Origin: an uncultured Alphaproteobacteria bacterium
GTDB taxonomy: Bacteria; Pseudomonadota; Alphaproteobacteria; M2410
Length of the DNA: 64,000 nt
Reading direction: 5' to 3'
Assembly (NCBI GenBank): GCA_965603015.1
Contig: CBFDBJ010000004.1
Coordinates: 5,933-69,932 of the forward strand
Shown: piece after piece, positions 1-64,000 of the stretch
Layout of the letters: each line of letters starts with the position of its first letter
Numbering within the stretch: the first letter of the stretch is position 1
Notes under the pieces: generated by a model
What the model was told of the DNA's origin: nothing
The model's input: the letters and a program-made list of their open reading frames with translations, nothing else
Database searches by the model: none
Made by a program: the position numbers and the translations under genes

Positions 1-73
1 TTTTGTCCAGGACACCTTCAATCAAACGACGCTGTGTCGGATCGTCGTCAATTATGAGTACGCTGTTAGACAT
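1..73 (-). CDS. Response regulator receiver domain protein, N-terminal fragment; the gene continues beyond the window start
   Basis: Minus-strand translation from the ATG at 73..71 gives MSNSVLIIDDDPTQRRLIEGVLDK, a typical CheY-like receiver N-terminus with the DD acidic pocket. Confidence 0.4.
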   Translation of the reverse strand, partial: MSNSVLIIDDDPTQRRLIEGVLDK

Positions 74-577
74 ATTCCCCGTAACCCTGTCCTGTGTCGA
101 TCATTCGGCTGCACGCCCGGATGGTAAAATTCGCGATGATGCGTTTAGCGGTTCCAGCCTTTTCAACCCATTCGAGAAATAGGACCGGAACGCTTGCGTA
201 TTGTGCGCGAGAATTGTAAAGACCGACTTAAGGCGAAGAAGTGCCAATAATTACAATATATTATCAACTGGCATCGGATTTGGACTTCAACGGTCAAAGA
301 ATACCTCGGAAAAGGCGGGCCGAGAATACAATCCGGATTCTGGAAAATATGTGTTGTCAATTTGCAACAATTGGGATGCCAAAGTAGTGCATCTCTTTCT
401 CTCGGCGGCATGTTCATGGTCTGCGTAGCACTATCCGATGTAAATGCTGTTGTGGGTTGGCATTATCCATGCACATCTTGCCTCATGGATTAAAAGGGGT
501 CTCAAAATGGGACTGGAATCTTGATACGAGGGGTCCGCGGCCTTTGGAGTATCGAGGAAATGAAACGGAGATTTCTT

Positions 578-1459
578 ATGAAGAATATTTCGCGCCTGGT
601 CGCAATTGTTGTTTTTGCCGGGTTGGCAGGTTGCGGCCTGAAAGTCGAGCCCTTCCTGGCGATGGACATCGAGGGGGATAACTTCAATTCTTACCTTGCT
701 CGTGAATATCAGCATAGAACCAGTACGGAAGTGGATGTGGACGGGAACTGGACTCATGCCGACAAACTTGCTGCCAGGGGCGTTGCTGCCGCTGCCGGTG
801 ACACAGTTGAGCCATGGATTGCGTCCGACTACAATGTCTCAACACTGGATGTTTCTGAATTTGAAAAGGCGCGTGATCGTCTGATGGCTGCCCTGAACAG
901 CGGTGGTCGGACACAGTCTCCGGAAGCGTGTGCGAAGGCCCAGGTCTACTATGATGGCTGGGTCGAGCAAGCGCATGACAACGATTGGGGCGAAGGTCTG
1001 TTTGGCCCGGTACAGCCGGATTATGTTGTTGCCGAGCGCACCGCTTTTTATGAAATTCTGCCAATCTGTGAAGGGGGACGTGCTCCGGTACCGATGGCTC
1101 CGGCCTCTCAAAACGATGATGCCAATGTTATTTCCAACTTCACCGTTTATTTTGGCTTCAATGCGTCTACTTTGACGTCTGCCGCAACGGCCATTGTCGA
1201 GGAAATTGCGTCCTTTGCCGGCGAGCTTACAAATCCGAAAATTGTTGTGCGCGGGCATACCGACAGCTCCGGCTCTTCGGCTTACAACCTGGCGCTTTCA
1301 GAGCGTCGCACACTTGCTGTGTTGAGAGCCCTCAGGGCTCATGGTGCCGGTGATGCTACAGGTACCTGGGCCGGTGAAGGGGAACCTGCTGTTCCGACCG
1401 CCGACAACATTCGTGAGCCACTGAACCGCCGTGTTCAGGTGACGATCAAAAGCGAATAG
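578..1459 (+). CDS. OmpA-family outer-membrane lipoprotein with a C-terminal OmpA/peptidoglycan-binding domain
   Basis: Lipobox MKNISRLVAIVVFAGLAGC with GGAG 9 nt upstream of the ATG at 578. C-terminus FGFNASTL...VRGHTDSSGSSAYNLALSERRTLAV is an OmpA_C signature. The ORF track starts at 521, but the internal Met with the signal peptide is preferred. Confidence 0.75.
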   Translation: MKNISRLVAIVVFAGLAGCGLKVEPFLAMDIEGDNFNSYLAREYQHRTSTEVDVDGNWTHADKLAARGVAAAAGDTVEPWIASDYNVSTLDVSEFEKARDRLMAALNSGGRTQSPEACAKAQVYYDGWVEQAHDNDWGEGLFGPVQPDYVVAERTAFYEILPICEGGRAPVPMAPASQNDDANVISNFTVYFGFNASTLTSAATAIVEEIASFAGELTNPKIVVRGHTDSSGSSAYNLALSERRTLAVLRALRAHGAGDATGTWAGEGEPAVPTADNIREPLNRRVQVTIKSE

Positions 1460-1544
1460 GATAGCCGGCTGAATTAAATTTCAGCCAGCTAACCAAAAAC
1501 GAAACAATTGAGCCCGGCCTGTTGCTGACAGGCCGGGCTTTGTT

Positions 1545-3353
1545 TTGTATGTTTTGTCCATGCAAAATGAACTCTTTGACAAAGACCCTTTATGGGATCT
1601 GTCGGCTCTCTATCCAACGATGGACAGTCCGAAAATTCGTGAAGATCTTGAGCACGCCTCACAGTGGGCCGATGACTTTTGTAGCCGCTTTGAGGGCAAG
1701 CTTGCTGTGCTTCTGGGGTCTGCCGATGGCCCGGCGCAGCTCGGAGCCGCGCTGCAGGAATACAATGATCTGGGTGAACTGGCGGATCGTCCCTCGGTCT
1801 ATTCCTTCCTGGTTCATGCCTGTGCCGGGGATGACGCCGCGGTTGGCAAGTTTTACGGAGCGACCCGCGAAGCGGTCACAGCGATTTACTCCAAAACACT
1901 GTTCTTTGCACTGGAGCTTAATTCGCTTGCAGACGAGGTGCTGGACAAAGCCTGGTGCGATCCGAAGGTTGCCGAGTATCGTCCATGGATCGAAGCCATT
2001 CGGGCCGAGCGCCCGTGGCAATTGTCGACGGATCTGGAGCGCTTGCTGCATGACAAGAGCCTGACCGGGAGCCAGGCCTGGAACCGTCTCTTTGATCAGC
2101 TCATGGTATCGCTTCGGTTTGATATTGGTAATGAACGGCTGACCAGCGAAGAGGCTTTTGCCCGGCTTGCAGACGCAAAGACCGAGACTCGCAAACAGGC
2201 GGCGACGGGATTGTCGAAAACCTTTGCTGAAAACAAAACTGTCTTTTCCCATATCACCAATACACTGGCCAAGGACAAGGCCATTGAGACCGAGTGGCGC
2301 GGGCAGCCGGATATGGCGACGGCGCGGCACTCCTCCAATAGAGTTGAAGCGGAGGTTGTCGAAGCGCTGACAGCGACGGTCAAGGCATCCTATGCCGATA
2401 CCGCGCATCGCTACTATGCGCTCAAAGCCAAATGGCTCGGCGTGGACGCGCTGGATTTCTGGGACCGCAATGCGCCGCTTCCAGGATCTGATGATCACCT
2501 TATCCCCTGGACGGAGGCAAAGGACATTGTGCTGACAGCCTTCGGCGGGTTTGAACCGAAGATGGCCGATATTGCGCGGCGCTTCTTTGAGGAAAACTGG
2601 ATTGATGCGCCAGCCCGGTCAGGCAAGACCGGCGGTGCGTTTTCCCATCCGTCGGTGCCGAGCGCGCATCCTTATGTGCTGGTCAATTACCTCGGCAAGC
2701 CGCGCGATGTGGCAACGCTGGCTCATGAGCTGGGCCACGGCGTTCATCAGTATCTGGCGGCGCCGCGCGGTAACATTCTGGCCGACACGCCGTTGACACT
2801 GGCGGAGACGGCCAGCGTCTTTGGTGAGATGTTGACGTTTCAGTCGCTCCTGGAGCGCGCCAGTGATGCAGCCTCGCGCAAGCGGCTGATTGCCGGCAAG
2901 GTTGAGGACATGCTCAACACTGTTGTACGTCAGATCGCCTTTTATGATTTTGAGCGCCGTATTCACGCCGCGCGTCTGGACGGCGAGCTGACGGCGGATG
3001 AAATTGGCGCAATCTGGCTCGACGTTCAGCGTGAGAGCCTCGGACCTTCGGTCAAGATGAACCCGGGCTATGAGACCTGGTGGTGCTATATCCCGCATTT
3101 TCTGCATACACCGTTTTATGTCTATGCCTACGCGTTTGGTGAATGTCTGGTGAACTCGCTCTACGCGGTCTATCAGCGTGAACCGGACGGCTTTCAGGAG
3201 AAATATCTGACCATGCTGGCCGCCGGGGGTACCCTGCGCCATAAGGAGCTGCTGGCACCGTTCGGTCTTGATGCCTCAAAACCTGATTTCTGGCAGGAAG
3301 GCATGTCGGTGATTTCCGGGTTTATCGACCAGCTGGAAGCGATGGAGGGGTGA
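1545..3353 (+). CDS. pepF: Oligoendopeptidase F family (M3B) metallopeptidase
   Basis: 602 aa with the HELGHGVHQY zinc HEXXH motif and M3-family length and architecture. Confidence 0.8.
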   Translation: MYVLSMQNELFDKDPLWDLSALYPTMDSPKIREDLEHASQWADDFCSRFEGKLAVLLGSADGPAQLGAALQEYNDLGELADRPSVYSFLVHACAGDDAAVGKFYGATREAVTAIYSKTLFFALELNSLADEVLDKAWCDPKVAEYRPWIEAIRAERPWQLSTDLERLLHDKSLTGSQAWNRLFDQLMVSLRFDIGNERLTSEEAFARLADAKTETRKQAATGLSKTFAENKTVFSHITNTLAKDKAIETEWRGQPDMATARHSSNRVEAEVVEALTATVKASYADTAHRYYALKAKWLGVDALDFWDRNAPLPGSDDHLIPWTEAKDIVLTAFGGFEPKMADIARRFFEENWIDAPARSGKTGGAFSHPSVPSAHPYVLVNYLGKPRDVATLAHELGHGVHQYLAAPRGNILADTPLTLAETASVFGEMLTFQSLLERASDAASRKRLIAGKVEDMLNTVVRQIAFYDFERRIHAARLDGELTADEIGAIWLDVQRESLGPSVKMNPGYETWWCYIPHFLHTPFYVYAYAFGECLVNSLYAVYQREPDGFQEKYLTMLAAGGTLRHKELLAPFGLDASKPDFWQEGMSVISGFIDQLEAMEG

Positions 3354-3418
3354 AACCGGCCCGCGAGCCAGGCTCAAACCCCTTGGCAAATGACCCGGCG
3401 TGGCTTAACCCAGTCCTC

Positions 3419-4402
3419 ATGAGTAATGACAGAGAAAAATTTGAGGCGCAGTGGCCCGATCTCGGCGAGGCCGTTTTCACCCTGGCGCCCTTTCAGGGGG
3501 CGAGGCCGCCGGCACCGCAATGGTTTGTCAAAGCTCTGGCAGACAAGCCTGAAGAACACTTCATTGAGGTTGACGGCGTGCAGATCCAGTATCTGCGTTG
3601 GGGCGACCGGGCAAAACCGGGCCTCATTCTGTCCCACGGCAACGGTGCCCATGCCCATTGGTGGGCCTTTATCGCACCTTATCTCGCGCAGGAGTACAAT
3701 GTAGCGGCTCTCAGCTTTTCCGGGATGGGGGATAGCCAGGAGCGCAACAGCTACTCCCTTGAAGACTACGCGCGGGAGCAAATTGCGGTCTGTGAACATT
3801 CCGGCATGTTTGAGAATGACGAGCCGCCGATTATCGTAGCGCACTCTTTCGGCGGCTTTGCCACCATGGTGACCGGTGCGCTCTATGGCGACCGTCTTGC
3901 CGGCGTGATTATTGTCGACAGCCCGATTAATCCTGACCGGGACGGGGGGCCGCCGGATCGTGAGGGGCGGCCGCACCGGATCTACCCGACGCTGGCAGCA
4001 GCGCTGGCGCGGTTCCGTCTTGCACCGCCGCAGACCTGCGAAAATGCCTATATTGTCGATTACATCGCCCGCAACTCTCTTAAAGAAGTTGAGGGCGGCT
4101 GGACCTGGAAGTTTGATCCACTGATCTGGCAGCGTTTTGAAATCGGAGATCGGGCTCAAAGGCTCAAGGAGATCTCCTGCCGCCTTGCCATCATGCGGGG
4201 CGAACGCTCGCTGATTTTTCCGCCCGAGATTGGCGACTATATGTTTGAACTTCTGGGCAAGAATGTTCCGGTCATCGAAATTCCCGAGGCTCAGCACCAT
4301 ATCATGCTGGATCAGCCGCTGGCCTTTGTTGCGGCCCTGAGAGCCTTGCTGGGCGACTGGAACCACTCAAAACCGAATCGAAAAGGTCCTGTGTCCAGCT
4401 GA
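3419..4402 (+). CDS. Alpha/beta-fold hydrolase
   Basis: HGNGAHAHWW oxyanion region, AHSFGG nucleophile elbow (GxSxG) and a C-terminal His. Alternative GTG start at 3350 overlaps the pepF stop (GTGA). Confidence 0.7.
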   Translation: MSNDREKFEAQWPDLGEAVFTLAPFQGARPPAPQWFVKALADKPEEHFIEVDGVQIQYLRWGDRAKPGLILSHGNGAHAHWWAFIAPYLAQEYNVAALSFSGMGDSQERNSYSLEDYAREQIAVCEHSGMFENDEPPIIVAHSFGGFATMVTGALYGDRLAGVIIVDSPINPDRDGGPPDREGRPHRIYPTLAAALARFRLAPPQTCENAYIVDYIARNSLKEVEGGWTWKFDPLIWQRFEIGDRAQRLKEISCRLAIMRGERSLIFPPEIGDYMFELLGKNVPVIEIPEAQHHIMLDQPLAFVAALRALLGDWNHSKPNRKGPVSS

Positions 4403-4528
4403 TAACAGGGGTTTGGCGGGGCCCTGGATGGGTCAGGCGGGCGGATACTTTGTCGCATTGTTCGGGCCTTGCCCTTCGAGCTGCTTTCGCCTATTTTGCG
4501 CCGCAACAATGATGTAAGGATTCGTAGA

Positions 4529-4639
4529 ATGGATATTTCCCAAAACCAGAAAACCTGGGTCAACTTTGTTCGGCTGGTCAAGTACAGCTCGATTGTGGTC
4601 TTCGGGTCGACGCTTGTCTTGATGTTTATCTTTGGCTAG
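4529..4639 (+). CDS. 36-aa single-TM micro-protein resembling aa3-type cytochrome oxidase subunit IV (PF07835-like)
   Basis: MDISQNQKTWVNFVRLVKYSSIVVFGSTLVLMFIFG; the K-T-W-x-x-F motif followed by a hydrophobic helix matches my recollection of the CoxIV_pro_2 family. TAAGGA sits 12 nt upstream. The gene lies immediately upstream of pntAA, as is frequent in alphaproteobacteria. It is absent from the ORF track because it is under 60 aa. Confidence 0.4.
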   Translation: MDISQNQKTWVNFVRLVKYSSIVVFGSTLVLMFIFG

Positions 4640-4782
4640 ATCGTGAACGAGGGCGAGACATTTCTTGTTTCCCTCGTTTAGGCTCAAATTTGATCATGAG
4701 GTCGGGCGGTTTTGTCCGATTGTGATCACCTGAGTTGCCGCAATAACAATAATAAATTTTCTATTTCTGAGGGCACCTTCCC

Positions 4783-5913
4783 ATGAAGCTTGGAATTCCG
4801 AAAGAGACGGCGGCGAATGAAACTCGGGTTGCGGCCAGTCCCGATACGGTTAAAAAATTTATCGGTCTTGGCTTCGAGGTTGCGGTTGAAACCGGGGCCG
4901 GCGATGGCGCCTATATTCCGGACAGCGAATTTGAGGCCGTAGGTGCAACAATTGCTGCGACGAAAAAAGATGCAATCGGTGATGCCGATGCGGTCTTGAT
5001 GGTTGCGCGTCCGACGGCGGACGAAGTGGCGCTGATGAAGCGGGGCGCTGTGCTGGCCTCAATCCTTGCTCCCCACGCGGACAAGGATTTTGTCAAGACC
5101 TATGCCGATGCGGGTGTTGATGCGTTTGCCATGGAGTTCATGCCACGGATTACACGGGCCCAGTCCATGGACGTTCTTTCTTCGCAATCAAATCTGGCCG
5201 GTTACAAGGCGGTGATTGATGCGGCAGCCGAATTTGGCCGGGCCATGCCGATGATGATGACGGCTGCGGGTACCGTTGCTCCGGCGCGGGTGTTGATCAT
5301 GGGAGTTGGCGTTGCCGGGCTTCAGGCCATCGCCACCGCCAAACGTCTGGGCGCCATTGTTTCGGCCACAGATGTGCGACCTGCGACCAAGGAGCAGGTC
5401 GAAAGCCTCGGCGGGAACTTTATCATGGTCGAGAGCGAAGAGACGGCAGATGCCGAGACTTCGGGCGGCTACGCAAAGGAAATGTCGGACGATTACAAGA
5501 AGGCGCAGGCTGCGCTTATTGCCGAGACCATCAAGAAACAGGACATTGTCATTTGTACCGCGCTCATTCCTGGACGGGCGGCCCCTGTGCTGGTGACCGA
5601 GGATATGGTCGCGTCGATGAAGCCGGGGTCCATTATTATTGATCTGGCGGTTGAGCAGGGCGGCAATTGCCCGCTTTCAAGGCCGGGTGAGATCGTCGTC
5701 GTGAATGGCGTCAAGATTGTCGGGCATCTGAATGTGCCAGGCCGTCTTGCAACAGATGCTTCACAGCTTTATGCGAAAAACCTTCTTAACTTCATCGAAC
5801 CCCTGGTTGACACCGAAAACGGTTGCCTGAAAATCGACTGGGACGATGAGATCATTACCGGAACGGCTCTGACCCATGACGGCGCAGTCGTTCATCCTCA
5901 ATTGACGTCATAA
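4783..5913 (+). CDS. pntAA: NAD(P) transhydrogenase subunit alpha part 1
   Basis: [26 protein letters not shown]..., alanine-dehydrogenase/PNT N-terminal family with the dI NAD-binding GVGVAG motif. Confidence 0.9.
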
Positions 5914-5959
5914 GAACAAAACAAGCTGCACTGTTGCGGCGAGACAAAAGGACCGTCTC

Positions 5960-6262
5960 ATGGAAGCTGGAATTTCCGATATCGTCTATCTCCTGAGCAT
6001 TTTTGTGCTGGCGATTTTTGTTGGTTACTTCGTGGTCTGGTCAGTAACACCAGCACTGCATACGCCATTGATGGCGGTGACCAACGCCATTTCATCTGTG
6101 ATCATTGTCGGCGCGCTCATTGCGATCGGTGTGGGGACCGGCGAGGGTGGTGCTGTGGCCAAGTGGCTCGGGTTTTTCGCTGCGATTATGGCCGGTGTCA
6201 ATATCTTCGGCGGCTTCCTGGTGACCCAGCGCATGCTGGCTATGTACAAGAAAAAGAAATAG
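5960..6262 (+). CDS. pntAB: NAD(P) transhydrogenase subunit alpha part 2 (membrane)
   Basis: 100-aa polytopic hydrophobic protein lying between pntAA and pntB. Confidence 0.85.
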
Positions 6263-6271
6263 GGGCCAGTC

Positions 6272-7738
6272 ATGGATAGCATTACACAGCAGCTCAAGGG
6301 TGCCGCCGGTGCCCATGCCGGTTCCGGATTTGGACCTGGCGATCAGTCGGCACTGCTTTATACGATTGCCGGCATTCTCTTCATTCTGGCCTTGCGCGGT
6401 CTGTCCTCGCCGGAAAGCTCCCGACGGGGCAACTTGCAGGGGATGGCCGGGATGGCCATCGCCATTGCCACGACGCTGATCTACAAGATCGAAGGATCTG
6501 CCTCTACCTGGGGACTGATTGTTGTCGGGCTCGGTGTCGGCGGGGTCATTGGCGCCGTTATCGCGCGCCGGATTGCGATGACCGATATGCCGCAGCTCGT
6601 GGCGGCGTTTCACTCGCTTGTCGGGATGGCCGCGGTGCTGGTTGCCTGGGCAGCCTTTATGGCGCCCGAGGCTTTTGGCATTGGCGGTTTTGGGAATATT
6701 CATCTCAATTCCATGATTGAAATGTCAATCGGTGTTGCGATTGGTGCCGTTACGTTCTCCGGCTCCGTCATTGCGTTTGCCAAACTGCAGGGCATCATGT
6801 CCGGCGCGCCGATCATGTTGCCCGGTCGGCATGTGATCAACGGCGCCCTGGCGCTTGCCATTGTCGGCGGCATTGTCCTTTTGTGTGTGGATAGTTCCAA
6901 CCAGACTGTCACGATGTTTCTTGTTGTGACGCTGCTGGCCTTTGTGATTGGCTTCCTGATCATCATTCCGATTGGCGGCGCTGACATGCCAGTTGTTGTT
7001 TCCATGCTGAATTCCTATTCAGGTTGGGCAGCAGCGGGCATCGGTTTCACCATGCATAATATGGCCTTGATCATCACCGGTTCTCTGGTGGGGTCGTCAG
7101 GTGCCATTCTGTCCTATATTATGTGCAAGGCCATGAACCGGTCTTTCTTCTCCGTGATCCTTGGCGGCTTTGGCGGTGATGATGCGGCGGTAACGGGCGG
7201 CGTGATTGAGACGCGCCCGGTCAAGCGCGGCTCTGCGGAGGACGCGGCCTTCATCATGAAGAACGCCAATCATGTCATCATTGTGCCCGGTTACGGTATG
7301 GCCGTCGCCCAGGCGCAGCATGCGCTGAAGGAGATGGCCGAATTGTTGAAAGAAGAAGGCGTCAAGGTTTCCTATGCGGTTCACCCCGTTGCAGGGCGGA
7401 TGCCGGGGCACATGAATGTGCTGCTTGCTGAGGCCAGTGTCTCCTACGACGAGGTCTTTGAGCTGGAGGATATCAATTCGTCCTTCCCGACAGCCGATGT
7501 TGCTTTTGTTATCGGTGCCAATGATGTGACCAACCCGGCCGCCAAGACTGATCCGTCAAGCGGGATCTATGGCATGCCGATCCTTGATGTTGAAAAGGCC
7601 GCAACGGTGCTCTTTATCAAGCGAAGCCTTGCCACCGGGTATGCCGGTGTCGATAACGAGCTGTTCTTCCGGGACAACACGATGATGCTTCTGTCCGATG
7701 CCAAGAAGATGGTCGAAGGCATCATCAAGGCGCTTTAG
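6272..7738 (+). CDS. pntB: NAD(P) transhydrogenase subunit beta
   Basis: 488 aa with an N-terminal membrane domain and a C-terminal dIII NADP(H) domain (GYGMAVAQAQH, ANDVTNPAA...). Confidence 0.9.
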   Translation: MDSITQQLKGAAGAHAGSGFGPGDQSALLYTIAGILFILALRGLSSPESSRRGNLQGMAGMAIAIATTLIYKIEGSASTWGLIVVGLGVGGVIGAVIARRIAMTDMPQLVAAFHSLVGMAAVLVAWAAFMAPEAFGIGGFGNIHLNSMIEMSIGVAIGAVTFSGSVIAFAKLQGIMSGAPIMLPGRHVINGALALAIVGGIVLLCVDSSNQTVTMFLVVTLLAFVIGFLIIIPIGGADMPVVVSMLNSYSGWAAAGIGFTMHNMALIITGSLVGSSGAILSYIMCKAMNRSFFSVILGGFGGDDAAVTGGVIETRPVKRGSAEDAAFIMKNANHVIIVPGYGMAVAQAQHALKEMAELLKEEGVKVSYAVHPVAGRMPGHMNVLLAEASVSYDEVFELEDINSSFPTADVAFVIGANDVTNPAAKTDPSSGIYGMPILDVEKAATVLFIKRSLATGYAGVDNELFFRDNTMMLLSDAKKMVEGIIKAL

Positions 7739-7793
7739 CCGGTCTTTCAGTCCGAGACAGTTGTCGCAGGACTTTGCGGTTTTATGCGCGGCC

Positions 7794-9347
7794 CTACGGC
7801 GCGGTTTGTTCGTCGGGGGTCAGGGGCAATTCGATCCAGAAGGTGCTGCCGGTTCCGACCTCACTTTCAAATCCGATGCGTCCCGACAGATTTTCCACGA
7901 GAATTTTTGTTGTGGCAAGGCCGATGCCGCTGCCTTCGACCGCTGCCCGGTCGGTCATCTTGATCCGGTGAAACATCTGAAACATCTCTGGACGGTCTTC
8001 CTCGGCGATACCGATGCCTGTGTCTGTCACTGACAGGTGCAGGAAACCATCGCCGGTTCTGTGCCCTGTGATTGTTACTGACCCTTGATCCTTGTTGTAC
8101 TTTATCCCGTTGGCGATGAGATTTACCAGGATCTGGTTGAGTCTGAGATGATCGGTATGAAGATACGCTGACGGACCATGACTGAAGTCATCGATCACTG
8201 TGATCTTTCGTGCCTTCCCCAGCGGGGTCGTCATCGCGACACAGTCTTCGACAACTTCATTGGCATGGACTTCGTCAAGCGACAGATCCAGCTGACCGGC
8301 ATCGATCTTCGCCAGATCCAGAGTGCGGTTGACGAGTTTGAGGAGGTGATCACCGCCCTCGATTATATAGTCACAATGCTCAACCTGTTCTGCCGAAAGC
8401 GGGTTCCTTTTGTCGGAGCGAAGGATCTGTGCAAATCCGAGAATGGCGTTGAGCGGGGTTCTGAGCTCGTGGCTCATGCTGGCCAGAAACATCGACTTGG
8501 CCTCGTCGGCTTTCCGGGCTTCCTGTGTCGCCTTGATCAGGGCCTCTCTTGTACGCCAGTCCCGGGTTATGTCGTGGACGATGCCGTCCATGCGAACTGG
8601 TGTTCCATCGGGGTCTCGCAGCACTTCACCCAGTTCCTGGACTACCTTTTCCTCTCCGTCAGGGCAAACTATCCTGTGAGTGATGGAATAGGGCGTGTCG
8701 TTTTTAACAGTGTCGTTGACAGCATTGGATACGCGTTGCTGATCATCGGGATGAATCGTCTTCAGGAAAGCCTCATAGGTCGCCTCAAATTCCTGTGGGC
8801 GAAGGCCAAATATCCGATAGATCTCGTCTGACCACGCCAGATCGCCGGTCGTTATGTTCCACTCCCAATTGCCAATGTGAGCAATGGCTTGCGCGCGTGC
8901 AAGGCGGGCTTCGCTATTTGCCAGCACCCGGCTGATTTCTTTGGAGGGTGAAGTGTCCCGACAGATCGCTGTGAATTGATAGGTGCTCTCTGCAGAGTGT
9001 TTGTGAATTGAGATCTCGAGAGTCAATTCCTCACCGCTTTTTGTTCTGCCGGTGATTGAGGGGCGTACTGACATTCGGCGCGCTGCGGCTTGTTCCGATT
9101 GAAAGGCCTGAATTTTTCGAAGATGCCCGCCTCTAAACTTTTCGGGGAGCAAAAGATTGAGGGGTTTACCTATGACCTCTTTACCAGAGTATCCGAAAAG
9201 AAACTCGGCAGCCGTATTAAAAATGACAATATTCATCTTGTGGTCAATTGACACGACTGCATCTGAAGTGAGTTCTAGAAACTCCTCCATCTGAAGGGGA
9301 ATAGAATCCTGTTCAGTGCTATTCATGCGACCCTGTCTTTCTTCCAA
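7794..9347 (-). CDS. Cytoplasmic PAS-PAS sensor histidine kinase
   Basis: Two PAS-like segments, an HisKA H-box SHELRTPLNAILGFAQIL and an HATPase_c (GSGIGLATTKILVE); no transmembrane segment. Confidence 0.85.
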   Translation of the reverse strand: MEERQGRMNSTEQDSIPLQMEEFLELTSDAVVSIDHKMNIVIFNTAAEFLFGYSGKEVIGKPLNLLLPEKFRGGHLRKIQAFQSEQAAARRMSVRPSITGRTKSGEELTLEISIHKHSAESTYQFTAICRDTSPSKEISRVLANSEARLARAQAIAHIGNWEWNITTGDLAWSDEIYRIFGLRPQEFEATYEAFLKTIHPDDQQRVSNAVNDTVKNDTPYSITHRIVCPDGEEKVVQELGEVLRDPDGTPVRMDGIVHDITRDWRTREALIKATQEARKADEAKSMFLASMSHELRTPLNAILGFAQILRSDKRNPLSAEQVEHCDYIIEGGDHLLKLVNRTLDLAKIDAGQLDLSLDEVHANEVVEDCVAMTTPLGKARKITVIDDFSHGPSAYLHTDHLRLNQILVNLIANGIKYNKDQGSVTITGHRTGDGFLHLSVTDTGIGIAEEDRPEMFQMFHRIKMTDRAAVEGSGIGLATTKILVENLSGRIGFESEVGTGSTFWIELPLTPDEQTAP

Positions 9348-9526
9348 ATTCGAGTGGTGTTATACCTTCCTACTGTCTTCAGGATCAGTTGAATTTGGTT
9401 GATTTGTATGCCGACTATAGGAGCCTGACTACCAGAGTATTGTTTAACTACGCACTGGTTAACAGGCGTTTAAAGTCGTATGGCGACGGGCGGTCTTTGA
9501 CCTTGGAGCAATCTGATGCAGCTGTA

Positions 9527-11356
9527 TCAGCCCAGGAAATACCCGGAAATATGATAGGTTAGTCCGGCTGCAACATAGGCGAGTGCCATCAGGTAGCCGA
9601 ACATAAAGCCGGTCCATTTCCAGGAGTTGGTTTCTCGCTTTGTCGTCGCGAGTGTTGCAAAGCATTGCGGGGCGAATACGTACCAGGCCAGCAGCGCCAG
9701 CGCCGTCGGCAAGGACCATGCGGACTGCAGCGTTGCCGCCAGTCCGGCGACGTTGTCTTCGCCGCCCTGTACGGCATAGACGGTCCCCAGAGCGCCAACG
9801 GCGACTTCGCGGGCGGCCATCCCGGGAACCAGGGCGATGGCGATTTCCAGGTTGAACCCGATGGGGGCAAGGATCTTTTCCAGCAGGGCGCCGATCTGTC
9901 CGGCATAGCTGTCACGAAGTGACGAAGCTGACGAGGGATAGCTGGCAAGAAACCAAAGCGCGATAGATGTTGCCAGGATAATTGTGCCCGCTCGCCTCAG
10001 GAAGGCGGAGACCTTTACCCAGAGATTGATGAAAAAATCCCGGGCATGGGGCAGTTTGTAAGAGGGTAACTCCATGATGAGGGCCTGGGGTCCGCCTTGC
10101 ATGACTGTGCGCTTCAAGACGAAAGCAACCAGAACCGCACTGATGATCCCGATGACATAGAGGCCAAACATCACAAGACCCTGTTGATTGAAAATGCCAA
10201 CCTTCTCCGGCGGGATAAAGGCCGCAATGATGAGCGTATAGATCGGCAGACGCGCCGAACAGGTCATCAGCGGGGCCACAAGGATTGTTGTCAGCCTGTC
10301 GCGCTCGTTGTTGATCGTGCGCGCCGCCATGATGCCGGGGACGGCGCAGGCAAAGCTCGAAAGGAGCGGGATAAAGGCGCGGCCATTGAGACCGACTCTA
10401 AGCATGAGCTCGTCGACCATCACTGCAGCGCGCGCAAGATAGCCTGATGCTTCCAGCAGAAGAATAAAGGTGAAGAGAATGATGATCTGTGGCAGGAAAA
10501 CCAGAACGCTGCCCACTCCGGCAATAACCCCGTCGACGATGAGATCCTGGAACCATCCTGCCGGAATGACCCTCTCAACTGATGTGCCCAACCATGCCGC
10601 CCCCTGTTCGATGACCCCCATAAAAGGCCCTGACAGGGAAAAAACAGCCTGAAACAGACAGAACAGAATGCCGAGGAGGATCACGGGCCCGGCTACCGGG
10701 TGGAGAACATACTGATCGAGCCGTCGGGTGAAATTGTTCATGGCCGGTTCGTGCAGGATGACTTCTGATGCCAGGGCGCGGGCGCGTTGCTGCAGGACTT
10801 TCAGGTCATCTTCGGGAGCGTGAATGGAGGCCCGTGCCTTCCACTGATCAATCTGTTGATCGAGGCAGGTAACAAGATCTGCCCGGCCTGTCTTGCGAGC
10901 AGCACAGGTGGCGACAACCGGCACGCCAAGGCTATCTTCAAGTTTTTCAAGGTCAATTCTTACGCCATCACGCTCTGCAAGATCCATCATGTTGAGAACA
11001 ACCATAATGGGAAGCCCGAGGGATTTCATTTGCAGGACTGAGTGAAGGTGAGTTCGAATGTTGGACGCATCCAGCAGCACAATAAGGCCATCGGGGGCGG
11101 CAGTTCCCTCAAGATTGCCCTGAAGCAGGCTGAGCGCAATTTTTTCATCGGTTGATTGAGCGTTGAGGCCATAAATTCCGGGGACATCAATGAGCTCAAT
11201 CGTGTGGCCAAGGGGCGTCAAAAAACGACCGGTCAGTGTCTCGACTGTTACACCGGCATAGTTGGCAACCTTGGCGCGACGACCAGTCAGTCCGTTGAAC
11301 AAGGTTGATTTGCCGGAATTGGGGGCTCCCACGAGAGCGAGCCGCAACACACTCAT
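9527..11356 (-). CDS. feoB: Ferrous iron transporter B
   Basis: N-terminal G-domain LALVGAPNSGKSTLFNGLTG followed by a large polytopic membrane domain, 609 aa. Confidence 0.9.
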   Translation of the reverse strand: MSVLRLALVGAPNSGKSTLFNGLTGRRAKVANYAGVTVETLTGRFLTPLGHTIELIDVPGIYGLNAQSTDEKIALSLLQGNLEGTAAPDGLIVLLDASNIRTHLHSVLQMKSLGLPIMVVLNMMDLAERDGVRIDLEKLEDSLGVPVVATCAARKTGRADLVTCLDQQIDQWKARASIHAPEDDLKVLQQRARALASEVILHEPAMNNFTRRLDQYVLHPVAGPVILLGILFCLFQAVFSLSGPFMGVIEQGAAWLGTSVERVIPAGWFQDLIVDGVIAGVGSVLVFLPQIIILFTFILLLEASGYLARAAVMVDELMLRVGLNGRAFIPLLSSFACAVPGIMAARTINNERDRLTTILVAPLMTCSARLPIYTLIIAAFIPPEKVGIFNQQGLVMFGLYVIGIISAVLVAFVLKRTVMQGGPQALIMELPSYKLPHARDFFINLWVKVSAFLRRAGTIILATSIALWFLASYPSSASSLRDSYAGQIGALLEKILAPIGFNLEIAIALVPGMAAREVAVGALGTVYAVQGGEDNVAGLAATLQSAWSLPTALALLAWYVFAPQCFATLATTKRETNSWKWTGFMFGYLMALAYVAAGLTYHISGYFLG

Positions 11357-11586
11357 TACACAAGTTCCACTTCAATTACTCGCGCTTCATCGGGGCGCAA
11401 GGCGACCATGGTTCGATTAAGGCGAAAACAAAGTGGTTTGCGTGCCAGAGGCCCCCGGTAAAGAAGTTCGACTTCATCGTCTTCCGCAAAGCCGATCTCG
11501 CGCAGACGGGCAACGAGGTTCTCGTTACCTTCAGCAAATCCCAGAACGCGGGTAATTTGCAGTTTTTCAACCTTGTCGAGAGTCAT
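11356..11586 (-). CDS. feoA: Ferrous iron transport protein A
   Basis: 76-aa SH3-like FeoA (…LGFAEGNENLVARLREIGFAEDDEVELL…); its stop overlaps the feoB start (ATGA). Confidence 0.8.
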   Translation of the reverse strand: MTLDKVEKLQITRVLGFAEGNENLVARLREIGFAEDDEVELLYRGPLARKPLCFRLNRTMVALRPDEARVIEVELV

Positions 11587-11882
11587 CGTGTGTCCATCAT
11601 TTGTCTTCTCAATCCGAGGTCTCCAAGCGCCTCTTACCAGAGTTCTACAATTGCACAGAAGTTGCGGAGATCCTCGTTTTTCTCATCCTACATTGCTTGC
11701 GAGCGACTCGCAAAGTCAAGGCTCTAATCTGCGACATTGGGACGCTTGCCAGATCACCGGATTGGTCGTCAGGTCAGGCGATGGGTTGGACCGGGACTAA
11801 GCCAGAGGGTTGACCGTTTACGGATTCGGGAGCATCACCATGAGTATCGAAAGGGCCAGTTTTCTTCATGGAGATCAGTTTT

Positions 11883-12710
11883 ATGTCGCGCGAGGGTCAA
11901 ACCGTTTTCATTGTTGGAGGATCGAGTGGCATTGGCCTGGCGGCGGCTTGTCAATTGGCGGCTGACGGCGCCAATGTCGCGATCTTTGCAAGACGCTCTG
12001 ACGTGCTTGAGCGCGCGCGCCAGGAAATTGTTGCGCATCAGAAAGAGCCATCCTCCAGCGTATCTGCCTATAGTCTCGATGCCGCTGATTTTGCTCAGAC
12101 GCAAGAGGTCTTCGCGCGGGCGACAGGGGAGCTCGGCAAACCTTCTGTCCTCATCAACTCGGCAGGCGGTTCTACGCCACATCGTTTTGTTGATATGGAT
12201 GCAGATCAACTGGACCGAACACTTCGATCCAATGTCGCACCCTGCTGGAACGCATGCAAGGCTGTTGCGCCCTGTATGATCGAGCAGGGCGCCGGGACAA
12301 TCGTCAATGTATCCTCCCTGGCAGGCCTCATCGGTGTTTACGGGTATACGGATTATTGCCTGGCGAAATATGGAGTGGTTGGTTTTTCAGAAGCGCTCAG
12401 AAGCGAGTTGAAACCGAACGGGATAAAGGTGCAGGTGTTTTGCCCGCCCGATACGCAAACGCCCGGATATGATGAGGAAAACAAAACCAAACCCGCTGAA
12501 ACGATTGCTCTTTCGGCGGGCGCAAGCCTGATGTCTGCCAGTGATGTTGCCAGGGCCTTGATTGATGGCCTGTCGTCAAACAAATTTGTCGTGCTGGCCA
12601 ATCGCGAAAGCAGGTTGTTCTGGGCTTTGCAGAGATATGCGCCGGGCCTGGGGCGCATTTATATGGACCGCGTTATCGCCAGGGCACAGGCGAAGAGGTC
12701 ATCACCGTAG
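11883..12710 (+). CDS. Short-chain dehydrogenase/reductase (SDR)
   Basis: TVFIVGGSSGIGLAAA Rossmann motif and the NSAG and YxxxK region; GGAGA sits 10 nt upstream of the ATG at 11883. Confidence 0.8.
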   Translation: MSREGQTVFIVGGSSGIGLAAACQLAADGANVAIFARRSDVLERARQEIVAHQKEPSSSVSAYSLDAADFAQTQEVFARATGELGKPSVLINSAGGSTPHRFVDMDADQLDRTLRSNVAPCWNACKAVAPCMIEQGAGTIVNVSSLAGLIGVYGYTDYCLAKYGVVGFSEALRSELKPNGIKVQVFCPPDTQTPGYDEENKTKPAETIALSAGASLMSASDVARALIDGLSSNKFVVLANRESRLFWALQRYAPGLGRIYMDRVIARAQAKRSSP

Positions 12711-12734
12711 AGGGTGAACTCAGGTCCCGGCGGC

Positions 12735-13463
12735 TCACTCTTGAGACGGGGTCTTTCCGGCGTGTTTGGTGTCTTCGGCGTTGCGTTCGGCGACGCGGCG
12801 AAGGATTGCCTTTGTGTGCAGGATAGAAAACATTTGTTCGGCGTGCGCAAGGCCCTGCTGCGCAAGGGCGGCGGCCTCGTCGGTGGACCGGGTGCCGGGA
12901 ATTCGATCATAGAAATGTTCGACCTCCTGATCGGCAAGCATCTCCGCGGCGTCCTTGTAGCGTTTCATCTCATGGGCAGAATATCCGATGCCGCGATCAA
13001 ACCCCGCATCCTTTACCTCGGCCCATAGCCGCGCAATGCGAGCATCCTGTCCGGAGAGGGTGGGGCCCATCGGTTCGTCTCTGATTGTAATGAGGCCGTC
13101 CGCAGACAGGGCCTGGATATCGGCGGTATCCAGAGATGTTGTTTCGATCAGCTCTTTTACCGAGATGGCTGCGCCGGTGTTGGCGCCCAGACGAGCGGCC
13201 AAAAGGAATTCAAGTCCGACAAGGTTTGGTGTGCCGATCTCGCCTGGCGCGGGGTTTTCAAGCAGGTCGCGAATGACACCAAGCGGCAGGAAGCGTTCGT
13301 CTTTCAGCTTTTTGATAAGCTGGATACGGCCGACATGATCTTCAGAGTAGATCGCCACATTGCGGCGCGGCTTTTCCGGCTCGGGCAAAAGGCCTTCGCG
13401 AATGTAGAAACGGATGGCCTCGCGCCCGATGCCCGTCCGCTCCTCCAGTTCCTTCATCTTCAT
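12735..13463 (-). CDS. MerR-family transcriptional regulator with a ~170-aa C-terminal effector domain
   Basis: N-terminal MerR helix-turn-helix MKMKELEERTGIGREAIRFYIREGLL; the gene ends the P450 gene string. Confidence 0.75.
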   Translation of the reverse strand: MKMKELEERTGIGREAIRFYIREGLLPEPEKPRRNVAIYSEDHVGRIQLIKKLKDERFLPLGVIRDLLENPAPGEIGTPNLVGLEFLLAARLGANTGAAISVKELIETTSLDTADIQALSADGLITIRDEPMGPTLSGQDARIARLWAEVKDAGFDRGIGYSAHEMKRYKDAAEMLADQEVEHFYDRIPGTRSTDEAAALAQQGLAHAEQMFSILHTKAILRRVAERNAEDTKHAGKTPSQE

Positions 13464-13473
13464 GATATGCGCC

Positions 13474-14793
13474 TTATGACTTCAACGGGTGCAACACGAC
13501 CTGCATATCGGTGATGCCCATGACGAAGCAGGAATGAAGGTGTTTGGTTTCTCCAACGACTTCCACTTTGTCAAAGCGGTTCATAATTTCTTCCCAGAGA
13601 ATTCTGAGCTGCATTTCGCCAACCCGATTGCCCATGCAGCGGTGAATACCGAAACCGAAGGATACATGGTGACGGGCTCTGGCCCGATCAATCAGAAACT
13701 CACTTGCACGGTCGATCACCTCATCATCACGATTGCCAGAGATGTACCACATGATGACCTTGTCGCCTTTTTTGATCTGCTTGCCACCCAGTTCGATGTC
13801 TTCCAGAGCGGTGCGACGCATGTGCCCGAGGGGCGTAACCCAGCGAATGATTTCGGAAACCATATTGGGGATCAGGTCCGGGTTGGCTCTGAGCTTGTCA
13901 TATTCTGCCGGGTTTTGGTTCAGGGCCAGGACGCCGCCGGAAATCGAGTTGCGGGTCGTATCATTACCGCCGACGATGAGCAGGATCAGGTTGCCGAGGA
14001 ACTCCATCGGATCGTTGATCATCTCCGAGGTGTCCGGATTTGTAGCCAGCAGCGAAATCAAATCACTTGAGCCCTGATTTTCGGTTCTGTTCTGCCACTT
14101 TTCCATGAAGTAATGCAGACATTCCATGAGCTCTTCGCGGCGAACGTCCTCGCTGACAATTGTTCCATCGGCCAGGGCCTCTTCCTCTGAAATGGCTGTC
14201 GCCACATCCGACCAGCGGATCAGCTTGTGTCGATCTTCCTGGGGCACATCAAAGAGCGTCGCCAGGGTCATCGCTGTGAGCTCAACAGAGACTTTTTCAA
14301 CCCAGTTGAAGGGTTCGCCAACGGGAAGACCGTCCAGAATTTTTCCAACCCGCTCGCGAATTGTACTTTCAAGTTTCGCCAGGTTCATCGGCGCTACAGC
14401 CGGCGTGACAGATTTTCTCTGCACATCGTGTTTTGGTTGATCCATGGCGATGAAGTTCCTGAAATCAAAGTCAGGATCCGGATCGACGACAGTGATCGTT
14501 TTGTCCGAGGAAAAAACCTTGTGGTTGGTGTCAACGGCGACGATGTCGTTGAATTTCGTGACCGACCAGAACGGCCCGAACTCACCGTCCTTACAATAGT
14601 GAACCGGATCTTCCTTGCGCAGCCGTTCAAAATACTCAAAGTGCTTTTGGGCTTCGAAGATATAACTATCGCTCATGTTGATGTCTTCCAGAGCAATGTC
14701 ATAGGCCGAGGGCACATTGTCTACGGAGCCAAGGTTGGCAAACTCCCGATTGCGGTTTGAAAGGTCAGCGTCGGGGGGCGTTATATCCGTCAT
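13474..14793 (-). CDS. Cytochrome P450 of the CYP153 (alkane/terminal hydroxylase) family, paralogue 1
   Basis: Heme loop HHVSFGFGIHRCMGNRVGEMQLRILWEEI, I-helix LLIVGGNDTTRNSISGGVLALNQ, EIIRWVTPLGHMRRTALEDIEL and N-terminal FEYFERLRKEDPVHYCKDGEFGPFWSVTKFNDIVAVDTNHKVFSS all match the CYP153A sequences I recall. Start set at MTDIT with AGAGGA upstream. Confidence 0.85.
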   Translation of the reverse strand: MTDITPPDADLSNRNREFANLGSVDNVPSAYDIALEDINMSDSYIFEAQKHFEYFERLRKEDPVHYCKDGEFGPFWSVTKFNDIVAVDTNHKVFSSDKTITVVDPDPDFDFRNFIAMDQPKHDVQRKSVTPAVAPMNLAKLESTIRERVGKILDGLPVGEPFNWVEKVSVELTAMTLATLFDVPQEDRHKLIRWSDVATAISEEEALADGTIVSEDVRREELMECLHYFMEKWQNRTENQGSSDLISLLATNPDTSEMINDPMEFLGNLILLIVGGNDTTRNSISGGVLALNQNPAEYDKLRANPDLIPNMVSEIIRWVTPLGHMRRTALEDIELGGKQIKKGDKVIMWYISGNRDDEVIDRASEFLIDRARARHHVSFGFGIHRCMGNRVGEMQLRILWEEIMNRFDKVEVVGETKHLHSCFVMGITDMQVVLHPLKS

Positions 14794-14917
14794 CTTTTTT
14801 CCTCTTTTGTAAAACTGTGTGCCGAGCTGAGCGTCGATAACGCTGTTCGGGCCAATCGTTATCGTGATCCGGCACATATTGACGGGTCATGAAAACCGAT
14901 CAGGCCAGATTGTTGTA

Positions 14918-16186
14918 TCAGGATTTTAACGGGTGCAGCTTGACCATCATTTCGGTAATGCCCATGACAAAGTTTGAACGCAGACGTCCAGGCTCACCGA
15001 TAACCTCGACCTTTTCGAAGCGCTTCAGGATTTCTTCCCAAAGGATCCGCAACTGCATCTCGCCAACACGGTTGCCCATGCAGCGGTGAATGCCGAAGCC
15101 GAAGGAGAGATGATGACGCGCCTTGTCACGGTCGATGATGAATTCGTTGGCGCGGTCGATGACTTCGTCATCGCGGTTGCCGGAAATGTACCACATGACG
15201 ACCCGGTCACCTTTTTTGATTTGCTTGCCGTTTAACTCGGTATCTTCAAGAGCGGTGCGGCGCATGTGGCCCAGCGGCGTGACCCAGCGAATGATTTCTG
15301 ACACCATATTGGGGATAACCTCGGGGTTGGCACGCAGCTTGTCATATTCTGCCGGGTTCTGGTTGAGCGCCAGGACGCCGCCGGAAATCGAGTTGCGGGT
15401 CGTGTCGTTGCCGCCGACAATGAGCAGCATCAGATTGCCAAGGAATTCGAGCGGATCATTGGACATTTCCATTGTGTCGGGATTGGTCGCAAGCAGTGAG
15501 ATGAAGTCGGTGCCTTCATAGTTTTCGCCGCGGTCGCCCCACAGTTTCATGAAATATTCGAGACATTCCATCAGCTCTTTCTTGCGCTCTTCTTCGTTGA
15601 CGATGGAACCGTCAGCACCGGTTTGATCCGGGCTCGATGTCGTTACATCCGACCACCAGGTCAACTTGCGTCTGTCTTCCCAGGGAAAGTCAAACAGTAC
15701 GGCCAGCATTCGGGTCGTCAGCTCAATCGAGACCTGGTCGACCCAGTCAAAACTTTCACCAACGGGAAGACTGTCAAGAATCTCACAAACATTCTCGCGA
15801 ATGAGCGCCTCCAGTTTTGCCAGATTGACAGGCGCAACAGCGGGCGTGACAACTTTTCTTTGAACGTCATGTTTTGGCTGGTCCATGGCGATGAACATGG
15901 GCGGATTGAAGTCAGGGTCCGCATCGCCGATCACGATGGTCTTGTCAGAAGAGAAGACCTTGTGATTGGTATCGACAGCCACAATGTCGTTGAATTTTGT
16001 AATCGACCAATAGGGGCCGAACTCGCTGTCCTTGCAATAATGGACCGGGTCCTCCTTGCGCAGCCGTTCAAAATACTCAAAGTGCTGCTGGGTTTGAAAG
16101 AGCAAGCCATCACTGACGTCAATATCTTCCAGTGGTACGTCATAGGCACTTGGTGGTCTGGTGTTCTGGTCGTGGGCCACGGTCAT
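14918..16186 (-). CDS. Cytochrome P450 of the CYP153 family, paralogue 2
   Basis: Shares ~80% of residues with paralogue 1 and carries the same heme-binding, I-helix and EXXR motifs. Confidence 0.85.
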   Translation of the reverse strand: MTVAHDQNTRPPSAYDVPLEDIDVSDGLLFQTQQHFEYFERLRKEDPVHYCKDSEFGPYWSITKFNDIVAVDTNHKVFSSDKTIVIGDADPDFNPPMFIAMDQPKHDVQRKVVTPAVAPVNLAKLEALIRENVCEILDSLPVGESFDWVDQVSIELTTRMLAVLFDFPWEDRRKLTWWSDVTTSSPDQTGADGSIVNEEERKKELMECLEYFMKLWGDRGENYEGTDFISLLATNPDTMEMSNDPLEFLGNLMLLIVGGNDTTRNSISGGVLALNQNPAEYDKLRANPEVIPNMVSEIIRWVTPLGHMRRTALEDTELNGKQIKKGDRVVMWYISGNRDDEVIDRANEFIIDRDKARHHLSFGFGIHRCMGNRVGEMQLRILWEEILKRFEKVEVIGEPGRLRSNFVMGITEMMVKLHPLKS

Positions 16187-16215
16187 GGATCTTGCTCCCC
16201 TTTAGAGTTCAACTA

Positions 16216-16536
16216 TCAGAATTGGGCAATCGGCAGACGGACGACAAGCCCGTCAAGGTCGTCAGTCACCTTGATTTGACAGGCAAGGCGGCTGGTTTCT
16301 TCGGCGGCTTCGGCGAAATCCAGCATGGTCACTTCCATGTCCGTTTTGGTGCCGGTTTTCGACTGCCATTCAGGGTCGACGTAAATGTGGCAGGTGGCGC
16401 AGGCGCAGGCCCCGCCGCAATCCGCGTCGATTCCTGGTACAAGATTGTTCACTGCGCCTTCCATCAGGGAAAGCCCGACGGCGACTTCGACTTTATGTTC
16501 GCTTCCGTTGTTCTCAATGTAGGTAACGCGTGGCAT
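16216..16536 (-). CDS. [2Fe-2S] ferredoxin of the putidaredoxin/adrenodoxin type
   Basis: 106 aa with cluster ligands [11 protein letters not shown]...LACQ. Confidence 0.85.
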
Positions 16537-16681
16537 TCAGCCCTCCCTTTTTGCGTAGTATGAGTACGTATTGCGAACTGTAATCAGTAAATCCCGCAGG
16601 TCAAGTGTGGAATTTGTCTAATCTGGAGGTCGGTCGAAGGTCAGGCCCTCTGGTGGGCGCGAAAGCCTCAGGCCTTCAACC

Positions 16682-17953
16682 TCAGGCTTTCAGGGGGTGA
16701 AGCCGGACGGGCAGTTCAGTGATCCCCATGACGAAGTTGGAGCGCAGGCGGGTGGGTTCGCCGACGACTTCGACCTTTTCAAAGCGCTTCAGGATTTCCT
16801 CCCACAGGATGCGGAGCTGCATTTCACCGACACGGTTGCCCAGGCAGCGGTGAATGCCAAAGCCGAACGAGAGGTGATGGCGCGCCCTGGCACGATCAAT
16901 CAGGAATTCATCGGGGCGATCAATAGCCTCCTCATCGCGGTTGCCCGAGATATACCACATGACCACCTTGTCACCCTTTTTGATCAGCTTGCCGCCGAGC
17001 TCATAGTCCTCGAGCGCGGTGCGCCGCATGTGGGCGAGCGGTGTGACCCAGCGAATGATTTCAGGGACCATGTTGGGAATGATATCGGGGTTGGCGCGCA
17101 GCTTGTCATATTCCTTTGGGAACTGATTGAGGGCGAGGAGACCGCCGGAAATCGAGTTGCGCGTCGTGTCGTTGCCGCCGACAATCAGCAGGATCAAATT
17201 GCCAAGAAACTCGAGCGGGTCCTTTGTTAGATCCTTCGTGTCGGGATTGGTGGCAAGCAGGGAAATGAAATCAGTGCCCTGATAGTTCTCGCCGCGAGAG
17301 GCCCAGAGATTTTTGAAATAATCGATGCACTCGAGCAGTTCCTTCTTGCGCCCTTCTTCGGATATGAAGGCAGCATCCGTGCCGCTTGATTCTGGCCTTG
17401 AGGTCGCAACATCTGACCAGCGCGGCAGCATGCGGCGATCTTCCCAGGGGAAGTCAAACAGGGTTGCCAGCATCTGGGTGGTCAGTTCGATTGAGACCCG
17501 GTCGACCCAGTCGAAGGTTTCGCCGACCGGCAAATCGTCGAGGATTGTGCAGACGCGTGTCCGAATGAGCGCTTCCAGTTGTGCCAGATTGACCGGCGCA
17601 ACGGCCGGCGTAGCGGCTTTTCTCTGCACATCGTGGACGGGGGGATCGGAAGCAATGAAGCTGGAGGTTTGAAATTCGGGGTCGGGGTCTCCGATGACAA
17701 TGGCGGGCTCGGAGGAAAAGACCTTGTGATTGGTATCGACCGCGACGATGTCATCGAATTTCGTGATCGACCAGAACGGCCCGAAGGCGCTCTCGCTGCA
17801 GAAATGAACAGGATCTTCCTTGCGGAGCCGTTTGAAATAATCCCAGTGCCGTTGATTTTGAAAGAGATGGCTGTCGCTGACATCAAGAGTGTCCAGCGGG
17901 AGGTTCCAGGGGCCTGATAATTGATCGGCTTTGTGATCGTCGGCAAGGCTCAT
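16682..17953 (-). CDS. Cytochrome P450 of the CYP153 family, paralogue 3
   Basis: HLSFGFGIHRCLGNRVGEMQLRILWEEILKRF, LLIVGGNDTTRNSISGGLLALNQ and EDPVHFCSESAFGPFWSITKFDDIVAVDTNHKVFSS. Confidence 0.85.
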   Translation of the reverse strand: MSLADDHKADQLSGPWNLPLDTLDVSDSHLFQNQRHWDYFKRLRKEDPVHFCSESAFGPFWSITKFDDIVAVDTNHKVFSSEPAIVIGDPDPEFQTSSFIASDPPVHDVQRKAATPAVAPVNLAQLEALIRTRVCTILDDLPVGETFDWVDRVSIELTTQMLATLFDFPWEDRRMLPRWSDVATSRPESSGTDAAFISEEGRKKELLECIDYFKNLWASRGENYQGTDFISLLATNPDTKDLTKDPLEFLGNLILLIVGGNDTTRNSISGGLLALNQFPKEYDKLRANPDIIPNMVPEIIRWVTPLAHMRRTALEDYELGGKLIKKGDKVVMWYISGNRDEEAIDRPDEFLIDRARARHHLSFGFGIHRCLGNRVGEMQLRILWEEILKRFEKVEVVGEPTRLRSNFVMGITELPVRLHPLKA

Positions 17954-18037
17954 CAGCTCATCTCCCTTTTACGATAACAGTTCGCAGGATCGATGATATC
18001 TGGATATTTCGTCCGGTCAATATGGAACCGCGTTCAC

Positions 18038-19627
18038 CTAACCCTCCAGTTCCACGAAATTAAGAGCTTGATTGGCGGTTCTCATGACGTGGCGCCTCTT
18101 TACCGAGTTCTGCAAAAACCGGTTCAGGGCGGCTGTCATGAGAGAGACTTGCGGACCTTGCGGCCTTGCTGTGATCTCCCTTTGTGTTGCGGTAATGAGT
18201 TTGACGATGTGACAGGAAACGATGTGCTCGAACTGGGCGTGATCGAAGAGGATTTCTTTGGCCTCACTGACAAAGGGCTCAGGGTTGTCCACATTGAATT
18301 CGCTTGTATCGAGATCCTTGTCGACAAAGGGTGTGTTGCGTCCAAGGAAACAGGCCATTTGCAGAAGCCCTTGCGGCCAGAGATCCGGATAGCGCGTGCA
18401 AAGCTCGTGGACGGAATTGGCAAAAGTTATGGCGTGGGTGAAGTTGAGCCAGTCGACGTTGTGGGAGATGTTGGTGCCGGTGTGGCGCTGGAATTCGAGA
18501 TCAAAGTGGAGAAAATTCCAGGCATTGGCCGCAAGCAGGGCGTCATAGAGTGCGCGCGGATCTGATGAACTCCCTGTCGCCTTTGCCAGAGCCTGGCGGA
18601 CAGACAGGCCCTTGAAGTCTTGCCAGTCTACCGGCGCTTCGCCCTTGTTGGTCCAGTTTTTCAGGGCATCGCGGTAATTGCGAAACTCGGGAATAAGATC
18701 CTCCCGTCTGGCATAGACGAGTTCGCGCATCAGAGCCAGGGTTGCCGGCACCATGATCCTTTCGCCCAGCCTGTCGACGAGCTGACCGATTTTGAGCACA
18801 TAGATGGTCGCGTGGCCAAACCCCTGATAGTGGGCGAAGGCGGCGCGGGCGAGAGCCGGTTCGATGTCTCTATATCTGAGGCCAGCACGTGCGGCGCCGC
18901 GAATAAGTGCAGCGGCCTCGTCTTCATGTTCGCCCTCAACGGCGGTTACAAATGTGTCTTCGTTCCACTGAGCAACTGCATCCGTAAAAGGATAATCGGG
19001 CTCGCGGCGCGTGTCCCATGCGATATGGGCGGTCGGCTCAAGGAAGGTGATGAGGTGTTTTGCCGGATTGTCGTGAACTTCGTCTGCGAGCGTCATCCAG
19101 TCGGCGGCGGCGGCAAAGGGATGGCCCATGCCATATTCGAATTTCTCGTGTGAGCGCAGAACGGCGTTGGCCAGAACGTCCTTCAAGTTTCCGCCATCCT
19201 TTTTGTAGCGGGCGAGTTCGCGGGCGATGCGGTCATAGTCGTAATCGTCCCAGGCTTCGCTCAGGTTTTCGAGGATCCTCGGAAGTCTCTGTCCAGGTGC
19301 AGGATCAGATAAATCAACGAGGACTTCGCCATTCTTGACCTTGACGGGATAGAGGCGAACTGCATCGCCGCCGACCATGGCCTCTCCTGTGGTCAGGTCA
19401 AATTTCCAGTTGTGCCAATTGCAGGTTAGAGTGCAGGTGCCAGGGCCGCTGCCTGTCAGCGTGCCTTCGGCAAGGGGATAGCCTTCATGGGGGCAGCGAT
19501 TGTTGCAAGCGAAGGTCTCACCGTCTCGCAGGATTACGAGGACCTGCTTGCCGTTTTTCTTGAAGACCTTTTGGCCTTTTTCTTCCAGTTCGCTCAGAGG
19601 TCCCGCAGATGTCCAGATCTGGTTCAT
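18038..19627 (-). CDS. Rieske [2Fe-2S] domain fused to a ~420-aa domain of unknown function
   Basis: N-terminal Rieske motifs CPHEG...(21 aa)...CNWHNW. Start set at MNQIWTS (ATG 19627) with AAAGGAG upstream; the track's longer ORF to 19729 would overlap the divergent regulator. No DxxHxxxxH mononuclear-iron motif of Rieske oxygenase alpha subunits is recognisable in the C-terminal part. Confidence 0.7.
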   Translation of the reverse strand: MNQIWTSAGPLSELEEKGQKVFKKNGKQVLVILRDGETFACNNRCPHEGYPLAEGTLTGSGPGTCTLTCNWHNWKFDLTTGEAMVGGDAVRLYPVKVKNGEVLVDLSDPAPGQRLPRILENLSEAWDDYDYDRIARELARYKKDGGNLKDVLANAVLRSHEKFEYGMGHPFAAAADWMTLADEVHDNPAKHLITFLEPTAHIAWDTRREPDYPFTDAVAQWNEDTFVTAVEGEHEDEAAALIRGAARAGLRYRDIEPALARAAFAHYQGFGHATIYVLKIGQLVDRLGERIMVPATLALMRELVYARREDLIPEFRNYRDALKNWTNKGEAPVDWQDFKGLSVRQALAKATGSSSDPRALYDALLAANAWNFLHFDLEFQRHTGTNISHNVDWLNFTHAITFANSVHELCTRYPDLWPQGLLQMACFLGRNTPFVDKDLDTSEFNVDNPEPFVSEAKEILFDHAQFEHIVSCHIVKLITATQREITARPQGPQVSLMTAALNRFLQNSVKRRHVMRTANQALNFVELEG

Positions 19628-19710
19628 GGTCAATGCACTCCTTTTTAAAGATATTTCTTTATAAATATAGAGGGCTTGCCTTTTATCAAGAAAAAACTTT
19701 ATAAAATGGT

Positions 19711-20376
19711 ATGACTGGCAAATCATCACATAAAGAACCCGGCTTCGCAGATGGTTCGCAAAAGACCCGCGACAGGGTCATTTCGCTCCTGAAACGCGAG
19801 GGACCACAGGATGCAGGGGTCCTTGCGGCAAGACTTGGCGTTAGCGCCATGGCCGTGCGCCAGCATCTCTATGAGTTAAGCGATCAGGGCCTGGTGACTG
19901 CATCCGAGCAGAAAGGCGCGATTGGGAGGCCGACAAAAATCTGGGCACTGGACGTGACCGCGAGTGGCCTCTTTCCGGATGGTCATGGTGATTTTACTTA
20001 TGAGCTTATTGGCTCCATTCGGGAGACCTTCGGCGAGGAAGGCATGGCGAGCCTTTTGCGCAATCGTTCGGAGAAGCAAATCACCTCCTATAAGAATCAG
20101 ATGGGCGATGGGTCGCTCAGTCAGCGTCTTGAGCGCCTCGCGGCGATCCGCAGCGAGGAGGGCTATATGGCCGACGTGACAGAGGCGGAGGACGGATCTC
20201 TCCTGATGGTGGAGAACCATTGCCCGGTCTGCCAGGCCGCAAAAGCCTGCAGCGGCCTCTGTGCGGAGGAGTTGCATGTCTTTCAGGCGTGTCTGGGTCA
20301 GAGTGTGAAGATTGAGAGGGCCGATCATATCCTGGCCGGTGCGCGGCGGTGTGCCTACCGGGTCACGGCCATCTGA
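19711..20376 (+). CDS. Winged-helix (ArsR/MarR-like) transcriptional regulator with a Cys-rich C-terminal region
   Basis: HTH segment RVISLLKREGPQDAGVLAARLGVSAMAVRQHLYELSDQGLV and C-terminal HCPVCQAAKACSGLCAEELHVFQAC...RRCAY (putative metal or Fe-S ligands). Transcribed divergently from the Rieske/P450 string. Confidence 0.55.
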   Translation: MTGKSSHKEPGFADGSQKTRDRVISLLKREGPQDAGVLAARLGVSAMAVRQHLYELSDQGLVTASEQKGAIGRPTKIWALDVTASGLFPDGHGDFTYELIGSIRETFGEEGMASLLRNRSEKQITSYKNQMGDGSLSQRLERLAAIRSEEGYMADVTEAEDGSLLMVENHCPVCQAAKACSGLCAEELHVFQACLGQSVKIERADHILAGARRCAYRVTAI

Positions 20377-20434
20377 ACCAGAAAAAAGGCGCCCCGTGTG
20401 GGACGCCTTTTCGCAGAAAACTCGAGTTATCTGA

Positions 20435-20638
20435 TTAGCTGCTTTCGCGCTCAATGCGCTTGCGGGCAAGCTTGCGGGCGCGGCGAACGGCTTCGGCCTT
20501 GTTGCGCGCTCTTTTTTCTGATGGTTTTTCGTAGAAGGTGCGCAGCTTCATTTCACGGAAAATGCCCTCACGTTGCATTTTCTTTTTCAGGGCTCGCAGA
20601 GCCTGATCTACATTGTTGTCGCGAACGATAATTTGCAC
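20435..20638 (-). CDS. rpsU: 30S ribosomal protein S21
   Basis: [56 protein letters not shown]. Confidence 0.9.
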
Positions 20639-20889
20639 TTGTCTTCAATCCTCAATTTCTTGCATCAGGTCTTCAGCGCCGGTTTTCCGACGATTATTCA
20701 TGTGTAACGGTCCATCTTCGGGGATTCTCCGTCACGAGGGGGCTTCAATAGCGCAATAGCAGGGCTCTGTCCATGCCGATTCCTCTGTAATCCACACCAT
20801 AGCAGGGATTTCCTGCCAATAGCCTTAATTACGCGATTGTTTTGTTACGATCTATGGACGCGAGGGGGCGAAACACCCATATTGGCCCC

Positions 20890-21462
20890 ATGGCAATACT
20901 CAAAATCGCAAAGATGGGCCATCCGGTCCTGGGACGGGTCGCAGATCCCGTTACAGACCCAAAAGCCCCGGAAATACAGGCCCTTATCCGGGATATGATC
21001 GTCACCATGCATGACGCAAACGGGGCGGGGCTGGCCGCGCCGCAGGTTCATGTGCCGCTCAGGGTAGTGGTCTACCATGCTCCGGCGGCCCGCAGTGAAG
21101 ACGATGAGCATGACGGCCACGAAACCGCGCCCCTGACCGTGCTTATCAATCCCGAGATTGAGCCTATAGGCGACGTGACATCGACCGGCTGGGAGGGCTG
21201 CCTGTCGGTGCCCGGTCTGCGCGGCGAGGTGACACGGCCAGGTCACATCCGATATCGGGCCCTGAACGGCGAAGGCGAAGTGGTTGAAGGGGAGGCCAGC
21301 GGCTTTCATGCCCGCGTCATTCAACATGAATGCGATCATCTGGACGGTATCCTCTACCCCCAGCGCATGTCGGATTTAAGAACGCTGATCTTTGACAGTG
21401 AGGTGCGGCATATCATTGATGCCGATGGAGCTGATGATACGGATGAGGAGGCTGCGGAATGA
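20890..21462 (+). CDS. def: Peptide deformylase
   Basis: GAGLAAPQV, EGCLSVPG and QHECDHLDG metal-binding motifs; start set at MAILKIAK. Confidence 0.85.
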   Translation: MAILKIAKMGHPVLGRVADPVTDPKAPEIQALIRDMIVTMHDANGAGLAAPQVHVPLRVVVYHAPAARSEDDEHDGHETAPLTVLINPEIEPIGDVTSTGWEGCLSVPGLRGEVTRPGHIRYRALNGEGEVVEGEASGFHARVIQHECDHLDGILYPQRMSDLRTLIFDSEVRHIIDADGADDTDEEAAE

Positions 21463-22121
21463 GTGACACTTCCTCTGCGGACCTGAGACAGGCCATTCTC
21501 GAAGCAGCTCTCAAGGACATTCCCTTTGATGGCTGGACCAATGAAGTGTTGCGCAAGGTCGGTGAGGCAAAGGGCGTGTCGCTCGATGAAATCGATCTGC
21601 TTTTTCCGCGTGGCTCGGTCGATCTCCTGGAGGCGTTTTCTCACGCCGCGGATGCACATATGGTCCGCGCCCTGGAGGGTGTCGATCTTGCGTCTCTCAA
21701 GATCCGTCAGCGGATTACCCTTGGCGTGCGTTCGCGCATTGAGTTTCTTCAAGGCCACCGTGAGGCTTCGCTTCGGGCTGCGAGCGTTCTTGCGCTTCCG
21801 GTTCATGGCGTTCTGGCTGCGCAGCTGCTGGCGCGTACTGTTGATCTGGCATGGCGCGGTATCGGGGATACCTCGACGGATTTTAATTTTTATACCAAGC
21901 GCGCAACGCTCAGCCTTGTCCTGAGTTCGACGCTGTTTTACTGGATGACCGACGAGGCGGAAGATCTGGCGCCGACATGGGAATTTCTTGATCGCCGGAT
22001 CGAGAATGTCATGCAGTTTGAAAAGACCAAGGCGAGGGTTAAAAAAGCGGCGGCGAACATGCCTTCACCGGTCGAGCTCCTCGCCAAAATACGCTATGCC
22101 GGTTCGCGCTTTAAAGTGTGA
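21459..22121 (+). CDS. COQ9-family / RpsU-divergently-transcribed protein
   Basis: 220-aa TetR-like fold protein in the conserved alphaproteobacterial position next to rpsU; its start overlaps the def stop (ATGA). Confidence 0.55.
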   Translation: MSDTSSADLRQAILEAALKDIPFDGWTNEVLRKVGEAKGVSLDEIDLLFPRGSVDLLEAFSHAADAHMVRALEGVDLASLKIRQRITLGVRSRIEFLQGHREASLRAASVLALPVHGVLAAQLLARTVDLAWRGIGDTSTDFNFYTKRATLSLVLSSTLFYWMTDEAEDLAPTWEFLDRRIENVMQFEKTKARVKKAAANMPSPVELLAKIRYAGSRFKV

Positions 22122-23262
22122 GTGGCAAATCGTCTTTTGACTTCAGGCTGCCTTTGGCAAAGAGCCGCGTTGCGTGAGCCATTTTGCGGCCCGCGCGCGC
22201 TTCTGTCTTGCCATAGAGCGTCAGAAGAACGTCTTCCATTTTAGCAATCATCGGCCATTTTTCGATATCGGAGCCGATAAGATTGTACATGATCGCGTCG
22301 GAATGGCGGCCCGGAGTGACTAACGGCCAGCCGCAGATGGCGCGGATGTGCTGTTCGAATTGCGAAATCGTGCAGGCGGCTTCGGTCCAGTGACCGGAAT
22401 TGTGGACGCGCGGGGCAATCTCGTTGATCAGGATGGTTTCGTCCTTCATGACAAAGAACTCGACACCGATGACGCCGACATAGCCCAGCTCCGTGAGAAT
22501 GTTCTCTGCCGCTGCCCGAGCGGCGGCAATCGTTTTGTCGCTCACCCGTGCGGGCACGATTGTTGCGCTGAGAATATGATCGCGGTGAATGTTCTCACCG
22601 GGCGTCCAGGTTACGGTTTCACCCGTGTGCGCACGGGCTGCAATAACGGAAATCTCGCAATCAAAGGGGATGAAACCTTCCAGGATAGACGGCGCGCCTT
22701 TCATTGCGGCCCAGGCATCTTCCATGTCATTTTCTGTACGGATGATGCTTTGACCTTTGCCATCGTATCCAAAGCGGCGTGTTTTGAGAACGGCGGGGAG
22801 TCCGATTTCAGATGCGGCGGCGCGAAGATCCTCAAGAGTATCAACCGGTTTAAAAGGGGCTGTCGTCTGCCCAATGGATGTCAGGAATGTCTTTTCAGTC
22901 AGCCGGTCCTGGGCAACATCGAGCGCCCGTGCTGCGGGAAACAGCCTTGTGTGCCTGGCCAGCTCAGCCGCCGTTTCAGCCGGGACATTTTCAAATTCGT
23001 AAGTTGCGACATCAACTGTGTCGCCGAACCGGGCGATGGCCTCAAGGTCATCGTAGGCGGCGACGGTTTCGGCATGGGCGACCTGGCCCGCCGGGCTGTG
23101 TCCGCTGCTGCCGTCAGGAAAACCGTCCGGTGAAAAAATATGGGTTCGAAAGCCAAGGTTTGCTGCGGCGAGCGCCAACATGCGCCCGAGCTGGCCACTG
23201 CCCAATATGCCGATGGTTGAACCGGGCCGGAGTGGAGACAGTGGTGCGGGATTTTCGGTCAT
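22111..23262 (-). CDS. purK: N5-carboxyaminoimidazole ribonucleotide synthase
   Basis: ATP-grasp protein, IGILGSGQLGRMLALAA, 383 aa, immediately downstream of purE. Confidence 0.85.
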   Translation of the reverse strand: MTENPAPLSPLRPGSTIGILGSGQLGRMLALAAANLGFRTHIFSPDGFPDGSSGHSPAGQVAHAETVAAYDDLEAIARFGDTVDVATYEFENVPAETAAELARHTRLFPAARALDVAQDRLTEKTFLTSIGQTTAPFKPVDTLEDLRAAASEIGLPAVLKTRRFGYDGKGQSIIRTENDMEDAWAAMKGAPSILEGFIPFDCEISVIAARAHTGETVTWTPGENIHRDHILSATIVPARVSDKTIAAARAAAENILTELGYVGVIGVEFFVMKDETILINEIAPRVHNSGHWTEAACTISQFEQHIRAICGWPLVTPGRHSDAIMYNLIGSDIEKWPMIAKMEDVLLTLYGKTEARAGRKMAHATRLFAKGSLKSKDDLPLTL

Positions 23263-23274
23263 AGTGTGTGGCTA

Positions 23275-23778
23275 TCAAGCCTCGTCTACGGGGATATCTG
23301 CAATGGCTCTGGTCTGGTCCTCGCTCCAGGCGCGGACGGCCGCAGCGACAGCATCATCTCCCAGGGCGACAATTCTGGCGGCAAGAAGCGCCGCATTGAT
23401 GGCGCCGGCCTTGCCAATGGCGAGCGTGCCGACAGGGATGCCGCCGGGCATTTGAACGATCGACAAGAGACTGTCCTGGCCGCTGAGGGCTTTGCTCTCG
23501 ATAGGGACACCAAGAACCGGGAGCTCTGACCAGGAGGCTGTCATGCCCGGAAGATGGGCGGCGCCGCCGGCACCGGCAATAATCACCTTGAGACCGCGGG
23601 ATTTTGCTGATTTTGCATAATCACGCATCCGGTCCGGCGTACGGTGGGCCGAGACAATTTTGGTCTCAAAGGAAACGCCCAGTTTTTTGAGGGTTTCCGA
23701 CGCATTGCGCATGGTGGGCCAGTCAGACTGGCTGCCCATTATAATGCCGACATCGATGCCAGTTGCGATAGGGGCCAT
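23275..23778 (-). CDS. purE: N5-carboxyaminoimidazole ribonucleotide mutase
   Basis: [14 protein letters not shown]...[10 protein letters not shown]...[14 protein letters not shown]; the 168-aa product starts at MAPIAT, while the track ORF extends upstream. Confidence 0.85.
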
Positions 23779-24043
23779 GGCTTGCTTCCCGGCCCTGACG
23801 GGCCTTTTCAATGGAGAATGCCTCGGGAATGCAATGTATTTTGCGACAACCAGGGCAATGCAGGAAAGCGCGGGATTATAGGCAGGCGCGCCGCGAAGGC
23901 AAGGATATTGATTCCACACCAGTGTGGTGAGAAATTGATTATTGACCCCATAGTTAGCGCCGCGTTAACGAATTATTTGCCGCCAGGGGGGCGTAATCAG
24001 GCAAGGGCCAATCAGACTTCGTGGCGATGGAGAAAACCTGCCC

Positions 24044-24832
24044 ATGAAAATCACCCGTGCAAAGGGCGTATATAAGACAGAGCCGGTCAAACGAGCCAGC
24101 TCTGTGACCCGGCCTGGCGCCGGTCCTGTTGCTCCGTCCGGGCTGCCGTCTGATGAGGTCTCTATCATGGGGATTCCTGAGGCCGAATTCACGCCAAAGG
24201 TTCGCGACGCGGTTACCTCCCTGCTTCAGGAGGTTGATCGCCTGACGCAGGACCTGAGCGAAATGAAGCAAAGGGTTTCAGAGCTTGAAACCTTCGCGGA
24301 CCAGGACGAACTTCTGCCGGTGCTCAACCGCCGGGCCTTTGTGCGCGAACTCTCGCGTCTTCAGTCCTTCGGCGAGCGCTACGACCTGAAGGCTTCGTTG
24401 CTCTATCTCGATCTCAACAAATTCAAGAGCATCAATGATACTTATGGACATGCGGCAGGGGACAAGGTTCTGAACGCCTTTGTCGTTGCTTTGAGGAAAA
24501 ACCTGCGCGACTCTGATTTGATCGGTCGATTGGGCGGCGATGAGTTCGGCATTGTTTTGCCGAATGCAACTCTGGAAGCTGCGCGGCTAAAGGCGAGCTC
24601 ACTTGCGCAAGCCATCGAGAATATGAAAGTCCCCTATGAGGGCAAGGTTCTGAAAGTGACGGTGGCTGTTGGCGCCTGTGTTTTGACCAACGACGTTGGT
24701 ATTGAAGATGCTCTGGCGACCGCTGACCGGGATATGTTTGATGCAAAGGATGCTTCCAAAGGCACCACAAAAGGTGGCACCAAAGCTCTTACAAAAGATA
24801 CGGGCAAAGGTGTGAAGAAGCGCTCCCCCTGA
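24044..24832 (+). CDS. GGDEF-domain diguanylate cyclase with an N-terminal coiled coil
   Basis: LNRRAF...LDLNKFKSINDTYGHAAGDKVL...RLGGDEFGIVLP (GGDEF active site). Confidence 0.8.
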   Translation: MKITRAKGVYKTEPVKRASSVTRPGAGPVAPSGLPSDEVSIMGIPEAEFTPKVRDAVTSLLQEVDRLTQDLSEMKQRVSELETFADQDELLPVLNRRAFVRELSRLQSFGERYDLKASLLYLDLNKFKSINDTYGHAAGDKVLNAFVVALRKNLRDSDLIGRLGGDEFGIVLPNATLEAARLKASSLAQAIENMKVPYEGKVLKVTVAVGACVLTNDVGIEDALATADRDMFDAKDASKGTTKGGTKALTKDTGKGVKKRSP

Positions 24833-24882
24833 GATCTCTCCGCGCGAGCGGGCCCACACCCACCCGAGCCGGGGGTGCGGAA

Positions 24883-25092
24883 TCAAGCGATAATGTCAGG
24901 GGTCAGTTGATCCTCGATCGAAATGATCCGATCTTTAAGGGACAGTTTTTTCTTTTTCAGGCGTTGCACCTGCAGCTGATCTGCCGGCGTTGAGATGGCC
25001 AGCGCATGAATTGCAGAATCAAGGTCGCGGTGCTCCTGGCGCAGCATGACAAGCAGGTTTTGCAAGCTGTCCTGATTATTGAGGTCTGCCAT
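24883..25092 (-). CDS. DUF465 (YdcH-like) small protein
   Basis: 69 aa, L..L...H..LD..I...........QRLKKKKLSLKDRI pattern. Confidence 0.6.
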   Translation of the reverse strand: MADLNNQDSLQNLLVMLRQEHRDLDSAIHALAISTPADQLQVQRLKKKKLSLKDRIISIEDQLTPDIIA

Positions 25093-25302
25093 ATGACTTT
25101 CATGTGTCCCTGAGGCGATCGCAAAGGCTTCAGGCGGGGGCTGCGCAGCCAGTCTTGCGCAACCCGGAGGTCTTGCGGCAAAAACCGGCCGAAAATGAAT
25201 ACCAATTCAAAGGTAACTTATCATACTCCCGGCAAAAGTGGGAGGCTCAATTCTTGTGCTCTGGCGTTCCGGCGCTCCGGTTTTGAAGGGTGGACGGGGA
25301 GC

Positions 25303-25869
25303 TCACGTTTTATTCTCGCCCCAGCGTTTTGCGCCGGGCATCGCGAGGCCATAGAGGTCCAGAGTGCGTGCCACGGTTTGATCAATGATATCGTCGACGC
25401 TGCCGGGCCTTTCATAAAAGGCGGGAACCGGCGGCGCGATAATGGCCCCCATTTCGGACAGTGCGGTCATGGTGCGCAGGTGTCCGGTGTGAAGCGGCGT
25501 CTCGCGTACCAGCAGTGTCAGGCGGCGGCGCTCCTTGAGGACAACGTCGGCGGAGCGGGTGAGAAGATTTGATGTCACACCGGTCGCGATTTCCGACATC
25601 GTGCGAATCGAGCACGGCGCAACGATCATCCCATCGGTGAGAAATGAACCGGAGGATATGGCAGCGGTGATGTCCTTTATGCCGTGATGATGGGTTGCCA
25701 GTTCAAGAACATCGCCGGTTTTCAGGTCCGACTCATAGCTGAGCGTTGCTTCTGCGGGCTTTGTCATAACCAAATGGGTTTCCACGTCCAGGTCGCGCAA
25801 AACCTGAAGCAGACGTACACCGATCATTACACCGGAGGCACCACTTATTCCGATAATTAAACGCTTCAT
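25303..25869 (-). CDS. ubiX: Flavin prenyltransferase UbiX
   Basis: MKRLIIGISGASGVMIGVRLLQVL flavoprotein N-terminus, 188 aa. Confidence 0.85.
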   Translation of the reverse strand: MKRLIIGISGASGVMIGVRLLQVLRDLDVETHLVMTKPAEATLSYESDLKTGDVLELATHHHGIKDITAAISSGSFLTDGMIVAPCSIRTMSEIATGVTSNLLTRSADVVLKERRRLTLLVRETPLHTGHLRTMTALSEMGAIIAPPVPAFYERPGSVDDIIDQTVARTLDLYGLAMPGAKRWGENKT

Positions 25870-26008
25870 AATTGCATGTCTCGTGCTGCCGGTTTGTCTC
25901 TTGCAAGGGATTCTGCGCTCTTAAGACTTGCTTTACGGTGTGACATAAAAACGCCTGACAAACATAAAAAAAGGTGTTTTAATAAAATCCTCAAACAGAG
26001 GGAGAATC

Positions 26009-26197
26009 TTGATGGCACTAGAAGCTCACCTGGAAGAACTCAATGAGAAGCATCGTCAACTGGATGCGTACATTGTGGAAGAACTTCAACATCCAAGTGT
26101 AGATACCTTAAAGATCATGGAGCTGAAAAGAGAAAAGCTCCACCTGAAAGAAGAAATCCTGAGACTTCGATTATCCTTTAAACCCGATTTGCATTAG
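26009..26197 (+). CDS. DUF465 (YdcH-like) small protein, low-GC paralogue
   Basis: 62 aa, LEAHLEELNEKHRQLDAYI...LKIMELKREKLHLKEEI; local GC roughly 40%, which is my visual estimate. Confidence 0.55.
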   Translation: MMALEAHLEELNEKHRQLDAYIVEELQHPSVDTLKIMELKREKLHLKEEILRLRLSFKPDLH

Positions 26198-26297
26198 CGA
26201 ATCGTCAGACATTATCGAATTCGGGTCGCGCGAAGACTGAATTGACAAGCTTCTGACGCTTCAAAAAGGTGCGGGTTTCCGCGTCTTGTTATAAGCG

Positions 26298-27932
26298 TCA
26301 GAGATTTTCAACTTGATCCCGCAGTTTAAACTTCTGGATTTTGCCGGTCGATGTTTTTGGCAATTCGGTTATGACGACGTGGCGCGGACATTTGTAGTGG
26401 GCGAGATGTTCGCGGCAAAACGCGATGACGTCGTCCGGCAGAACTGTAGCCCCTTCGCGGACTTCGATGAAGGCGCAAGGCGTCTCGCCCCATTTTTCAT
26501 CCGGTCTGGCGACCACTGCGGCAGCAGTGATGTCGGGATGTTTGTAGAGTGTGTCCTCAACCTCGATTGAGGAGATGTTCTCGCCGCCCGAAATGATAAT
26601 GTCCTTGGACCGATCCTTGAGCTGAATATAGCCATCTTTATGGATGACGCCCAGGTCTCCGGAATGGAACCAGCCACCTTTAAAGGCCTCCTCGGTTGCT
26701 GTCGGATTTTTCAGATACCCTTTCATAACGACATTGCCGCGGAACATAACCTCGCCAATGGTCTCGCCGTCGTATGGCACGACTTGCATTGTGTCGGGGT
26801 CCATCACGGTCAGGCCTTCGAGGACCTGCATGTTGACGCCCTGGCGGGCCTTGATTTGTGCGCGTTCATCGCCTGGCAACTCGTCCCACTCGTCATGCCA
26901 GGCATTGATGGCGGACGGTCCATAGGTTTCCGTCAGTCCGTACAGATGGGAGATCGCAAAGCCCGAATTTTCCATGGCGGCAATAATGGCGGCGGGGGGC
27001 GGCGCAGCGGCGGTATGAAATTGAACTGTATGATCGAGCGCCTGGCGCTCCTTGTCCGAGGCGTTGACGATCATGCCCATGATAATCGGCGCGCCGCACA
27101 TATGGGTCACGGCGTAGCGCTTGCAGGCGTCGAAAATATTCTCCGCGCTGATACGTCTCAGACAAACATGTGTCCCGGCCACCACGCTGATCGCCCATGT
27201 GTAACACCAGCCATTGCAGTGAAACATCGGCAGTGTCCACAGATAGGTCATATTCTGTGCCGGCATCGATCCGGCGACGGCGAGGCCGAGCGACATGATG
27301 TTGGCACCGCGGTGGTGGAAGACCACGCCCTTGGGGTTCCCGGTTGTGCCGGAAGTATAATTAAGCGATATCGCAAGCCACTCATCTTCGGGCGGGGCCC
27401 ATGCAAATTCCGGATCGCCGCCCGCTATGAAGGCCTCATAGGTCAGGTCTGAAATCCGTGTTCCTTCCGGAAAAGTCGGGTCGTCGATATCGATGACGAG
27501 GGGTTTGGCGTCACACAGGGTGAGGGCTTCGCGGGCAAGCGCGCCAAATTCGCCGTCGACAATGAAGACCTTTGCCTCGCCGTGATCGAGTATAAAGGCG
27601 ACTTCCTTTGCATTGAGCCGGTAATTGATCGCATTGAGGACACCGCCCATCATGGGGACACCGTAGTGGGCATCGAGCATGGTGGGAACATTGGGTGCCA
27701 GAACGGCAACTGTGTCCCCGACGCCGTAGCCTTTTTGAGCGAGGGCGGAGGCGAGACGGCGGCAGCGGGCGTAGAACTCGGCATAGGTCCACTGGAGGCC
27801 CTCGTGGATCACCGCGACCTGATCGGGGAAAACCGCGGCGGAGCGCTGCAAAAAGGTCAGCGGGGTGAGCTGCTGATGGTTTGCCGGGTTCTTGTCGAGG
27901 TCGGTATCGTAGGGGCTGCGCACTTGCGTCAT
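26298..27932 (-). CDS. AMP-dependent acyl-CoA synthetase/ligase (medium-chain type)
   Basis: AMP-binding box LNYTSGTTGNPKGVVFHHRG with GETYGP and C-terminal Lys motifs; 544 aa. Confidence 0.85.
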   Translation of the reverse strand: MTQVRSPYDTDLDKNPANHQQLTPLTFLQRSAAVFPDQVAVIHEGLQWTYAEFYARCRRLASALAQKGYGVGDTVAVLAPNVPTMLDAHYGVPMMGGVLNAINYRLNAKEVAFILDHGEAKVFIVDGEFGALAREALTLCDAKPLVIDIDDPTFPEGTRISDLTYEAFIAGGDPEFAWAPPEDEWLAISLNYTSGTTGNPKGVVFHHRGANIMSLGLAVAGSMPAQNMTYLWTLPMFHCNGWCYTWAISVVAGTHVCLRRISAENIFDACKRYAVTHMCGAPIIMGMIVNASDKERQALDHTVQFHTAAAPPPAAIIAAMENSGFAISHLYGLTETYGPSAINAWHDEWDELPGDERAQIKARQGVNMQVLEGLTVMDPDTMQVVPYDGETIGEVMFRGNVVMKGYLKNPTATEEAFKGGWFHSGDLGVIHKDGYIQLKDRSKDIIISGGENISSIEVEDTLYKHPDITAAAVVARPDEKWGETPCAFIEVREGATVLPDDVIAFCREHLAHYKCPRHVVITELPKTSTGKIQKFKLRDQVENL

Positions 27933-28015
27933 TGATCAGGTCCTTGGAGACTTTTGAAGATTTGTCTGGTCGGCGCGATCCTGTCGTATTTTGGACCGAT
28001 TGGAAAGAGGCAGCT

Positions 28016-28774
28016 TCAGGCGAAAAGCGAGGTAACCCCGTCATAGATGAGCTTGAGCCCGACAATGGTGATCAGGGCATAGGTGACGCGAAAGAAGGGC
28101 CGCTCCGGGATGCGGTGGTGCAGTTTGATCCCGAGGACCATACCAAGTGGTGCAAGCGGCAGGAGGATGAGGGATGTCATGAGGTTGCCTGCTGCGAGTT
28201 GCCCCAGGCTCGCGTAGGCGGGCAGCTTGATGAGATTGACGATGGTGAAGAACATCACCGATGTGCCGACGTAGATGGTTTTGTCGGGCCTCTGGGGCAG
28301 CATATAGATCTGAAACGGTGGGGAGCCTGCGTGAGCCACGAAAGAGGTGAAGCCGCCGATCATGCCCCAGATCGTGCCCCTGATCTTGCCTGGACCGGAA
28401 GGCGGGCGCTCCGCCACATGGCCGAACAGATAATTTGCGACAAACAGGACGGCAATGAGGCCAACCAACAACCGGACGTGATCGTCTTCTACTGTGCCCG
28501 CCAGGAGTGTACCGATGCCAATGCCGACGGCTGCCCCGGGAAGCAGGTAGATCAGATTGAGCCTGTCAAAGGATTGCCGGTAAGCCCAGACGCCCATCAT
28601 ATCCATGACAATCAATATGGGCAGCATGATGCCGGCGGCCTGAACCGGTGAAATGGTCAGCGCCATCAGCGGGACCGCGACAAGACCGATGCCGCCGGCA
28701 AAGCCGCCCTTTGATATGCCGGTGAGCAGAATGGCCGGGACGGCGGCGGCGTAGAACCAGAGGTCGGTGATCAT
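28016..28774 (-). CDS. TauE/SafE (TSUP, DUF81) family anion exporter
   Basis: 252-aa polytopic protein with an internal duplication and a GISKGGFAGGIG motif; start set at MITDLW. Confidence 0.7.
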   Translation of the reverse strand: MITDLWFYAAAVPAILLTGISKGGFAGGIGLVAVPLMALTISPVQAAGIMLPILIVMDMMGVWAYRQSFDRLNLIYLLPGAAVGIGIGTLLAGTVEDDHVRLLVGLIAVLFVANYLFGHVAERPPSGPGKIRGTIWGMIGGFTSFVAHAGSPPFQIYMLPQRPDKTIYVGTSVMFFTIVNLIKLPAYASLGQLAAGNLMTSLILLPLAPLGMVLGIKLHHRIPERPFFRVTYALITIVGLKLIYDGVTSLFA

Positions 28775-29082
28775 GCAGCAATTTTCCGTGAAAGGTCGGG
28801 GTTTTTGTAGCGGAAAGGGTGGTAACGGGGAAGGGGTTTGCAAGCGGACTGGTTGTGTCCCATGAGCCCTCGCTACATGTGAAAGTAGATTTACGCCCAT
28901 TACTTTTAAGCTGGAAGTAATCTTCTTTATGGATTTGTTTGCGCTACTTAAGAATGAGACGCAACCTAATCAACTCCGTATGCAGATTTACAACTAATTA
29001 GCACGTCTCATGCCAGTATCCCGGCAATCACCAATGCACGTCGCGGTGCTAGGTCTAATCGCACGAATTGAATGGGGTCATC

Positions 29083-30768
29083 ATGAATCAGCAAGTCAAG
29101 TCTCTCAAGAGCAAATTTATTCTCAACGGAGCTGTGGCCATTGCCCAGGCTCTGGTCATAGCCGGTGTTGGACTATGGGCGATTACGTCGCTGTCCGGCG
29201 CGCTTGAAAAAAATGAAATAGCAGCTGCTTCGCTGCGCAATCACATGATGTCAGACATGATGCACGACGCCTTGCGCGGCGATGTTCTGGCTGCGATGCA
29301 AGCTGGCAGCACTAATGACTCGGCGGCGTATCAAGCCGCAAAAGACGATCTCGGTGAACATGTCGCCACATTCAAGGAGATGTTTGCTGCGAACAATGCT
29401 CTTGAATTGTCCGGTGGTGTGCGCAGTGTACTGAATGAAATTCAGGCGCCACTTGATGGCTACATCATATCTGCCTCGTCGATCATTGATTTGGCAGGGC
29501 GCGACCCAGTAGCGGCTGCGGAGGCCTATCCGGCATTCACTGTAAGTTTTGGTGAGCTGGAAGAGGCTATGGAAGCGGCCGGGGATACAATTGAGGCCAA
29601 TCTTTCTGCCGCGACGAGCGCGGCTCGTCGTCTCGGCGTGATCGCTCTGACGGCCATGGTTGTTGCCTTGATTGCCGGCGTCGTTGTTGCCAGCGGTGTT
29701 GGTATTTTGGTGACGCAGTCGGTTATTCCTCCTTTGCTGTCCATGGTTGATGCTATGGTGAAACTTGCCGGCGACGATACAAATGTTGAAATTCCCGGTA
29801 CGGAGCGCGAAGACGAGATCGGCGCGATGGCTGCAACCGTTGAAACGTTCAAGAAAAATGCCATTGAACAAAAGCAGCTCGCAGAAACAGTCCGGGTTGA
29901 AAATGAAAAACGTGAGGCCAGGACACGTGCTATCGAAGACCTGACGCAAGGGTTTGATGCCGATACGGCGCAATCTCTTGGCATTGTTGCCAGCGCAACG
30001 ACCGAGATGCAGGCAACGGCGGCGTCGCTGACCTCAACGGCCGAAGAGACGGCAAATCAGGCCCAGGTGGTGTCCGACGGTGCGGAACAGGCGAGTGAGA
30101 ACGTCAGGAGTGTTGCATCAGCATCAGAAGAACTCAGGGCCTCGATTGCCGAAATCAGCCAGCAGGTCGAGCAAGCATCTACCAGTTCTATCGAGGCTGA
30201 TGGTGAAGCGCGCAGAAGCAACGAGACGATGCAGGCGCTCAATGAAACCGCGCAGGGCATTGGCGAGGTCGTCAATCTCATTCAGGACATTGCCGCCCAG
30301 ACCAACCTTCTGGCACTTAATGCGACCATTGAAGCGGCACGTGCCGGTGACGCCGGCAAGGGGTTTGCCGTTGTTGCCTCCGAGGTGAAGTCGCTTGCGA
30401 CCCAAACGGCTCAGGCAACAGAGCAGATCTCTCAACAGATCAGCTCCATGCAAGCCGTCACGACCGAAGCCGTCGCGAATATTGAAAGTGTCTCGGTCAA
30501 GATTTCCGGGATCACAGAAATTTCGACCTCGGTTGCCGGCGCTGTTGCGGAGCAAACCTCTGCCACAGATGAAATCGCTCGCAGTGTTGAAGAAGCCGCC
30601 AGAGGCACTTCTGGCGTGACGGATAACATTGGTCTCGTCAGTGAAGCTGCGAGCAATAACAGCAGTGCTGCGGCTCAGGTTTCCAGTGCCGCCAATGAGC
30701 TTGCACAGCAAACCGACGGTCTCAAGAACCGCATTGAGCAGTTCCTGAGCGCGATCAAGGCGGCCTAA
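29083..30768 (+). CDS. Methyl-accepting chemotaxis protein
   Basis: Two TM segments, HAMP and a highly conserved signalling domain [31 protein letters not shown]. Confidence 0.85.
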
Positions 30769-30849
30769 CAATTTGGGCAACTGTCAATCGCTGTGCGGGC
30801 GTGTTGCGGGTCCGCACGGTTTTGTAAAGATCTTGAAGGGGTCGACCTT

Positions 30850-32013
30850 ATGAGCGTGAATTTTGCAAATGTTATAACTGGTGCCGTTGGCCTTGCAATG
30901 TTGCAAGTGGCGATCACCGCATCTTCCCAGGCCGGTGAGACCAGGGCGTGGTCGTTTGAGGTGGTCAATGTTATTGATCTGGCGGCAAATGTTGACGGCG
31001 GCGCCGAGACTGGCGAGTCGCTGGTCTACAATCTCGATGTAACGGCTGAATATGACATGAGTCATTCAGGCGTTGAGGGCGGGACGTTGTTTTTTTACGG
31101 CCTTGCCACCAATGCCGAGGGGCTCAATTCGCATGTCGGTGACGCGCAGGGAACCTCCAATATTGACAATGGCGCCCTCTTTCGTCTGGAAGAGCTGTGG
31201 TATAATCAGGAATTTGCCGACGGTAAGGCTTCAGTGCTGGTTGGCCTGTTCGATCTCAACGGCGAGTTTGATGCCATCGATACGGCGGGGCTTTTTCTCA
31301 ACAGCTCGCACGGGATCGGTGTTGATTATGCGCAGACCGGCGAAAATGGACCATCGATCTTTCCCTCGACATCCCTGGCCTTGCGTCTTGATTATGCGGT
31401 CAATGACCGTTTGACCCTGCGCACTGCAATTCTCGATGCGGTACCCAATGATCCGGACAATCCCAAGGCCCATAAACTGTCTTTTGACGAGGGTGCGCTG
31501 ATTGCCGTGGAAGGCGACTATGCGGCTGCGGACAATCTTCGGCTTGCTGCCGGGATGTGGTGGTATACCAGCGACTTTGACCGGATCCTCGTGGCCGATG
31601 GCGGGCCGGATAGTGACAATTTTGGTTTTTACGGAATCGCGGATTATGCCCTTTCGGACAGGACAAGCGCCTTTGCGCGCCTTGGCCGGGCCAACGACGA
31701 GATCAATCAAATCGCCTGGTATCTGGGAGCAGGCATTGTCACGACGGGTCTGATCCCGCAGCGTCCGGATGACGCCCTGGGGCTGGCGGTGGCGATTGCC
31801 GAAAATGGTTCGCCGTTCAAGGATGCGGCCGCTTTGGCGCTTTCGCCAGTGGATGACCGCGAAATTGCCGTTGAGCTGACCTATCGGGCCGGAATTTATG
31901 ATTGGCTGGCTCTTCAGCCAGACCTTCAATACGTTCTCGATCCGGGTATGGATCCGTCTCTGGATGATGCTTTTGTGGCAAACCTGCGGGTCGAGATCGG
32001 CTGGGCATTCTAG
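30850..32013 (+). CDS. Outer-membrane porin, OprB/carbohydrate-porin-like
   Basis: Signal peptide MSVNFANVITGAVGLAMLQVAITASSQA, alternating beta-strand pattern and a C-terminal ...EIGWAF aromatic terminus; the family assignment is tentative. Confidence 0.5.
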   Translation: MSVNFANVITGAVGLAMLQVAITASSQAGETRAWSFEVVNVIDLAANVDGGAETGESLVYNLDVTAEYDMSHSGVEGGTLFFYGLATNAEGLNSHVGDAQGTSNIDNGALFRLEELWYNQEFADGKASVLVGLFDLNGEFDAIDTAGLFLNSSHGIGVDYAQTGENGPSIFPSTSLALRLDYAVNDRLTLRTAILDAVPNDPDNPKAHKLSFDEGALIAVEGDYAAADNLRLAAGMWWYTSDFDRILVADGGPDSDNFGFYGIADYALSDRTSAFARLGRANDEINQIAWYLGAGIVTTGLIPQRPDDALGLAVAIAENGSPFKDAAALALSPVDDREIAVELTYRAGIYDWLALQPDLQYVLDPGMDPSLDDAFVANLRVEIGWAF

Positions 32014-32088
32014 TCCATGTTTGCTGAAACGGTTCCGTCCTGATAGAAATGCGATCTTTAGACCTGCATTCTCCGAAAGGATGGCCCA

Positions 32089-32892
32089 ATGGCCACTATT
32101 GATCCTGTTGTTATTGTCACCGGCGGTGCGCGCGGTATCGGGCTTGCCTGTTCGCGGCGGTTTTACAAGGACGGTTACCGTGTGGTGATTGCCGACATTG
32201 ATGAGGCTGCTGGCCAGTCTGCGCAGGAGGAGATCGTCGCCAATGGCGGCCAGGCGGTTTTTGTTCGGGTTGATGTGGCCGAGAAGCTTGATATCCACAA
32301 TCTCATTGCAGTTACCCTTGAAGAGTTCGACCGGATTGACGTGTTGATCAACAATGCGGCTGTGGGTGTAACCAGAGATTTTCTTGATCTTAAGGAGAGT
32401 GAATGGGACCGGGTCATGCGGGTTAATCTGACCGGACCTTTTCTAGCCAGCCAATCTGTGGCACGGCAGATCGTGGACCAAATTGATGGCGGGCGGGACC
32501 CCGAGGGCGGTGCCAATTATTCCATCATCAACATATCGGCCCTTGCTGCGATTATGTCTAACGCAGACAAAATACCTTTTGCTGTGTCAAAGGGCGGGCT
32601 CAATCAGTTGACCAAGGTGCTTGCTTTGTCGCTGGCAGGGCGCGGCATTCGGGTTAATGCGATCGGGCCGGGCAGCATCATGACGGACGAGACAAAACCG
32701 AGCCTTGGTGATACGGACACGCGCAAACGGGTGATTGACAGAACGCCGCTCGGGCGCATCGGCTCGCCGGAAGAGATCGCAGGTATTGCTGCATTCCTTG
32801 CGTCAGAGGCGGCCAGCTATGTGACGGGCCAGTGCATTTATGCCGACGGAGGACGCCTGGTTCAGGACGTCCGCGGGAAGCCTCAAGACTAA
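32089..32892 (+). CDS. SDR-family oxidoreductase
   Basis: VTGGARGIGLAC, NNAAVG and SxnY...K motifs. Confidence 0.8.
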   Translation: MATIDPVVIVTGGARGIGLACSRRFYKDGYRVVIADIDEAAGQSAQEEIVANGGQAVFVRVDVAEKLDIHNLIAVTLEEFDRIDVLINNAAVGVTRDFLDLKESEWDRVMRVNLTGPFLASQSVARQIVDQIDGGRDPEGGANYSIINISALAAIMSNADKIPFAVSKGGLNQLTKVLALSLAGRGIRVNAIGPGSIMTDETKPSLGDTDTRKRVIDRTPLGRIGSPEEIAGIAAFLASEAASYVTGQCIYADGGRLVQDVRGKPQD

Positions 32893-32900
32893 CAGCTGTG

Positions 32901-33659
32901 TCAGTCTTTCTTCTTGTTGTCGGAGAACGATGAGAAGACTGAGTCGGCCGTATGTTTATCTTTTTCAGCGTCCTCTTCAACTTTGGAACTGTCTTTGAAC
33001 GCTTCTTCTGCAACGGGCTCTGCTACCCTGTCGGCCGCCTTGACGAGTTTGACGTAGCCATCGCCAGCGCTTTCAGCAAGCGAGTCCTGTGTTGACTTCA
33101 ATGCAGCACCGCCTTCCTTTTTTGCCTTGCGGGCGAGTTTGTCGGAAGCCTTTTGGACAAGGGCGTCGAGCTCAATTTGTGAGCAGAGGCCAAAGGACAC
33201 CGGGTCGACGGCAGTAATGTTCGCAGAATTCCAGTGAGATCGGTCGCGGATGGCTTGAATGGTCGGCTTTGTGGTTCCGACCAGTTTTGATATTTGTGCA
33301 TCGGAGAGCTCGGGGTGGTAGCGCACCAGCCACGCAATAGCATTGGGCCGATCCTGACGGCGCGAAACCGGCGTGTATCGCGGTCCTTGTCGGCGGATCG
33401 GGGTGGGGACGCTTTCCTGTTTCTTGAGGAGCACCAGTTGTTTTTTCGGGTCGGCCTCACAACGCTCAATCTGCTCGCGGGTCAACTGGCCATTGGTCAC
33501 AGGGTCGAGGCCCTTGATCCCGGCAGCGACATCGCCATCTGCAATTCCCTGAACCTCAAGCTCATGAAGCTCGCAAAAATTAGCGATCTGATCGAAGGAA
33601 AGTGCTGTGTTGTCAACCAGCCAAACGGCGGTGGCCTTGGGCATCAGGGGTGCAGTCAT
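32901..33659 (-). CDS. DUF1013-family protein (alphaproteobacteria-specific)
   Basis: N-terminal MTAPLMPKATAVWLVDNTALSFDQIANFCELHELEVQGIADG matches my memory of the conserved DUF1013 N-terminus. Confidence 0.5.
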   Translation of the reverse strand: MTAPLMPKATAVWLVDNTALSFDQIANFCELHELEVQGIADGDVAAGIKGLDPVTNGQLTREQIERCEADPKKQLVLLKKQESVPTPIRRQGPRYTPVSRRQDRPNAIAWLVRYHPELSDAQISKLVGTTKPTIQAIRDRSHWNSANITAVDPVSFGLCSQIELDALVQKASDKLARKAKKEGGAALKSTQDSLAESAGDGYVKLVKAADRVAEPVAEEAFKDSSKVEEDAEKDKHTADSVFSSFSDNKKKD

Positions 33660-33866
33660 GAGAAACCTCAAGTCTTCAAAAGTGTCAATCAGGCAGCCGG
33701 GGGCCGGGCTCTCAATGAAGCTCTGATCCGTCAGCTGTCATGGAAAATGTATTGTGACGGGTATATAGGCGTTTTTGGCCGGTTTGGAAACAGATTTCCG
33801 CAAGAGACCCTGAATTTCCACAATCGTCCCTGATCAGCCTCCCGGATCAGCCTTATGGGGGCATCC

Positions 33867-34877
33867 TCACAGGGTCAGTATGATTTTGCCTATGTGGGTG
33901 CTGGCCTCCATCAGCTCATGGGCGGCGCGTGCCTGGGCCAGCGGGAAGGTTGAATCAACGACTGGCTTGATTGTCCCGCTGTTCAGAAGTGGCCAGACCT
34001 CGCGTTTCAGGCTTTCCGCGATTTCAGCTTTCTCGGCAACCGAGCGCGGCCTGAGGGTTGAGCCGGTCAGGGTCAATCGCTTCAACATGACGGGCAGAAA
34101 ATTGACCTCTGCTTTCGAGCCGCCAAGGAAGGCGATATTAACCAGCCGCCCGCCCGGCGCCAGGGCCGCGATATTGCGCTCAATGTAGTCACCGCCAACC
34201 ATATCAAGAATGACATCGACGCCCTTACCACCGGTTTCCTGGTGAATGATGTCGACAAAGTCTTCTTCCTTGTAATTGATTGAACGCTTTGCTCCGAGCT
34301 CTTCGCAGGAGAGACACTTTTCGCTTGATCCGGCGGTTGCAAAAACAGTTGCGCCGCGCTGTTTGGCGATTTGAATAGCGGTGGTTCCGATGCCGCTTGA
34401 GCCGCCGTGGATGAGGAGGCTCTCGCCAGCCTTCAGGCCACCGCGATCAAAGACGTTGGTCCAGACGGTAAAAAACGTCTCGGGTAATGCGGCTGCCTCG
34501 ATGAAGGAAAACCCTTCTGGAATGGGCAGCAACAGGGGCGCATCGGCAACGCAATATTCGGCATAACCTCCGCCGCCGACAAGAGCGGCAACCTTGTCTC
34601 CGATGGTGGCTGTTGACACCTTGTCCCCAAGAGCGACCACCGTACCCGCAATTTCCAGGCCGAGCGTATCAGGCGCGCCGGGTGGAGGTGGATAGAGGCC
34701 GAGGCGTTGGACGACGTCGGGGCGATTGACCCCGGCTGCCGCCACCCGGATCAGGACCTGGCCTTCACCCGGGTGCGGGGTTTCGATGGACTGGATCTCC
34801 AGGACCTCTGGCGCGCCCGGGGTCTCTATGTGGATCGCATGCATGGTGGCGGGGATGTTTGTGTCAGTGTCAGTCAT
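33867..34877 (-). CDS. NAD(P)H:quinone oxidoreductase (zeta-crystallin/Qor family, MDR superfamily)
   Basis: MHAIHIETPGAPEVLEIQS...GVNRPDV... and an GSSGIGT Rossmann region. The start is ambiguous (34898, 34877 or 34844); 34877 has the best SD. Confidence 0.8.
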   Translation of the reverse strand: MTDTDTNIPATMHAIHIETPGAPEVLEIQSIETPHPGEGQVLIRVAAAGVNRPDVVQRLGLYPPPPGAPDTLGLEIAGTVVALGDKVSTATIGDKVAALVGGGGYAEYCVADAPLLLPIPEGFSFIEAAALPETFFTVWTNVFDRGGLKAGESLLIHGGSSGIGTTAIQIAKQRGATVFATAGSSEKCLSCEELGAKRSINYKEEDFVDIIHQETGGKGVDVILDMVGGDYIERNIAALAPGGRLVNIAFLGGSKAEVNFLPVMLKRLTLTGSTLRPRSVAEKAEIAESLKREVWPLLNSGTIKPVVDSTFPLAQARAAHELMEASTHIGKIILTL

Positions 34878-34977
34878 AGGGTTTTGTCCTTGGCCCATGG
34901 AAAAGCGTGATTTACCTGTATGGACTCTTGTGGCAGAGCGAGGCAAAATTCAAGGGAATAAGAGATCTTCGGGAGTG

Positions 34978-35211
34978 ATGTCACACCGGAGACTGCAAGG
35001 AGATGGAAGGAGTGTAGCGCCTGTGACCATGGATGGAGACGATCCGCGCAAAACAAATTATGACTTCGCCAAAGAACCGCTCGACAGCTTGTCTCTTGAT
35101 GAACTGACGGACCGGATTGACCAGCTTCGGCTTGAAATATCCCGCTGCGAGAGTGAGATTGTGGCGAAACAGTCCACCAAAATGGCCGCCGACAGCTTCT
35201 TCAAAAAGTAG
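34978..35211 (+). CDS. DUF1192-family small coiled-coil protein
   Basis: …DFAKEPLDSLSLDELTDRIDQLRLEISRCESEI…; an alternative start lies at 35029. Confidence 0.5.
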   Translation: MSHRRLQGDGRSVAPVTMDGDDPRKTNYDFAKEPLDSLSLDELTDRIDQLRLEISRCESEIVAKQSTKMAADSFFKK

Positions 35212-35478
35212 TCTGCGGACTGTTGTGGGACAGAAGACCGAGTTCTTGGCAGTTTTGGTTTCTTCCGCGCCGGCCTTTCAAATTAATTTACAAGAAGTTA
35301 AAGCGGAAAAGTACTCTAACTCTTTGGTTTTACGGAGGTTATTTTACTCTTTCCAGAATCTGTTTCAGCTTGAGACAGATTCCCGGCTTCGACTCCGGCA
35401 CGCTTCCTGCTAAGGTTGGGGAGTAAATGAAGGGGCCGCAATTGGTCCGTGTTTGGGTAGTCTCTAAAATCAGGGTGG

Positions 35479-36051
35479 GTGTTCGGTATGCGTGGTGACG
35501 ATGAATTGACGGGTGACAGGGCGATTGCAACGATTGCTCCGACAAAGTGGCTGGCGGAATTTGATGAGCCTGTGCAGGATTTTGCAGGTTCGGAAATGTT
35601 TGCTCGTTTGTTCAAGGATGGCATGGCCCTGGTTGAGGATACCGCAGCCTATCTCGATGGGCCCGGTCGTACGGAATCAAAGCTTCTGCCGCGCAAGGTT
35701 GCTCTCGCCTATGCCGGCGAGAGTATGCGTCTGACGACACGGTTGATGCAGGTCGCCTCATGGCTTTTGGTTCAGCGCGCGATCAAGGAAGGCGAAATGG
35801 CGCCGGAGGAAGCGTCCGGCGATAAATATCGTTTGAGCGCGCATGAAATTTGTCAGGGGCGATCAATGGATGCCGCTGAGCTTTTGCCGCCACGATTACT
35901 TGAACTGCTGGAAGTGAGTGAAAAGATTTATGATCGGGTGGACCGGCTTGATGATTCGATGTTCCGCAATCCGGTTGGCCGGACAGAGGTTACGCTGGTA
36001 TCAAGACAGCTGTCTCGCCTTGAAGAAGCCTTTGGCGGTCCTGTTCAGTAG
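35479..36051 (+). CDS. DUF1465-family protein (RcdA-like)
   Basis: 190-aa helical protein whose overall pattern matches my recollection of the DUF1465/RcdA family in alphaproteobacteria. Confidence 0.45.
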   Translation: MFGMRGDDELTGDRAIATIAPTKWLAEFDEPVQDFAGSEMFARLFKDGMALVEDTAAYLDGPGRTESKLLPRKVALAYAGESMRLTTRLMQVASWLLVQRAIKEGEMAPEEASGDKYRLSAHEICQGRSMDAAELLPPRLLELLEVSEKIYDRVDRLDDSMFRNPVGRTEVTLVSRQLSRLEEAFGGPVQ

Positions 36052-36078
36052 TTGAACAGAACCAGTGTTCGGAAGGGG

Positions 36079-36152
36079 GCCTGTTTCGCTATCCCCTGGA
36101 GTGAAACAGGCACAAACAAAAACGCCGCAGCTTTTACAGCGCGGCGTTTTTC
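36079..36152. terminator. Bidirectional terminator region with two consecutive hairpins
   Basis: GCCTGTTTC-15nt-GAAACAGGC (36079..36111), then AAAACGCCGC-12nt-GCGGCGTTTTT (36119..36151) flanked by an A-tract and a T-tract, between convergent DUF1465 and pssA. Confidence 0.5.
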
Positions 36153-36249
36153 TTGTTTGGGCAATCAGCAAGGGACGATGACTCCAAATGTCTTGTCATA
36201 GACCGGGGCCCACCGGGCACAGGAGAATTGAATTGCCTTGATATCCATT

Positions 36250-37059
36250 TCAGGACTTTTTCCGTTTTGAGGGTGCTTTCCCCGCAAGCAAGGCCCATAT
36301 GACCAGGCCAACGTAGAGCAGGGAAAGGGCGACCAGGGTGATCCAGGCATAGGTCAGGACTGCAGCGCCGATAAAGACAAAGCCAACGATGAGGAATTTC
36401 ACATTCTCTCGCGACACGGTCATGGCTCTGAACGACCAGGTGGGAATGCGGCTGATCAGCAAAAGACCGACGCCGATCATGTAAAAGCAGATGATGCCCG
36501 CAGGCACAAGCGGCGCATCCGCGATGGCGAAGGACGCGAACATGGGCATCATAACCAGGCCCGCTCCGGCGGGGGACGGCACGCCGGTATAGTAACCACC
36601 ATCGTCGTCCTCAATATCAGATTTATGGACGACATTGAACCGCGCCAGGCGCAGAACGCAACACACCGCAAAAATCAGTACAGATATCCACCCGGCACTG
36701 GGCATGTCCTGCAGCGCCCAGAAATAAATCACCAGCGGCGGCGCTACACCGAAATTGACAAAATCGGCCAGGGAATCCAGCTCGGCGCCCATTTTACTGT
36801 CGCTCTTGAGCAAGCGCGCCAGCTTCCCGTCCAGTCCGTCAAGCACACCGGCGGCCAGGACCAGCAGAACGGCGCGTTCATAATCTCCCTGAAACCCGAA
36901 CCGGATCGCCGTCAGGCCCGCGCAAATTGCCACGATGGTCAACAGATTGGGCAGGAGGTGAATGACCGGCAGGTCGGGCTTTAATCTGCTGTGGCTTTTG
37001 CCCGGAAGCCTGTCTGAAACAGGGGTATCTGAAATATGGCTGTCTGGCGGGTGTTGCAT
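36250..37059 (-). CDS. pssA: CDP-diacylglycerol--serine O-phosphatidyltransferase
   Basis: CDP-alcohol phosphatidyltransferase motif DGLDGKLARLL...A.LD..AD in a polytopic membrane protein. Confidence 0.8.
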   Translation of the reverse strand: MQHPPDSHISDTPVSDRLPGKSHSRLKPDLPVIHLLPNLLTIVAICAGLTAIRFGFQGDYERAVLLVLAAGVLDGLDGKLARLLKSDSKMGAELDSLADFVNFGVAPPLVIYFWALQDMPSAGWISVLIFAVCCVLRLARFNVVHKSDIEDDDGGYYTGVPSPAGAGLVMMPMFASFAIADAPLVPAGIICFYMIGVGLLLISRIPTWSFRAMTVSRENVKFLIVGFVFIGAAVLTYAWITLVALSLLYVGLVIWALLAGKAPSKRKKS

Positions 37060-37062
37060 GGG

Positions 37063-37755
37063 TCAGTCTGTCCTTCCGTCGCGGGCATCTTCTGAAGACT
37101 GCAAATCTGCCACAACCGTCTCGCCCGCAACCATGGTTTGGCCCAGGCTGACCTGCGGCTCCACGCCCTCGGGTAAATACACATCCAGCCGGGAGCCAAA
37201 CCGGATCAGACCAAATCGTTCCCCGGTTTTCACATTTTGCTCCGGCTTAACAAAGCAAACGATGCGCCGCGCAACCAGACCTGCAATTTGTACAACAGCA
37301 ATTTGTCGCCCGTCATCCATCTTTATACACAGACTGTTGCGTTCATTATCGACACTGGCCTTGTCCAGCGACGCGTTGAGAAACTTGCCCGGTCGGTAGG
37401 CAATGGCCGTGACTTCTCCTTCTATCGGTGCCCGGTTCACATGACAATTGAACACGTTCATAAAGACGCTGATGCGGGTCAACGCCTGTGATGACATGCC
37501 AAGTTCGACGGGTGGGACTGCTTTTTCGATTAACGAAACGATGCCGTCCGCCGGGCTGACGATCAGTCCTGCGCGCACCGGAGTGGTGCGCCTGGGGTCA
37601 CGGAAGAAATAGTAACACCAGACGGTCAGACCGACGCCGATCCAGCCAAGGAAACTCGAAAGCAGAAAAAGTAACAAGGTGACGACGGCAAAGACGGTGA
37701 CGAATTTTTTGCCCTCCGGGTGCATCGGCTTCAGAAATGTTTCGAGCATTGTCAT
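37063..37755 (-). CDS. psd: Phosphatidylserine decarboxylase proenzyme (short alphaproteobacterial type)
   Basis: 230 aa with an FGSR self-cleavage region ([11 protein letters not shown]), directly upstream of pssA. Confidence 0.8.
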
Positions 37756-37988
37756 TGATGTTGTGCCTGGCAGGTTGTTTAAAAGAGTTTGTCGTCAGGA
37801 TCGTGAAAGTAGCATGGTACACTTGTCCGCGCCAAATACCATATTTGAACATTACACAGGCACATTCCGCAGCGCCATTTGCTGCGTCGCGAAAGCGGAA
37901 TTAACACAAGAAAAAACGCCGCGCTTTGACAAGCTGCGGCGTTTTTCGGTGTTCTGCAGGCTTTTGCCTTGCGCTTTCGCTAGCCCGA

Positions 37989-38213
37989 TTAGCTGGCGAG
38001 GAAACCTTCGAATTTCTTTTTGAATTTGCCAACACGGCCAGCAGCATCGACGAGATGGTGGCTGCCACCGGTCCACGCCGGATGGGAGGTCGGGTCAATA
38101 TCAAGGGTCAGGGTGTCGCCTGCCGAGCCGTAGGTAGAACGGGTCTCGTAAGTGGTCCCGTCGGTCATCACAACGGTGATCATATGATAATCGGGATGGA
38201 TGTCTTGCTTCAT
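37989..38213 (-). CDS. rpmE: 50S ribosomal protein L31
   Basis: [27 protein letters not shown]... Confidence 0.9.
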
Positions 38214-38484
38214 AACCTGAACTCCGGAATGCCCGTTTGAGGGCGCTTTTTCTTACTCGAGCGCCAGTTGCATAACCGCAATGTCGCCAAAAACGAGCCC
38301 GGTATATACAGGCAGGCTATGGGCTCCGCAAGGGAAAAACCGGCTCGTCGCAAGGGAAAATCTCCCACAATCGATCACATGTGGCGATTATCGCCTTGCA
38401 TTGATGGCGCGAAGCACTGATTTTGACGAGCACGGGGCGCAAAGCTCCGGTTTGTGCGGGATTCAAACCTTTGAAGAGGGATTT

Positions 38485-40332
38485 ATGGCGAGACGTGGTT
38501 CGGGTAGCAAAGACCTCGAGGATCGCCCCACCTCGCGGAATGTCGGTGCCTTGCGCGGCCTTGTGCCCTTCGTTCTGAGATACAAGGCGCGCCTCGCCCT
38601 GATCTTTATCATGTTGTCGGTGGCTTCAGCGGCGACGCTGGCGATGCCTTACGGGGTTGGTATCCTGATCGACAACGGGTTTTCGGACGGGCCGACCGGG
38701 GAAGGCACAGGCGATATTGATCAATATTTTGGTTTCTTTCTTGCCCTGGCGACGGTGCTGGCACTGTCCTCGGCAGGGCGCTTTTACTTTGTTATGTGGA
38801 TGGGCGAACGGGTTGTCGCCGACGTGCGCAAAGCCGTCTACCGGCATCTGATGGACCTGAGCCCGAGCTTTTATGAAAAGACCAAAACCGGTGAAATTCT
38901 CTCTCGGCTCACCACGGACACGACGCTTATTCAGTCAGTGGTGGGCGCCAGTGCCTCGATCGCGCTGCGCAATGTCTTCATGCTGATTGGTGCCCTTGGT
39001 CTGCTGATTTATACCAGTCCGAGGCTGTCGGCCTATTTTGTTATTCTCGCACCGATGGTCATCCTGCCGCTTATTGTTGTTGGCCGCCGTGTCCGCGGGC
39101 AATCCAGTCAGGCCCAGGAGAAAGTCGCCGACACAAGCGCGCTTGCCGGCGAAAGCCTCGCCGCTATCCAGACCGTGCAGAGCTATACGCAAGAAAAAAG
39201 GGAAGCGTTCCGGTTTGATGAGGCTACGGAATTTGCTTTCAAGGCGGGCAAGCGGCGCATTTCATCGCAGGCTGCATTGACGGCGACCATCATCTTTCTG
39301 GTTTTTGCAGGCATCGTTGGCGTGCTATGGGCTGGCGCGCGCCTTGTTGCCTCCGATCCTGATTTTACCGGCGGGACTCTTGCCCAGTTTATTCTTTACT
39401 CAGTACTGGCTGCCAGCTCTATGGGTGCGCTCAGCGAGGTCTGGAGCGAGGTTCAAAGGGCCTCCGGGGCTGCCGAGCGCCTTATGGAACTGCTGAACAT
39501 ATCGAGCGATATTATTGCGCCGGAGACACCCGAGAGGTTGCCTGATCGGGTCGAGGGTGCCCTGGTGTTTGACAATGTCACGTTCAAATATCCGACCCGT
39601 GATCATGTGGAAGTCTTGCAAGAGTTTTGCCTCCAGATCGCCCCGGGTGAAAAGATCGCGCTGGTTGGCCCCTCGGGCGCGGGCAAGACCACGGTCTTCC
39701 AACTGCTGTTGCGGTTCTATGATCCGCGCAAGGGGGGCATTACCATCGAGGGCAGGGATCTGCGCACCCTTGATCCTGTTGATCTAAGAAACCAGTTTTC
39801 GGTGGTCTCGCAAGACCCGGTTATTTTTGGAACCACGGCGCGCGCGAATATTCTTTATGGCCGCCCTGACGCCAGCGACCAGGATGTTGAGGCGGCAGCC
39901 GAGGCAGCAACTGCGGACCGGTTCCTTGAAGCTTTGCCGCAAGGTTACGATACGGACCTGGGGCCAAATGGAGTGACGTTATCGGGTGGGCAGCGGCAAC
40001 GGGTGGCCATTGCCCGGGCGGTGCTGCGTGATGCGCCCATTCTCCTGCTCGACGAGGCAACAAGCGCGCTTGATTCAGAAAGCGAGAGCCTCGTGCAAGG
40101 TGCCCTCGACAAGCTGATGGAAGGCCGCACGACGCTGATCATTGCGCACAGGCTTTCAACGATCCTCAAGGCTGACCGGATCGTGGTTCTCGACGAGGGG
40201 CGGATTGTTGATATCGGGCGGCACGACGAACTGGTGGCAAAAGGCGGCCTTTACGCCCGGCTGGCGGAACTTCAATTTAATGCTAAGATAACCGACATTC
40301 GCGCCCACACGACTGGGGACACAAGAGGGTAA
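38485..40332 (+). CDS. ABC transporter, fused permease/ATPase (MsbA-like exporter)
   Basis: Six-TM domain plus an NBD with Walker A GPSGAGKTT, signature LSGGQRQRVAIARA and Walker B ILLLDEATSALD; start at MARRGS with GAAGAGGG upstream. Confidence 0.85.
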   Translation: MARRGSGSKDLEDRPTSRNVGALRGLVPFVLRYKARLALIFIMLSVASAATLAMPYGVGILIDNGFSDGPTGEGTGDIDQYFGFFLALATVLALSSAGRFYFVMWMGERVVADVRKAVYRHLMDLSPSFYEKTKTGEILSRLTTDTTLIQSVVGASASIALRNVFMLIGALGLLIYTSPRLSAYFVILAPMVILPLIVVGRRVRGQSSQAQEKVADTSALAGESLAAIQTVQSYTQEKREAFRFDEATEFAFKAGKRRISSQAALTATIIFLVFAGIVGVLWAGARLVASDPDFTGGTLAQFILYSVLAASSMGALSEVWSEVQRASGAAERLMELLNISSDIIAPETPERLPDRVEGALVFDNVTFKYPTRDHVEVLQEFCLQIAPGEKIALVGPSGAGKTTVFQLLLRFYDPRKGGITIEGRDLRTLDPVDLRNQFSVVSQDPVIFGTTARANILYGRPDASDQDVEAAAEAATADRFLEALPQGYDTDLGPNGVTLSGGQRQRVAIARAVLRDAPILLLDEATSALDSESESLVQGALDKLMEGRTTLIIAHRLSTILKADRIVVLDEGRIVDIGRHDELVAKGGLYARLAELQFNAKITDIRAHTTGDTRG

Positions 40333-40379
40333 TCGGGGAGATCCGGGCGCATCTGACCTTCTAAAGAGGGGGAGTTTTT

Positions 40380-41486
40380 ATGCGCGCGGGCGGTGTTATT
40401 CTCAGTTTGATTATTGTCGGAGCCTGTCTTGGCGGGATCCGGGTTTTCGGGACGCTGAAAGATGGCGGCGTCTTTGCGACCATTGAAACGGATCACGATC
40501 TGAGTTGCACCCAGGTGCTGGGTGTCCCGGGGCCTGAAGATCTTGTCATTGATCGTGCGAGCGGTGTGATTTTTGTTTCATCTCATGACCGTCGGGCGGA
40601 AGGCGTTTTTGCCGGTGCGGAGAATGACGTTCGCGGAGGCATCTATGCCTATGATCTTGCCCGTCCGTCTGAAGGGTTCGTCGAGTTGACTGCACTGGAG
40701 GAAGGTGCGGCAGGGCCGAGCGACTTTCGCCCACACGGACTTTCTCTCTACACGGCGCCGGATGGCAACAAGACGCTCATGGTCATTAATCATCCCTTTG
40801 GTGCGGAAAGTACCGTGGAGATTTATGACGTGATTGATCCAGCAGGTGAAGCCGTGCCCGGCGACTTTCCCCGCCTGGCTCACCGCGTGACCGTAACCGG
40901 CTCTTCTCTCATTTCGCCGAATGATCTGGTCGCCGTGGACGCAGTTCGTTTCTATGCCACAAATGATCATGGCTTGAGGCATCCAACCGCTCGCATGCTG
41001 GAAGATTACTTGCGGCTTAATATGGGGTCGGTGGTTTACTTTGATGGTGAGACATTCAGTACCGTGCTGGACGGATTGACCTATGCCAACGGAATAGAAG
41101 TGGGTGCGGCGGGAGATAAAATCTTTGTCGCCGAGACGACAGACAACAGGCTTTCCGCGTTGTCCGTCGCTCCCGAGACCGGCCACCTCGTACTCGAAAG
41201 AGAGTGGGATCTGGAATTTGGTGTTGATAACATTGACCGTGCAGGAGATGGCAGTCTCCTGGTCGGCGGGCACCCTAAAATACTGGATTTTGCGGCCCAT
41301 GCGGAGGACCCCCGGGTCATGTCGCCGGGGCGGGTTGTTCGCATTGATCCTGGCAGTAGCGGGGATCCGGCCACCTTGTTTCAGACGGACGGGGACATTT
41401 TGTCCGGACTGTCCGTTGCTGCCGAGTATGATGGCAAGATCGTAATGGGGCAGGTTTTTGGTGACGGTCTGCTGGTCTGTGAATAG
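40380..41486 (+). CDS. Membrane-anchored beta-propeller protein (SMP-30/gluconolactonase/paraoxonase-like)
   Basis: N-terminal TM anchor and repeated beta-strand blades; the family assignment is weak. Confidence 0.35.
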   Translation: MRAGGVILSLIIVGACLGGIRVFGTLKDGGVFATIETDHDLSCTQVLGVPGPEDLVIDRASGVIFVSSHDRRAEGVFAGAENDVRGGIYAYDLARPSEGFVELTALEEGAAGPSDFRPHGLSLYTAPDGNKTLMVINHPFGAESTVEIYDVIDPAGEAVPGDFPRLAHRVTVTGSSLISPNDLVAVDAVRFYATNDHGLRHPTARMLEDYLRLNMGSVVYFDGETFSTVLDGLTYANGIEVGAAGDKIFVAETTDNRLSALSVAPETGHLVLEREWDLEFGVDNIDRAGDGSLLVGGHPKILDFAAHAEDPRVMSPGRVVRIDPGSSGDPATLFQTDGDILSGLSVAAEYDGKIVMGQVFGDGLLVCE

Positions 41487-41489
41487 AGG

Positions 41490-42524
41490 CTATCGTTCTG
41501 TCAGCTTGAATTCGATGCGGCGATTGCGGCGCAGTGCCGAGTTGGTCCCGGATGCATCGAGTGGCTGGAATTCGCCAAATCCGGCAGCAACCAGATGGTT
41601 CGGATCGACCCCTTCGCCGACAAGGAAAGTGACCACGGAAATTGCGCGGGCACTTGAGAGGTGCCAGTTTGACGGAAATTGCGGCGTCTTGATCGGCACG
41701 GCATCGGAATGGCCGTCGACCCGCAGTATCCATTTTATGTCGTCCGGTATCGAAGTCGTAATCTCTCGCAAGGCACCTGCCACCTTCTTCAGTTCCGAGC
41801 GACCCGCCGGGTTTATATCTGCCGATCCGGAGTCAAACAGAACCTCCGACTGCAGAATAAACCGATCTCCAACGACCTCAATATCGTCGCGGTCCCCCAG
41901 GGCCGTTCTGAGGCGGCCAAAGAATTCGGAGCGATAGCGGGCCAGTTCCTGAACCTTTTGAGCCAAGGCGGCATTGAGACGTTTGCCCAGGTTGGCAATC
42001 TCGGCCTGAGAGGCGGTGTCGCGTGCCTCCGAGGCATCCAGTGTTGCCTGCAGACTGGCAATCTGTTGGCGCAGGGCTGCCATCTGCTGATTGAGCAGTT
42101 CGACCAGCGCCCGGGCCTCCGCAGACAATGCTTTTTCATCATCAACGGTACTTTCAAGACCGCGAATATCGCCTTCCGCTTCGGCCAGAAGTCCCTGAAG
42201 GTGGATGATCCGGGCGTTGGCGGCATCGCTGGTATCGTCGGTTGATACGAGCGTTGCGGAGAGCTGCGCCATTTGCATCTCATAGCCGCTTGCCCGGTCT
42301 TTTTCCAGATCGAGCAGTTCGGCGAGTTCGGCAATCCGGGCGTTCAGCCGCTCCATCGCCTCATCGCGGCCGTTTAACGCCTGGCCGAGAAAAAACTGGG
42401 CCAGCACAAAGATTGACAGGAGGAAGACAAGAACCAGCAGAAGCGTTGTCAGGGCATCGACGAAGCCTGGCCAATAGTCTGCGGAAAAGCCGCGGGATCG
42501 TCTGGTTCGGGCGCTGCGAGCCAT
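41490..42524 (-). CDS. MotB/TolR-like membrane protein with a ~200-aa periplasmic coiled coil and a C-terminal OmpA/Pal-like peptidoglycan-binding domain
   Basis: TM helix with a conserved Asp (YWPGFVDALTTLLLVLVFLL, cf. TolR FVDVMLVLLVVF), heptad-rich 60..270 region and a C-terminal OmpA_C domain (...NWHLSSARAISVV...NRRIEF). Confidence 0.7.
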   Translation of the reverse strand: MARSARTRRSRGFSADYWPGFVDALTTLLLVLVFLLSIFVLAQFFLGQALNGRDEAMERLNARIAELAELLDLEKDRASGYEMQMAQLSATLVSTDDTSDAANARIIHLQGLLAEAEGDIRGLESTVDDEKALSAEARALVELLNQQMAALRQQIASLQATLDASEARDTASQAEIANLGKRLNAALAQKVQELARYRSEFFGRLRTALGDRDDIEVVGDRFILQSEVLFDSGSADINPAGRSELKKVAGALREITTSIPDDIKWILRVDGHSDAVPIKTPQFPSNWHLSSARAISVVTFLVGEGVDPNHLVAAGFGEFQPLDASGTNSALRRNRRIEFKLTER

Positions 42525-42529
42525 GAATA

Positions 42530-43489
42530 TTACCTCTGGCGATCAGCACTATCGAAAAGGGCGATGGGGTCTTCTGCGGCTTTGACAAGGCGATCAATGG
42601 CGGGTTTCAATGCCTCTGCACTTTCCTTGCTCGATGATGCGGTCATTCCCGATATCGTATGTTCCAGCGACCGGATTGCGCCATAAAGCTTGTTGATGGC
42701 CTCATGATTGAGCCCGCCGCCGCCGGAAGGGGACCCGCCGTCGGTACTGACTTGCGTGCGGGTCGACAAATATTCCTCAAGTTCGTTGTAGAACCGGTTT
42801 TGCGCCTGGCCCGCCCGCAGATCGAGGAACCCCAGGACGAGAGACCCCGACAGGCCGAAGAGAGACGATGAGAAGGCAATGGCCATGCCGCTCAGGGGCG
42901 CTTCGAGGCCGGCGATGAGTTCTTCAAACACGGACTGTGAGGCGCCGGCAGCAGGTGTCAGGGCACGGATGGATTCAGATACAGCGGTAATTGTCTGGAG
43001 CAAGCCCCAGAACGTTCCCAGCAGTCCGAGGAACACAAGCAACCCGATCATGTAGCGTGAAATCTCGCGGCTCTCGTCAAGGCGCGATCCGATGGAATCA
43101 AGAATTGAACCAAGGGCTGTTGCCGAAAGCGAGGTTGGTCCGCTGCGGTCACGTAACATGGCGGCCATAGGGGCGACGAGTTCCGGCGGCGCATAGTCGT
43201 GATGGCTCCCGATCCGGCCGGGTGCGCCGTGGTCATCCATGCGGAAATTCTCGATCCACTGGACAGATGGTGTGAGACGGAAGACCTGTGCGAATGTGTA
43301 GATGATGCCGACAAGCAGGACGCCCAGGATCAGGCCATTGAGAAAGACATTGGCCCCAAAGGCCTGCACGATCCGGTCAAACAGAGCGGCGGCGATCAGG
43401 CTGGCGATAATGAGAAAAAGCACCATGCCTGCCGCATAACGGCTCGGCCGGGTCATCCTGAAATAATCACTGTCATCTCTTCGGGCCAT
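42530..43489 (-). CDS. MotA/TolQ/ExbB-family proton-channel protein
   Basis: TM3-4 region FLGLLGTFWGLL...AIAFSSSLFGLSGSLVLGFL...NRFYNELEEY aligns with TolQ of this window (FVGLFGTVWGIM...ALGLLAAIPAVIFYNKFTNDLNRY). An alternative GTG start lies at 43573. Confidence 0.6.
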   Translation of the reverse strand: MARRDDSDYFRMTRPSRYAAGMVLFLIIASLIAAALFDRIVQAFGANVFLNGLILGVLLVGIIYTFAQVFRLTPSVQWIENFRMDDHGAPGRIGSHHDYAPPELVAPMAAMLRDRSGPTSLSATALGSILDSIGSRLDESREISRYMIGLLVFLGLLGTFWGLLQTITAVSESIRALTPAAGASQSVFEELIAGLEAPLSGMAIAFSSSLFGLSGSLVLGFLDLRAGQAQNRFYNELEEYLSTRTQVSTDGGSPSGGGGLNHEAINKLYGAIRSLEHTISGMTASSSKESAEALKPAIDRLVKAAEDPIALFDSADRQR

Positions 43490-43727
43490 GAGCTTGTCTC
43501 TTCTCCATGCAAAGGCGTGCAAAGGTATGGCTTTCGTGCACAACAATAGCGGCGAAACGCCCCGATTTGGCACCCAAAGGGCGCCTGGCGTGTCGCATAG
43601 CCATCATGCTGCAAGACTGTGGCCACATCCAGGCTTTACCACTAAATGGGGTCAGGCACTAACTGCGCTCAACATGGTACCATGATCTGCCAAATGGTGT
43701 CTGACCCCATTTGGGGAATACATGGTA

Positions 43728-44528
43728 TCAGGCTTTGGCGGCAGCCATGATGAGATTGGTGAGCGGTTTTTGCAAGGTTCCGTTGGTTGCTATGACGTTA
43801 CCGGTCTCCAGCGTTCTGGGCTGACCTTCGGTGTCGAGGACGGTGCCGCCGGCCTCGCGGACCAGCAGAATGCCTGCCGCAATATCCCAGCGGCTCAGAC
43901 CGCGTTCCCAAAAGCCGTCGTAACGTCCGGCGGCCACATAGGCCAGGTCAAGCGCTGCGGAGCCAAACCTGCGGATACCTGCCACAGCGGGCATGATGGT
44001 TTTCAGTTCTTTTTGAAACGCAGCGTGTCCCGGTCTGCCGGAGAACGGGATGCCGGTGGCGATGAGGCAGTCTGCGAGATTGTTTCTTGACGAGACCCGC
44101 AGGCGGCGGTCGTTCAGAAAGGCGCCCTTGCCGCGTTCGGCCCAGTAGAGTTCTTCCGTAATCGGATTATAGATGACGCCGGCCACCAACAAGTCCTCGC
44201 GCTCGAGCGCGATGGAAATGGCGAAGTGCGGTATGCCATGCAGAAAGTTTGTTGTGCCGTCGAGCGGATCGACGATCCAGCGATGGGTTTTATCCGGCCC
44301 TTCGGTCTCGCCGGATTCTTCCATGATAAAACAATAGCCGGGACGGGCGCGTTCCAGTTCCTCGCGCAGGATCTCTTCGGCCTTAATGTCGGCAGCAGAA
44401 ACGAAATCCGCCGGTCCCTTGCGGGAAACCTGAAGGTTTTCGACCTCGTTAAAGTCCCGGGTCAAGCGGCGCCCGGCCTTGCGGGCCGCGTTGACCATGA
44501 CTTGAAGGGTCGCAGAATGTAGCGCCAT
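43728..44528 (-). CDS. suhB: Inositol monophosphatase family protein
   Basis: WIVDPLDGTTNFLHG and ...AGVIYNP... motifs. Confidence 0.85.
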   Translation of the reverse strand: MALHSATLQVMVNAARKAGRRLTRDFNEVENLQVSRKGPADFVSAADIKAEEILREELERARPGYCFIMEESGETEGPDKTHRWIVDPLDGTTNFLHGIPHFAISIALEREDLLVAGVIYNPITEELYWAERGKGAFLNDRRLRVSSRNNLADCLIATGIPFSGRPGHAAFQKELKTIMPAVAGIRRFGSAALDLAYVAAGRYDGFWERGLSRWDIAAGILLVREAGGTVLDTEGQPRTLETGNVIATNGTLQKPLTNLIMAAAKA

Positions 44529-44567
44529 TTTTTGGATCCGATTTCAGTTGCTGGACGATATCCAGAG

Positions 44568-45131
44568 CTATTCAGAGCGTTTGAGATATTTTGAGTCAGC
44601 GGTCTGGACGACGATCCTCTCGCCAACGCCAATAAACGGCGGGACCATGACACGGACACCATTTTCGAGCACTGCGGGCTTGAAGGAGGACGTGGCCGTC
44701 TGCCCCTTGACCGACGGCTCTGTCTCGGTGATTTCAAGGATCACCTGTTCGGGCAGTTCGATGCCGAGCGCCCGGCCTTCGTGCATGTTGAGGCGAACGG
44801 TCATGCCATCCTGCAGATAGGCGGATTGTTCGCCGACAAATTCCTGCGGAAGTTCGATCTGCTCATAATTTTCGTTGTCCATAAAAACCAGCATGTCGCC
44901 TTCGGCATAAAGGAACTGATGATCCTTTTGTTCAAGCCGGACGCGCTCGACGGTTTCACTGGATCGAAACCGCTCATTAAGCTTGGTGCCTGACTCGAGG
45001 TTTTTCAGTTCAACCTGTGCGAAAGCACCGCCTTTGCCAGGTTTGACCGCATTGATCTTTACCGCGATCCAGAGGCCGTCATTATGCTGGATGATGTTGC
45101 CCTGGCGAATTTCGTTACCATTGATCTTCAT
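44568..45131 (-). CDS. efp: Elongation factor P
   Basis: [45 protein letters not shown]. Confidence 0.9.
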
Positions 45132-45233
45132 GAACGTTCACTTTGATAGATTGTTGTGAGGGTTTCGGGATTTTCCCGAATTTTGCGGGACCCTATCAAC
45201 AAGGGTCACGGGATTCAATTGAAAGGAGCCGTT

Positions 45234-45920
45234 CTAGCTCGCAAATATATCGTTAAAAGCCTTAACGGCTGCGGCGGGGCCGTCCTTGTGGGACCAGATG
45301 CCGCCGGAAACGGCGAGGAAATCCGCGCCGGCCTCGACCAGGGGCAGCGCGTTGTCTGGCGTAATACCGCCGATGGCAACGCAAGGGATCTCAAAGATCC
45401 CGGACCACCAGGTCAGAAGGTCGAGATCGGCTGTCGCTTTGGGCTGTTTGGTCTCGGTCGGATAGAAGGCACCAAAAGCAACATAGTCCGCACCGTTTTC
45501 TCCGGCCTCCATGGCCAGATGCCTTGATGCGTGGCAGGTCACACCGATAATGGCGTCATCGCCCAGCAGTTTGCGCGCCTCCTTGTAGCCCATATCACCC
45601 TGACCGATATGGACCCCGTCGCAGCCCATCTCGGCGGCAAGATCCGGTCTGTCATTGATCAGGAAGGCGATATCTGCGGCATAGGCGATGGGCATCAGGG
45701 CCTCGGCCGCGCGCCGGATTTCATCGTCAGAGGCCGGTGTGGCCCCGACCTTGAGGCGCAGTTGCACCGAGGCAATATCGCCTGCATCCACTGCTGCGGC
45801 GAATTCCTCTGCAAAGACCGCAAGGTCAATCACTGGCGGTGTGATCAGATAAAGACGGCACGGTTCGACCTTGATGGGCTCTGGTGGCACGGGGCCGGTT
45901 GTCTTGCGCTTCCTGGTCAT
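45234..45920 (-). CDS. thiE: Thiamine-phosphate synthase
   Basis: RLYLITPP...VQLRLK...[11 protein letters not shown]... TMP-TENI pattern; start at MTRKRK. Confidence 0.8.
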
Positions 45921-45951
45921 GGGGCAGCTTTCATCGCTCGGCTTATGGAGC

Positions 45952-47145
45952 TCAACTTTCAAGTGCCTTGACGCCTGGCAGGTCCTTGCCTTCAAGCCAT
46001 TCAAGGAAGGCGCCGCCTGCGGCCGAGATATAGGTGAAGTCTTTTTCAGCACCGGCGGCGATCAGGGCGGCCATGGTGTCACCGCCGCCGGCAACGGAAA
46101 TAACCCGGCCTGCCTTGGTCAGCATGGCGACATGGCGGGCCGCAATATTGGTCCCGTTATCAAAGGGGGGGATTTCAAAGGCTCCCAGAGGCCCGTTCCA
46201 GACAACGGTGCTGGCGGTCTCAAGCCGCTGTGCAATGTCGCCTAGCGTTCCGGTGCCAATGTCGAGGATCATGTCATCGCCCGACACGTCGCTGGCGGAC
46301 ATGGTTCGGGCCGGCGCGCCTGCCTTGAATTCAGAGGCGACAACTACATCGGTTGGCAGCAGGATTTCACAGCCCGCTTCGCTGGCGCGTGCCAGAATAT
46401 CGCGTGCTGTGTCAGCCAGATCGTGTTCGCACAGTGACTTGCCGACGGGTTTGCCCAGTGCCGCGAGGAAGGTATTGGCCATGCCGCCGCCGATGACGAG
46501 CACATCAACTTTCGCAACCAGATTGCCGAGCAGTTCCAGTTTGGTCGAAACTTTCGCACCGCCGACAAAGGCAACAACCGGGCGCTTTGGTTCGGTGAGG
46601 GCTGCAGCAAGGGCTTTGAGTTCGGCCTCCATGGCGCGGCCTGCTGCGGTCGGCAAAATATGGGCGAGGCCTTCAGAGGACGCGTGGGCCCGGTGGGCGG
46701 CGGAGAAGGCATCGTTGACATAGATGTCGCCATTGGCAGCGAGTTCTTTGGCAAACTCCGGGTCATTCTTTTCTTCGCCCACATGATAGCGGGTGTTTTC
46801 AAGGACAAGAATATCACCGTCCATCATCGCGTCCACCGCGATTTTGGCCGGAGCTCCAATGCAGTCCGAGGCAAAACGCACGCGCCGGTCCAGAATGTCA
46901 GAACAAGCCGAGGCGATGGGTTCAAGGCTAAATTCCGGAATGCGATTTCCCTTCGGGCGACCAAAATGGGCAAGAAGAATGACCTTCGCGCCCTTTTTTG
47001 ACAGCTCGTGGATTGTCGGGGCGACCCGCTCAATGCGCGTGGCATCAGTGATCTTTCCCTCAGACATCGGAACATTGAGGTCGACCCGAACAAGAACGCG
47101 TTTGCCGGTGACGTCGAAGTCGTCGAGAGTTTTGAAGTTGGACAT
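45952..47145 (-). CDS. pgk: Phosphoglycerate kinase
   Basis: [27 protein letters not shown]...; the track ORF extends upstream through the repeat element. Confidence 0.9.
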
Positions 47146-47163
47146 GGGGCAAGTTCCAATATT

Positions 47164-47273
47164 TGTCATCCCGGGCTTGACCCGGGATCTCGGGGCAGGA
47201 TCGATGACATAAGGTACATCGTTATGCTTTTCGAGATGGTGCCCTGAGGCCCCGGCTCTAGGCCGGGGCGACA
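47164..47273. repeat. Structured intergenic repeat, copy 1 (REP/MITE-like, two hairpins)
   Basis: TGTCATCCCGGGC-loop-GACCCGGGATCT ... GTGCCCTGAGGCCCCGG-loop-CCGGGGCGACA; the same ends recur at 55082..55200 and 56440..56559. Confidence 0.8.
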
Positions 47274-47296
47274 AGTTATTTTGTTACTAAATCTTC

Positions 47297-48304
47297 TTAC
47301 AAAAACTTCGCCATAGCCAGAGCTGTGTCGGACATGCGGGTCGCAAAGCCCCATTCATTGTCGTACCAGCTCAGGATGCGAACCATTGAACCTTCGATGA
47401 CCGTGGTCTGATCGAGAGCGAAGGACGAGGACGCGGGGTTGTGATTGAAATCGGAGGAGACGAGCGGGGCATCGACAACGTCGAGGACGCCCTTCAATTC
47501 GCCGTTTGCGGCTTCGATGATGGCTGCATTGATTTCCTCGACGGTCGTATTACGCGACGCCTTGAAGACAAGATCAACAACGGAGACATTTGGTGTCGGC
47601 ACGCGGATGGACGAGCCCTGCAGTTTGCCTTCCAGATGCGGCAACACGAGGCCGACAGCTTTGGCGGCGCCGGTTGATGTCGGGATCATCGACAAGGCAG
47701 CAGCCCGGGCCCGGTAGAGGTCGGAGTGCAAGGTGTCGAGGGTTGGCTGGTCACCGGTATAGGAGTGGATGGTGGTCATGTAACCGTGGTCCAGACCGAC
47801 GGCCTTGTCGAGGACATAGGCGACCGGAGCGAGACAGTTTGTCGTACATGAGGCGTTGGACACGATGTTGTCTTCAGCGGTCAGGGTGTTGTGGTTGACG
47901 CCGTAGACGATGGTCTTGTCGGCACCTGCACCAGGCTGGGAGATCAGGACCTTTTTGGCGCCGGCTTCCAGGTGAGCGGAGGCCTTTTCCTTGGCCGTGA
48001 AGATCCCGGTGCATTCCAATGCGATATCGACACCCAGTTCGCCCCATGGCAGATCCTTCGGGTCGCGAATGGCTGTGGCCTTCACTGACCCTGAGCCAAA
48101 CCGGATGATGTCGCCCTCGAAGGATACGTCCTCGGGAAACTTGCCGTGGATGGTGTCATACTGCAGCAGGTGTGCGTTTGTTTTGACCGGGCCCAGATCA
48201 TTGATGGCGACAACTTCGATGTCGTCGCGTCCGTTTTCGGCGATGGAGCGCAGGACGAGACGGCCGATGCGACCAAATCCGTTAATGCCTACTTTCAGTG
48301 TCAT
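47297..48304 (-). CDS. gap: Glyceraldehyde-3-phosphate dehydrogenase
   Basis: [15 protein letters not shown] with AAGGAGA 7 nt upstream. Confidence 0.9.
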
Positions 48305-48326
48305 GATGTTCTCCTTGAGAAATCGT

Positions 48327-50297
48327 TTAGAGCTGTGATTTGGCCGCTGCAACGACGGCCTCGGCGGTTATTCCAAAATGAGTGTAGAGATCCTTGATCG
48401 GGGCGCTGGCACCAAAACCGGTCATGCCGACAAAGCGGCCGGTCTCACCGATAAAGCTTGTCCAGCCCAGGGAGACGGCGGCTTCAACGGCAACGCGAGC
48501 CGGTGCGGTGCCGATGATCTGAGTTTGATACTCTTCTTCCTGCTCAAAAAAGAGTTCAAAGGACGGTACCGACACGACCCGGGCGGGGATGCCTTCGGCT
48601 TCCAGCATGCCCTGAGCGGCGAGGGCGATTTCAACCTCGGAGCCCGTCGCGAACAGCGTGACCTTGGCCTCACCTGAAGCGGCTTTGAGCTCATAGGCCC
48701 CGTGAGCCGAGAGGTTTTCGCTGGTGTGCTCGGTGCGAACCGTGGGTAATCCCTGGCGGGTTAAAGCCATGACGCTCGGGCGGTGCTCGGATTCAAGCGC
48801 GGCTTGCCAGCATTCGGCGGTTTCAACAGCGTCGGCGGGGCGGAAGACCAGCATGCCCGGCATGGCGCGCAGGCTGGCCAAATGCTCGACCGGTTGGTGA
48901 GTTGGTCCGTCTTCGCCAAGACCGATGGAATCATGGGTCATTACATGAATGACACGCTGATGCATTAAAGCGCCAAGACGCATGGCGCCGCGGGCGTAAT
49001 CGGAAAAGACAAGGAATGTTCCGCTATAGGGAATGAAGCCGCCGTGAAGGGCGAGGCCGTTCATTGCCGCAGCCATGCCGAATTCGCGAATGCCGTAGTA
49101 GATGTAACGACCTTTCAGATTGCCGCGACCGACAACTTCAAGGTTTTTGGTTTTGGTGTTGTTGGATCCGGTGAGATCGGCAGAACCGCCAATGGTTTCA
49201 GTGAGCGCTGCGTTGATCACCTCCAGCGCCATTTCAGAGGAAGAGCGCGTTGCCGTCTTTGGCTGATCGGCGACGAGCTGCTTCTTGTATGTGTCGATTG
49301 CGGCGTCGAAACCTTCGGGCAACTGGCCTTGTTGGCGGCGGGTAAATTCTTCCTTTGCGCTGGACGCACCGAGCCTTGCTTGCCACTCGCTGCGAGCGCC
49401 TTCAGAGCGTTTGCCCGCCTCGCGCCATGCGGCGAGAATATCCCGGGGAATTTCGAAGGCCTCATGGGGCCAGCCCAGGGCCTTGCGCGTGGCGGCAACT
49501 TCGTCGGCGCCCAGTGCGGCGCCATGGGTTGCGGATGTTCCCTGTTTATTGGGGCTGCCGAAGCCGATGGTGGTTTTGCAGGCAATGAGCGATGGCTTGT
49601 CGGTCTTTTGCGCCGCGAGGATAGCGGCCTCGACAGCGTCGGGGTCATGGCCGTCGACGCGGGCGACATCCCAGCCGGAGGCTGCAAAGCGGGCAATCTG
49701 GTCGGTTGAATCTGACAGAGACAGCGGGCCGTCAATAGTAATGCCGTTGTCATCAAAGAGAACAATGAGTTTTGACAGCTGCAAGTGGCCAGCAAGGGCA
49801 ATGGCCTCGTGGCTGACCCCTTCCATGAGGCAGCCATCTCCGGCGGCAACGTAAGTGAAGTGATCGACAAGATCGTCACCGAAGTCGGCATTGAGGAGGC
49901 GTTCGCCGAGGGCAAAGCCGACGGAGGTTGCCAGGCCCTGGCCGAGTGGCCCGGTGGTCATCTCGATGCCTTTGGTGTGGCCATATTCCGGGTGACCGGC
50001 GGTTGATGAGCCCAGCTGACGGAAATCCTTGATTTCCTGCATGGTCATATCTTCGTAGCCCAGCAGGTGCAGCAGGGAATAGACCAGCATTGAACCGTGG
50101 CCAGCGGACAGGATGAAGCGATCCCGGTCGGCCCAATCAGGGTCAGACGGGTCAAACTTCATGATCCTGGTAAAAAGTACGGTTGCAACATCGGCGAAGC
50201 CCATTGGCATACCGGGATGTCCGGAATTGGCGCGTTGTACGGCGTCCATTGCGAGGGCGCGGATGGCATTCGCCATATCCTTGTGTGGTACTGTCAT
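48327..50297 (-). CDS. tkt: Transketolase
   Basis: 656 aa, TPP-binding GHPG...GDG motifs and a transketolase C-terminal domain. Confidence 0.9.
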
Positions 50298-50733
50298 TGG
50301 ATTTGCTGTTCTTCCTGGATTTGCCGCTTGCCCGGCGCTCGAATTAGCTCGAGGAAACCTCTATCGTGATTCCCCGTTTTCGGGTTTCTGCTGTATAGTG
50401 CTTCACGGGGTCGCAGTATGGCGGGCTGCTTGCAACGATTGTTCAGGCAAGTTGCCCAAAGACTGCTGCCGAGAAGTTCTGCGTCCTGAATTCGGCGCAT
50501 TAATGCCGCTCTGAAGAGGCTCCGTCAAGGACTCTTCATGGCTCTGGGAGGAGTTCTCGCCGAATTGCTGACCGACAAATACCTGAGTCGGGCACTGGGA
50601 AATCGGTTGGTGGCATTGCAGAGGCGAGAAAGGTTGACGGCAGAATGGCTTGCAGCCTATTTTTGAAGTCAGGACTCGTGAGTCTTCGCCTTTTGTGGTG
50701 AAGGTGTGGTAGAGAACGAGCTGGATAACAGGA

Positions 50734-51015
50734 TTGGTGCAGGCAATGAGCAGCCTCGAAGTTTCACTGGAAAAATTTCTCGATGCCCTGGGCACGCTTG
50801 AGCGGGCTGTGGATCGCCGGCTTGTGGCTGAGGTCGATGGGTCCGATACCAGTGCTCTGGTCGAGGAACTCAACGGACTTCGGGCTGACAAGGCCTCTCT
50901 GGCCAGTGAACTGGAACGTGTCAGAACACAAAACCGGACTTTGGAAGCGCTAACCGATGACGTTAACTTGCGTCTGGATGGTGCAATTGGCGAAATTCGC
51001 GGTGCGCTCAAATAG
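50734..51015 (+). CDS. DUF4164-family coiled-coil protein
   Basis: 93-aa coiled coil immediately upstream of zapA, the usual alphaproteobacterial arrangement. Confidence 0.45.
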   Translation: MVQAMSSLEVSLEKFLDALGTLERAVDRRLVAEVDGSDTSALVEELNGLRADKASLASELERVRTQNRTLEALTDDVNLRLDGAIGEIRGALK

Positions 51016-51073
51016 AGCGCGGGCAATGCCACAGAGCGGCAAGTGCCAGCAGTAGAACAGGACAGGAAGATCG

Positions 51074-51466
51074 ATGGGTCAGCTCAACCTCCAGATTAAC
51101 GGACGCAGCTACGAAGTTGCCTGTGATGACGGTCAGGAAGAACATCTCACAGAACTCGCCGAGTATGTGACGAAACAGGCGGAAGGTTTGGCCGGATCTC
51201 TGGGTCAGATTGCCGATTCTCGTCTGCTTTTGATGACCTCGCTGATGATCGCCGATGAGCTTGGCGAAAGCATCGCCCGGATCGACGCGCTTGAAGAGGA
51301 GCTCGACATGCTGCGCTCGGCCAAACGGCCGTTAATGAGTGGTCAACCGGCAGGCGCTTCAGAAAACGGAGCCTCGGCCAGTGAAGATAGTGCCCGGCTC
51401 GCGGAAATCCTTGATCGGGCGACCACCCGCGTCCAGGACATTGCGGTTCGCGTCGCAAACGCCTAG
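51074..51466 (+). CDS. zapA: Cell division protein ZapA
   Basis: MGQLNLQINGRSYEVACDDGQEEHLTELAEYV. Confidence 0.75.
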   Translation: MGQLNLQINGRSYEVACDDGQEEHLTELAEYVTKQAEGLAGSLGQIADSRLLLMTSLMIADELGESIARIDALEEELDMLRSAKRPLMSGQPAGASENGASASEDSARLAEILDRATTRVQDIAVRVANA

Positions 51467-51469
51467 AAT

Positions 51470-51670
51470 GGCTGATGGCGGGCTCTGCCCGATTTGTCAG
51501 GAAGCCCTTTCCCTGAGGCCTTAATCTTCTTCTCGGGAGCTGTCCCTTGTTTGGACCGTGGTCCTTACGAAACGGCGCCCACCTGCTGAGTGCAGGCCCA
51601 CGAGGAACTCTCGCTTCCAACGGTTACGGTGGACCCGCCACTCCTCTCCATACCGCAGGCTCAAACGACG
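51470..51670 (+). ncRNA. ssrS: Candidate 6S RNA (ssrS); the ends are approximate
   Basis: A ~210-nt non-coding gap between zapA and 5-formyltetrahydrofolate cyclo-ligase. This is the conserved zapA-ssrS-ygfA synteny, and the GC-rich sequence has paired-arm potential. It has not been verified against a covariance model. Confidence 0.4.
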
Positions 51671-51678
51671 GGAAATTA

Positions 51679-52251
51679 ATGGCTGGTCCGGATCTTCTGA
51701 AAGATGAAACAAGACGGGCTCTGCGAGAAGCGCGAGCCCTTCTGTCAGATGAAGATCACAAACGCATGTCAGACCTGGCGATCCGGCGGTTTCTTGCCAG
51801 TATTCCTTATAAAGATTTCCAACGGATCGCCCTTTACTGGCCGATCGGGGCGGAGCTCAATCCGCTTGGACTTGCCCGGAGTCCAGAGCTGGCGGCTCAT
51901 ACTTTTGCCCTTCCCGTTATTGAGAGCGAAGAGAGCCCGCTGGGGTTTCGGCGTTGGGCTGCCGGGGATGAGGTTGTTGCGGCTGACTTCGGCGGTTCGG
52001 TCCCGCGTTCCACGGAGGCCCTCGTCCCGGACCTCGTTGTTGTGCCGCTTGTCGGATTTGACCGGCGGGGACACCGGCTCGGGCAGGGCGGCGGGTTTTA
52101 TGACCGAACGCTGGCGGAATTGCGCACCAATAGCAAAATTCTGGCCGTGGGGCTGGCCTTTTGCGTCCAGGAATGCTTGAACATCCCGCACGAAGACCAT
52201 GATGAGCGGCTTGACCGGGTTGTTACCGAGCAAGAGGTCATCGAGTTTTAA
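51679..52251 (+). CDS. ygfA: 5-formyltetrahydrofolate cyclo-ligase
   Basis: RIALYWPIGAELNP...VVPLVGFDRRGHRLGQGGGFYDR. Confidence 0.8.
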   Translation: MAGPDLLKDETRRALREARALLSDEDHKRMSDLAIRRFLASIPYKDFQRIALYWPIGAELNPLGLARSPELAAHTFALPVIESEESPLGFRRWAAGDEVVAADFGGSVPRSTEALVPDLVVVPLVGFDRRGHRLGQGGGFYDRTLAELRTNSKILAVGLAFCVQECLNIPHEDHDERLDRVVTEQEVIEF

Positions 52252-52308
52252 AGCTGCGCGGCGCATCGGGTGCCGCGTTTTTTGATAAATGTCAGGGCTA
52301 TTGATTAC

Positions 52309-53121
52309 ATGCGTATCCTGTTTCTGGGCGATATTGTTGGAAAGACCGGCCGCGACGGCGTGGTCAGGCTGTTGCCAGGTCTGCGCGAGACGCTGGCCCT
52401 CGACTTCGTCATTGTGAACGGGGAAAACGCGGCGCACGGCTTCGGCATCACGGCCAAGATCTGTGATGAACTGTTTGAGTGCGGCGTAGATGTCATCAGT
52501 ACAGGGAACCACATCTGGGATCAAAAAGAGGCCCTGAGTTTTATTGAACGCGAGGATCGGCTGCTGCGGCCGGTCAATTTTCCCAAAGGGACACCGGGTA
52601 AAGGCGCGGGCCTCTACCAGACGGCGAGCGGGGGCAGCGTTCTTGTGGTCAATGTAATGGGGCGCCTGTTCATGGATCCGCTGGATGATCCCTTTGCGGC
52701 GGTTGAGCGCGAACTTGAAGCGTGTCCGCTCGGCGCGGCGGCGGATGCCATCGTCATTGATGTCCATGCGGAAACGACGTCGGAGAAAAACGCCATGGGG
52801 CATTTTGCCGATGGCAGCGCCAGTCTTGTGGTGGGAACCCACACCCATATCCCGACGGCTGATACGCGTATCCTTGCGGGCGGGACGGCCTATCAGACCG
52901 ATGCGGGTATGTGCGGCGACTATGACAGCGTGATCGGTATGCAGAAGGACGAGGCGGTGGCGCGGTTTGTGCGAAAGTACTCGCTCGAGCGATTGCGGCC
53001 CGCTGATGGTCAGGCGAGCGTTTGCGGTGTTGTTGTTGAAACCGGACCGGATGGTCTGGCAGAGCGTGTGGCGCCGGTTCGTGTTGGCGGGTCTCTCACG
53101 CAGATTATGCCGGATTGGTAG
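52309..53121 (+). CDS. YmdB-family metallophosphoesterase (TIGR00282)
   Basis: MRILFLGDIVGKTGRD...VIVNGENAAHGFGIT... Confidence 0.8.
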   Translation: MRILFLGDIVGKTGRDGVVRLLPGLRETLALDFVIVNGENAAHGFGITAKICDELFECGVDVISTGNHIWDQKEALSFIEREDRLLRPVNFPKGTPGKGAGLYQTASGGSVLVVNVMGRLFMDPLDDPFAAVERELEACPLGAAADAIVIDVHAETTSEKNAMGHFADGSASLVVGTHTHIPTADTRILAGGTAYQTDAGMCGDYDSVIGMQKDEAVARFVRKYSLERLRPADGQASVCGVVVETGPDGLAERVAPVRVGGSLTQIMPDW

Positions 53122-53131
53122 GACAAAGCTC

Positions 53132-54229
53132 ATGCCTCAGACAGAACATGAACTTGAACGCAAGGTTCTGGATCTTGAGAAATACGCTCACCTTGATTCT
53201 CTGGAAGGTGTGACGCTTGTTGAGCCGAAACTTCCAAAGCTCACCAGTGTAGCAGGCATACGGCGGATTTTTCCCGGAACGCTGACGGCGATTGTTATTG
53301 CTCTGGCGGCAAGCTTCCTTTCTTCCCATTATGGCGCGCCGGTGATGTTCTTTGCACTGCTGATCGGGCTTGCATTTGATTTTCTGTCACAAGAAAAAAC
53401 CACGCAGCCGGGCATTGAGTTTTCCGCACGCACCGTGCTGCGCTTCGGCGTTGCCTTGCTCGGTGCGCGTATTACCTTCAGTCAAATACTGGATCTGGGC
53501 ATCGGCAATGTGCTGGCGGTGATCAGCGCCGTCATTTTCACGATCCTGTGCGGGTCGATCCTGGCGCGGCTGATGGGGTTGTCGAGGGAGCAGGGGCTTC
53601 TGTCCGGGGGTGCGGTGGCGATCTGCGGCGCCTCGGCGGCGCTGGCGATTTCCTCGGTGATGCCAAAAAGCAAGGATCTGGAGCGCAACACTATTTTCAC
53701 TGTGGTGTCGGTCACGACGCTCTCGACTATTGCGATGATCGCCTACCCGATTTTCACAGGGCTCATGGGCTTTTCGGATCATGAGGCCGGGATTTTTCTG
53801 GGTGGCACAATCCACGATGTCGCGCAGGTCGTCGGTGCCGGTTTTTCGGTCAGCCAGGAGGCGGGCGATACATCAACCATCGTCAAGCTCCTGCGGGTCA
53901 CCATGCTGCTGCCTGTGGTTCTGGTTTTCACCATGCTGTTCCGCAATGATAAAGGAGCCGATGGCGAACGAGCCACGACGGTGCCGACCTTTCTGATCGC
54001 CTTTGCTGCGCTGGTTGCCATCAATTCGGCGGGGGTCGTCCCCGATGTCATCATGGGCACGCTCAGCGATGTCTCGCGCTGGTGCCTCATTACCGCGATT
54101 GCGGCGCTTGGCATGAAGACATCCTTCAAGGCGCTGGCCCTTGTCGGCTGGCGACCGGTCCTGCTGGTTATGGCCGAAACGCTGCTGATGGCGGGGTTTG
54201 TATTGGCCTATCTGCTTGTGCTGGCGTAA
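53132..54229 (+). CDS. YeiH/UPF0324-family membrane protein (putative sulfate exporter)
   Basis: ~365-aa polytopic protein; start at MPQTEH with AGGA upstream. Confidence 0.7.
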   Translation: MPQTEHELERKVLDLEKYAHLDSLEGVTLVEPKLPKLTSVAGIRRIFPGTLTAIVIALAASFLSSHYGAPVMFFALLIGLAFDFLSQEKTTQPGIEFSARTVLRFGVALLGARITFSQILDLGIGNVLAVISAVIFTILCGSILARLMGLSREQGLLSGGAVAICGASAALAISSVMPKSKDLERNTIFTVVSVTTLSTIAMIAYPIFTGLMGFSDHEAGIFLGGTIHDVAQVVGAGFSVSQEAGDTSTIVKLLRVTMLLPVVLVFTMLFRNDKGADGERATTVPTFLIAFAALVAINSAGVVPDVIMGTLSDVSRWCLITAIAALGMKTSFKALALVGWRPVLLVMAETLLMAGFVLAYLLVLA

Positions 54230-54322
54230 GCGCCGCAAAAAACCTTGAAAATCTCGCCATTTTCGTTAGAAGCCTTGGCTTGAACCACAAAAATGTGACG
54301 CGTAATCGGGTCGGAGGAAATC

Positions 54323-55072
54323 ATGGCTGGACATTCCCAGTTTGCAAACATCATGCACCGCAAGGGTGCGCAGGACAAAAAGCGGGCGAAGATCTTCTCC
54401 AAGCTGGCCAAGGAAATTACTGTGGCGGCCAAGATGGGCGCGCCTGATCCGGATATGAACCCAAGGCTGCGCCTCGCTATCCTGCAGGCTCGCAAGGCCA
54501 ATGTGCCCAAGGACAATATCCAGCGCGCGATCAAGAAATCTCAAGCGGTTGGTGAAGCCAACTTTGACGAAATGCGCTACGAGGGCTTTGGTCCCGGCGG
54601 CATTGGCGTGATTGTTGAGGCGTTGACCGACAACAAGAACCGCACGGCTGGCGATGTGCGCGCAACGTTCACGAAATATGGCGGCAACCTTGGTGAAAAC
54701 GGCTCGGTTGGCTTTATGTTCGATCGGGTCGGGGCCATTGAGTTCAAGCCGGAGGTCGGCGACGCCGACGCGATCATGGAGGCGGCAATCGAGGCGGGCG
54801 CGGACGATTGCGAGAGCGATGACGATAGCCACACGATCTATTGCGAGCCTGAGGCGCTGCATGAGGTCAAGGAAGCGCTCGAGACTGGTCTGGGCGAAGC
54901 CGAAAGCGCCAAGCTGATCTGGAAGCCGCAGAATACGATCGAGCTCGACATCGACAAGGCCCAGACCCTGATGAAGCTCTATGAGGCGCTTGAAGACAAT
55001 GACGACGTTCAAAGCGTCTATGCCAACTTCGAGATCTCTGCGGAAGTTATGGCGCAGCTGGCTGCACAGTAG
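54323..55072 (+). CDS. yebC: YebC/PmpR-family transcriptional regulator
   Basis: [32 protein letters not shown]. Confidence 0.9.
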
Positions 55073-55081
55073 CTGCCAAGA

Positions 55082-55200
55082 TGTCATCCCGGGCGAGCAT
55101 AGCGAGACCCGGGATCTCTGACCCCCGATCTTGCGACCCGGTGAAATCCTGCATCAGGCGCCTTCGTGCCCTGAGGCCCCGGATCAAGTCCGGGGCGACA
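55082..55200. repeat. Structured intergenic repeat, copy 2
   Basis: Same termini and hairpins as copy 1, with a longer first loop (14 nt). Confidence 0.8.
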
Positions 55201-55307
55201 ATAATTGATATGTTCTTCTTCTGTTTCCTTTTTGGGACGAATCTGAGATGGTCAGCCGTTGGTTGAACAATTCATCGGATGAGCCTGTGCGCGCTCCTGT
55301 CAGAGTT

Positions 55308-55814
55308 ATGGGAATTGATCCCGGACTTCGGTTTTGTGGTTGGGGCATTATTGAGTCTGATGGCTCGAATCTGCGCCATGTGGCCAACGGGACGGTGACA
55401 TCGGATGCGGCGCTGGATCTGTCCGAGCGGCTGTTGCAGCTTCACGTCGGGCTCAGTGATGTGATCCGCAGTTTTGCGCCCGATGAGGCCGCTGTTGAGC
55501 AAGCCTTCGTCAATCGGGACGGGGCCGGGACCCTGAAGCTCGGGCAAGCGCGCGGCATTGCGGTGCTGGTGCCGGCGCAGGCGGGGCTACGGGTGGCGGA
55601 ATATGCGCCCAACAAGGTCAAGAAATCGGTTGTCGGGGCGGGTCATGCGGGCAAGGATCAGGTCACGGCGATGGTGCGGATGCTGCTGCCGTCATGTGAT
55701 ATTCATTCTGCGGATGCGGCCGACGCGCTGGCCATTGCGATTTGCCATGCGCATCATCGCGGCGCTGACGACAAGGTGGCGATGGCACTGCTCAAAGAGG
55801 TAGGCGGAGTATGA
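55308..55814 (+). CDS. ruvC: Holliday junction resolvase
   Basis: [15 protein letters not shown]...; start uncertain (GTG further upstream is possible); 4-nt overlap with ruvA. Confidence 0.85.
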
Positions 55815-56425
55815 TTGGCAAACTGAAGGGTCTGGTTGATTCCGTCGGCGATGACTGGGTCATCATTGATGTCGGCGGGGTTGGTTATCATGTGCAATGC
55901 GCGTCGCGGACGCTGGCGTCGTTGCCGGGAATTGGCGAGGCGACCTCGCTGGCCATCGAGACCCATGTGCGCGAGGACATGATCCGTCTCTATGGATTTG
56001 CATCGGGTCTCGAGCGCGACTGGTTTCGTTTGTTGCAAAGTGTGCAGGGGGTTGGCGCGAAAGTGGCACTGGCGATCCTGAGCACGCTGACGACAGAGGA
56101 GTTAACCAGCGCCATCGTCTTTCAGGACAAGACAATCGTGGGGCGGGCGTCGGGCGTTGGCCCCAAGCTGGCTGTGCGGATCGTCAATGAATTGAAAGAC
56201 AAGGCGCCAACGTCCGGTGTTGTTATTGAAGGCGGTGCACCGTCTGCCGGTGATGCTCCGCAAACAGATCATGGGTTGCAAATGGATGCGGTATCGGCGC
56301 TGGTTAATCTGGGCTATCAACAGGCGCAGGCCGCCGGCGCTGTCAGAGGGGCTTCGGGAAATCTTGGCGACGGGGCCGGGCTTGATGATTTGATTAAAGA
56401 AGGGCTGAAGCAGCTTGCGAGTTGA
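55811..56425 (+). CDS. ruvA: Holliday junction branch-migration protein RuvA
   Basis: [28 protein letters not shown]. Confidence 0.9.
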
Positions 56426-56439
56426 GCTGGAAATTTCGG

Positions 56440-56559
56440 TGTCATCCCGGGCAAGCGCAGCGCGACCCGGGATCTGAGGGCAAGATGTTGCAACGCGCTG
56501 AAAACAGAATGAGAAGCAAGGGCCGTGCCCTGAGATCCCGGATCAGGTCCGGGACGACA
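56440..56559. repeat. Structured intergenic repeat, copy 3 (between ruvA and ruvB)
   Basis: Same termini; the second hairpin is TCCCGGA-loop-TCCGGGA, against CCCCGGA/TCCGGGG in copy 2. Confidence 0.8.
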
Positions 56560-56585
56560 TGTTGAGAGATAAAGGTAAAGCCTTC

Positions 56586-57641
56586 ATGGCTGACGCACAG
56601 GAAGACAGGCTCCTTGACGGGGCGCCGAAGATTGAAGATGCAGGCGAGACCAGCCTTCGTCCGCTCAGTCTTGCGGATTTCACCGGCCAGGCGCGGGTGC
56701 GCGAAAACCTTGAGATTTTCATCAAGGCAGCGCGGGCGCGCGGTGATGCGCTGGACCATGTGCTGCTTGCCGGACCGCCGGGGCTTGGCAAGACAACGCT
56801 GGCGCAAATTGTGGCGCGGGAACTCGGGGTTAATTTTCGGGCCACATCCGGTCCGGTGATTGCAAAGGCCGGCGACCTTGCGGCACTTCTGACCAACCTG
56901 CAGAAAAATGATGTGCTCTTCATTGACGAGATCCACCGGCTCAGCCCGGCGGTTGAGGAAATCCTCTATCCGGCGATGGAAGACTTTCAGCTGGATTTGA
57001 TCATTGGTGAGGGGCCGGCGGCACGATCTGTACGGATCGATCTGGCGCCCTTCACGCTGGTCGGGGCAACGACGCGGTCGGGCATGATCACGACGCCGCT
57101 CAGGGACCGGTTCGGTATTCCATTGCGGCTCAATTTTTATGAATATGACGAGCTGAAATCGATTATCACGCGCGGCGCGTCGGTGCTGGGCATCGAGATC
57201 GATGAAGGCGGCGCCAGCGAAATTGCGCATCGCTCGCGCGGCACACCGCGCATCGCCGGACGCCTCCTCAGGCGCGTGCGGGACTTTGCTGCCGTGTCCG
57301 GGCACGGCGTGATCGATCAAAAAATTGCCGATGCGGCGCTTGGCCGTCTTGAGGTCGACAAGCGCGGTCTGGATCAGATGGACATACGCTATCTTTCCAT
57401 GATTGCGGGCAACTTCGGCGGCGGCCCGGTCGGGGCGGAGACCATTGCCGCGGCACTTAGCGAGCCCCGGGATGCGATCGAGGAAATCATCGAGCCCTAT
57501 TTGATCCAGCAGGGCTTTGTGCAGCGCACCCCGAGGGGGCGTCTGCTGACCGGCCAGGCCTTCAAACATCTGGGCCTTGATGTCCCCACCGCGGTTCGGG
57601 AACAAGGTCAGCTGTTTTCCGAGGGGAACGACGATGAGTGA
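56586..57641 (+). CDS. ruvB: Holliday junction branch-migration ATPase RuvB
   Basis: AAA+ Walker [10 protein letters not shown], sensor regions and a RuvB C-terminal winged helix. Confidence 0.9.
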
Positions 57642-58122
57642 TCAGGATTTTCAGCCCGCCCAGCAGCCGCCCTTGCCGGAAAGCGACATCAATGGTTATC
57701 TGCGCGATGGCGAGCACCATCAGCCGGTCCGGGTCTATTACGAGGACACCGATGCCTCGGGCATTGTGTTTTACGGCAATTATGCGCGGTTTATCGAGCG
57801 CGGCCGGACCAATTTTCTGCGCCTTCTGGGTGTCCATCACCAGGATCTGTTTGCCCTTGAAGAGCCGATTGCCTTCACGGTGACCCGGCTGGAGATGGAT
57901 TATCTGCGGCCCGCACGGCTTGATGACACGCTGATGGTCAAGAGCCGCTACACAAAAGTGACGGCGGCGCGGATCTTCGGGCTGCAGTCGGTCTGGCGCG
58001 GCGAGGAAGAGCTGGTCCGGGCGAGAATCCAGGCCGCCTGCATCAATCTCGACGGCAAGGCGCGCCGGATCCCCGGATATGTGCGAGACCTGATGGCACC
58101 GCATCTCTCGGATGAAGCCTGA
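57634..58122 (+). CDS. ybgC: Tol-Pal-associated acyl-CoA thioesterase (4HBT fold)
   Basis: [30 protein letters not shown]; start overlaps the ruvB stop by 8 nt. Confidence 0.8.
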
Positions 58123-58274
58123 CCAGCAAGCAGGTCTGAAAACTGGCAACCGTTGCCAAATCACCATAAAATATAAAGTTTCATACCCTATTTTGGTCAA
58201 ATTGATGGCTTATAGCGCTGGGTTATGGCCATACTGCAACCTGTTACCTTGGGGGAAAAGGGGACATACTAACG

Positions 58275-59021
58275 ATGACTACTGCAATTTTTGTGGGTGG
58301 CGCGATTGCCTTTGGCGCTGGCGTTCCCTTGGCTGCGACCGGGGATTTCAGCCTGGCCGGGCTGTTTATGAACGCCGACATCGTGGTCAAGGCGGTGATT
58401 GTCGGGCTTGGCCTCGCCAGTCTGTGGTCGTGGGCCATTATCATCGACAAGTGGCTGAAGGTCGGCTCGCTGTCACGCAAGGCCGACAAGTTCGAGGACA
58501 TGTTCTGGTCCGGCAAGTCGCTTGATGACCTTTACAAGAATCTGGGCCACAAGCCGGCCCATCCGATGGCCGTAGTGTTTGTGTCTGCCATGCGGGAGCT
58601 GCGGCGCTCGCTTGAGCGGCGCGGTGTCGACAACGGCAAGTTTTTGACCGTTCATGACCGGATTGAAAAGGTTATGAATGTTACGATCGCCAGAGAAATG
58701 GCGTCGAGCGAAAAGCATCTCGGGTTTCTTGCTACCGTCGGCTCGACGGCCACCTTTGTCGGTCTGTTCGGAACGGTCTGGGGCATCATGAATGCCTTCA
58801 AGTCCATTGCTGCGTCACAGGACACGTCTCTCGCCGTTGTTGCACCGGGGATTGCCGAAGCGCTTTTTGCTACGGCGCTTGGTCTTCTGGCGGCGATCCC
58901 GGCGGTGATTTTCTACAACAAGTTTACCAATGATCTGAACCGCTATGCGGTGCGGCTCGAGGGGTTTGCGGATGAATTCTCTGCGATCCTGTCGCGCCAG
59001 CTTGAAGAACGGGGTGCGTAA
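58275..59021 (+). CDS. tolQ: Tol-Pal system protein TolQ
   Basis: MotA/TolQ/ExbB family, GLFGTVWGIMNAF...AIPAVIFYN. Confidence 0.85.
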   Translation: MTTAIFVGGAIAFGAGVPLAATGDFSLAGLFMNADIVVKAVIVGLGLASLWSWAIIIDKWLKVGSLSRKADKFEDMFWSGKSLDDLYKNLGHKPAHPMAVVFVSAMRELRRSLERRGVDNGKFLTVHDRIEKVMNVTIAREMASSEKHLGFLATVGSTATFVGLFGTVWGIMNAFKSIAASQDTSLAVVAPGIAEALFATALGLLAAIPAVIFYNKFTNDLNRYAVRLEGFADEFSAILSRQLEERGA

Positions 59022-59024
59022 ACC

Positions 59025-59459
59025 ATGGTGGCATCAGTTTCCAGGAAGGACGGTCGGGGGCGCTCACATAGCCGACCGATGAGCGAGATCAATGTGACGC
59101 CTTTTGTGGATGTCATGCTTGTTCTGCTTGTGGTTTTTATGGTCACAGCGCCGCTGCTCGCGGTCGGTGTGCCGGTTAATCTGCCCGATACCCAGGCGCC
59201 GCCTCTGACGGCCAGTGAAGAGCCGTTGACGATCACGATTGATTCCGGCGGGCAGATTTTCCTGCAGGAAACCAATATCGAACTGGGTGAGCTGGTGCCG
59301 CGCCTGCTTGCCATTGCCGAGAACGGCTATGAAGAACGGATCTATATTCGTGCGGACCAGGCCGTTGATTACGGGACGGTCATGGTTGTCATGGGCCATG
59401 TGAACGCTGCCGGGTTTACCCGTCTGGGCCTTGTCAACGATCCAGCGCAGACGGAGTAA
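59025..59459 (+). CDS. tolR: Tol-Pal system protein TolR
   Basis: SEINVTPFVDVMLVLLVVFMV (ExbD/TolR family). Confidence 0.85.
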   Translation: MVASVSRKDGRGRSHSRPMSEINVTPFVDVMLVLLVVFMVTAPLLAVGVPVNLPDTQAPPLTASEEPLTITIDSGGQIFLQETNIELGELVPRLLAIAENGYEERIYIRADQAVDYGTVMVVMGHVNAAGFTRLGLVNDPAQTE

Positions 59460-59463
59460 GTGC

Positions 59464-60342
59464 ATGCGCTTCGGATTTTTCCTTTCTGTGCTTGCCCATG
59501 TCGCCATTGTCATGGCGGCGGTGGTGACGCTGCCGTCGATGTTCGACGGGGCGGAAGAATTCCAGATGCTGCCTGTTGAAATACTCGAAATTGGTTCGGA
59601 GACAAATGTTCGCGCTGCGGCCCTTAAAATTGCCGAGGCGCCCGAGCCCGAACCTGTCAAGGAAGAAGAGCCGAAGTTCGCCGAGGCGCCACCGCCGCCG
59701 GCGCCGCCAGCTATGAATGAGCCCGTCGCCGAAGACGCCATGCCGGCTCTGGCAAAGGCTAGCGATCCAAAGCCAAAACCGAAGAAGGCCGAAAAGTCGT
59801 CGGTGAAAAACACCATGCCGCGGCGCAAGCCAAAACCTCCGGCCCCTCAGAGTAAGGATGAACTCGATCTGGGTGAGTTGCAGGCTCTGCTCGACAAGGC
59901 TCCAAAAGATGAGCCGAAACCTCAGCCGCAGCAGTCGGATGATGCGCTGGATTCTCTGGATGATTTTCTGGCCGAGGATGAGGCAGACCTGCCGCGCAGG
60001 GCAATTGGTCTGGGCGACGGGATGACAATCAGCGAGGTTGATGCGCTGCGGCAGGAAATGCAAAAGTGCTGGCGGCCCCCGACCGGCGCGGCCAATCCCG
60101 AGGAGCTGATCGTCGAACTCAGAATCTTCCTGAATGAGGACGGGTCCCTTGTGCGAGCGCCGCGGGTTGAGCGGTCAGGCACTTCGACATTTGGCAAGAA
60201 TTCCTTCACAATGGCAGCAGAAGAGGCGGCGCGCCGGGCTGTGGTGATGTGCGCGCCGTATGATTTTCTTCCTGCCGATAAATACGAGCGGTGGAAGGAA
60301 GTAACGATTACTTTCGATCCGGCCAGTATGGTTGGATATTGA
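59464..60342 (+). CDS. tolA: Tol-Pal system protein TolA (TM anchor, Pro/Ala/Lys-rich linker and C-terminal domain)
   Basis: MRFGFFLSVLAHVAIVMAAVV anchor, then a low-complexity PEP/KPKPKK linker, in the tolA position. Confidence 0.65.
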   Translation: MRFGFFLSVLAHVAIVMAAVVTLPSMFDGAEEFQMLPVEILEIGSETNVRAAALKIAEAPEPEPVKEEEPKFAEAPPPPAPPAMNEPVAEDAMPALAKASDPKPKPKKAEKSSVKNTMPRRKPKPPAPQSKDELDLGELQALLDKAPKDEPKPQPQQSDDALDSLDDFLAEDEADLPRRAIGLGDGMTISEVDALRQEMQKCWRPPTGAANPEELIVELRIFLNEDGSLVRAPRVERSGTSTFGKNSFTMAAEEAARRAVVMCAPYDFLPADKYERWKEVTITFDPASMVGY

Positions 60343-60391
60343 ACGTGTCCGGTTTTGAGTAGTTTCATGTGTTTTGATAAAGGGTAGAGCG

Positions 60392-61786
60392 ATGCAATTG
60401 GCAGATTTGAAGATGGCGCGGAAAAGCTTTGCAAGAGGGCTCGCGGCTGCAGCGGTTCTGGGACTTGTGCAAACGGTTTTGCCAGCCTCGATGCAGATCA
60501 GCGCTCCGGCGCGGGCAGAAGAGCCGCTTCACATCGTCATTGACCAGGGCAAGGTTGAGCCGCTGCCGATCGCGCTGCCGGGGTTTATCGGAAAATCACA
60601 GGCCGAGCGGGACACCGGGGCCAATATTGCGAAGGTCATTTCCGATGATCTGGAGCGTTCGGGCCTTTTTCGGGCTCTGGATCCACGAAGCTTCATTGAA
60701 AGATCGACGGATTTCGAGACCCTGCCGCGCTTTAATGACTGGCGGATTATCAACACTGAGGCCCTGGTGACAGGCCAGGCGGTTATTCAGGACGATGGCC
60801 GCCTCAGGGTCGAGTTTCGCCTCTGGGACGTGGTGCGGAACCAGCAACTGCGCGGGAAAAAATACTACACAACCCCGGAAAACTGGCGCCGCATAGCGCA
60901 TCTGGTCTCCGACGAGATCTACAGCCGCCTGACCGGCGAGACCGGCTATTTTGATACCCGGGTGGTCTTTGTGCAGGAGAGCGGGCCCAAGATCGCCCGC
61001 CGCAAGCGCCTCGCCATTATGGACCAGGACGGGGCCAATGTGAGCTTTCTGACCGATGGCTTCGATATGGCGCTGACGCCGCGATTCTCGCCCACGGCGC
61101 AGGAAGTGACCTACCTGTCGTATTTTAACAACAAGCCGAGAGTTTATTTGCTCAACATCGAGTCCGGTCAGCAGGAAGTGGTCGGGGACTTCCCCGGGAT
61201 GACATTCGCGCCAAGGTTCTCTCCGGACGGCGGCAAGATCATCATGAGCCTCGACACCCGGGGCAATTCGGACATCTATGTGATGGACCTGCGGAACCGT
61301 CGTCAGACCCGTTTGACCGAACATCCGGCGATTGATACCGCGCCATCCTATGCACCCGACAGCCGTGCGATCAGTTTTGAATCGGATCGTTCCGGACGCC
61401 AGCAGCTTTATGTCATGCGCAGTGATGGCACCGATATTCGGCGGATTTCATGGGGTGAAGGGCGCTATGCCACGCCGGTGTGGAGCCCTCGCGGCGATCT
61501 CATCGCCTTCACGAAAATGCTGCGCGGACGGTTCTATATCGGGGTGATGCGCCCTGACGGCGACCCGAAAACAGAGCGGCTTTTGACCGAAAGTTTCCTT
61601 GATGAAGGTCCGACCTGGGCGCCCAACGGCCGGGTTTTGATGTTTTTCAGGCAGACGCCAAATCGTAGAGATGGATCGGGAGGCACGGTAAAGTTGTGGT
61701 CTGTGGACCTCACGGGCTATAATTTGAGGGAAGTTCCGACCCTGGGGGATGCATCAGACCCTGCATGGTCGCCCTTGATAAAATAG
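60392..61786 (+). CDS. tolB: Tol-Pal system beta-propeller protein TolB
   Basis: Signal peptide, TolB N-domain and repeated ...P.FSPDG..I.F.S.R.G beta-propeller blades. Confidence 0.9.
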
Positions 61787-62066
61787 CAAATCAAGGTTAA
61801 CTTGCCTGCGATGCGGTGAAGCAGGGGGTGAAGCTGCCATATTGGAAGTTTCATTGAGGCCTTTTCGGGGGATTCCTGGCTGCCAGTCGCTGATCGCGAG
61901 AGTAATTTATTGGGGTGAATTAATCGAGGAAGGGATCGAGTTTCAGGGGGCTGATAGCGCTAATGCTATCCAATTCATTTGCAAATAATTCATGCAATGG
62001 TGGTAACGGTCTCATTGGAAGTTTGGTTTTGACCAGAAATTTGGGGATTGTCCGGAAGGAGTCTTT

Positions 62067-62570
62067 TTGATGAGAATGTTACGTTTAAGCAAAATCGCAG
62101 GTCTGGCCGTTGGAGCATTACTGCTCGCCGCATGTTCGGGATACAACGGTACGTCTTCTGTCGCGTCGGATTCGTATGCGGAGCCATCGGGTCCGGTTGC
62201 GGGCTCGCAGGAAGATCTTGAGGCCAATGTTGGTGATCGGATCTACTTTGCCTTTGATCGCTATGACCTCAACGACGCTGCACAGGCTACGCTGCGCCGT
62301 CAGGGTGCATGGATGAAAATGCATCCTTCTGTGACGGTTCTGGTCGCCGGTAACTGCGACGAGCGCGGTACACGCGAATATAACCTTGCTCTTGGTGCGC
62401 GCCGGGCAAACTCCGCCAAGGACTTCCTGACAAGTCTCGGCGTTGATCCAGCTCGTATTTCCACGATCTCCTACGGTAAGGAACGTCCGACCTGCATGGG
62501 TTCCAATGAGGAATGCTGGGCGTTGAACCGGAATGATATTACTTCGGTAACCGGCGGTCCTGCTTCTTAA
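62067..62570 (+). CDS. pal: Peptidoglycan-associated lipoprotein Pal
   Basis: Lipobox LLAACSG plus OmpA_C domain (GNCDERGTREYNLALGARRANSAKDFL). Confidence 0.9.
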   Translation: MMRMLRLSKIAGLAVGALLLAACSGYNGTSSVASDSYAEPSGPVAGSQEDLEANVGDRIYFAFDRYDLNDAAQATLRRQGAWMKMHPSVTVLVAGNCDERGTREYNLALGARRANSAKDFLTSLGVDPARISTISYGKERPTCMGSNEECWALNRNDITSVTGGPAS

Positions 62571-62790
62571 GACCCGGTCGATGTGATAGCGACTTTTGGG
62601 CGCCCTTGCTTCATTGCAGGGGCGCCTTTCGTCGTTTCTTTACCGCTTGTATGGTATTGAGATCATCCGAAATCGCCGCCGCCCTAATTTGGGCGAAGTT
62701 GCGAGATAGTGTGTTGGTGAAATCAACCGTGGCAGAGATGTGAGGTCTCATTTTTGTTGCACGGTTTCTTTGTTACGAGGATTAAGGCAA

Positions 62791-63693
62791 ATGACTGGTT
62801 TGCGATTGAACAAAAAAGCTCCCGTAGTAGCTGTGATCACGGCGTTGGCAGTGACACTCTTTTCAAGCTCGGCGAGTTTTTCGCAGGACAATCGGAAGCG
62901 GGATGATCAAATGGATGCGCTGAATGCGCGGATCGACTGGATGGAACAGTCCCTGATCGAGCTGCAAAGCACCGAGGGCAATTATGGCGGGGCGTCGCCG
63001 ATGAACACGGCAGGTTCTTTTGATCAGCAGGAAGACCCTGCTATCACAAGGGTTCTGACACGGCTTGACGATCTGGAAAATCAGATCCGCTCTCTCACCA
63101 ATCAGCTGGAACAAACAACGTTCCGGATTGAACAGGCAAACCGCGATCTCCAGTCGCTTTCCAAGGATGCTGATTTCCGTCTGCGTACTCTTGAGCAGGG
63201 CGGCACGGCCGGGCAGCAAGGCATGCCGCCAGCTCATTCAGCCCCGATGCCGCAATCAACGCCCGAGGAACAGAGCCTGGGAACCATTCCGGTTGATCCG
63301 GCTACGGGCAATTATCAGGAAGATTACGACGGGGCGCTGTCGCATCTGCGCCGTGGCGAGCATGAAAATGCTGAGCAGGCACTGCGTCTGTTCCTCGACA
63401 ATCACAGCGATTCAGACCTCGCCGGCAATGCACAATACTGGCTCGGTGAAAGCTACTATGTCCGCGAAATGTGGCGACCGGCGGCTCAGAGTTTTCTGAT
63501 CTGTGTACAGAAGTACAAGAACGGTCTCAAAGCGCCGGATTGTATGCTGAAGCTGGGCATGTCGCTTGGGGCTATGGGTGAAAAGAAAAAGGCGTGCAAG
63601 ACCTTGAGTGAAATCACCCGGCGTTTCCCCGATGCCTCACAGACCATCCAGCAGCGCGCACGTTCAGAACGCCAGCGCAGTGGTTGCACCTGA
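62791..63693 (+). CDS. cpoB: Cell division coordinator CpoB/YbgF (coiled coil plus TPR)
   Basis: Signal peptide, coiled-coil stretch, then C-terminal TPR-like AQYWLGESYY...; last gene of the tol-pal operon. Confidence 0.75.
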   Translation: MTGLRLNKKAPVVAVITALAVTLFSSSASFSQDNRKRDDQMDALNARIDWMEQSLIELQSTEGNYGGASPMNTAGSFDQQEDPAITRVLTRLDDLENQIRSLTNQLEQTTFRIEQANRDLQSLSKDADFRLRTLEQGGTAGQQGMPPAHSAPMPQSTPEEQSLGTIPVDPATGNYQEDYDGALSHLRRGEHENAEQALRLFLDNHSDSDLAGNAQYWLGESYYVREMWRPAAQSFLICVQKYKNGLKAPDCMLKLGMSLGAMGEKKKACKTLSEITRRFPDASQTIQQRARSERQRSGCT

Positions 63694-63856
63694 CCGGGAT
63701 CGGCCTTCAATAACGAAATGTGAAATGCCGTGGGCTCTGCCTGCGGTATTTTTTTGTTTCCAGGCTTGACTTGTAACCTCGATCACCCTATATGATACCT
63801 TAAGGTGTCGTTATGATACCTGTTAGTCATTATTTAGTGAGCAGGAGGGCATAGAA

Positions 63857-64000
63857 TGGCTGAATCCCCGGGCTTTTCGGCAGAGCAGTTTTCAGACCGG
63901 TTTCTGACCCGTTCTGCATATGCAATGCTGCTGGTTGCGGTTGGGTACAGCGCAGAGGCGGCAGAGCCCTATGTTTCAGAGCCGGTCGTTCAAGTGCTCG
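63857..64000 (+). CDS. Hypothetical protein, 5' fragment that runs off the window end
   Basis: ATG at 63857 preceded by AGGAGGG; the open frame continues to the window end. Confidence 0.3.

Follow-up and report, generated by a model that had tools for sequence, protein, structure and literature searches.

The window analysed here, a 64-kb stretch of DNA from an uncultured marine alphaproteobacterium, contains a cluster for which an earlier note had proposed the order Rieske fusion, P450-3, ferredoxin, P450-2, P450-1 and MerR, together with a divergent HTH gene and an SDR gene. Our results showed that this gene layout is real (Table 1). For two genes the longest ORF extends past the likely start, which in P450-1 is the ATG at 14793, with a good AGAGGA ribosome-binding site (an outside gene caller agreed, on locus L007), and in the Rieske fusion the ATG at 19627, preceded by an AGGAG site. 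The MerR-family gene comes 10 nt after P450-1 and lies just beyond position 13474, where the region described in the earlier note began.

Table 1. Genes and sequence elements of the cluster (positions in the window)
Feature	Position	Strand	Remark
SDR	11868-12710	+	beyond the MerR end of the cluster
MerR/FtsR-like regulator gene, 242 aa	12735-13463	-	terminal gene of the CYP153 module
P450-1, CYP153A paralogue 1, 439 aa	13474-14793	-	longest ORF reaches 14877
P450-2, CYP153A paralogue 2, 422 aa	14918-16186	-	
Putidaredoxin/FdVI-type [2Fe-2S] ferredoxin, 106 aa	16216-16536	-	
Candidate operator, inverted repeat CGTAC-TCATA-CTACG	16554-16568	not assigned	
Promoter-like site TTGACC-16-TACAGT	16577-16604	-	5' of the ferredoxin gene; consensus scan 9/12
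P450-3, CYP153A paralogue 3, 423 aa	16682-17953	-	upstream of ferredoxin
Promoter-like site TTGACC-16-TATCAT	17993-18020	-	in the Rieske fusion/P450-3 gap (84 nt); consensus scan 10/12
Rieske fusion, 529 aa	18038-19627	-	ORF extends to 19729
SufR-like ArsR-type regulator (the divergent HTH gene)	19711-20376	+	divergent from the Rieske fusion

The top solved-structure match of all three P450s was CYP153A7 (PDB 3rwl), with E values from 1e-156 to 1e-168 (4.6e-156 for P450-1, 3.4e-168 for P450-2 and 4.5e-165 for P450-3), and over 400 aligned residues the identities to this protein were 60.3%, 64.0% and 63.0%, respectively. P450 nomenclature places a protein in the CYP153 family at 40% or more amino acid identity to named members and in subfamily A above 55%; by both rules the three proteins are CYP153A, and their assignment to CYP153 in the earlier note held when checked against CYP153A references. 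All three translations contain the heme-thiolate loop (FxxGxHxCxG) as FGFGIHRC(M/L)GN, the ExxR motif as EIIRW, and also LLIVGGNDTTRNS, and both the heme loop (FGFGIHRCMGN) and the I-helix motif GGNDTTRN are intact in P450-1. CYP153A7 (AhpG1 of Sphingopyxis macrogoltabida HXN-200) is alike in heme loop and I-helix motif, other CYP153A alkane hydroxylases available for comparison being, for example, PDB 5fyf and 8b2p. Both CYP153A7 and the P450s of the window are class I soluble P450s with a [2Fe-2S] ferredoxin partner; unlike the CYP153A7 system, the window has three diverged copies per ferredoxin and no nearby reductase.

Pairwise, the paralogues are 69-77% identical as proteins and 71-76% as DNA, far above chance, and this divergence probably gives them different substrate ranges. 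The closest MAG, L008, carries the same P450-ferredoxin-P450-P450-MerR module in the same synteny, and there P450-2 and P450-3 have counterparts that are 96% and 97% identical (82% for P450-3 in the more distant L002), whereas P450-1, at 77% to the third copy of L008, occupies the variable slot. The P450 copies from the window, L008, L002 and L009 form one clade, whose sister is L029, a single-copy ferredoxin-P450-MerR locus. This ferredoxin-CYP153-MerR triad recurs in L029, L056 and L169 and was found in at least 18 of 80 metagenome loci retrieved by the MerR protein alone, which makes the MerR-like gene a recurrent CYP153 partner. As judged from these relationships, the triplication is lineage-specific and arose from an ancestral ferredoxin-CYP153-MerR triad. 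Arrays of 3-4 CYP153 genes after one ferredoxin are also common in Parvibaculaceae, and up to five CYP153 copies per genome are known, e.g. in Parvibaculum lavamentivorans (PMC4021335). Like the window, the Parvibaculaceae/Rhodobiaceae arrays have one ferredoxin, several CYP153A genes and no reductase within 10 kb, and several of them share its inverted repeat upstream of the ferredoxin gene. However, their duplications are independent of those in the window, since they fall in separate clades, and they lack both the P450 before the ferredoxin gene and the adjacent MerR gene that are seen here.

The ferredoxin gene adjoins P450 genes, as in the canonical CYP153 operon. Its product matches Pfam Fer2, shows a Cys40, Cys46, Cys49, Cys86 pattern and has Rhodobacter ferredoxin VI (E 5.6e-35), putidaredoxin and terpredoxin as best PDB matches. 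A triplicated P450 that shares a single ferredoxin, as the earlier note had it, is supported. The canonical operon also has an FAD-dependent ferredoxin reductase gene and a divergent AraC/XylS activator. Pfam scans covered 40 ORFs of the window, among them every ORF of at least 300 aa lying outside the region (or the alternative ORF on the opposite strand), and no Pyr_redox or FNR-type domain was matched. Furthermore, tblastn with putidaredoxin reductase (CamA) recovered the reductases in 7 control loci but gave no hit in the window at E 1e-3. The scanned ORFs included no AraC-family gene, the regulators present being the MerR-like and the SufR/ArsR-like proteins. The claim that a ferredoxin reductase and an AraC regulator are absent nearby is thus supported, neither having been found in the 64-kb window, but the view that these absences and the triplication are exceptional is not supported for this CYP153A clade. 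Of the 80 closest CYP153 loci from species-representative genomes, no more than 7 had a reductase within 10 kb, indicating that supply in trans is the norm, and tandem arrays of three or four copies are frequent. The window matches canonical CYP153 operons in its ferredoxin and CYP153 core and in having a cluster-encoded regulator (PMC8784404). It differs in that the canonical operons (P450-1/CypR of Alcanivorax borkumensis SK2; Dietzia sp. DQ12-45-1b) have an AraC/XylS activator, whereas the window has neither reductase nor AraC gene and carries a MerR/FtsR-like regulator downstream on the same strand, linked to a CGTAG-N5-CTACG repeat. We see the cluster as a lineage-specific form of a common type of gene cluster; its unusualness had been overstated.

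The cluster had also been described as an island, which raises the question of recent acquisition by horizontal transfer. Transfer between taxa is documented for CYP153 genes (PMC4021335), the closest outgroup P450s belong to other alphaproteobacterial orders, and the overall GC of P450-1 and P450-2 is slightly lower (0.52-0.53 vs ~0.56-0.57). However, the GC3 of the module genes (0.64-0.70) falls inside that of the surrounding housekeeping genes (0.58-0.71), neither a tRNA nor an integrase, transposase or flanking repeat was found around the cluster, and the module occupies the same chromosomal position in L008 and L002. We therefore regard a recently acquired genomic island as very unlikely and the word 'island' as unjustified.

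Two promoter-like sites with 16-nt spacers precede P450-3 and the ferredoxin gene. Matches to the promoter-like consensus are no more frequent than in shuffled sequence, and the sole support for these sites is their conservation: an equivalent TTGAC(C/G)-16-(-10) element stands before the ferredoxin gene in L008, L002 and L029, and ahead of the P450-3 start a 77-nt stretch shows 90% identity to L008, with the promoter-like hexamers kept in L002 too. There was no operator dyad in an over-long 19-20 bp -35/-10 spacer. Instead, the ferredoxin promoter is followed, 8 nt downstream of its -10 hexamer, by a copy of an inverted repeat with the family consensus CGTAG-N5-CTACG, the only match in the window vs 0.01 expected. 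When matches of at least 9/10 in the 200 nt ahead of the first gene were counted, the repeat was found in 17 of 19 CYP153 loci with an adjacent MerR gene vs 8 of 76 without one, and in 0.8% of background windows.

The product of the MerR-like gene has an N-terminal MerR-type winged helix-turn-helix domain and not a single cysteine, so it is without the metal- or redox-sensing cysteines of MerR, CueR and SoxR. In a predicted model, its C-terminal part resembles Rv1828/FtsR and the regulatory domain of Rv1264, which binds oleate (PMC12505454, PMC6683498). Compared with FtsR (Rv1828), an actinobacterial MerR-type protein with a C-terminal regulatory domain, it scored 48 bits against a cut-off of 150, and it differs in its proteobacterial host, its linkage to CYP153 instead of ftsZ, and its candidate operator motif. 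Because the spacers are 16 nt and the repeat is outside the -35/-10 region, the classical MerR distortion mechanism does not apply. The protein probably acts as an autoregulated repressor, since transcription probably starts where the repeat lies, just past the -10 hexamer.

This reading takes the repeat as the operator of the MerR-like protein. Alternatively, the repeat might be bound by another factor or might be an RNA element in the 5' leader. Another factor could bind it, as eight Parvibaculaceae-type arrays have the repeat and no MerR homologue within 10 kb, and MerR proteins do not typically have their sites downstream of the -10 hexamer. However, binding outside the -35/-10 spacer is known for MerR proteins of the FtsR type (PMC6683498), homologues of the regulator are encoded in Parvibaculaceae, and strict matches to the repeat occur within ~1.2 kb of four P450-less MerR homologues. 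An RNA element is opposed by the arms, whose sequences are conserved across loci and do not covary while the loop varies, by a stem of merely 5 bp, and by the lack of an Rfam family match to the repeat region. Given also the strong co-occurrence with adjacent MerR genes, we consider it unlikely, though worth keeping in view, that the repeat is anything other than the operator of the MerR-like protein.

The earlier note had placed the Rieske protein at the head of a single operon, where it might serve as a substitute redox partner or an extra oxygenase step. The Rieske fusion is on the same strand as P450-3, the scan found no terminator-like hairpin in the gap between them, so that read-through co-transcription is possible, and the adjacency is kept in L002, L003 and apparently L001. 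Nevertheless, L008 has a complete P450 module and retains the P450-3 promoter region while lacking both the Rieske and the HTH genes; there, a ~20-nt remnant of the Rieske gene 3' end is left, and the gene upstream of P450-3 is rpsU, followed by a terminator-like hairpin. Moreover, the Rieske fusion was absent from all 80 other CYP153 loci (0/80), and no P450 lies near its homologues in L004-L006 (Pelagibius, Aestuariispira and another genome); as a rule, the Rieske family is found without P450s. Its conserved partner is instead the SufR-like gene, with which it is divergently paired in L001, L002, L003, L004 and L006. Finally, the fusion protein has no FAD/NAD domain and thus cannot replace a reductase. 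A single operon headed by the Rieske gene is therefore very unlikely, and we consider it likely, together with the mechanism proposed below, that the region consists of two adjacent independent units, a CYP153A module (12735-18020, minus strand) and a Rieske/SufR-like unit (18038-20376).

In the second unit, the Rieske protein is indeed unusual, as had been claimed: a Rieske [2Fe-2S] domain (~residues 1-110) is fused to an all-helical BTG13/PaD-like domain (~115-529). The former matches Pfam Rieske (E 1.9e-14), and its C45, H47, C69 and H72 are invariant in 39 sequences; matches to Rieske oxygenase subunits cover this domain alone. In contrast to classical alpha subunits, the protein is without the helix-grip, beta-sheet-rich catalytic domain with its 2-His-1-carboxylate site, residues 115-529 being all-helical in the predicted model, with a questin-oxidase fold. 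Invariant H169, H272, H398, H473 and K476 give, as sequence spacing only, 103/126/75 plus HxxK, and PaD has 103/151/77 plus HxxK (PMC11371914). From this pattern, the Rieske fusion apparently carries a 4-His-1-Lys iron site.

BTG13, GedK and PaD are DUF4243, questin-oxidase-like 4-His-1-Kcx non-heme iron dioxygenases. Even at permissive E-values, PF14027 (DUF4243) was not matched by the C-terminal domain or by its stand-alone relatives, and a profile search of the PDB returned Rieske proteins only and no BTG13, GedK or PaD chains. Unlike those enzymes, the domain in the window belongs to a family in which nearly every member carries it behind an N-terminal Rieske domain, and the fusion is bacterial, chromosomal and not in any natural-product cluster. 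The family is widespread in marine Alphaproteobacteria, with over 2,600 close sequences that form 746 clusters at 50% identity, and a SufR-like regulator of the Fe-S-sensing kind is its common partner; no description of this Rieske plus BTG13/PaD-like architecture was found in the literature. The divergent HTH gene had been taken for a regulator of the hydrocarbon module. Its product matches Pfam HTH_5/HTH_20 and scored 132 bits on the NCBIfam SufR model TIGR02702, under the 178.8-bit cut-off, and C171, C174, C180, C184 and C214 are invariant in six orthologues. We thus regard it not as a hydrocarbon regulator but as a SufR-like Fe-S regulator, whose conserved neighbour is the Rieske fusion and not suf genes.

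In the mechanism that we propose, NAD(P)H would supply electrons to a ferredoxin reductase encoded at another place in the genome, the one putidaredoxin-type ferredoxin would take them over, and from it they would reach the three CYP153A paralogues, which would hydroxylate the terminal methyl group of aliphatic chains, i.e., n-alkanes or related alkanols and fatty acids. Transcription would start from the two promoter-like sites, before P450-3 and before the ferredoxin gene; the CGTAG-N5-CTACG repeat is a candidate operator of the MerR/FtsR-like regulator, and a lipid-like effector bound to the C-terminal domain of this regulator may relieve repression. The Rieske/BTG13-like oxygenase, with its own SufR-like Fe-S regulator, would be only a neighbour of the CYP153A module, and in it the Rieske [2Fe-2S] domain would feed electrons to the all-helical domain with a putative 4-His-1-(carboxy)Lys iron centre.

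A reading that overlaps with this one, and differs solely in the physiological substrate, holds that the P450s do not serve alkane assimilation and omega-hydroxylate fatty acids, fatty alcohols, isoprenoids or algal lipids. Fatty acids and alkanols are known substrates of CYP153A enzymes. The module is not accompanied by any conserved gene for an alcohol or aldehyde dehydrogenase or for alkane uptake, the SDR is missing from its flank in L002, and the C-terminal domain of the regulator in the predicted model resembles a fatty-acid-binding domain. On the other hand, the closest solved and named relatives, such as CYP153A7, are alkane hydroxylases, and the reference substrates of the family are alkanes (PMC8784404). 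A purely non-alkane role is thus the less likely reading, although it carries appreciable weight. Non-alkane substrates are also taken by CYP153A enzymes more generally.

A further proposal is that the Rieske fusion represents an undescribed class of self-contained Rieske oxygenase and, as a smaller novelty, that a cysteine-free, lipid-sensing MerR/FtsR-like repressor with a CGTAG-N5-CTACG operator governs an entire subclade of CYP153 operons from the environment; we advance the two together tentatively, with slightly more doubt than belief.

Among marine and soil bacteria, CYP153 enzymes are the main soluble alkane hydroxylases, and they are in demand as biocatalysts for terminal hydroxylation. 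Our results indicate that the alphaproteobacterial/marine CYP153A clade does not as a rule follow the textbook ferredoxin-P450-reductase-AraC operon: reductases are mostly encoded elsewhere, and local duplication alters copy number. The three paralogues, with a fast-changing third slot, are a natural set for studies of substrate-range divergence. The MerR/FtsR-like protein and its putative inverted-repeat operator would be a second, undescribed solution to CYP153 regulation, one that may be reusable as a hydrocarbon or lipid biosensor. Finally, if the proposed iron site is true, the Rieske/BTG13-like fusion would mean that the recently recognised 4-His-1-Kcx iron enzymes also occur in bacteria, coupled there to a Rieske domain.

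The ORF map and domain scans bore out the gene string that an earlier note had read from the sequence, except that the MerR-family gene lies just beyond the span then given for the string (13474-20376).

Features of the CYP153 region in the window, with coordinates and strand
Feature	Coordinates	Strand	Evidence
SDR	11868-12710	+	ORF map, domain scan
MerR-family gene	12735-13463	-	ORF map, domain scan
P450-1 ORF	13474-14877	-	ORF map, domain scan
P450-2	14918-16186	-	ORF map, domain scan
2Fe-2S ferredoxin	16216-16536	-	ORF map, domain scan
P450-3	16682-17953	-	ORF map, domain scan
Rieske-domain ORF	18038-19729	-	ORF map, domain scan
HTH gene, divergent	19711-20376	+	ORF map, domain scan

The assignment of the three P450s to CYP153 was confirmed as well. 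The top solved-structure match of all three was CYP153A7 (3rwl, E 1e-156 to 1e-168). Other CYP153A structures ranked next, and CYP153D17 and CYP125 were far weaker matches. Over 400 aligned residues, the proteins were 60-64% identical to CYP153A7, which exceeds both the 40% family and the 55% subfamily cut-offs of P450 nomenclature. Each of the three copies, which share 69-77% protein identity with one another, retains an intact heme loop, ExxR motif and I-helix motif (GGNDTTRN). By class, the ferredoxin belongs with putidaredoxin and Rhodobacter FdVI, the type that usually serves class I P450s. P450-1 most likely starts at 14793, yielding a product of 439 aa, because an AGAGGA ribosome-binding site was found at this ATG and none at the ATG at 14877, and because an independent gene caller picked 14793 on L007, a contig identical to part of the window. 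For the Rieske protein, the most likely start is the ATG at 19627 (529 aa), which is preceded by an AGGAG site; the product length agrees with those of its homologues (525-540 aa). The 124-nt gap between P450-2 and P450-1 contains a 7-bp inverted repeat, GATAACG-N14-CGTTATC (about 14836-14863, minus strand), ahead of the likely P450-1 start, and this repeat might serve in internal regulation or RNA processing.

The reported lack of a ferredoxin reductase and an AraC regulator held for the 64 kb of the window. Among 40 ORFs scanned against Pfam, including each ORF of at least 300 aa beyond the region or else the alternative ORF on its opposite strand, we found no Pyr_redox or FNR-type reductase and no AraC regulator; the scanned window ORFs encoded housekeeping proteins (FeoB, PntAB, PAS kinase, PurEK, COQ9, Def, Tkt, Gap, Pgk, ThiE, RuvB and TolB). 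A tblastn search of the window with putidaredoxin reductase (CamA) gave zero matches, using a query sequence that was validated by strong reductase matches (43-46% identity) in 7 control loci. We then mapped genes by tblastn in the 80 closest CYP153 loci of species-representative genomes, taking up to 10 kb of flanking sequence with each. A reductase was present in only 7 of the 80, all from Henriciella or other Hyphomonadaceae-type genomes, and several fetched loci showed the order P450-Fdx-TetR. Therefore, the absence of reductase and AraC regulator is typical of the clade and not, as had been proposed, a special feature of the window. Characterised CYP153 regulators are AraC/XylS proteins, with TetR genes sometimes nearby (PMC8784404). 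At least two CYP153A genes were found in 18 of the surveyed loci, and three or four in 14, mostly Parvibaculaceae/Rhodobiaceae arrays in which one ferredoxin is followed by 3-4 P450s. Multiple CYP153 copies were previously described in 32 of 87 genomes, with a maximum of five in Parvibaculum lavamentivorans (PMC4021335). We regard the cluster as a common architecture in a lineage-specific form and not as an exceptional operon.

Nor did the description of the region as an island stand. The module is flanked by rpsU/def/COQ9/purK on one side and by SDR/feoB on the other, and it occupies the same place in the closest MAG, L008, and in the more distant relatives L002 and L003 (Rieske protein 67% identical). 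GC3 of its genes (0.64-0.70) falls inside the housekeeping range (0.58-0.71). We found no tRNA genes, no mobility genes among the Pfam-scanned ORFs, no flanking repeats (the P450 paralogues are the only repeats) and no Rfam family matching the region. The cluster is accessory, yet it has been inherited vertically in this lineage for some time and is not a recent island. The SDR, a conceivable pathway alcohol dehydrogenase, was rejected as a member of the module: two genes separate it from the MerR gene in L008, and it is missing from the flank in L002.

Five lines of evidence indicate that the Rieske fusion, previously placed at the head of the P450 operon, is a bystander and a unit separate from the P450 module. 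L008 carries P450-3, Fdx, P450-2, P450-1 and MerR in the same synteny, with rpsU directly before P450-3, and it has neither the HTH nor the Rieske gene. The 77 nt ahead of the P450-3 start, including a promoter-like TTGACC-16-TATCAT, share 90% identity with their counterpart in L008, which comes after a terminator-like hairpin 3' of rpsU; the hexamers are also kept in L002. Directly after this hairpin and upstream of P450-3 (about 8130-8165), L008 retains a remnant of the Rieske gene: about 20 nt resemble its final codons, and about 32 nt align at ~72% with its 3' end including the stop codon. This remnant looks like the scar of a deletion of the HTH and Rieske genes. None of the 80 surveyed CYP153 loci contained a Rieske-fusion homologue. 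The family itself is large (>2,600 matches, mostly Alphaproteobacteria); no P450 lies near its members in Pelagibius, Aestuariispira and a 6.9-Mb genome, and in two of these three the HTH gene is the divergent neighbour. Since no terminator-like hairpin was found between the Rieske gene and P450-3, read-through from the former into the latter may occur.

The HTH protein, of ArsR type, scored best on the SufR model but under its cut-off, and it has five invariant cysteines in the pattern HCPxC...C...C...RRCAY. Together, these features suggest a dedicated regulator of the Rieske gene that senses Fe-S, and the two genes are kept as divergent partners in several genera. The 83-nt AT-rich region between them (19628-19710) contains two TTTATAAAG motifs, which could be the operator of the SufR-like regulator.

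We next considered the all-helical C-terminal domain of the Rieske fusion. The iron ligands of PaD are H63, H166, H317, H394 and K397 (PMC11371914, PMC12173810), and residues H169, H272, H398, H473 and K476 are invariant in the Rieske-fusion family. Their spacing is 103/126/75 followed by H-x-x-K, compared with 103/151/77 and H-x-x-K in PaD, and the 106-residue offset between the two proteins is one Rieske domain long. From this spacing, we infer a PaD-like ligand set. Searches for a sequence-level link to PF14027 or to BTG13/PaD chains in the PDB found none: the domain gave only a spurious DUF2576 match in Pfam at E up to 10, a profile search of all PDB sequences returned Rieske proteins only, and Foldseek did not rank PF14027-family or BTG13-PaD chains for the fusion. 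An HMM of the domain run against 1.84 billion representatives likewise gave no bridge to PF14027, and the stand-alone relatives P0194 and P0253 had no Pfam match. The profile recovered 746 clusters, nearly all of them proteins of 520-550 aa in which the domain begins between residues 105 and 130; fusion to a Rieske domain is therefore the rule in this family. In the literature searched, Rieske was never mentioned together with BTG13, DUF4243 or GedK, and the Rieske/BTG13-like fusion is the most novel object of the region.

In a neighbour-joining tree, the three P450 copies of the window grouped with those of L008, L002 and L009. The sister of this clade was L029, a Rhodospirillales MAG with a single Fdx-P450-MerR triad, and the Parvibaculaceae arrays formed separate clades. 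The triplication therefore arose inside this lineage, from an Fdx-CYP153-MerR ancestor. P450-3, P450-2, Fdx and MerR were 91-97% identical between the window and L008 (96-97% for the two P450s), whereas the third P450 slot (13474-14793 versus L008:11321-12586) was only 77% identical, and the third copy of L008 was closest to its own second copy (86%). This pattern suggests turnover of the third slot, with a copy recently re-duplicated or gene-converted in one of the lineages. That the triplication is independent and its third copy changes fast is a modest new point.

Judging from gene order, the MerR-like gene is part of the P450 module. It starts 10 nt after P450-1, and a homologue directly follows CYP153 in L002, L008, L029, L056 (Pseudomonadales) and L169. 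A metagenome scan with the MerR alignment as sole seed yielded 80 loci (34-48% identity). In at least 18 of these, the gene just ahead of MerR, in the same orientation, was a CYP153 (57-74% identical); many of the remaining loci were too short to judge. The C-terminal domain had no sequence match in the PDB; a PF28507 domain is precomputed for some homologues. Other family members adjoin ABC transporters, acyl-CoA synthetases or glutathione S-transferases. Among the metagenome loci with MerR homologues (L089-L167), MerR/FtsR-like members lacking an adjacent CYP153 lay beside a PotA-like ABC transporter in 11 loci, an acyl-CoA synthetase with glutathione S-transferase in 5, and a ferritin-like di-iron protein in 3. 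The family may thus act more widely in the metabolism of lipids or aliphatics.

Upstream of the ferredoxin gene is a promoter-like TTGACC-16-TACAGT, followed 8 nt on by the inverted repeat CGTAC-TCATA-CTACG (16554-16568); the window has one match to this pattern where 0.01 would be expected. Comparison of Fdx-CYP153-MerR loci showed conserved arms (CGTAG/CTACG) around a variable 5-nt centre, so that a candidate protein-binding site fits better than an RNA hairpin. Counting matches of at least 9/10 that lie no more than 200 nt ahead of the first gene, we found the repeat in 17 of 19 MerR-linked CYP153 loci. Of 76 loci lacking MerR, 8 had such a match, every one a Parvibaculaceae-type array, and the rate in background windows was 0.8%. 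Four MerR homologues without a P450 also had strict matches at a distance of up to about 1.2 kb. The eight arrays (L010, L014, L016, L017, L018, L021, L022 and L024, from Parvibaculaceae, Rhodobiaceae and Tepidicaulis) carry a CGTAG-N5-CTACG-like repeat 70-150 nt upstream of their ferredoxin genes and have no MerR homologue within 10 kb; MerR homologues are present in Parvibaculaceae (L168), and the regulator of these arrays may be encoded elsewhere in their genomes. A short palindrome, ATATC-CA-GATAT, lies in the spacer of the P450-3 promoter-like site (17993-18020, minus strand), with GATAT-N5-ATATC at the equivalent place in L002. The palindrome is a possible second operator that differs from the one at the ferredoxin gene.

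Spacers of 16 nt and a repeat positioned past the -10 hexamer do not fit the classical mechanism of MerR proteins, which works by spacer distortion. FtsR-type proteins bind outside the spacer (PMC6683498). In the simplest reading, the MerR-like protein would be a repressor that blocks the region where transcription probably starts and that a lipid-like effector would release. The only earlier MerR gene noted lies beside alkB1 of Alcanivorax dieselolei, by similarity alone (PMC3664771). A further modest new point is that the place of AraC is taken by a regulator of MerR/FtsR-like type, for which a candidate operator is defined.

Follow-up and report, generated by a model that had tools for sequence, protein, structure and literature searches.

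This analysis revealed that a 529-residue protein encoded in the window (the whole stretch of 64,000 nucleotides that was analysed) joins a Rieske [2Fe-2S] domain to a predicted all-helical domain, and that it is probably a new oxygenase design with its own regulator, rather than a helper of the neighbouring P450 genes. On balance, we favour the view that this fusion protein is a self-contained, Rieske-fed mononuclear-iron oxygenase with two metal centres, an architecture that has not been reported so far. We propose more tentatively, and with somewhat less than even confidence, that it founds a novel class of Rieske oxygenases, whose catalytic centre would be a BTG13-type iron bound by four histidines and a carbamylated lysine in a helical domain. 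A literature search returned no paper covering Rieske together with DUF4243, questin, carboxylated lysine or SufR.

The open reading frame at 18038..19627, proposed by the first-pass annotation, is real; it lies on the minus strand, which had been left unstated, with its ATG at 19627 and its stop codon at 18038-18040. The ATG is preceded by an AAGGAG ribosome-binding site, and its position is common to the homologues of 525-545 amino acids. A GTG start at 19729 is unlikely, because the frame would then run into the regulator gene and the operator region. The fusion protein has more than 2,600 database matches, full-length at 525-545 amino acids, and its gene was found in at least 575 GTDB species (575 species loci). 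At the 50% identity level, the family comprises 519 representatives, and all full-length members among them carry an N-terminal extension of Rieske size (~105-150 residues). The Rieske ligand motifs were present in all 15 divergent full-length members inspected, and the fusion of the Rieske and C-terminal domains is universal in the family. No remote paralogue was found when the family HMM was run with hmmsearch against 1,208 ORFs of related loci. A tblastn search of plasmids gave three matches with E values of 5-7; the one that was checked (H2) is antisense to an annotated gene and therefore spurious.

The N-terminus is a genuine Rieske [2Fe-2S] domain of the ferredoxin type (residues 1-105; 19313..19627, minus strand), with a predicted cluster. 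Pfam recognises it over residues 5-104 as Rieske (PF00355, E 1.8e-14, 53.8 bits against a cut-off of 20.3) and as Rieske_2 (PF13806, E 1.1e-11, 45 bits against a cut-off of 27), and its best match among PDB sequences is the naphthalene dioxygenase (NDO) ferredoxin 2qpz (E 3.7e-8). The CPH and CNWH motifs occupy residues 45-47 and 69-72, and the four cluster ligands, C45 (19493-19495), H47 (19487-19489), C69 (19421-19423) and H72 (19412-19414), are invariant in 187 of 187 relatives. Foldseek with the full-length model returned Rieske ferredoxins, including BphA3 and the NDO ferredoxin, with target TM-scores of 0.85-0.90. The Pfam scores, the Rieske beta-sandwich fold and the invariant CxH...CxxH ligands thus bear out the earlier assignment of a Rieske domain to the first ~105 residues.

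With regard to the C-terminal domain (residues 110-529; 18041..19300, minus strand), no match was obtained in Pfam, NCBIfam or the PDB sequences, whether the full protein or the domain alone was searched. With a threshold of E<=10, Pfam PF14027 matched none of 41 close members and none of 19 divergent ones, nor did phmmer and the family profiles A3 and A4 find any PDB sequence at that threshold; neither type of search ties the domain to DUF4243. The protein contains no GxGxxG motif, and its sole string resembling a 2-His-1-carboxylate motif (D..H..H, residues 182-191) is not conserved. These results agree with the first-pass description of ~420 residues devoid of recognised motifs, including the DxxHxxxxH of Rieske oxygenases, and no match to a known Rieske non-heme oxygenase catalytic domain, which would have reduced the protein to a known class, appeared in Pfam or NCBIfam. 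The C-terminal region is not a classical Rieske-oxygenase catalytic domain. Since only Rieske ferredoxins were returned with the full-length model, in which the N-terminal domain dominates, the C-terminal domain was re-modelled alone. The predicted model is entirely helical after residue 110 and matches the all-helical DUF4243 fold of BTG13 and PaD; of the two checks suggested for this region, Pfam came back empty, whereas the comparison of modelled folds pointed to a DUF4243-like domain.

This domain has a set of conserved residues that appears to preserve a BTG13-type iron site of four histidines and a lysine. The putative iron ligands H169 (19121-19123), H272 (18812-18814), H398 (18434-18436), H473 (18209-18211) and K476 (18200-18202), and the putative second-sphere residue T401 (18425-18427), all encoded on the minus strand, are invariant in 187 of 187 relatives. 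Among relatives at 25-35% identity, the His4-Lys-Thr set is kept in all but one (P0217), and H463 is lost there. The candidate ligands are spaced 103/126/75/3, which, judged from the sequences, nearly equals the iron-ligand spacing of PaD (H63/H166/H317/H394/Kcx397, 103/151/77/3; PMC11371914) and of BruN (H63/H166/H308/H386/Kcx389, 103/142/78/3; PMC11575538), and the order is likewise the same. In BTG13, T299 forms a hydrogen bond with Kcx377 (PMC12173810); by offset arithmetic it stands three residues after the third histidine, as T401 does to H398. Another invariant residue, H266, could serve as second ligand in place of H272.

We infer iron binding, lysine carboxylation, electron flow and oxygenase chemistry from these features. 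The N-terminal Rieske domain would accept electrons one at a time from an NAD(P)H-dependent reductase whose gene is unlinked and hand them to a mononuclear non-heme iron in the helical domain. This iron would be held by H169, H272, H398, H473 and the K476 of an H-x2-K motif, the lysine probably being carboxylated and held in place by T401. Dioxygen would then be activated at the iron and an electron-rich aromatic or heteroaromatic substrate oxidised; that it might be hydroquinone-like is no more than a guess, made by analogy. The fusion gene has no linked reductase gene, and its neighbours give no clue to the substrate. As the characterised DUF4243 dioxygenases need no electron input, the role of a fused Rieske domain is without precedent.

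This last point lends some weight to a maintenance or priming function, in which the C-terminal domain would work as a true BTG13-type dioxygenase, with no net consumption of electrons. BTG13, GedK and BruN need no electron donor, and they accept only hydroquinones, which a partner reductase supplies (PMC11371914; PMC11575538). In such a protein, the Rieske domain would either return accidentally oxidised Fe(III) to Fe(II) or reduce a quinone to the required hydroquinone. There is a parallel for the first variant, as XylT-type ferredoxins re-reduce the Fe(III) of catechol 2,3-dioxygenase to Fe(II). The evidence from fold and ligands is equal to that for the Rieske-fed oxygenase, and the lack of a dedicated linked reductase gene also fits. 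However, the universal fusion, and Rieske ligands that stay invariant down to 25% identity, suggest a stoichiometric catalytic role over occasional repair. With regard to the second variant, Rieske centres carry one electron, and to our knowledge no quinone-reductase activity has been described for them. We consider maintenance or priming unlikely.

The fusion gene is an autonomous unit: its regulator is divergent, its downstream genes are variable, and a P450 gene occurs in 1 of 80 loci. The regulator gene (19711..20376, plus strand, 221 amino acids) encodes a SufR-like protein with an ArsR-type wHTH, which matches NCBIfam TIGR02702 (SufR_cyano) over its full length with an E value of 1.9e-38 and 132.2 bits, below the cut-off of 178.8. 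Its C-terminal motif is H-C-P-x-C-x5-C-x3-C...C, and the five cysteines are conserved at 97% across 35 orthologues. It was found immediately upstream and divergent in 47 of the 80 loci. The neighbours of the regulator gene at 19711..20376 are the fusion gene, rpsU (S21) and def, with no suf genes among them. The divergent promoter region holds two palindromic operator-like boxes of the pattern TTTATAAAG-N6-CTTK (19644..19703; boxes at 19644-19663 and 19687-19703). This pattern gave three matches in the divergent region and none elsewhere in the window, with 0.14 expected. Of the 47 loci with the regulator, 43 carry the boxes upstream of the fusion gene, compared with 1 of the 33 loci that lack it. 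The Cys-rich repressor would bind both boxes of this shared promoter region; the signal that it senses is probably Fe-S, redox or electrophile status.

Downstream, no conserved operon partner was found among the homologous loci; judged by sequence signatures, the genes there are unrelated housekeeping genes (UvrB-, CobB-, AccBC- and leucyl/phenylalanyl-tRNA-protein-transferase-like, among others). A seemingly conserved SDR neighbour was dropped, as it came from a heterogeneous single-linkage cluster with 25-31% identity.

The regulator is the only conserved partner, and no conserved metabolic genes lie nearby. Both observations would suit a non-catalytic redox, iron or Fe-S sensor or homeostasis protein that works with the SufR-like regulator, its helical domain binding iron or a ligand without turnover, and a sensor had also been named as an option in the first-pass annotation. 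Nevertheless, the fold, together with the invariant His4-Lys-Thr set, corresponds to an enzyme active site, 33 of the 80 loci have no regulator and the protein is unchanged there, and the regulator family also occurs apart from the fusion gene. Regulator homologues at 55% identity adjoin SDR-QueA in other phyla, so the regulator is not diagnostic of function. A sensor role is, in our view, quite improbable.

The neighbouring CYP153 cluster (12735..17953, minus strand) lies outside the conserved unit of the fusion gene; as a neighbour it is specific to one clade, and it has a promoter and a ferredoxin of its own. The single CYP153 gene noted earlier, CYP153 #1 (16682-17953), is a true CYP153A (Pfam p450; E 4.5e-165 to CYP153A7, 3rwl), but three paralogues with 69-77% identity to one another follow the fusion gene rather than one, the others being CYP153 #2 (14918-16186) and CYP153 #3 (13474-14877), both Pfam p450. 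A Fer2 ferredoxin of 106 amino acids (16216-16536; Pfam Fer2), which had been overlooked, is encoded between the first two, and a MerR regulator (12735-13463; Pfam MerR) ends the cluster; all of these genes are on the minus strand. The cluster had also been described as lacking the usual reductase, and indeed a scan covering most, though not all, of the larger window ORFs revealed no FAD reductase. The fusion gene is on the same strand as CYP153 #1, as claimed, but the gap is 84 bp, not 85 bp. Within this gap, in which no terminator is predicted, a promoter scan located a sigma-70-like promoter, TTGACC-N16-TATCAT (17993..18020, minus strand, 10/12 matches). Across five orthologous loci (the window, L081, L082, L084 and L085), no conserved non-coding run in the gap is longer than the -35 and -10 hexamers of this promoter, and on this sequence evidence the promoter marks the boundary of the fusion gene's unit. 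Apart from the hexamers, conservation in the gap extends to a few isolated bases and to the GG of the ribosome-binding site. The base composition was uninformative, as it does not mark the P450 cluster as recently inserted.

A survey of 80 homologous loci of other GTDB genomes, as had been suggested for CYP153 co-occurrence, found no CYP153-like gene within 8 kb, and the only P450 of any kind, in one locus, is unrelated (30% identity); CYP153 adjoins the fusion gene in the window's own clade alone (61-92% identity). That the fusion protein is a novel electron-transfer partner, or the product of the first operon gene, for the downstream CYP153 alkane hydroxylases is highly improbable: its position 84 bp ahead of a genuine CYP153A on one strand, the persistence of this arrangement in the clade, the FAD reductase search and the terminator-free gap speak for it, whereas the 79 loci with no P450, the cluster's own Fer2 ferredoxin, the promoter in the gap, the fusion gene's own regulator and operators, and a conserved, metal-binding-like domain of 420 residues that a ferredoxin would not need speak against it. 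The suggestions that the fusion gene heads a P450 operon and that its product is an electron-transfer partner are not supported. Fer2 ferredoxins are the canonical partner type of CYP153. A P450-redox-partner label drawn from the neighbourhood alone is a tempting but wrong annotation, now corrected.

If the fusion protein does found a new class, the enzyme would need reductant, delivered by the Rieske domain, as well as CO2 for its carboxy-lysine. It would be distributed among marine Alphaproteobacteria and part of the Gammaproteobacteria, and a dedicated SufR-like sensor, based on Fe-S or thiols, would switch it on. It would perform chemistry new to both parent families, such as monooxygenation or, alternatively, a reductive opening of the ring in a quinone or heteroaromatic compound. 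The first description of BTG13-type enzymes dates only from 2022; nearly all of them come from fungal secondary metabolism, and they use no external electrons. Non-heme iron enzymology is actively concerned with both Rieske oxygenases and BTG13-type His4-carboxy-lysine dioxygenases, which it has regarded as unrelated solutions until now. The protein would, if the proposal is true, extend the rare His4-Kcx site to bacteria outside natural-product biosynthetic clusters, let the effect of extra electrons on a His4-Kcx iron centre be studied in a natural case, and add a third catalytic scaffold for Rieske-dependent oxygen activation. The regulator-operator pair is directly testable and could lead to the inducing signal and from there to the substrate.

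The regulator resembles SufR, the Fe-S-sensing repressor of cyanobacteria and actinobacteria, along its full length, with an N-terminal wHTH and a Cys-rich C-terminal domain, and like SufR it is transcribed away from its target and probably controls its own gene through palindromes. In contrast to SufR, it scores under the family cut-off, no suf operon adjoins it, and its cysteine pattern (C-x2-C-x5-C-x3-C...C) differs. Its operator, TTTMTAAAG-N6-CTTTA, differs from the CAAC-N6-GTTG of cyanobacterial SufR. The Rieske part shares the CxH...CxxH ligands with NirD and with the Rieske-type ferredoxins (BphF/BphA3, NahAb, TodB, CarAc); those ferredoxins are free proteins of ~105 amino acids, whereas here the domain is covalently joined to 420 residues, has a 21-residue spacer between the ligand pairs and carries the extra cysteines C41 and C65. 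As in the alpha subunits of Rieske oxygenases (naphthalene dioxygenase, carbazole dioxygenase, KshA), an N-terminal Rieske domain is followed by a larger iron domain, putative in this case, and the feeding of electrons to an O2-activating iron is presumably common to both. However, the fusion protein's Rieske domain is nearer to the free ferredoxins, its second domain is predicted to be all-helical rather than START/Bet v 1-like and has no Ring_hydroxyl_A or VanA_C match in Pfam, and a putative His4-Lys site takes the place of the 2-His-1-carboxylate triad. BTG13, GedK, BruN and PaD are DUF4243 ('questin oxidase', PF14027) non-heme iron dioxygenases with a site that combines four histidines with a carboxylated lysine; the modelled all-helical fold is common to them and to the fusion protein, which differs in having no PF14027 match and in its fused Rieske domain. 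Bacterial DUF4243 proteins include OzmD and MinC/IndB, a HAD-phosphatase-DUF4243 fusion acting on heteroaromatic substrates (PMC6908994; PMC12173810). MinC/IndB is a precedent for a bacterial DUF4243 fold fused to another domain, but its partner is a phosphatase and not a redox domain, it belongs to a C-nucleoside biosynthetic cluster, and its DUF4243 is recognised by Pfam.

This analysis revealed a Rieske protein with a helical C-terminal domain that resembles, in its predicted fold, a group of non-heme iron dioxygenases. The open reading frame proposed in the first-pass annotation at 18038-19627 is a real feature of 529 codons, located on the minus strand. Its ATG at 19627 is preceded by an AAGGAG ribosome-binding site, and this start position is shared by homologues of 525-545 aa. 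A longer reading from a GTG at 19729 is unlikely, because it would run through the neighbouring regulator gene and the operator region. The Rieske signature was likewise borne out, with CPH at residues 45-47 and CNWH at residues 69-72, and Pfam Rieske and Rieske_2 both match above their cut-offs over residues 5-104. In sequence and in fold, this N-terminal domain is nearest to free Rieske ferredoxins and NirD rather than to the alpha subunits of oxygenases: a PDB sequence search matched it to the NDO ferredoxin 2qpz with an E-value of 3.7e-8, and BphA3 and the NDO ferredoxin matched the fusion-protein model with target TM-scores of 0.85-0.90 in Foldseek. Two extra cysteines, C41 (codon 19505-19507; 171 of 187 family members) and C65 (codon 19433-19435; 185 of 187), each lie four residues ahead of a Rieske cysteine ligand. 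Both are rarer among divergent members; their possible roles are disulfide formation or tuning of the Rieske cluster. The loop joining the two ligand pairs is unusually long (21 residues) and has a lower pLDDT.

Residues 110-529 could indeed not be assigned by sequence, with no matches in Pfam, NCBIfam or PDB sequences. AlphaFold2 models, built without templates from a 41-sequence alignment, reached a pLDDT of 89.3 and a pTM of 0.85 for the full-length protein, and 90.5 and 0.91 for residues 110-529 alone, which comprise 21 helices and no sheet. In Foldseek, where the signal was much weaker, PaD alone among the candidates reached a high homology probability (0.95), but with an E-value of 0.13 and a TM-score of 0.42; in the structure comparison, the remaining matches scored at most 8.8 and each spanned a sub-bundle only. 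PaD, BTG13, GedK and BruN are DUF4243 (questin oxidase, PF14027) dioxygenases whose iron is bound by four histidines, a carboxylated lysine and a water (PMC12173810, PMC11371914, PMC11575538). No sequence method tried linked the C-terminal domain to DUF4243. The model suggests that it shares a fold with these enzymes.

The putative ligands of the fusion family, H169, H272, H398, H473 and K476, are spaced by 103, 126, 75 and 3 residues. The corresponding intervals are 103, 151, 77 and 3 in PaD (H63, H166, H317, H394, Kcx397; PMC11371914) and 103, 142, 78 and 3 in BruN (H63, H166, H308, H386, Kcx389; PMC11575538). In PaD, a 13-residue insert (motif 2) separates the second and third histidines (PMC11371914), which partly explains why the middle interval is longer there. 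In the fusion family, none of the five residues varies among the 187 members (187/187), and they are among only 15 invariant columns in the selected alignment, which reaches down to 25% identity. The divergent representative P0217, which lies outside this alignment, has a glutamine at K476 and a leucine at T401. In BTG13, Thr299 is hydrogen-bonded to the carbamate of Kcx377 and is required for carboxylation (PMC12173810). By transferring the PaD numbering through the stated inserts, a placement that is ours and not published, we infer that the third BTG13 ligand lies near H296, so that Thr299 would be at the third histidine plus three. The invariant T401 stands in the same relation to H398. 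Numbered from the domain start, the putative ligands fall at 60/163/289/364/367 and the inferred BTG13 positions at 55/158/296/374/377, so the two domains appear to be nearly collinear. H266 is likewise invariant, and could be a ligand instead of H272 or play a second-sphere role. H463 is invariant in close members and lost from divergent ones.

The fusion protein is a member of a compact, well-conserved family, with more than 2,600 matches in a 90%-clustered database and carriers in at least 575 species-level genomes, mostly Rhodospirillales, Kiloniellales and other marine Alphaproteobacteria, with some Gammaproteobacteria and SAR324. When 1.84 billion cluster representatives were scanned in full with only the C-terminal domain as query, 519 proteins were returned at E<=1e-3. 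As all full-length members (497-574 aa) are extended at the N-terminus by about 105-150 residues, and the Rieske ligand motifs are retained in all 15 divergent full-length members inspected (about 25-38% identity), the fusion looks universal in the family. The top match among 185,579 GTDB species genomes shares only 52% identity, and metagenome assemblies contain matches at 92% and 83%. The window seems to derive from an alphaproteobacterial lineage without a close genome representative.

In the mechanism that we propose, an unlinked NAD(P)H-dependent reductase would supply electrons to the Rieske domain, which would pass them, either inside one chain or between subunits, on to a putative His4-(carboxy)Lys iron of the helical domain, where O2 would be activated for the oxidation of an electron-rich aromatic or heteroaromatic substrate. 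The characterised DUF4243 enzymes require no electron donor (PMC11371914, PMC11575538), and set against this, the invariable Rieske fusion points to a chemistry that would differ from simple dioxygenolytic cleavage. The main rival explanation is that the Rieske domain serves reactivation or substrate priming.

A role as a novel electron carrier for the downstream P450, as the first-pass annotation had considered, is not supported: none of 80 loci from other genomes, compared over 8 kb on each side of the fusion gene, contains a CYP153-like gene, and the P450 in one of them is unrelated (30% identity). The downstream gene itself is, as annotated, a genuine CYP153A (E 4.5e-165 to CYP153A7; gap 84 bp) and the first of three tandem paralogues on the minus strand (16682-17953, 14918-16186 and 13474-14877), which share 69-77% identity. 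Between the first two lies a 106-aa Fer2 [2Fe-2S] ferredoxin (16216-16536, minus; PF00111, E 1.5e-11). This ferredoxin had not been listed in the first-pass annotation, and it is also found in three relatives (L082, L083 and L085). The cluster thus has its own canonical ferredoxin type, and a novel P450 electron carrier would not be needed. The FAD-dependent ferredoxin reductase is the sole usual CYP153 component not found among the window ORFs scanned. A MerR regulator (12735-13463) closes the cluster; AraC-type regulators are more usual in CYP153 operons. The order regulator/fusion gene/P450/Fer2/P450(/P450)/MerR is kept in relatives at 61-92% identity, all metagenomic, and the adjacency is thus a trait of one clade. 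In the fusion-to-P450 gap of five aligned loci, the longest conserved non-coding runs are a -35 TTGACC and a -10 TATCAT/TAACAT, the rest being scattered single bases and a ribosome-binding GG. As these hexamers coincide with a sigma-70-like site from the promoter scan (TTGACC-N16-TATCAT, 18020-17993, minus), the CYP153 genes are most likely under their own promoter. The gap contains no predicted terminator, so read-through from the fusion gene may occur.

The single conserved neighbour of the fusion gene, directly upstream and divergent in 47 of the 80 loci, is a SufR-like regulator (19711-20376), a 221-aa wHTH protein with similarity to cyanobacterial SufR along its entire length (TIGR02702, E 1.9e-38, below cut-off). 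The downstream genes differ among loci and appear to be unrelated housekeeping genes. A palindromic box, TTTMTAAAG-N6-CTTKnnAAA (TTTATAAAG-N6-CTTK), occurs twice in the intergenic region (19644-19703), and its pattern is confined in the window to this interval (3 matches, 0.14 expected). Of the 47 loci that have the regulator, 43 show the core box upstream of the fusion gene, compared with 1 of the 33 that lack it. Since the boxes occur nowhere else in the window and are conserved at about 43 related loci, they are likely an operator pair. Together with this box pair, the SufR-like repressor makes the fusion gene an autonomous unit, one that probably responds to stress or to a ligand. Five regulator cysteines (C171, C174, C180, C184, C214) show 97% conservation, and we infer the signal sensed only from this motif and the SufR homology. 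On three Acidobacteriota-like contigs (L087, L089 and L090), regulator homologues with 55-56% identity, each at about 3150-4730, are transcribed divergently from a gene pair for an SDR (241 aa) and QueA (queuosine synthesis), with the Rieske fusion replaced by this pair. Judging from gene neighbourhoods, the regulator family is therefore not exclusive to the fusion gene and would have different targets in different phyla. Adjoining the regulator is a block (20842-23919) of def, a COQ9-domain protein (21459-22121), purK and purE, which is syntenic in all five loci of close relatives (L081-L085). To our knowledge, stand-alone bacterial COQ9-domain proteins are poorly characterised. Elsewhere, a 6S RNA was identified at 51479-51639 (plus; RF00013, 51.1 bits, above the gathering score), and no tRNA genes occur in the 64-kb window.

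In the literature searched, we found no paper pairing a Rieske domain with DUF4243, questin or a carboxylated lysine. A bacterial HAD-DUF4243 fusion, MinC/IndB, has been described (PMC6908994), so the DUF4243 fold can join other domains. The proposed working mode of the fusion protein follows the logic of Rieske oxygenases; in contrast to these, the protein has neither a START-like domain nor a 2-His-1-carboxylate triad. With BTG13-type enzymes it appears to share the C-terminal fold and the apparent ligands, whereas it falls outside their sequence profile and differs from them in taxon, context and architecture.

Follow-up and report, generated by a model that had tools for sequence, protein, structure and literature searches.

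The window analyzed here, a 64,000-nucleotide stretch of a contig from an uncultured Alphaproteobacteria bacterium, contains two adjacent (-) strand genes, here termed A and B, which a check of the ORF list places 5 nt apart (Table 1). The mechanical ORF of A (42530-43573(-), 347 aa) begins at an upstream GTG at 43573, whereas alignment with 17 homologues moves the true start to the ATG at 43489 and yields a product of 319 aa. The pair is flanked by suhB (Pfam Inositol_P, 3.6e-70) and an arylesterase/SGL beta-propeller gene; both of these neighbors, which had been named in a first-pass annotation made from the letters, were recovered by Pfam, and efp, thiE, an ABC exporter and rpmE complete the local setting. 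That annotation had also reported a complete canonical Tol cluster elsewhere in the window, and we find tolQ-tolR-tolA-tolB-pal-cpoB at 58275-63693(+), with the tolA ORF, which has no Pfam match, being named by its position. As the window already has a full tolQRAB-pal-cpoB set, the A-B pair represents an additional system.

Table 1. Positions in the window of the A and B genes and of the features of their products
Feature	Coordinates	Strand	Basis or remark
Gene A	42530..43489	(-)	319-aa MotA/ExbB/TolQ/ZorA-superfamily channel (rotor) subunit
A residues 19-66: TM1, short periplasmic loop, TM2	43292..43435	(-)	Hydropathy and positive-inside counts; AlphaFold2 helices 15-35, 48-70
A residues 67-145: cytoplasmic loop	43055..43291	(-)	Invariant columns; C-terminal half LVAPMAAML...SILDSIGSRLDESREISRY conserved
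A TM3 with FLGLLGTFWG motif (Thr159)	42980..43054	(-)	hhalign; mean identity 0.84
A TM4, motif P198...AFSSSLFGLSGS	42818..42895	(-)	Invariant columns; mean identity 0.87
A cytoplasmic C-terminal part	42533..42817	(-)	AlphaFold2 helices 184-244, 260-282, 289-318
Gene B	41490..42524	(-)	344-aa MotB/ZorB-like stator subunit; NCBIfam PRK09039 member
B residues 18-46: sole membrane helix, WPGFVD motif	42387..42473	(-)	D23 invariant in alignment A2
B Asp23 codon	42456-42458	(-)	Presumed proton-binding residue
B residues 47-209: long periplasmic helical stalk	41898..42386	(-)	AlphaFold2 helices 19-115 and 120-209
B residues 215-344: MotB-type OmpA-like peptidoglycan-binding domain	41493..41882	(-)	Pfam, Foldseek, hhalign

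Hydropathy delineates four hydrophobic segments in A (residues 19-37, 48-66, 146-164 and 204-222), and the positive-inside pattern predicts that both the Arg-rich N-terminus and the C-terminus are cytoplasmic. The TM3 motif is the counterpart of the 'GLxGTVxG' channel motif of ExbB/TolQ, and TM4 carries the peptide AFSSSLFGL; the conserved channel motifs noted in these two helices at first pass are thus present. The peptides [VI]FLGLLGTF and AFSSSLFGL served as the patterns by which related loci were collected, so that the conservation of the A motifs among the resulting 80 loci is partly circular, while the motifs of B are unaffected. Elsewhere in A the mean identity is 0.68 over residues 101-145 of the cytoplasmic loop as against 0.35 over residues 67-100, 0.80 in the helix that follows TM4 (residues 225-245, QAQNRFYNELEE) and 0.21 in the helical tail (residues 246-319). 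The C-terminal tail of A measures 95-97 aa; in the window's A it is shorter, divergent and devoid of the 'EQKVVREW' motif that most homologues have.

The A sequence is very divergent. The Pfam MotA_ExbB model gives 20.5 bits, which is under its gathering score of 22.9, no NCBIfam MotA model matches A at E < 0.1, and a profile search of PDB sequences returned only spurious matches to designed helical proteins. In hhalign comparisons E. coli MotA is reached at E = 0.013, and alignment to ExbB and TolQ is confined to the stretch around the TM3 motif (9.6e-5 for E. coli ExbB, 6.7e-5 for the window's TolQ). AlphaFold2 models were obtained for A and B as monomers, with moderate confidence (pLDDT 72.6 and 77.9 respectively), and the predicted fold of A matches the A subunits of 5:2 motors, namely ZorA, TolQ, ExbB and MotA. 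Two features of the 5:2 superfamily are found at this locus, as A has the MotA/ExbB/TolQ helical fold in its model and the adjacent B has an acidic residue in its membrane helix.

The conserved aspartate that had been noted in the membrane helix of B is Asp23 of the WPGFVD motif; the general form of this motif, WP[GAS][FYW][VI]D, is retained with the Asp in 70 of 71 B homologues, and the helix as a whole has a mean identity of 0.78. The AlphaFold2 model of B has one helix over residues 19-115 and another over 120-209, interrupted at residues 116-123 where confidence is low, ahead of an alpha/beta domain at residues 215-343. The helical region described at first pass is therefore supported, but in place of ~200 heptad-rich residues we find rather ~165 helical residues whose a/d pattern is sparse, the heptad signal being visible but modest (z up to ~2). 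Mean identity is 0.30 over residues 76-140 versus 0.74 over residues 141-214. Across homologues B ranges from 328 to 706 aa and its stalk from ~165 to ~500 residues depending on the order, a spread that argues against a simple ruler of fixed length; self-BLAST of the long B proteins revealed no significant internal repeats.

The C-terminal part of B contains the motifs GHSD, NWHLSSARA and RNRRIEF and is recognized by the Pfam OmpA model (8e-17), which together with its predicted MotB-type fold bears out the earlier assignment of a peptidoglycan-binding-type domain. The best structural matches of the B model are the periplasmic domains of MotS, MotB and PomB (Foldseek 4e-12, TM-score 0.79) and full-length ZorB. 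The first-pass annotation had read B as a fusion of elements from TolR, TolA and Pal, a view that we abandon: hhalign places E. coli MotB (2.8e-9) ahead of the window's Pal (6.6e-5) and TolR (0.039, not significant), Pfam detects no ExbD/TolR domain (PF02472) in B, and the protein is best described as MotB/ZorB-like. The B family is in fact already curated as the NCBIfam equivalog PRK09039 (NF006545, 'peptidoglycan-binding protein'), which B passes with 437.4 bits (cut-off 372) in an alignment that spans residues 5-344 of B and positions 4-342 of the 342-position profile.

The pair had been called an orphan, which is misleading, as A and B form a vertically inherited core alphaproteobacterial operon with the gene order efp-suhB-A-B fixed across many orders of this class. 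B directly follows A in 77 of the 80 related loci, with gaps mostly between -4 and +40 nt, and suhB precedes A in 59 of them; the recurrent neighbors over the whole set are suhB, efp, thiE, an ABC exporter, pgk, gap and rpmE. Nearly all of the retained loci are labeled as Alphaproteobacteria or finer groups thereof, along with a few broader or discordant MAG labels. The family is present in at least 581 species-level genomes and comprises 924 clusters at 50% identity (E <= 1e-30). The earlier remark that no recognizable partner adjoins the pair is true both here and in the 80 loci, whose neighborhoods lack any recurrent flagellar, TonB-receptor or zorC/D gene. Orthologues are thus not always encoded beside flagellar or TonB-receptor genes, and the separateness of the pair from a displaced MotAB or ExbBD stands. 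In 18 of the 80 loci a third gene, coding for a secreted OmpA-domain protein, lies directly upstream of A, and in 23 a positional orthologue of RgsF, a growth-zone and septum factor, belongs to the same gene string; this arrangement is missing in this window. The conservation of TM3, TM4, the post-TM4 segment and the B helix, set against the drift of the A tail and the middle of the stalk, points to selection on the ion path and on the wall-binding module.

Members of this family have been studied experimentally in Komagataeibacter hansenii, a bacterium without flagella in which adjacent genes code for a 'MotA' of 348 aa and a 'MotB' of 321 aa (Jacek et al. 2019, PMC6570709). The termini deducible from the primers used for these genes (VTRPTTY..., MARRSR... 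and ...EFRLTDR before the stop) match those of our family, and on this basis we assign the K. hansenii proteins, the sole Mot-like pair of that organism (PMC6570709), to it. They resemble the window's pair in gene termini, sizes, topology and adjacency, with a shorter B. Komagataeibacter was absent from the best 120 matches of a homologue search seeded with an A protein from Acetobacteraceae. GFP fusions of the K. hansenii proteins were polar, and their overexpression lengthened the cells or left them in chains and made colonies spread faster; the authors liken the effect on the cells to that of tolQ/tolR overexpression in E. coli (PMC6570709). As the genes were overexpressed from plasmids and the GFP fusions were likewise overexpressed, the polar foci and the filamentation could be artefacts.

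We did not find the family treated in reviews of 5:2 motors or in a paper on MotAB evolution, and a literature search with PRK09039 and the Sinorhizobium meliloti locus tags likewise returned nothing on it. By synteny thiE2, rgsF and suhB of S. meliloti are SMc03996, SMc03995 and SMc03994, so that SMc03993 and SMc03992 are likely to be its A and B, as presumed from gene order. Neither tag occurs in the accessible portion of the core-essential list of an S. meliloti Tn-seq study, which suggests that an envelope role, if any, is probably not essential in this organism. A ChvI-bound fragment from an in vitro screen lies inside SMc03993, which is a weak lead. The idea that RgsB and RgsC of S. meliloti might be a MotA/OmpA pair proved wrong, as RgsC is an M15 peptidase and neither 'MotA' nor 'OmpA' occurs in the text of PMC7327166.

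Taken together, these observations uphold the earlier suggestion that the pair belongs to the MotA/ExbB/TolQ/ZorA plus MotB-type class as a member in its own right, distinct from Tol, flagellar and Zorya components. On balance we lean toward the pair being a proton-driven, wall-anchored motor of the 5:2 type that serves an envelope, pole or division process; in this reading it lies outside the flagellar, Ton, Tol and Zorya systems altogether, as a vertically inherited housekeeping component. In this proposal A and B would together build a MotAB/ZorAB-type motor of the inner membrane that is driven by ions and, going by homology, is probably an A5B2 assembly with ion flow and rotation. B would act as a fixed axle, with its N-terminus in the cytoplasm and its membrane helix inside a ring of A subunits, and Asp23 of that helix would be the proton acceptor. 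The periplasmic stalk, of ~165 residues in the window's B, would carry the MotB-like domain that grips peptidoglycan. Protons would pass Asp23 along with TM3 and TM4 of A, both rich in Thr and Ser, and their flow would drive the A ring round the wall-anchored B dimer. This rotation, or alternatively an energized conformational change in B, would then be passed to a partner encoded away from the pair. Its likeliest job would be at the cell envelope of the poles or division sites, for instance in wall-membrane coupling or cell separation. The data show the gene pair with its topology and fold class, the conserved channel residues, the MotB-type domain, and the conservation and synteny of the locus; from these we infer the 5:2 stoichiometry, rotation, proton use, peptidoglycan binding by B and such an envelope, pole or division role.

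Several other interpretations need to be weighed against this proposal. That the pair is a displaced or second flagellar stator, i.e. a MotAB paralogue powering flagellar rotation, is what the database names of its homologues ('flagellar motor protein MotA', 'chemotaxis protein MotB') would imply, and the MotA-like topology of A with four transmembrane helices, the proximity of the C-terminal domain of B to those of MotS, MotB and PomB, and the matches of the NCBIfam MotD and MotS models to B (1e-31 and 7e-27) all fit this. However, these two models cover only the C-terminal half of B, with 110 and 95 bits against cut-offs of 283 and 264, and the marginal scores of A with Pfam and with E. coli MotA, the lack of recurrent flagellar genes in the 80 neighborhoods and the presence of the family as the only Mot-like pair in a bacterium devoid of flagella render a stator function very improbable. 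An equally slight probability attaches to the pair being a Zorya-like anti-phage sensor (ZorAB) that lost, or was separated from, its ZorC/ZorD effectors. The best profile matches of A are indeed ZorA models (PADLOC ZorA1 4.9e-12, NCBIfam ZorA_2 2.7e-4), and ZorB3 matches B at 3.7e-21; but the ZorA_2 match has 20.1 bits against a cut-off of 100, the PADLOC match is partial (43 bits, profile positions 105-226 of 683), and the A tail is short (about 75-95 residues) and poorly conserved. Moreover, no ZorC/D-like or other effector gene lies near the pair in any examined locus, and the efp-suhB synteny, stable across orders, is the opposite of what is expected of a mobile defense island. A role as defense sensor, which was among the functions entertained at first pass, is thus unlikely given vertical inheritance in a housekeeping neighborhood.

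A different possibility, unlikely in our estimate but of some substance, is that the pair is mainly a structural tether or spacer between the inner membrane and peptidoglycan, with the channel-like core being a relic and ion flow dispensable. B amounts to little more than a long helix that joins a membrane anchor to a wall-binding domain; its length is very uniform in Hyphomicrobiales, where most loci have 341-344 aa, which is what one would expect of a spacer, and some of the operons have the additional OmpA-domain gene. Against this, the putative ion path, including the nearly universal Asp of the B helix, is the most conserved part of the system and would be needless in a passive tether; a separate four-TM subunit is almost always encoded together with B, and the stalk varies about three-fold in length between orders. 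Somewhat less probable still is a Ton/Tol-like energizer of an outer-membrane process, such as a second system of the Tol-Pal kind that acts in division or in stabilizing the outer membrane; as doubtful is its corollary that the B stalk takes the part of TolA/TonB in spanning the periplasm to a partner in the outer membrane or bound to the wall. The predicted fold of A is as near to TolQ/ExbB as to anything, B has a long periplasmic helix, the chained and elongated K. hansenii cells recall tolQ/tolR overexpression (PMC6570709), and RgsF is linked to a part of the loci. Yet B has neither an ExbD/TolR domain nor the C-terminal domain of TonB/TolA and ends instead in a MotB-type wall binder, while the RgsF link is one of synteny that does not extend to this window, and the presumed S. 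meliloti orthologues are not among the proteins in those Rgs/TolQ pull-down tables that were accessible.

Returning to the wall-anchored proton motor, it is conceivable, though we advance this only tentatively, that the family constitutes a distinct class of 5:2 rotary motor, a core alphaproteobacterial envelope motor in which a wall-anchored axle with a long stalk powers a process at the pole or septum via a separate partner; candidates for this process are cell separation, wall-membrane spacing and surface-polymer extrusion. If so, it would be a separate use of the same engine beside the flagellar, Ton, Tol, gliding and Zorya motors. To our knowledge, the jobs of ion-driven 5:2 motors are only a handful, namely flagellar rotation, Ton-dependent uptake, Tol-Pal function, gliding and type IX secretion, and Zorya defense; the pair couples this engine to a wall anchor of the MotB type and stands outside all of these. 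Its routine mislabeling as a flagellar motor or chemotaxis protein hides the family from envelope biologists and inflates predictions of motility from genomes and metagenomes. Learning what the ring turns or what the stalk does would provide a new output for this motor class, and the pair could explain part of the coupling between inner membrane and wall at the poles or division sites of Alphaproteobacteria, among them rhizobia, Brucella, Agrobacterium and cellulose producers of biotechnological use.

Among the known systems, MotAB, PomAB and MotPS share with the pair the adjacent A and B genes, an A with four membrane helices and cytoplasmic ends, and a B with an Arg-rich cytoplasmic N-terminus, a single Asp-bearing helix and a MotB-type OmpA-like domain. 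In MotB a short plug and linker are all that separates the membrane from the wall-binding domain, whereas the B proteins of this family have ~165 to ~500 helical residues in this position. Unlike the flagellar stators of the FIT clade (PMC12505986), the pair has an A that is unrecognized by MotA family models, shows no association with flagellar genes in the 80 loci and occurs in a genus devoid of flagella. It resembles ZorAB in being non-flagellar and in having a B that ends in a wall-binding domain and aligns with ZorB over ~200 columns, but it is encoded without ZorC/ZorD (or ZorE/F/G), its A falls below the NCBIfam ZorA cut-off, and it is inherited vertically in a housekeeping neighborhood rather than in a defense island. 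The tail of ZorA is several hundred residues long, while that of A is short and variable. With TolQR and ExbBD the pair shares the 'GLxGTxWG' motif in a transmembrane helix of A and the Asp in the membrane helix of B; it differs from them in that A has four predicted membrane helices instead of three and an N-terminus predicted to be cytoplasmic rather than periplasmic, and in that B has an OmpA-like domain in place of the ExbD/TolR domain. Finally, unlike Tol and Ton, the pair is not accompanied by a TolA/TonB-like third gene, and the genome keeps a separate tolQRAB-pal system of its own.

The two minus-strand open reading frames claimed by the first-pass annotation, here called A (a MotA/ExbB/TolQ/ZorA-like channel protein) and B (a MotB/ZorB-like stator protein), are both present exactly as described and lie 5 nt apart (see table), with alignment to 17 homologues placing the true start of A at the ATG at 43489 (MARRDD..., 319 aa). 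The flanking genes are likewise those named there, suhB (Inositol_P, 3.6e-70) and an arylesterase/SGL-type beta-propeller gene, and a separate Tol cluster is found elsewhere in the window. The even G+C content across the window gives no hint of a foreign island.

Coordinates of the gene pair and other features of the window
Feature	Position	Strand	Remarks
MerR-family regulator	12735-13463	minus
P450 gene	13474-14877	minus
P450 gene	14918-16186	minus
P450 gene	16682-17953	minus
Rieske-domain protein	18038-19729	minus	563 aa
pssA	36250-37059	minus
psd	37063-37755	minus
MsbA-like ABC exporter	38281-40332	plus
Gene B	41490-42524	minus	ORF, 344 aa
Gene A, mechanical ORF	42530-43573	minus	347 aa from GTG
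Inverted repeat	43644-43712	minus (transcript)	between suhB and A
Tol cluster	58275-63693		tolQ, tolR, positional tolA, tolB, pal, cpoB

The 241-nt spacer between suhB and A has a folding energy of -92.8 kcal/mol (z = -3.3) and contains, just past the suhB stop codon, a 12-nt perfect inverted repeat (AAATGGGGTCAG / CTGACCCCATTT, arms 45 nt apart) that occurs once in the window. The hairpin is almost identical in locus L082, whose A protein is 75% identical, is missing from the more distant L081 and has no match in Rfam; a terminator, an attenuator and a lineage-specific repeat are all possible. Elsewhere in the window, three tandem cytochrome P450 genes, two of them with near-identical N-terminal motifs, are flanked by the MerR and Rieske genes, and this stretch (12735-19729) looks like an oxygenase cluster with no relation to the A-B pair. 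The MsbA-like exporter adjoins psd and pssA, and the presumed Sinorhizobium meliloti counterparts of these three genes are SMc00550-00552.

Subunit A has four hydrophobic segments. Its Lys and Arg residues cluster at the N-terminus, in the loop of 79 residues that joins segments 2 and 3, and in the C-terminal 97 residues, a distribution which predicts a MotA-like topology with both termini inside. Pfam MotA_ExbB scores 20.5 bits, slightly under threshold, the sole NCBIfam match is ZorA_2 (20 bits, cut-off 100), and PADLOC ZorA models reach 4.9e-12. A search of PDB sequences with the A family profile recovered no genuine relative. With hhalign, A matches Escherichia coli ExbB (9.6e-5) and the window's TolQ (6.7e-5) over only 23 columns around FLGLLGTFWG, and E. 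coli MotA at 0.013. The AlphaFold2 model (pLDDT 72.6) speaks more clearly, as the first fifty Foldseek matches listed belong to the MotA/ExbB/TolQ/ZorA families. Taken together, the weak profile matches and the clearer predicted fold make A a divergent branch of this superfamily, outside every curated subfamily.

Subunit B is predicted to begin with a short Arg-rich cytoplasmic N-terminus and a single membrane helix bearing a WPGFVD motif with a conserved acidic residue (Asp23). Its AlphaFold2 model (pLDDT 77.9) has helices at 19-115 and 120-209, with a low-confidence break between them, followed by an alpha/beta domain at 215-343 which belongs to the OmpA family (Pfam, 8e-17). The heptad-rich coiled coil attributed to this periplasmic stalk is visible as a heptad pattern, but a modest one. 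The C-terminal domain has its best structural matches in MotS, MotB and PomB (periplasmic domains; 4e-12, TM-score 0.79); full-length ZorB also aligns structurally to B. Profile comparison gives 2.8e-9 for E. coli MotB, as against 6.6e-5 for the window's Pal and 0.039 for its TolR. By profile and predicted fold the domain is thus MotB-like, neither Pal-like nor TolR-like, and the earlier description of B as a "TolR + TolA + Pal" mosaic is one of analogy and not of homology. Furthermore, at 437 bits B lies above the cut-off (372) of PRK09039.1-4, a curated NCBIfam equivalog named "peptidoglycan-binding protein", so that the family is already catalogued and the window locus is an ordinary member of it.

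Each subunit has more than 8000 relatives in the database, and a HMMER scan of 1.84 billion representatives delineates a compact family, with 924 clusters at E <= 1e-30 and 3686 at E <= 1e-3. With one genome scanned per species, at least 581 genomes carry it. The best 80 of these loci are nearly all labelled Alphaproteobacteria or finer groups (Hyphomicrobiales, Rhodospirillales, Acetobacteraceae, Kiloniellales, Rhodobacteraceae, Kordiimonadaceae, Maricaulis relatives and Bradyrhizobium), apart from a few MAGs with broader or discordant labels. Mean identity to the window residue is 0.84 in TM3, 0.87 in TM4, 0.80 in the post-TM4 helix and 0.21 in the tail of A, the 80 loci having been fetched with two A motifs as search patterns, which makes the conservation of those motifs partly one of construction. 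In B it is 0.78 in the membrane helix, 0.30 in the mid-stalk (residues 76-140), 0.74 in the distal stalk (141-214) and 0.69 in the OmpA-like domain; of 71 B proteins, 70 carry the Asp-containing motif and 67 have both GH[TSA]D and NxxLSxxRA.

Most Hyphomicrobiales-type loci have a B of 341-344 aa; in Rhodospirillales and Acetobacteraceae it measures about 390-525 aa, and in Rhodobacteraceae and one Kiloniellales-type locus 613-706 aa, the remaining Kiloniellales-type loci having 440-546 aa. The added residues come after the membrane helix and ahead of the conserved distal stalk. Assuming a straight coiled coil at ~0.15 nm per residue, a 165-residue stalk would span ~24 nm and a 470-residue one ~70 nm, a difference between orders which argues against a universal perpendicular ruler; the stalk may be extended, hairpinned at residues 116-123, or laid flat along the wall.

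In tblastn searches with the genes of the window, B immediately follows A in 77 of the 80 loci, the other three being cut contigs, with gaps mostly of -4 to +40 nt. suhB precedes A in 59, and efp (41), thiE (40), an ABC exporter (31) and pgk (16) lie nearby. When the flanking ORFs, 813 in all, were clustered without bias, the same housekeeping families came out, together with gap, fba, rpmE, DUF1465 and a Sel1-repeat protein. Gene calls and Pfam matches in three close relatives give the string tkt-gap-pgk-thiE-efp-suhB-A-B-(arylesterase-like)-ABC-rpmE; in Rhodobacteraceae the wider synteny is lost and the A-B adjacency kept. This conserved pairing among housekeeping neighbors indicates that the earlier label "orphan" should give way to a core operon, inherited vertically, that has no partner next to it.

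The ABC exporter gene is convergent with B in its 31 loci, and two further genes accompany the pair in particular lineages. Directly upstream of A, 18 of the 80 loci (Rhodospirillales, Kiloniellales, Tepidicaulis) have an extra same-strand gene, whose product is secreted, rich in Pro and ends in an OmpA domain (e.g., L056:4812-5936(+), L010:4466-5890(+), L022:4872-5903(+)). In 23 loci a periplasmic Sel1-repeat protein lies between thiE and efp (thiE-Sel1-efp-suhB-A-B; e.g., L006:3359-4450(+)), and its position makes it the orthologue of S. meliloti RgsF (SMc03995), which is essential, periplasmic and localized to the growth pole and septum. Its presence may reflect synteny alone or hint at a common envelope role. 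Neither gene was found in the window.

The 5:2-motor reviews and phylogenies that we searched do not mention the A-B family. One study does address it: Jacek et al. 2019 (PMC6570709) worked on Komagataeibacter hansenii, an acetic-acid bacterium that lacks flagella and whose only Mot-like genes are adjacent and encode a "motA" of 348 aa with four TM segments and a "motB" of 321 aa with one TM segment and an OmpA-like domain. The primers in that paper give VTRPTTY as the MotA start, and MARRSR and EFRLTDR* as the MotB start and end. In A, Acetobacteraceae proteins start with MTRPERY or MTQPTRY and the window protein has MTRPSRY; in B, the C-termini are RRIELRLTDR* and RRIEFKLTER*, respectively. 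On this agreement of termini the K. hansenii genes are orthologues of the window pair. Overexpression of either gene yielded elongated or chained cells, soft-agar colony spreading about three times faster, and a looser cellulose network with higher cellulose yield. GFP fusions localized to a single pole when cells were short and to both when they were long; these results should be weighted as overexpression data. The authors regarded the energy-receiving partner as unknown (PMC6570709). On synteny, the likely S. meliloti pair is SMc03993 and SMc03992. These are not among the core-essential genes listed, and an in vitro screen recovered ChvI-bound fragments inside SMc03993, the presumed A orthologue, and SMc00550 (PMC3687685); we treat these pointers to the family as leads only.

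A second flagellar stator would accord with the MotB-like domain of B, and a stripped Zorya system with the ZorA and ZorB matches. Both are poorly supported: among the clusters of flanking ORFs from the 80 loci there are neither flagellar nor TonB-receptor nor Zorya effector families, whereas the first-pass annotation had held that orthologues always encoded beside flagellar or TonB-dependent receptor genes would make the pair a displaced MotAB/ExbBD, and the K. hansenii pair occurs in a bacterium without flagella. A passive tether, to which the putative wall-binding domain and long stalk would be suited, and a Tol-like energizer, in line with the closeness of A to TolQ and ExbB by fold, overlap with the preferred motor model. 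The regional conservation, as read from the alignments, is what would be expected of an active ion path joined to a wall anchor, and would be unexpected for a mere tether. The core of the first-pass interpretation stands, and its mosaic and orphan framing is mistaken.

In the databases, A homologues commonly bear the name "flagellar motor protein MotA" or "biopolymer transport protein ExbB/TolQ", and B homologues "chemotaxis protein MotB"; these look like over-annotations, and because of them motility could be called too often in alphaproteobacterial genomes and MAGs. As a variant of a known motor class the family has been little studied and wrongly named, and its most likely role is in an envelope process at the poles or division sites. 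The most economical reading is that A and B would form a rotating, proton-driven A5B2 motor of the MotAB/ZorAB type, anchored to the peptidoglycan, with an output that would be neither the flagellum of the former nor the Zorya effector of the latter.

Follow-up and report, generated by a model that had tools for sequence, protein, structure and literature searches.

Three operon spacers of an alphaproteobacterial chromosome harbour probable head-to-head heterodimers of CGTC-superfamily REP hairpins

We propose, with a probability of roughly 85%, that each of the three repeats found in a 64-kb stretch of DNA from an uncultured alphaproteobacterium (the whole stretch analysed, hereafter the window) is a head-to-head heterodimer of REP hairpins belonging to the CGTC superfamily, in its TGTC variant, and that these dimers have spread in a REPIN-like manner. 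The first-pass annotation of the window had described a new-looking family with the behaviour of REP, BIME or MITE elements that matched nothing recognised. The behaviour was confirmed, as the elements are built from hairpins, lie between genes, are absent from the orthologous sites of close relatives and are present in other genomes. The novelty was not: the units fit the published definition of CGTC/TGTC-REPs (Di Nocera et al. 2013, PMC3733652), and near-identical heterodimers are found on plasmids of Sphingobium and Novosphingobium. The element is not new in kind and a described superfamily fits it. For annotation, this means that an unrecognised repeat can be filed under that superfamily and that three operon-internal spacers are to be read as repeat insertions, not as regulatory leaders.

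Exact searches of the window placed TGTCATCCCGGGC on the + strand at positions 47164, 55082 and 56440 only, and GACCCGGGATCT at 47179, 55106 and 56464 only, while by our own arithmetic a 13-mer is expected by chance about 0.002 times per 128 kb. A profile built from the three copies returned exactly three convincing matches in the window (nhmmer, E values of 3e-27 to 2e-32). Both the exact 13-mer matches and the profile thus bear out the annotated presence of three repeats of ~110-120 bp, which are listed together with their hairpin units in Table 1. The annotated extents placed the copies correctly, except that the right end of copy 2 had to be corrected to 55200. Likewise, alignment of the three copies upheld the described succession of a conserved 5' module, a variable centre, then GTGCCCTGAG and a second hairpin. 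Copy 1 begins with TGTCATCCCGGGCTTGACCCGGGATCTCGGGGCAGG and finishes with GGTGCCCTGAGGCCCCGGCTCTAGGCCGGGGCGACA; the end CCGGGGCGACA, given in the first-pass annotation for the second hairpin of all copies, does not apply to copy 3, which ends in CCGGGACGACA. The gap of "5 or 14 nt" reported within the 5' module was right in its lengths and is now recognised as the loop between the two arms of an 8-bp stem.

Table 1. Positions and make-up of the three repeat copies and their six hairpin units in the window (units are written as tag / stem / loop / stem / tail)
Feature	Position	Strand	Description
Copy 1	47164..47273	+	proposed head-to-head REP heterodimer, gap-pgk spacer; nhmmer E = 3.4e-27
Copy 1 left unit	47164..47191	+	TGTC / ATCCCGGG / CTTGA / CCCGGGAT / CTC (unit scan, alignment)
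Copy 1 right unit	47246..47273	-	TGTC / GCCCCGGC / CTAGA / GCCGGGGC / CTC
Copy 2	55082..55200	+	proposed head-to-head REP heterodimer, yebC-ruvC spacer; nhmmer E = 1.9e-31
Copy 2 left unit	55082..55118	+	TGTC / ATCCCGGG / 14-nt loop CGAGCATAGCGAGA / CCCGGGAT / CTC
Copy 2 right unit	55173..55200	-	TGTC / GCCCCGGA / CTTGA / TCCGGGGC / CTC
Copy 3	56440..56560	+	proposed head-to-head REP heterodimer, ruvA-ruvB spacer; nhmmer E = 1.9e-32
Copy 3 left unit	56440..56476	+	TGTC / ATCCCGGG / 14-nt loop CAAGCGCAGCGCGA / CCCGGGAT / CTG
Copy 3 right unit	56532..56559	-	TGTC / GTCCCGGA / CCTGA / TCCGGGAT / CTC; first stem pair G-T

All copies are intergenic, as annotated, and lie among housekeeping genes in alphaproteobacterial order: tkt-gap-pgk on the - strand of the window, and zapA, 6S RNA, a ygfA-like gene, ymdB, yebC, ruvC, ruvA, ruvB and tolQRAB-pal on the + strand. 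Copy 1 sits between the stop of gap (47297) and the start of pgk (47145), both on the - strand, so that the transcript holds its reverse complement. On the + strand, copy 2 begins 9 nt past the yebC stop codon, and copy 3 extends from 14 nt past the ruvA stop codon to ~27 nt before the ruvB ATG (56587), which leaves the ribosome-binding region of ruvB intact. Pfam scans of ~40 ORFs in the window revealed no transposase, integrase or phage gene, which also answers the annotation's call to check for transposases nearby; the remaining ORFs were identified by synteny with annotated relatives only. The three heterodimers share one orientation on the chromosome, as had been noted, but not relative to transcription, where copy 1 is inverted with respect to copies 2 and 3. 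GC skew is positive over the entire window (G+C content 56%), and the shared orientation is compatible with a replication-strand bias, although three copies within 9.4 kb (47.1-56.6 kb) are a small sample and the trend is not significant at n=3.

A scan for GTC-tagged hairpins resolved each copy into two inverted units with their tags facing outward. The tag is TGTC, directly 5' of the stem, in all six units of the window, and the stem measures 8 bp in all six. Loops are 5 nt long in four units (CTTGA twice, CTAGA and CCTGA) and 14 nt in the other two, and the 3-nt tail reads CTC in five of the six and CTG in one. The right units have the general form of an inverted TGTC-G(C/T)CCCGG(C/A)-loop-...-CTC, and their stems open with GC (copies 1 and 2) or GT (copy 3); the three left stems open with AT. 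Between the units lie spacers of 60, 60 and 61 nt (47189-47248, 55116-55175 and 56474-56534), mostly unrelated in sequence, and this constant length despite divergent sequence suggests a constraint on the former and not on the latter. The spacer ends, CTCGGGGCA and TGCCCTGAG, are able to pair. Besides, copies 1 and 3 match the profile in reverse complement (nhmmer, E = 4e-9 and 5e-6, respectively), and the element is thus an imperfect terminal inverted repeat, a point that had escaped the earlier description. The hairpins themselves are conserved through compensatory change: in an alignment of the six window units and four Sphingomonadales ones, 100% of the cells in the 8-bp stem were paired, three of its eight pairs showed compensatory changes, none of 500 shuffles reached the observed covariation score, and shifting the stem partner by one column abolished the pairing.

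Could the three copies have arisen without any mobility, through local duplication or gene conversion within the 9.4 kb that they span? Their confinement to 47.1-56.6 kb of the 64-kb window and their single orientation would suit such an origin. However, it is the terminal hairpin modules alone that are conserved in the alignment, centres and flanks being unrelated between copies, and both the unit and its architecture recur in genomes and loci that are unrelated. Of the explanations considered here, we give this one the least credence.

Prokaryotic REPs were sorted into a GTAG-tagged and a CGTC-tagged superfamily by Di Nocera, De Gregorio and Rocco (2013, BMC Genomics 14:522, PMC3733652), who define the latter in some detail. 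CGTC-REPs carry an unpaired terminal CGTC, often TGTC, with CCTC also accepted. Their stems measure 8 bp in families 1 and 2 and 9 bp in families 3 and 4, and they "almost invariably" open with a complementary A and T (positions 1 and 2). The loop has 4 nt in family 1 and 5 nt in families 2-4, with variation in some families, and the short, unpaired tail of 3 nt is mostly CCA. They mostly form head-to-head dimers with spacers of 20-100 bp, whose ends are often complementary, and in CGTC-2 and CGTC-3 heterodimers predominate. The families number tens to thousands of dispersed units per genome and are mainly alphaproteobacterial, with five phyla listed; Brucellaceae are given as devoid of CGTC repeats, and the supplement lists CGTC-2 in Sphingobium chlorophenolicum. 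The survey found no association with transposase genes and, for the whole superfamily, no RAYT.

The window copies have the TGTC variant of the tag, the 8-bp stem, the 5-nt loop and the short unpaired tail in common with CGTC-REPs, and likewise the head-to-head and heterodimeric arrangement, a spacer within 20-100 bp with complementary ends, an alphaproteobacterial host, a location between co-directional genes and no transposase next to them. They differ in having TGTC as the tag in every unit, in a tail of CTC or CTG in place of CCA or CCC, in right units that begin with G-C or G-T and not A-T, and in the 14-nt loops of two left units. Since tag, stem, loop, dimer, spacer, host and missing transposase all agree, whereas tail and first pair of the right unit deviate, we file the elements as a TGTC-variant, CGTC-2-like sub-family of head-to-head heterodimers; the assignment to CGTC-2 was made from the published stem and loop rules and the Sphingomonadales matches. 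In Sphingobium and Novosphingobium, units have the same stem and loop as the left unit (CGTC-ATCCCGGG-CTTGA-CCCGGGAT), while the constant 60-61 nt spacer with an inner stem formed by CTCGGGGCA/TGCCCTGAG is specific to the window sub-family and to one alphaproteobacterial relative described below (L081).

Other tagged-hairpin repeats resemble the elements to varying degrees. Neisseria dRS3 is equated with CGTC-1, and Rickettsia RPE-4 and RPE-6 are counted among the CGTC members as well, in the 2013 paper (PMC3733652). Together with NIME, these repeats (CGTC-1, CGTC-4) belong to the same superfamily as the window units and follow the same GTC-AT...AT-tail layout, yet differ in their stems (e.g. 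ATTCCCGC) and hosts, the Neisseria repeats moreover in forming large clusters and those of Rickettsia in their in-frame intragenic insertions. REPINs, i.e. doublets of GTAG-tagged REPs, are similar in having two inverted REP hairpins and a spacer that can form one long hairpin, in being non-coding and intergenic, in their presence or absence between relatives and in lacking target-site duplications. They differ by a GTAG-type tag and by a cognate, single-copy RAYT gene with REPs on both sides, while the window tag is TGTC in six of six units. Further candidate names considered were RIME, Sm-repeat and Bru-RS.

The insertion status of the copies was assessed by comparing filled with empty sites. 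Exact-protein look-ups of RuvC (from its first ATG) and YebC returned no record, and RuvA homologues were used to pick relatives, the best matches being 100% (one ENA metagenome contig, L166), 96% (L167), 95% (L118 and L119), 81% (L120) and 73% (L122) identical. Copies 2 and 3 are both present in the contig with the identical RuvA, which was assembled independently from the same species: copy 3 is identical there, and copy 2 shows three substitutions within the element plus one in its left flank. By contrast, the ruvA-ruvB spacer, ~160 nt long in the window, is empty and measures 26 nt in the 96% and both 95% relatives, 25 nt in the 81% and 15 nt in the 73% relative. At the yebC-ruvC site, copy 2 is absent from L118 and L122, and the gap-pgk spacer, ~150 nt long in the window, measures 49 nt (L120) and 33 nt (L122) in the more distant relatives. 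No diverged copies of the element were detected in the 13-20 kb syntenic loci of the relatives. From these short or empty orthologous sites it follows that all three copies are insertions and, as sites 2 and 3 are empty in the 95-96% relatives, that copies 2 and 3 are younger than ~5% RuvA divergence. The copies are lineage-specific insertions in spacers between co-directional housekeeping genes, and at less than 5% protein divergence they allow filled and empty sites of CGTC/TGTC-REP dimers to be compared cleanly.

Target-site duplications, which the first-pass annotation had proposed to look for, were not seen: for copies 2 and 3, the junctions of filled and empty sites lack a direct repeat. 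Set against the empty sites, the filled ones have 7 nt (copy 2) and ~12 nt (copy 3) of extra, unconserved DNA to the left of TGTC, and in copy 2 another ~10 nt to the right of GACA; the limits of the mobile unit are hence approximate. About half of the positions differ between the two assemblies in the ~20 nt that separate the ruvA end from the TGTC of copy 3 (window 56420-56439 vs 4832-4851 of L166), and the ruvA stop codon is TGA in the window and TAG in L166. This hypervariability is local to the left junction: copy 3 and everything to its right are identical.

These junctions bear on the question whether the elements might be classical MITEs, that is, deletion derivatives of an insertion sequence (IS) that keep its terminal inverted repeats, depend on a DDE transposase for their movement and have target-site duplications on both sides. 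Bacterial MITEs such as Correia elements and the Coxiella MITEs are comparable in being ~100-150 bp long, bounded by terminal inverted repeats, non-coding, intergenic and often co-transcribed. The imperfect ~35-nt inverted repeats of the window copies (TGTC...GACA), revealed by their reverse-complement self-match, and their status as insertions relative to close relatives would be expected of a MITE as well. However, MITEs come with target-site duplications and a parent IS, and the window copies show neither: the filled-versus-empty comparison detected no duplication, the window holds neither transposase nor parent IS, and no transposase recurs beside the units in the 117 listed loci. Besides, each presumed terminal repeat is a self-contained hairpin unit that is found singly or in other combinations in many genomes. 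We therefore consider a MITE very unlikely.

Another candidate explanation arises from the predicted folds. As RNA, copies 1 and 3 are predicted to be highly stable (-63.5 kcal/mol, z = -5.75, and -60.5 kcal/mol, z = -5.83, respectively), whereas copy 2 barely exceeds shuffled sequence in stability (-51.7 kcal/mol, z = -2.2); the folding check suggested in the first-pass annotation thus turned out in favour of stability for two of the copies (z ~ -5.8) and weakly for the third. The predicted structure of copy 1 is closed by a 4-bp TGTC/GACA stem and contains both 8-bp hairpins, and the variable centre caps an inner stem (CUCGGGGCA/UGCCCUGAG). For copy 3 the prediction instead joins the two halves in a single long hairpin, and copy 2 loses most of the inner stem. 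In principle, the elements might hence be a functional structured RNA family, be it a cis-regulatory leader or attenuator or a small RNA, selected in the gap-pgk and ruv operons. Strong predicted folds (-52 to -64 kcal/mol, z down to -5.8), the position of every copy between co-transcribed genes and a G-T stem pair in one unit, tolerable in RNA, speak for this. Yet, on the strand that is transcribed, the G-T pair of copy 3 becomes an A-C mismatch, copy 1 runs opposite to copies 2 and 3 with respect to transcription, the centre is unconserved, no terminator-like T-run follows the hairpins, and the elements are missing from the same operons in the 95-96% relatives. Nor did Rfam covariance models match the elements, even at a permissive E-value; the best overlap was with mir-769 (22 bits vs a gathering score of 57, E = 1.3), and in the window 6S RNA alone passes. 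A match to a known Rfam family, which had been named in advance as evidence against a new repeat family, was accordingly not found. Selection for an RNA function is, in our view, highly improbable, and a proposed REP heterodimer remains our preferred reading of all three copies.

Two specific RNA candidates were rejected along the way. An intrinsic terminator was discarded given the missing T-run after the hairpins, and the main hairpins were not flagged in a terminator scan. A hammerhead or other ribozyme, prompted by a CUGAG motif, was dismissed as well, because the core did not fit on inspection and Rfam lent no support.

The CGTC-type hairpin is by no means confined to the window. Scanning one genome per species (GTDB) with the pattern TGTCATCCCGGG-N(2-20)-GACCCGGGATCT retrieved the exact left unit at no fewer than 117 genome loci. 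Among the matches listed, alphaproteobacterial hosts include Bradyrhizobium, Woodsholea, Robiginitomaculum, Cohaesibacter, Roseovarius and Rickettsiales, and others are found in Gammaproteobacteria, Bacteroidota, Rhodothermales, Fibrobacter, Bacillota, Planctomycetia, Patescibacteria and Omnitrophota as well as in the Actinomycetota Propionicimonas and Micropruina. An exact 27-nt unit, TGTCATCCCGGGC(T/C)TGACCCGGGATCT, is common to genomes of ten or more phyla among these matches, far more than the five listed in the 2013 survey (PMC3733652), though some matches in metagenome-assembled genomes (MAGs) could reflect mis-binning. Many copies of the unit were noted in the Propionicimonas MAG 5N585 and the Bacteroidetes MAG RYN_276. 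Most units among the matches listed have the 5-nt loop, and 82 of 161 are followed within 160 nt, mostly at 20-50 nt, by an inverted GTC-tagged partner hairpin; partner stems start with AT nearly always, and the unit also occurs singly or in other combinations.

Among the matches listed, the best one over the full length sits between leuD and leuB in an alphaproteobacterial MAG (L081; nhmmer 4e-19); this element is 110 nt long, similar overall to the window copies, and has their inner stem. Plasmids of Sphingobium, Novosphingobium and Sphingomonas carry the unit, too, and heterodimers like those of the window were identified in the ccoP-ccoG spacer of Sphingobium sp. TomTYG46 and on a Novosphingobium capsulatum plasmid, with the form CGTC-ATCCCGGG-CTTGA-CCCGGGAT-CCC ... 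ACCCCGG(A/G)-TCAAG-...GGGGT-GACG. Tails of these Sphingomonadales units are CCC and their right units start with AC. With the unit at 117 or more loci, heterodimers on plasmids and the L081 relative, absence of the element elsewhere, which the first-pass annotation had put forward as the outcome that would speak against its claim, did not come true.

Further searches with other parts of the element yielded little. Scanning metagenomes for the 3' module GTGCCCTGAGNNCCCGG...CCGGGNCGACA gave 0 matches and for GACCCGGGATCTNNGGGCA 42, all of them chance matches and none accompanied by the TGTCATCCCGGG half, and a full-text search of the literature for the sequence strings returned cloning primers only. 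In Fibrobacter, the unit was seen in frame within a predicted secreted protein, in its serine-rich linker (MAG L004, 1550-3008, + strand; also L024 and L056), where it reads ...SSSSVIPGTDPGSSSS..., repeated; this intragenic, in-frame placement resembles the insertions reported for Rickettsia. Carriage of the unit by phages was considered and rejected, given a single match in 2.9 million viral contigs.

The low viral count matters for yet another reading, according to which the units are chiefly attachment or target sites of another mobile element, for instance an IS110/IS1111-type recombinase or a phage integrase, with the dimers as by-products. Neisseria dRS3 is reported to be a target for the Nf prophage and for IS110-like recombinases, and REPs are targets for IS1111-group elements. 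The equation of dRS3 with CGTC-1 in the 2013 paper (PMC3733652) lends this reading some appeal, as does the different palindrome at the yebC-ruvC site of the 81% relative, suggestive of a hot spot. On the other hand, neither the window nor the neighbourhood of the copies contains an integrase, an IS110-family gene or a prophage, the unit is present in 1 of 2.9 million viral contigs, and the multiplication of the units themselves would be left unexplained. That the units are chiefly target sites thus appears most unlikely to us, though integration at them may be a side role. As for the palindrome itself, it is near-perfect, unrelated to the window elements and situated at ~9330-9400 of L120, in the spacer orthologous to the site of copy 2 (GGGGTCAGACCTTAACATCTTAACAAATTTGTTAAGATGTTAAGGTCTGACCCC); palindromic insertions may favour the yebC-ruvC spacer.

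How, then, might heterodimers of CGTC-superfamily REPs spread? REPINs are reportedly mobilised by RAYTs, a finding ascribed to work by Bertels and Rainey from 2011. By analogy, the window elements would be non-autonomous and REPIN-like: a hairpin in single-stranded DNA, together with its tag, would be recognised by an enzyme encoded elsewhere in the genome, which would copy the element in trans. We infer this transposition step from the GTAG-REP/RAYT systems. A phmmer search with E. coli RayT, which as a single-sequence query has limited reach, detected no RAYT homologue among the ORFs of the window and of loci L001-L122, and clustering of ORFs in the 117 listed loci revealed no transposase or mobile-element gene as a recurrent neighbour of the units. 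Recurrent neighbours in these loci were common families only (ABC-F, kinases, response regulators, SDR, XerC/D-like and RuvB), the RuvB matches being partly syntenic between related MAGs. A RAYT-like arrangement was rejected, too, since the genes bracketed by inverted units in the listed loci are ordinary ones. No mobilising enzyme was known for the superfamily in 2013, and the few later papers found that mention CGTC repeats made none apparent in their titles and abstracts; in some of them CGTC appears only where the 2013 paper is cited.

Recent insertion combined with wide phyletic reach bears on how transposase-less CGTC repeats spread in general. We regard it as rather unlikely, though distinctly less so than the alternatives to a REP heterodimer weighed above, that the present lineage harbours recently active CGTC/TGTC-REP dimers, with all three insertions postdating the split from the 95-96% RuvA relatives, and that a comparison of sister genomes could reveal a new hairpin-specific DNA-processing enzyme, which need not resemble RAYT. 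If true, such an enzyme would be both new and widely distributed.

Consequences for the host genes can be sketched from E. coli, where the action of REPs as 3'-exonuclease barriers or processing sites is established biology. By that analogy, the inserted elements would be co-transcribed and fold into stable structures, which could serve as 3'-exonuclease barriers or processing sites in turn and could uncouple the expression of ruvA and ruvB, yebC and ruvC, or gap and pgk.

Some additional observations concern the surroundings of the repeats. In other taxa, ruvB was encountered in 4 of the 117 listed repeat-bearing loci (L019, L020, L090 and L106); three or more of these four look mutually syntenic, and the association with ruv is hence probably not independent. 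Within the window, the 6S (SsrS) RNA gene was located just downstream of zapA (51479-51639, + strand; Rfam RF00013, 51.1 bits, full length), and in relatives it is followed by the gene of 5-formyltetrahydrofolate cyclo-ligase, the classical ssrS-ygfA arrangement. Finally, positions 13474-17968 (- strand) hold three tandem paralogous genes for proteins of ~427-470 aa, which share long stretches of 68-79% DNA identity (repeat families D1-D3). They are flanked by genes for a Rieske-domain protein (18041-19777) and a MerR-type regulator (12738-13481), and the one paralogue scanned matches cytochrome P450.
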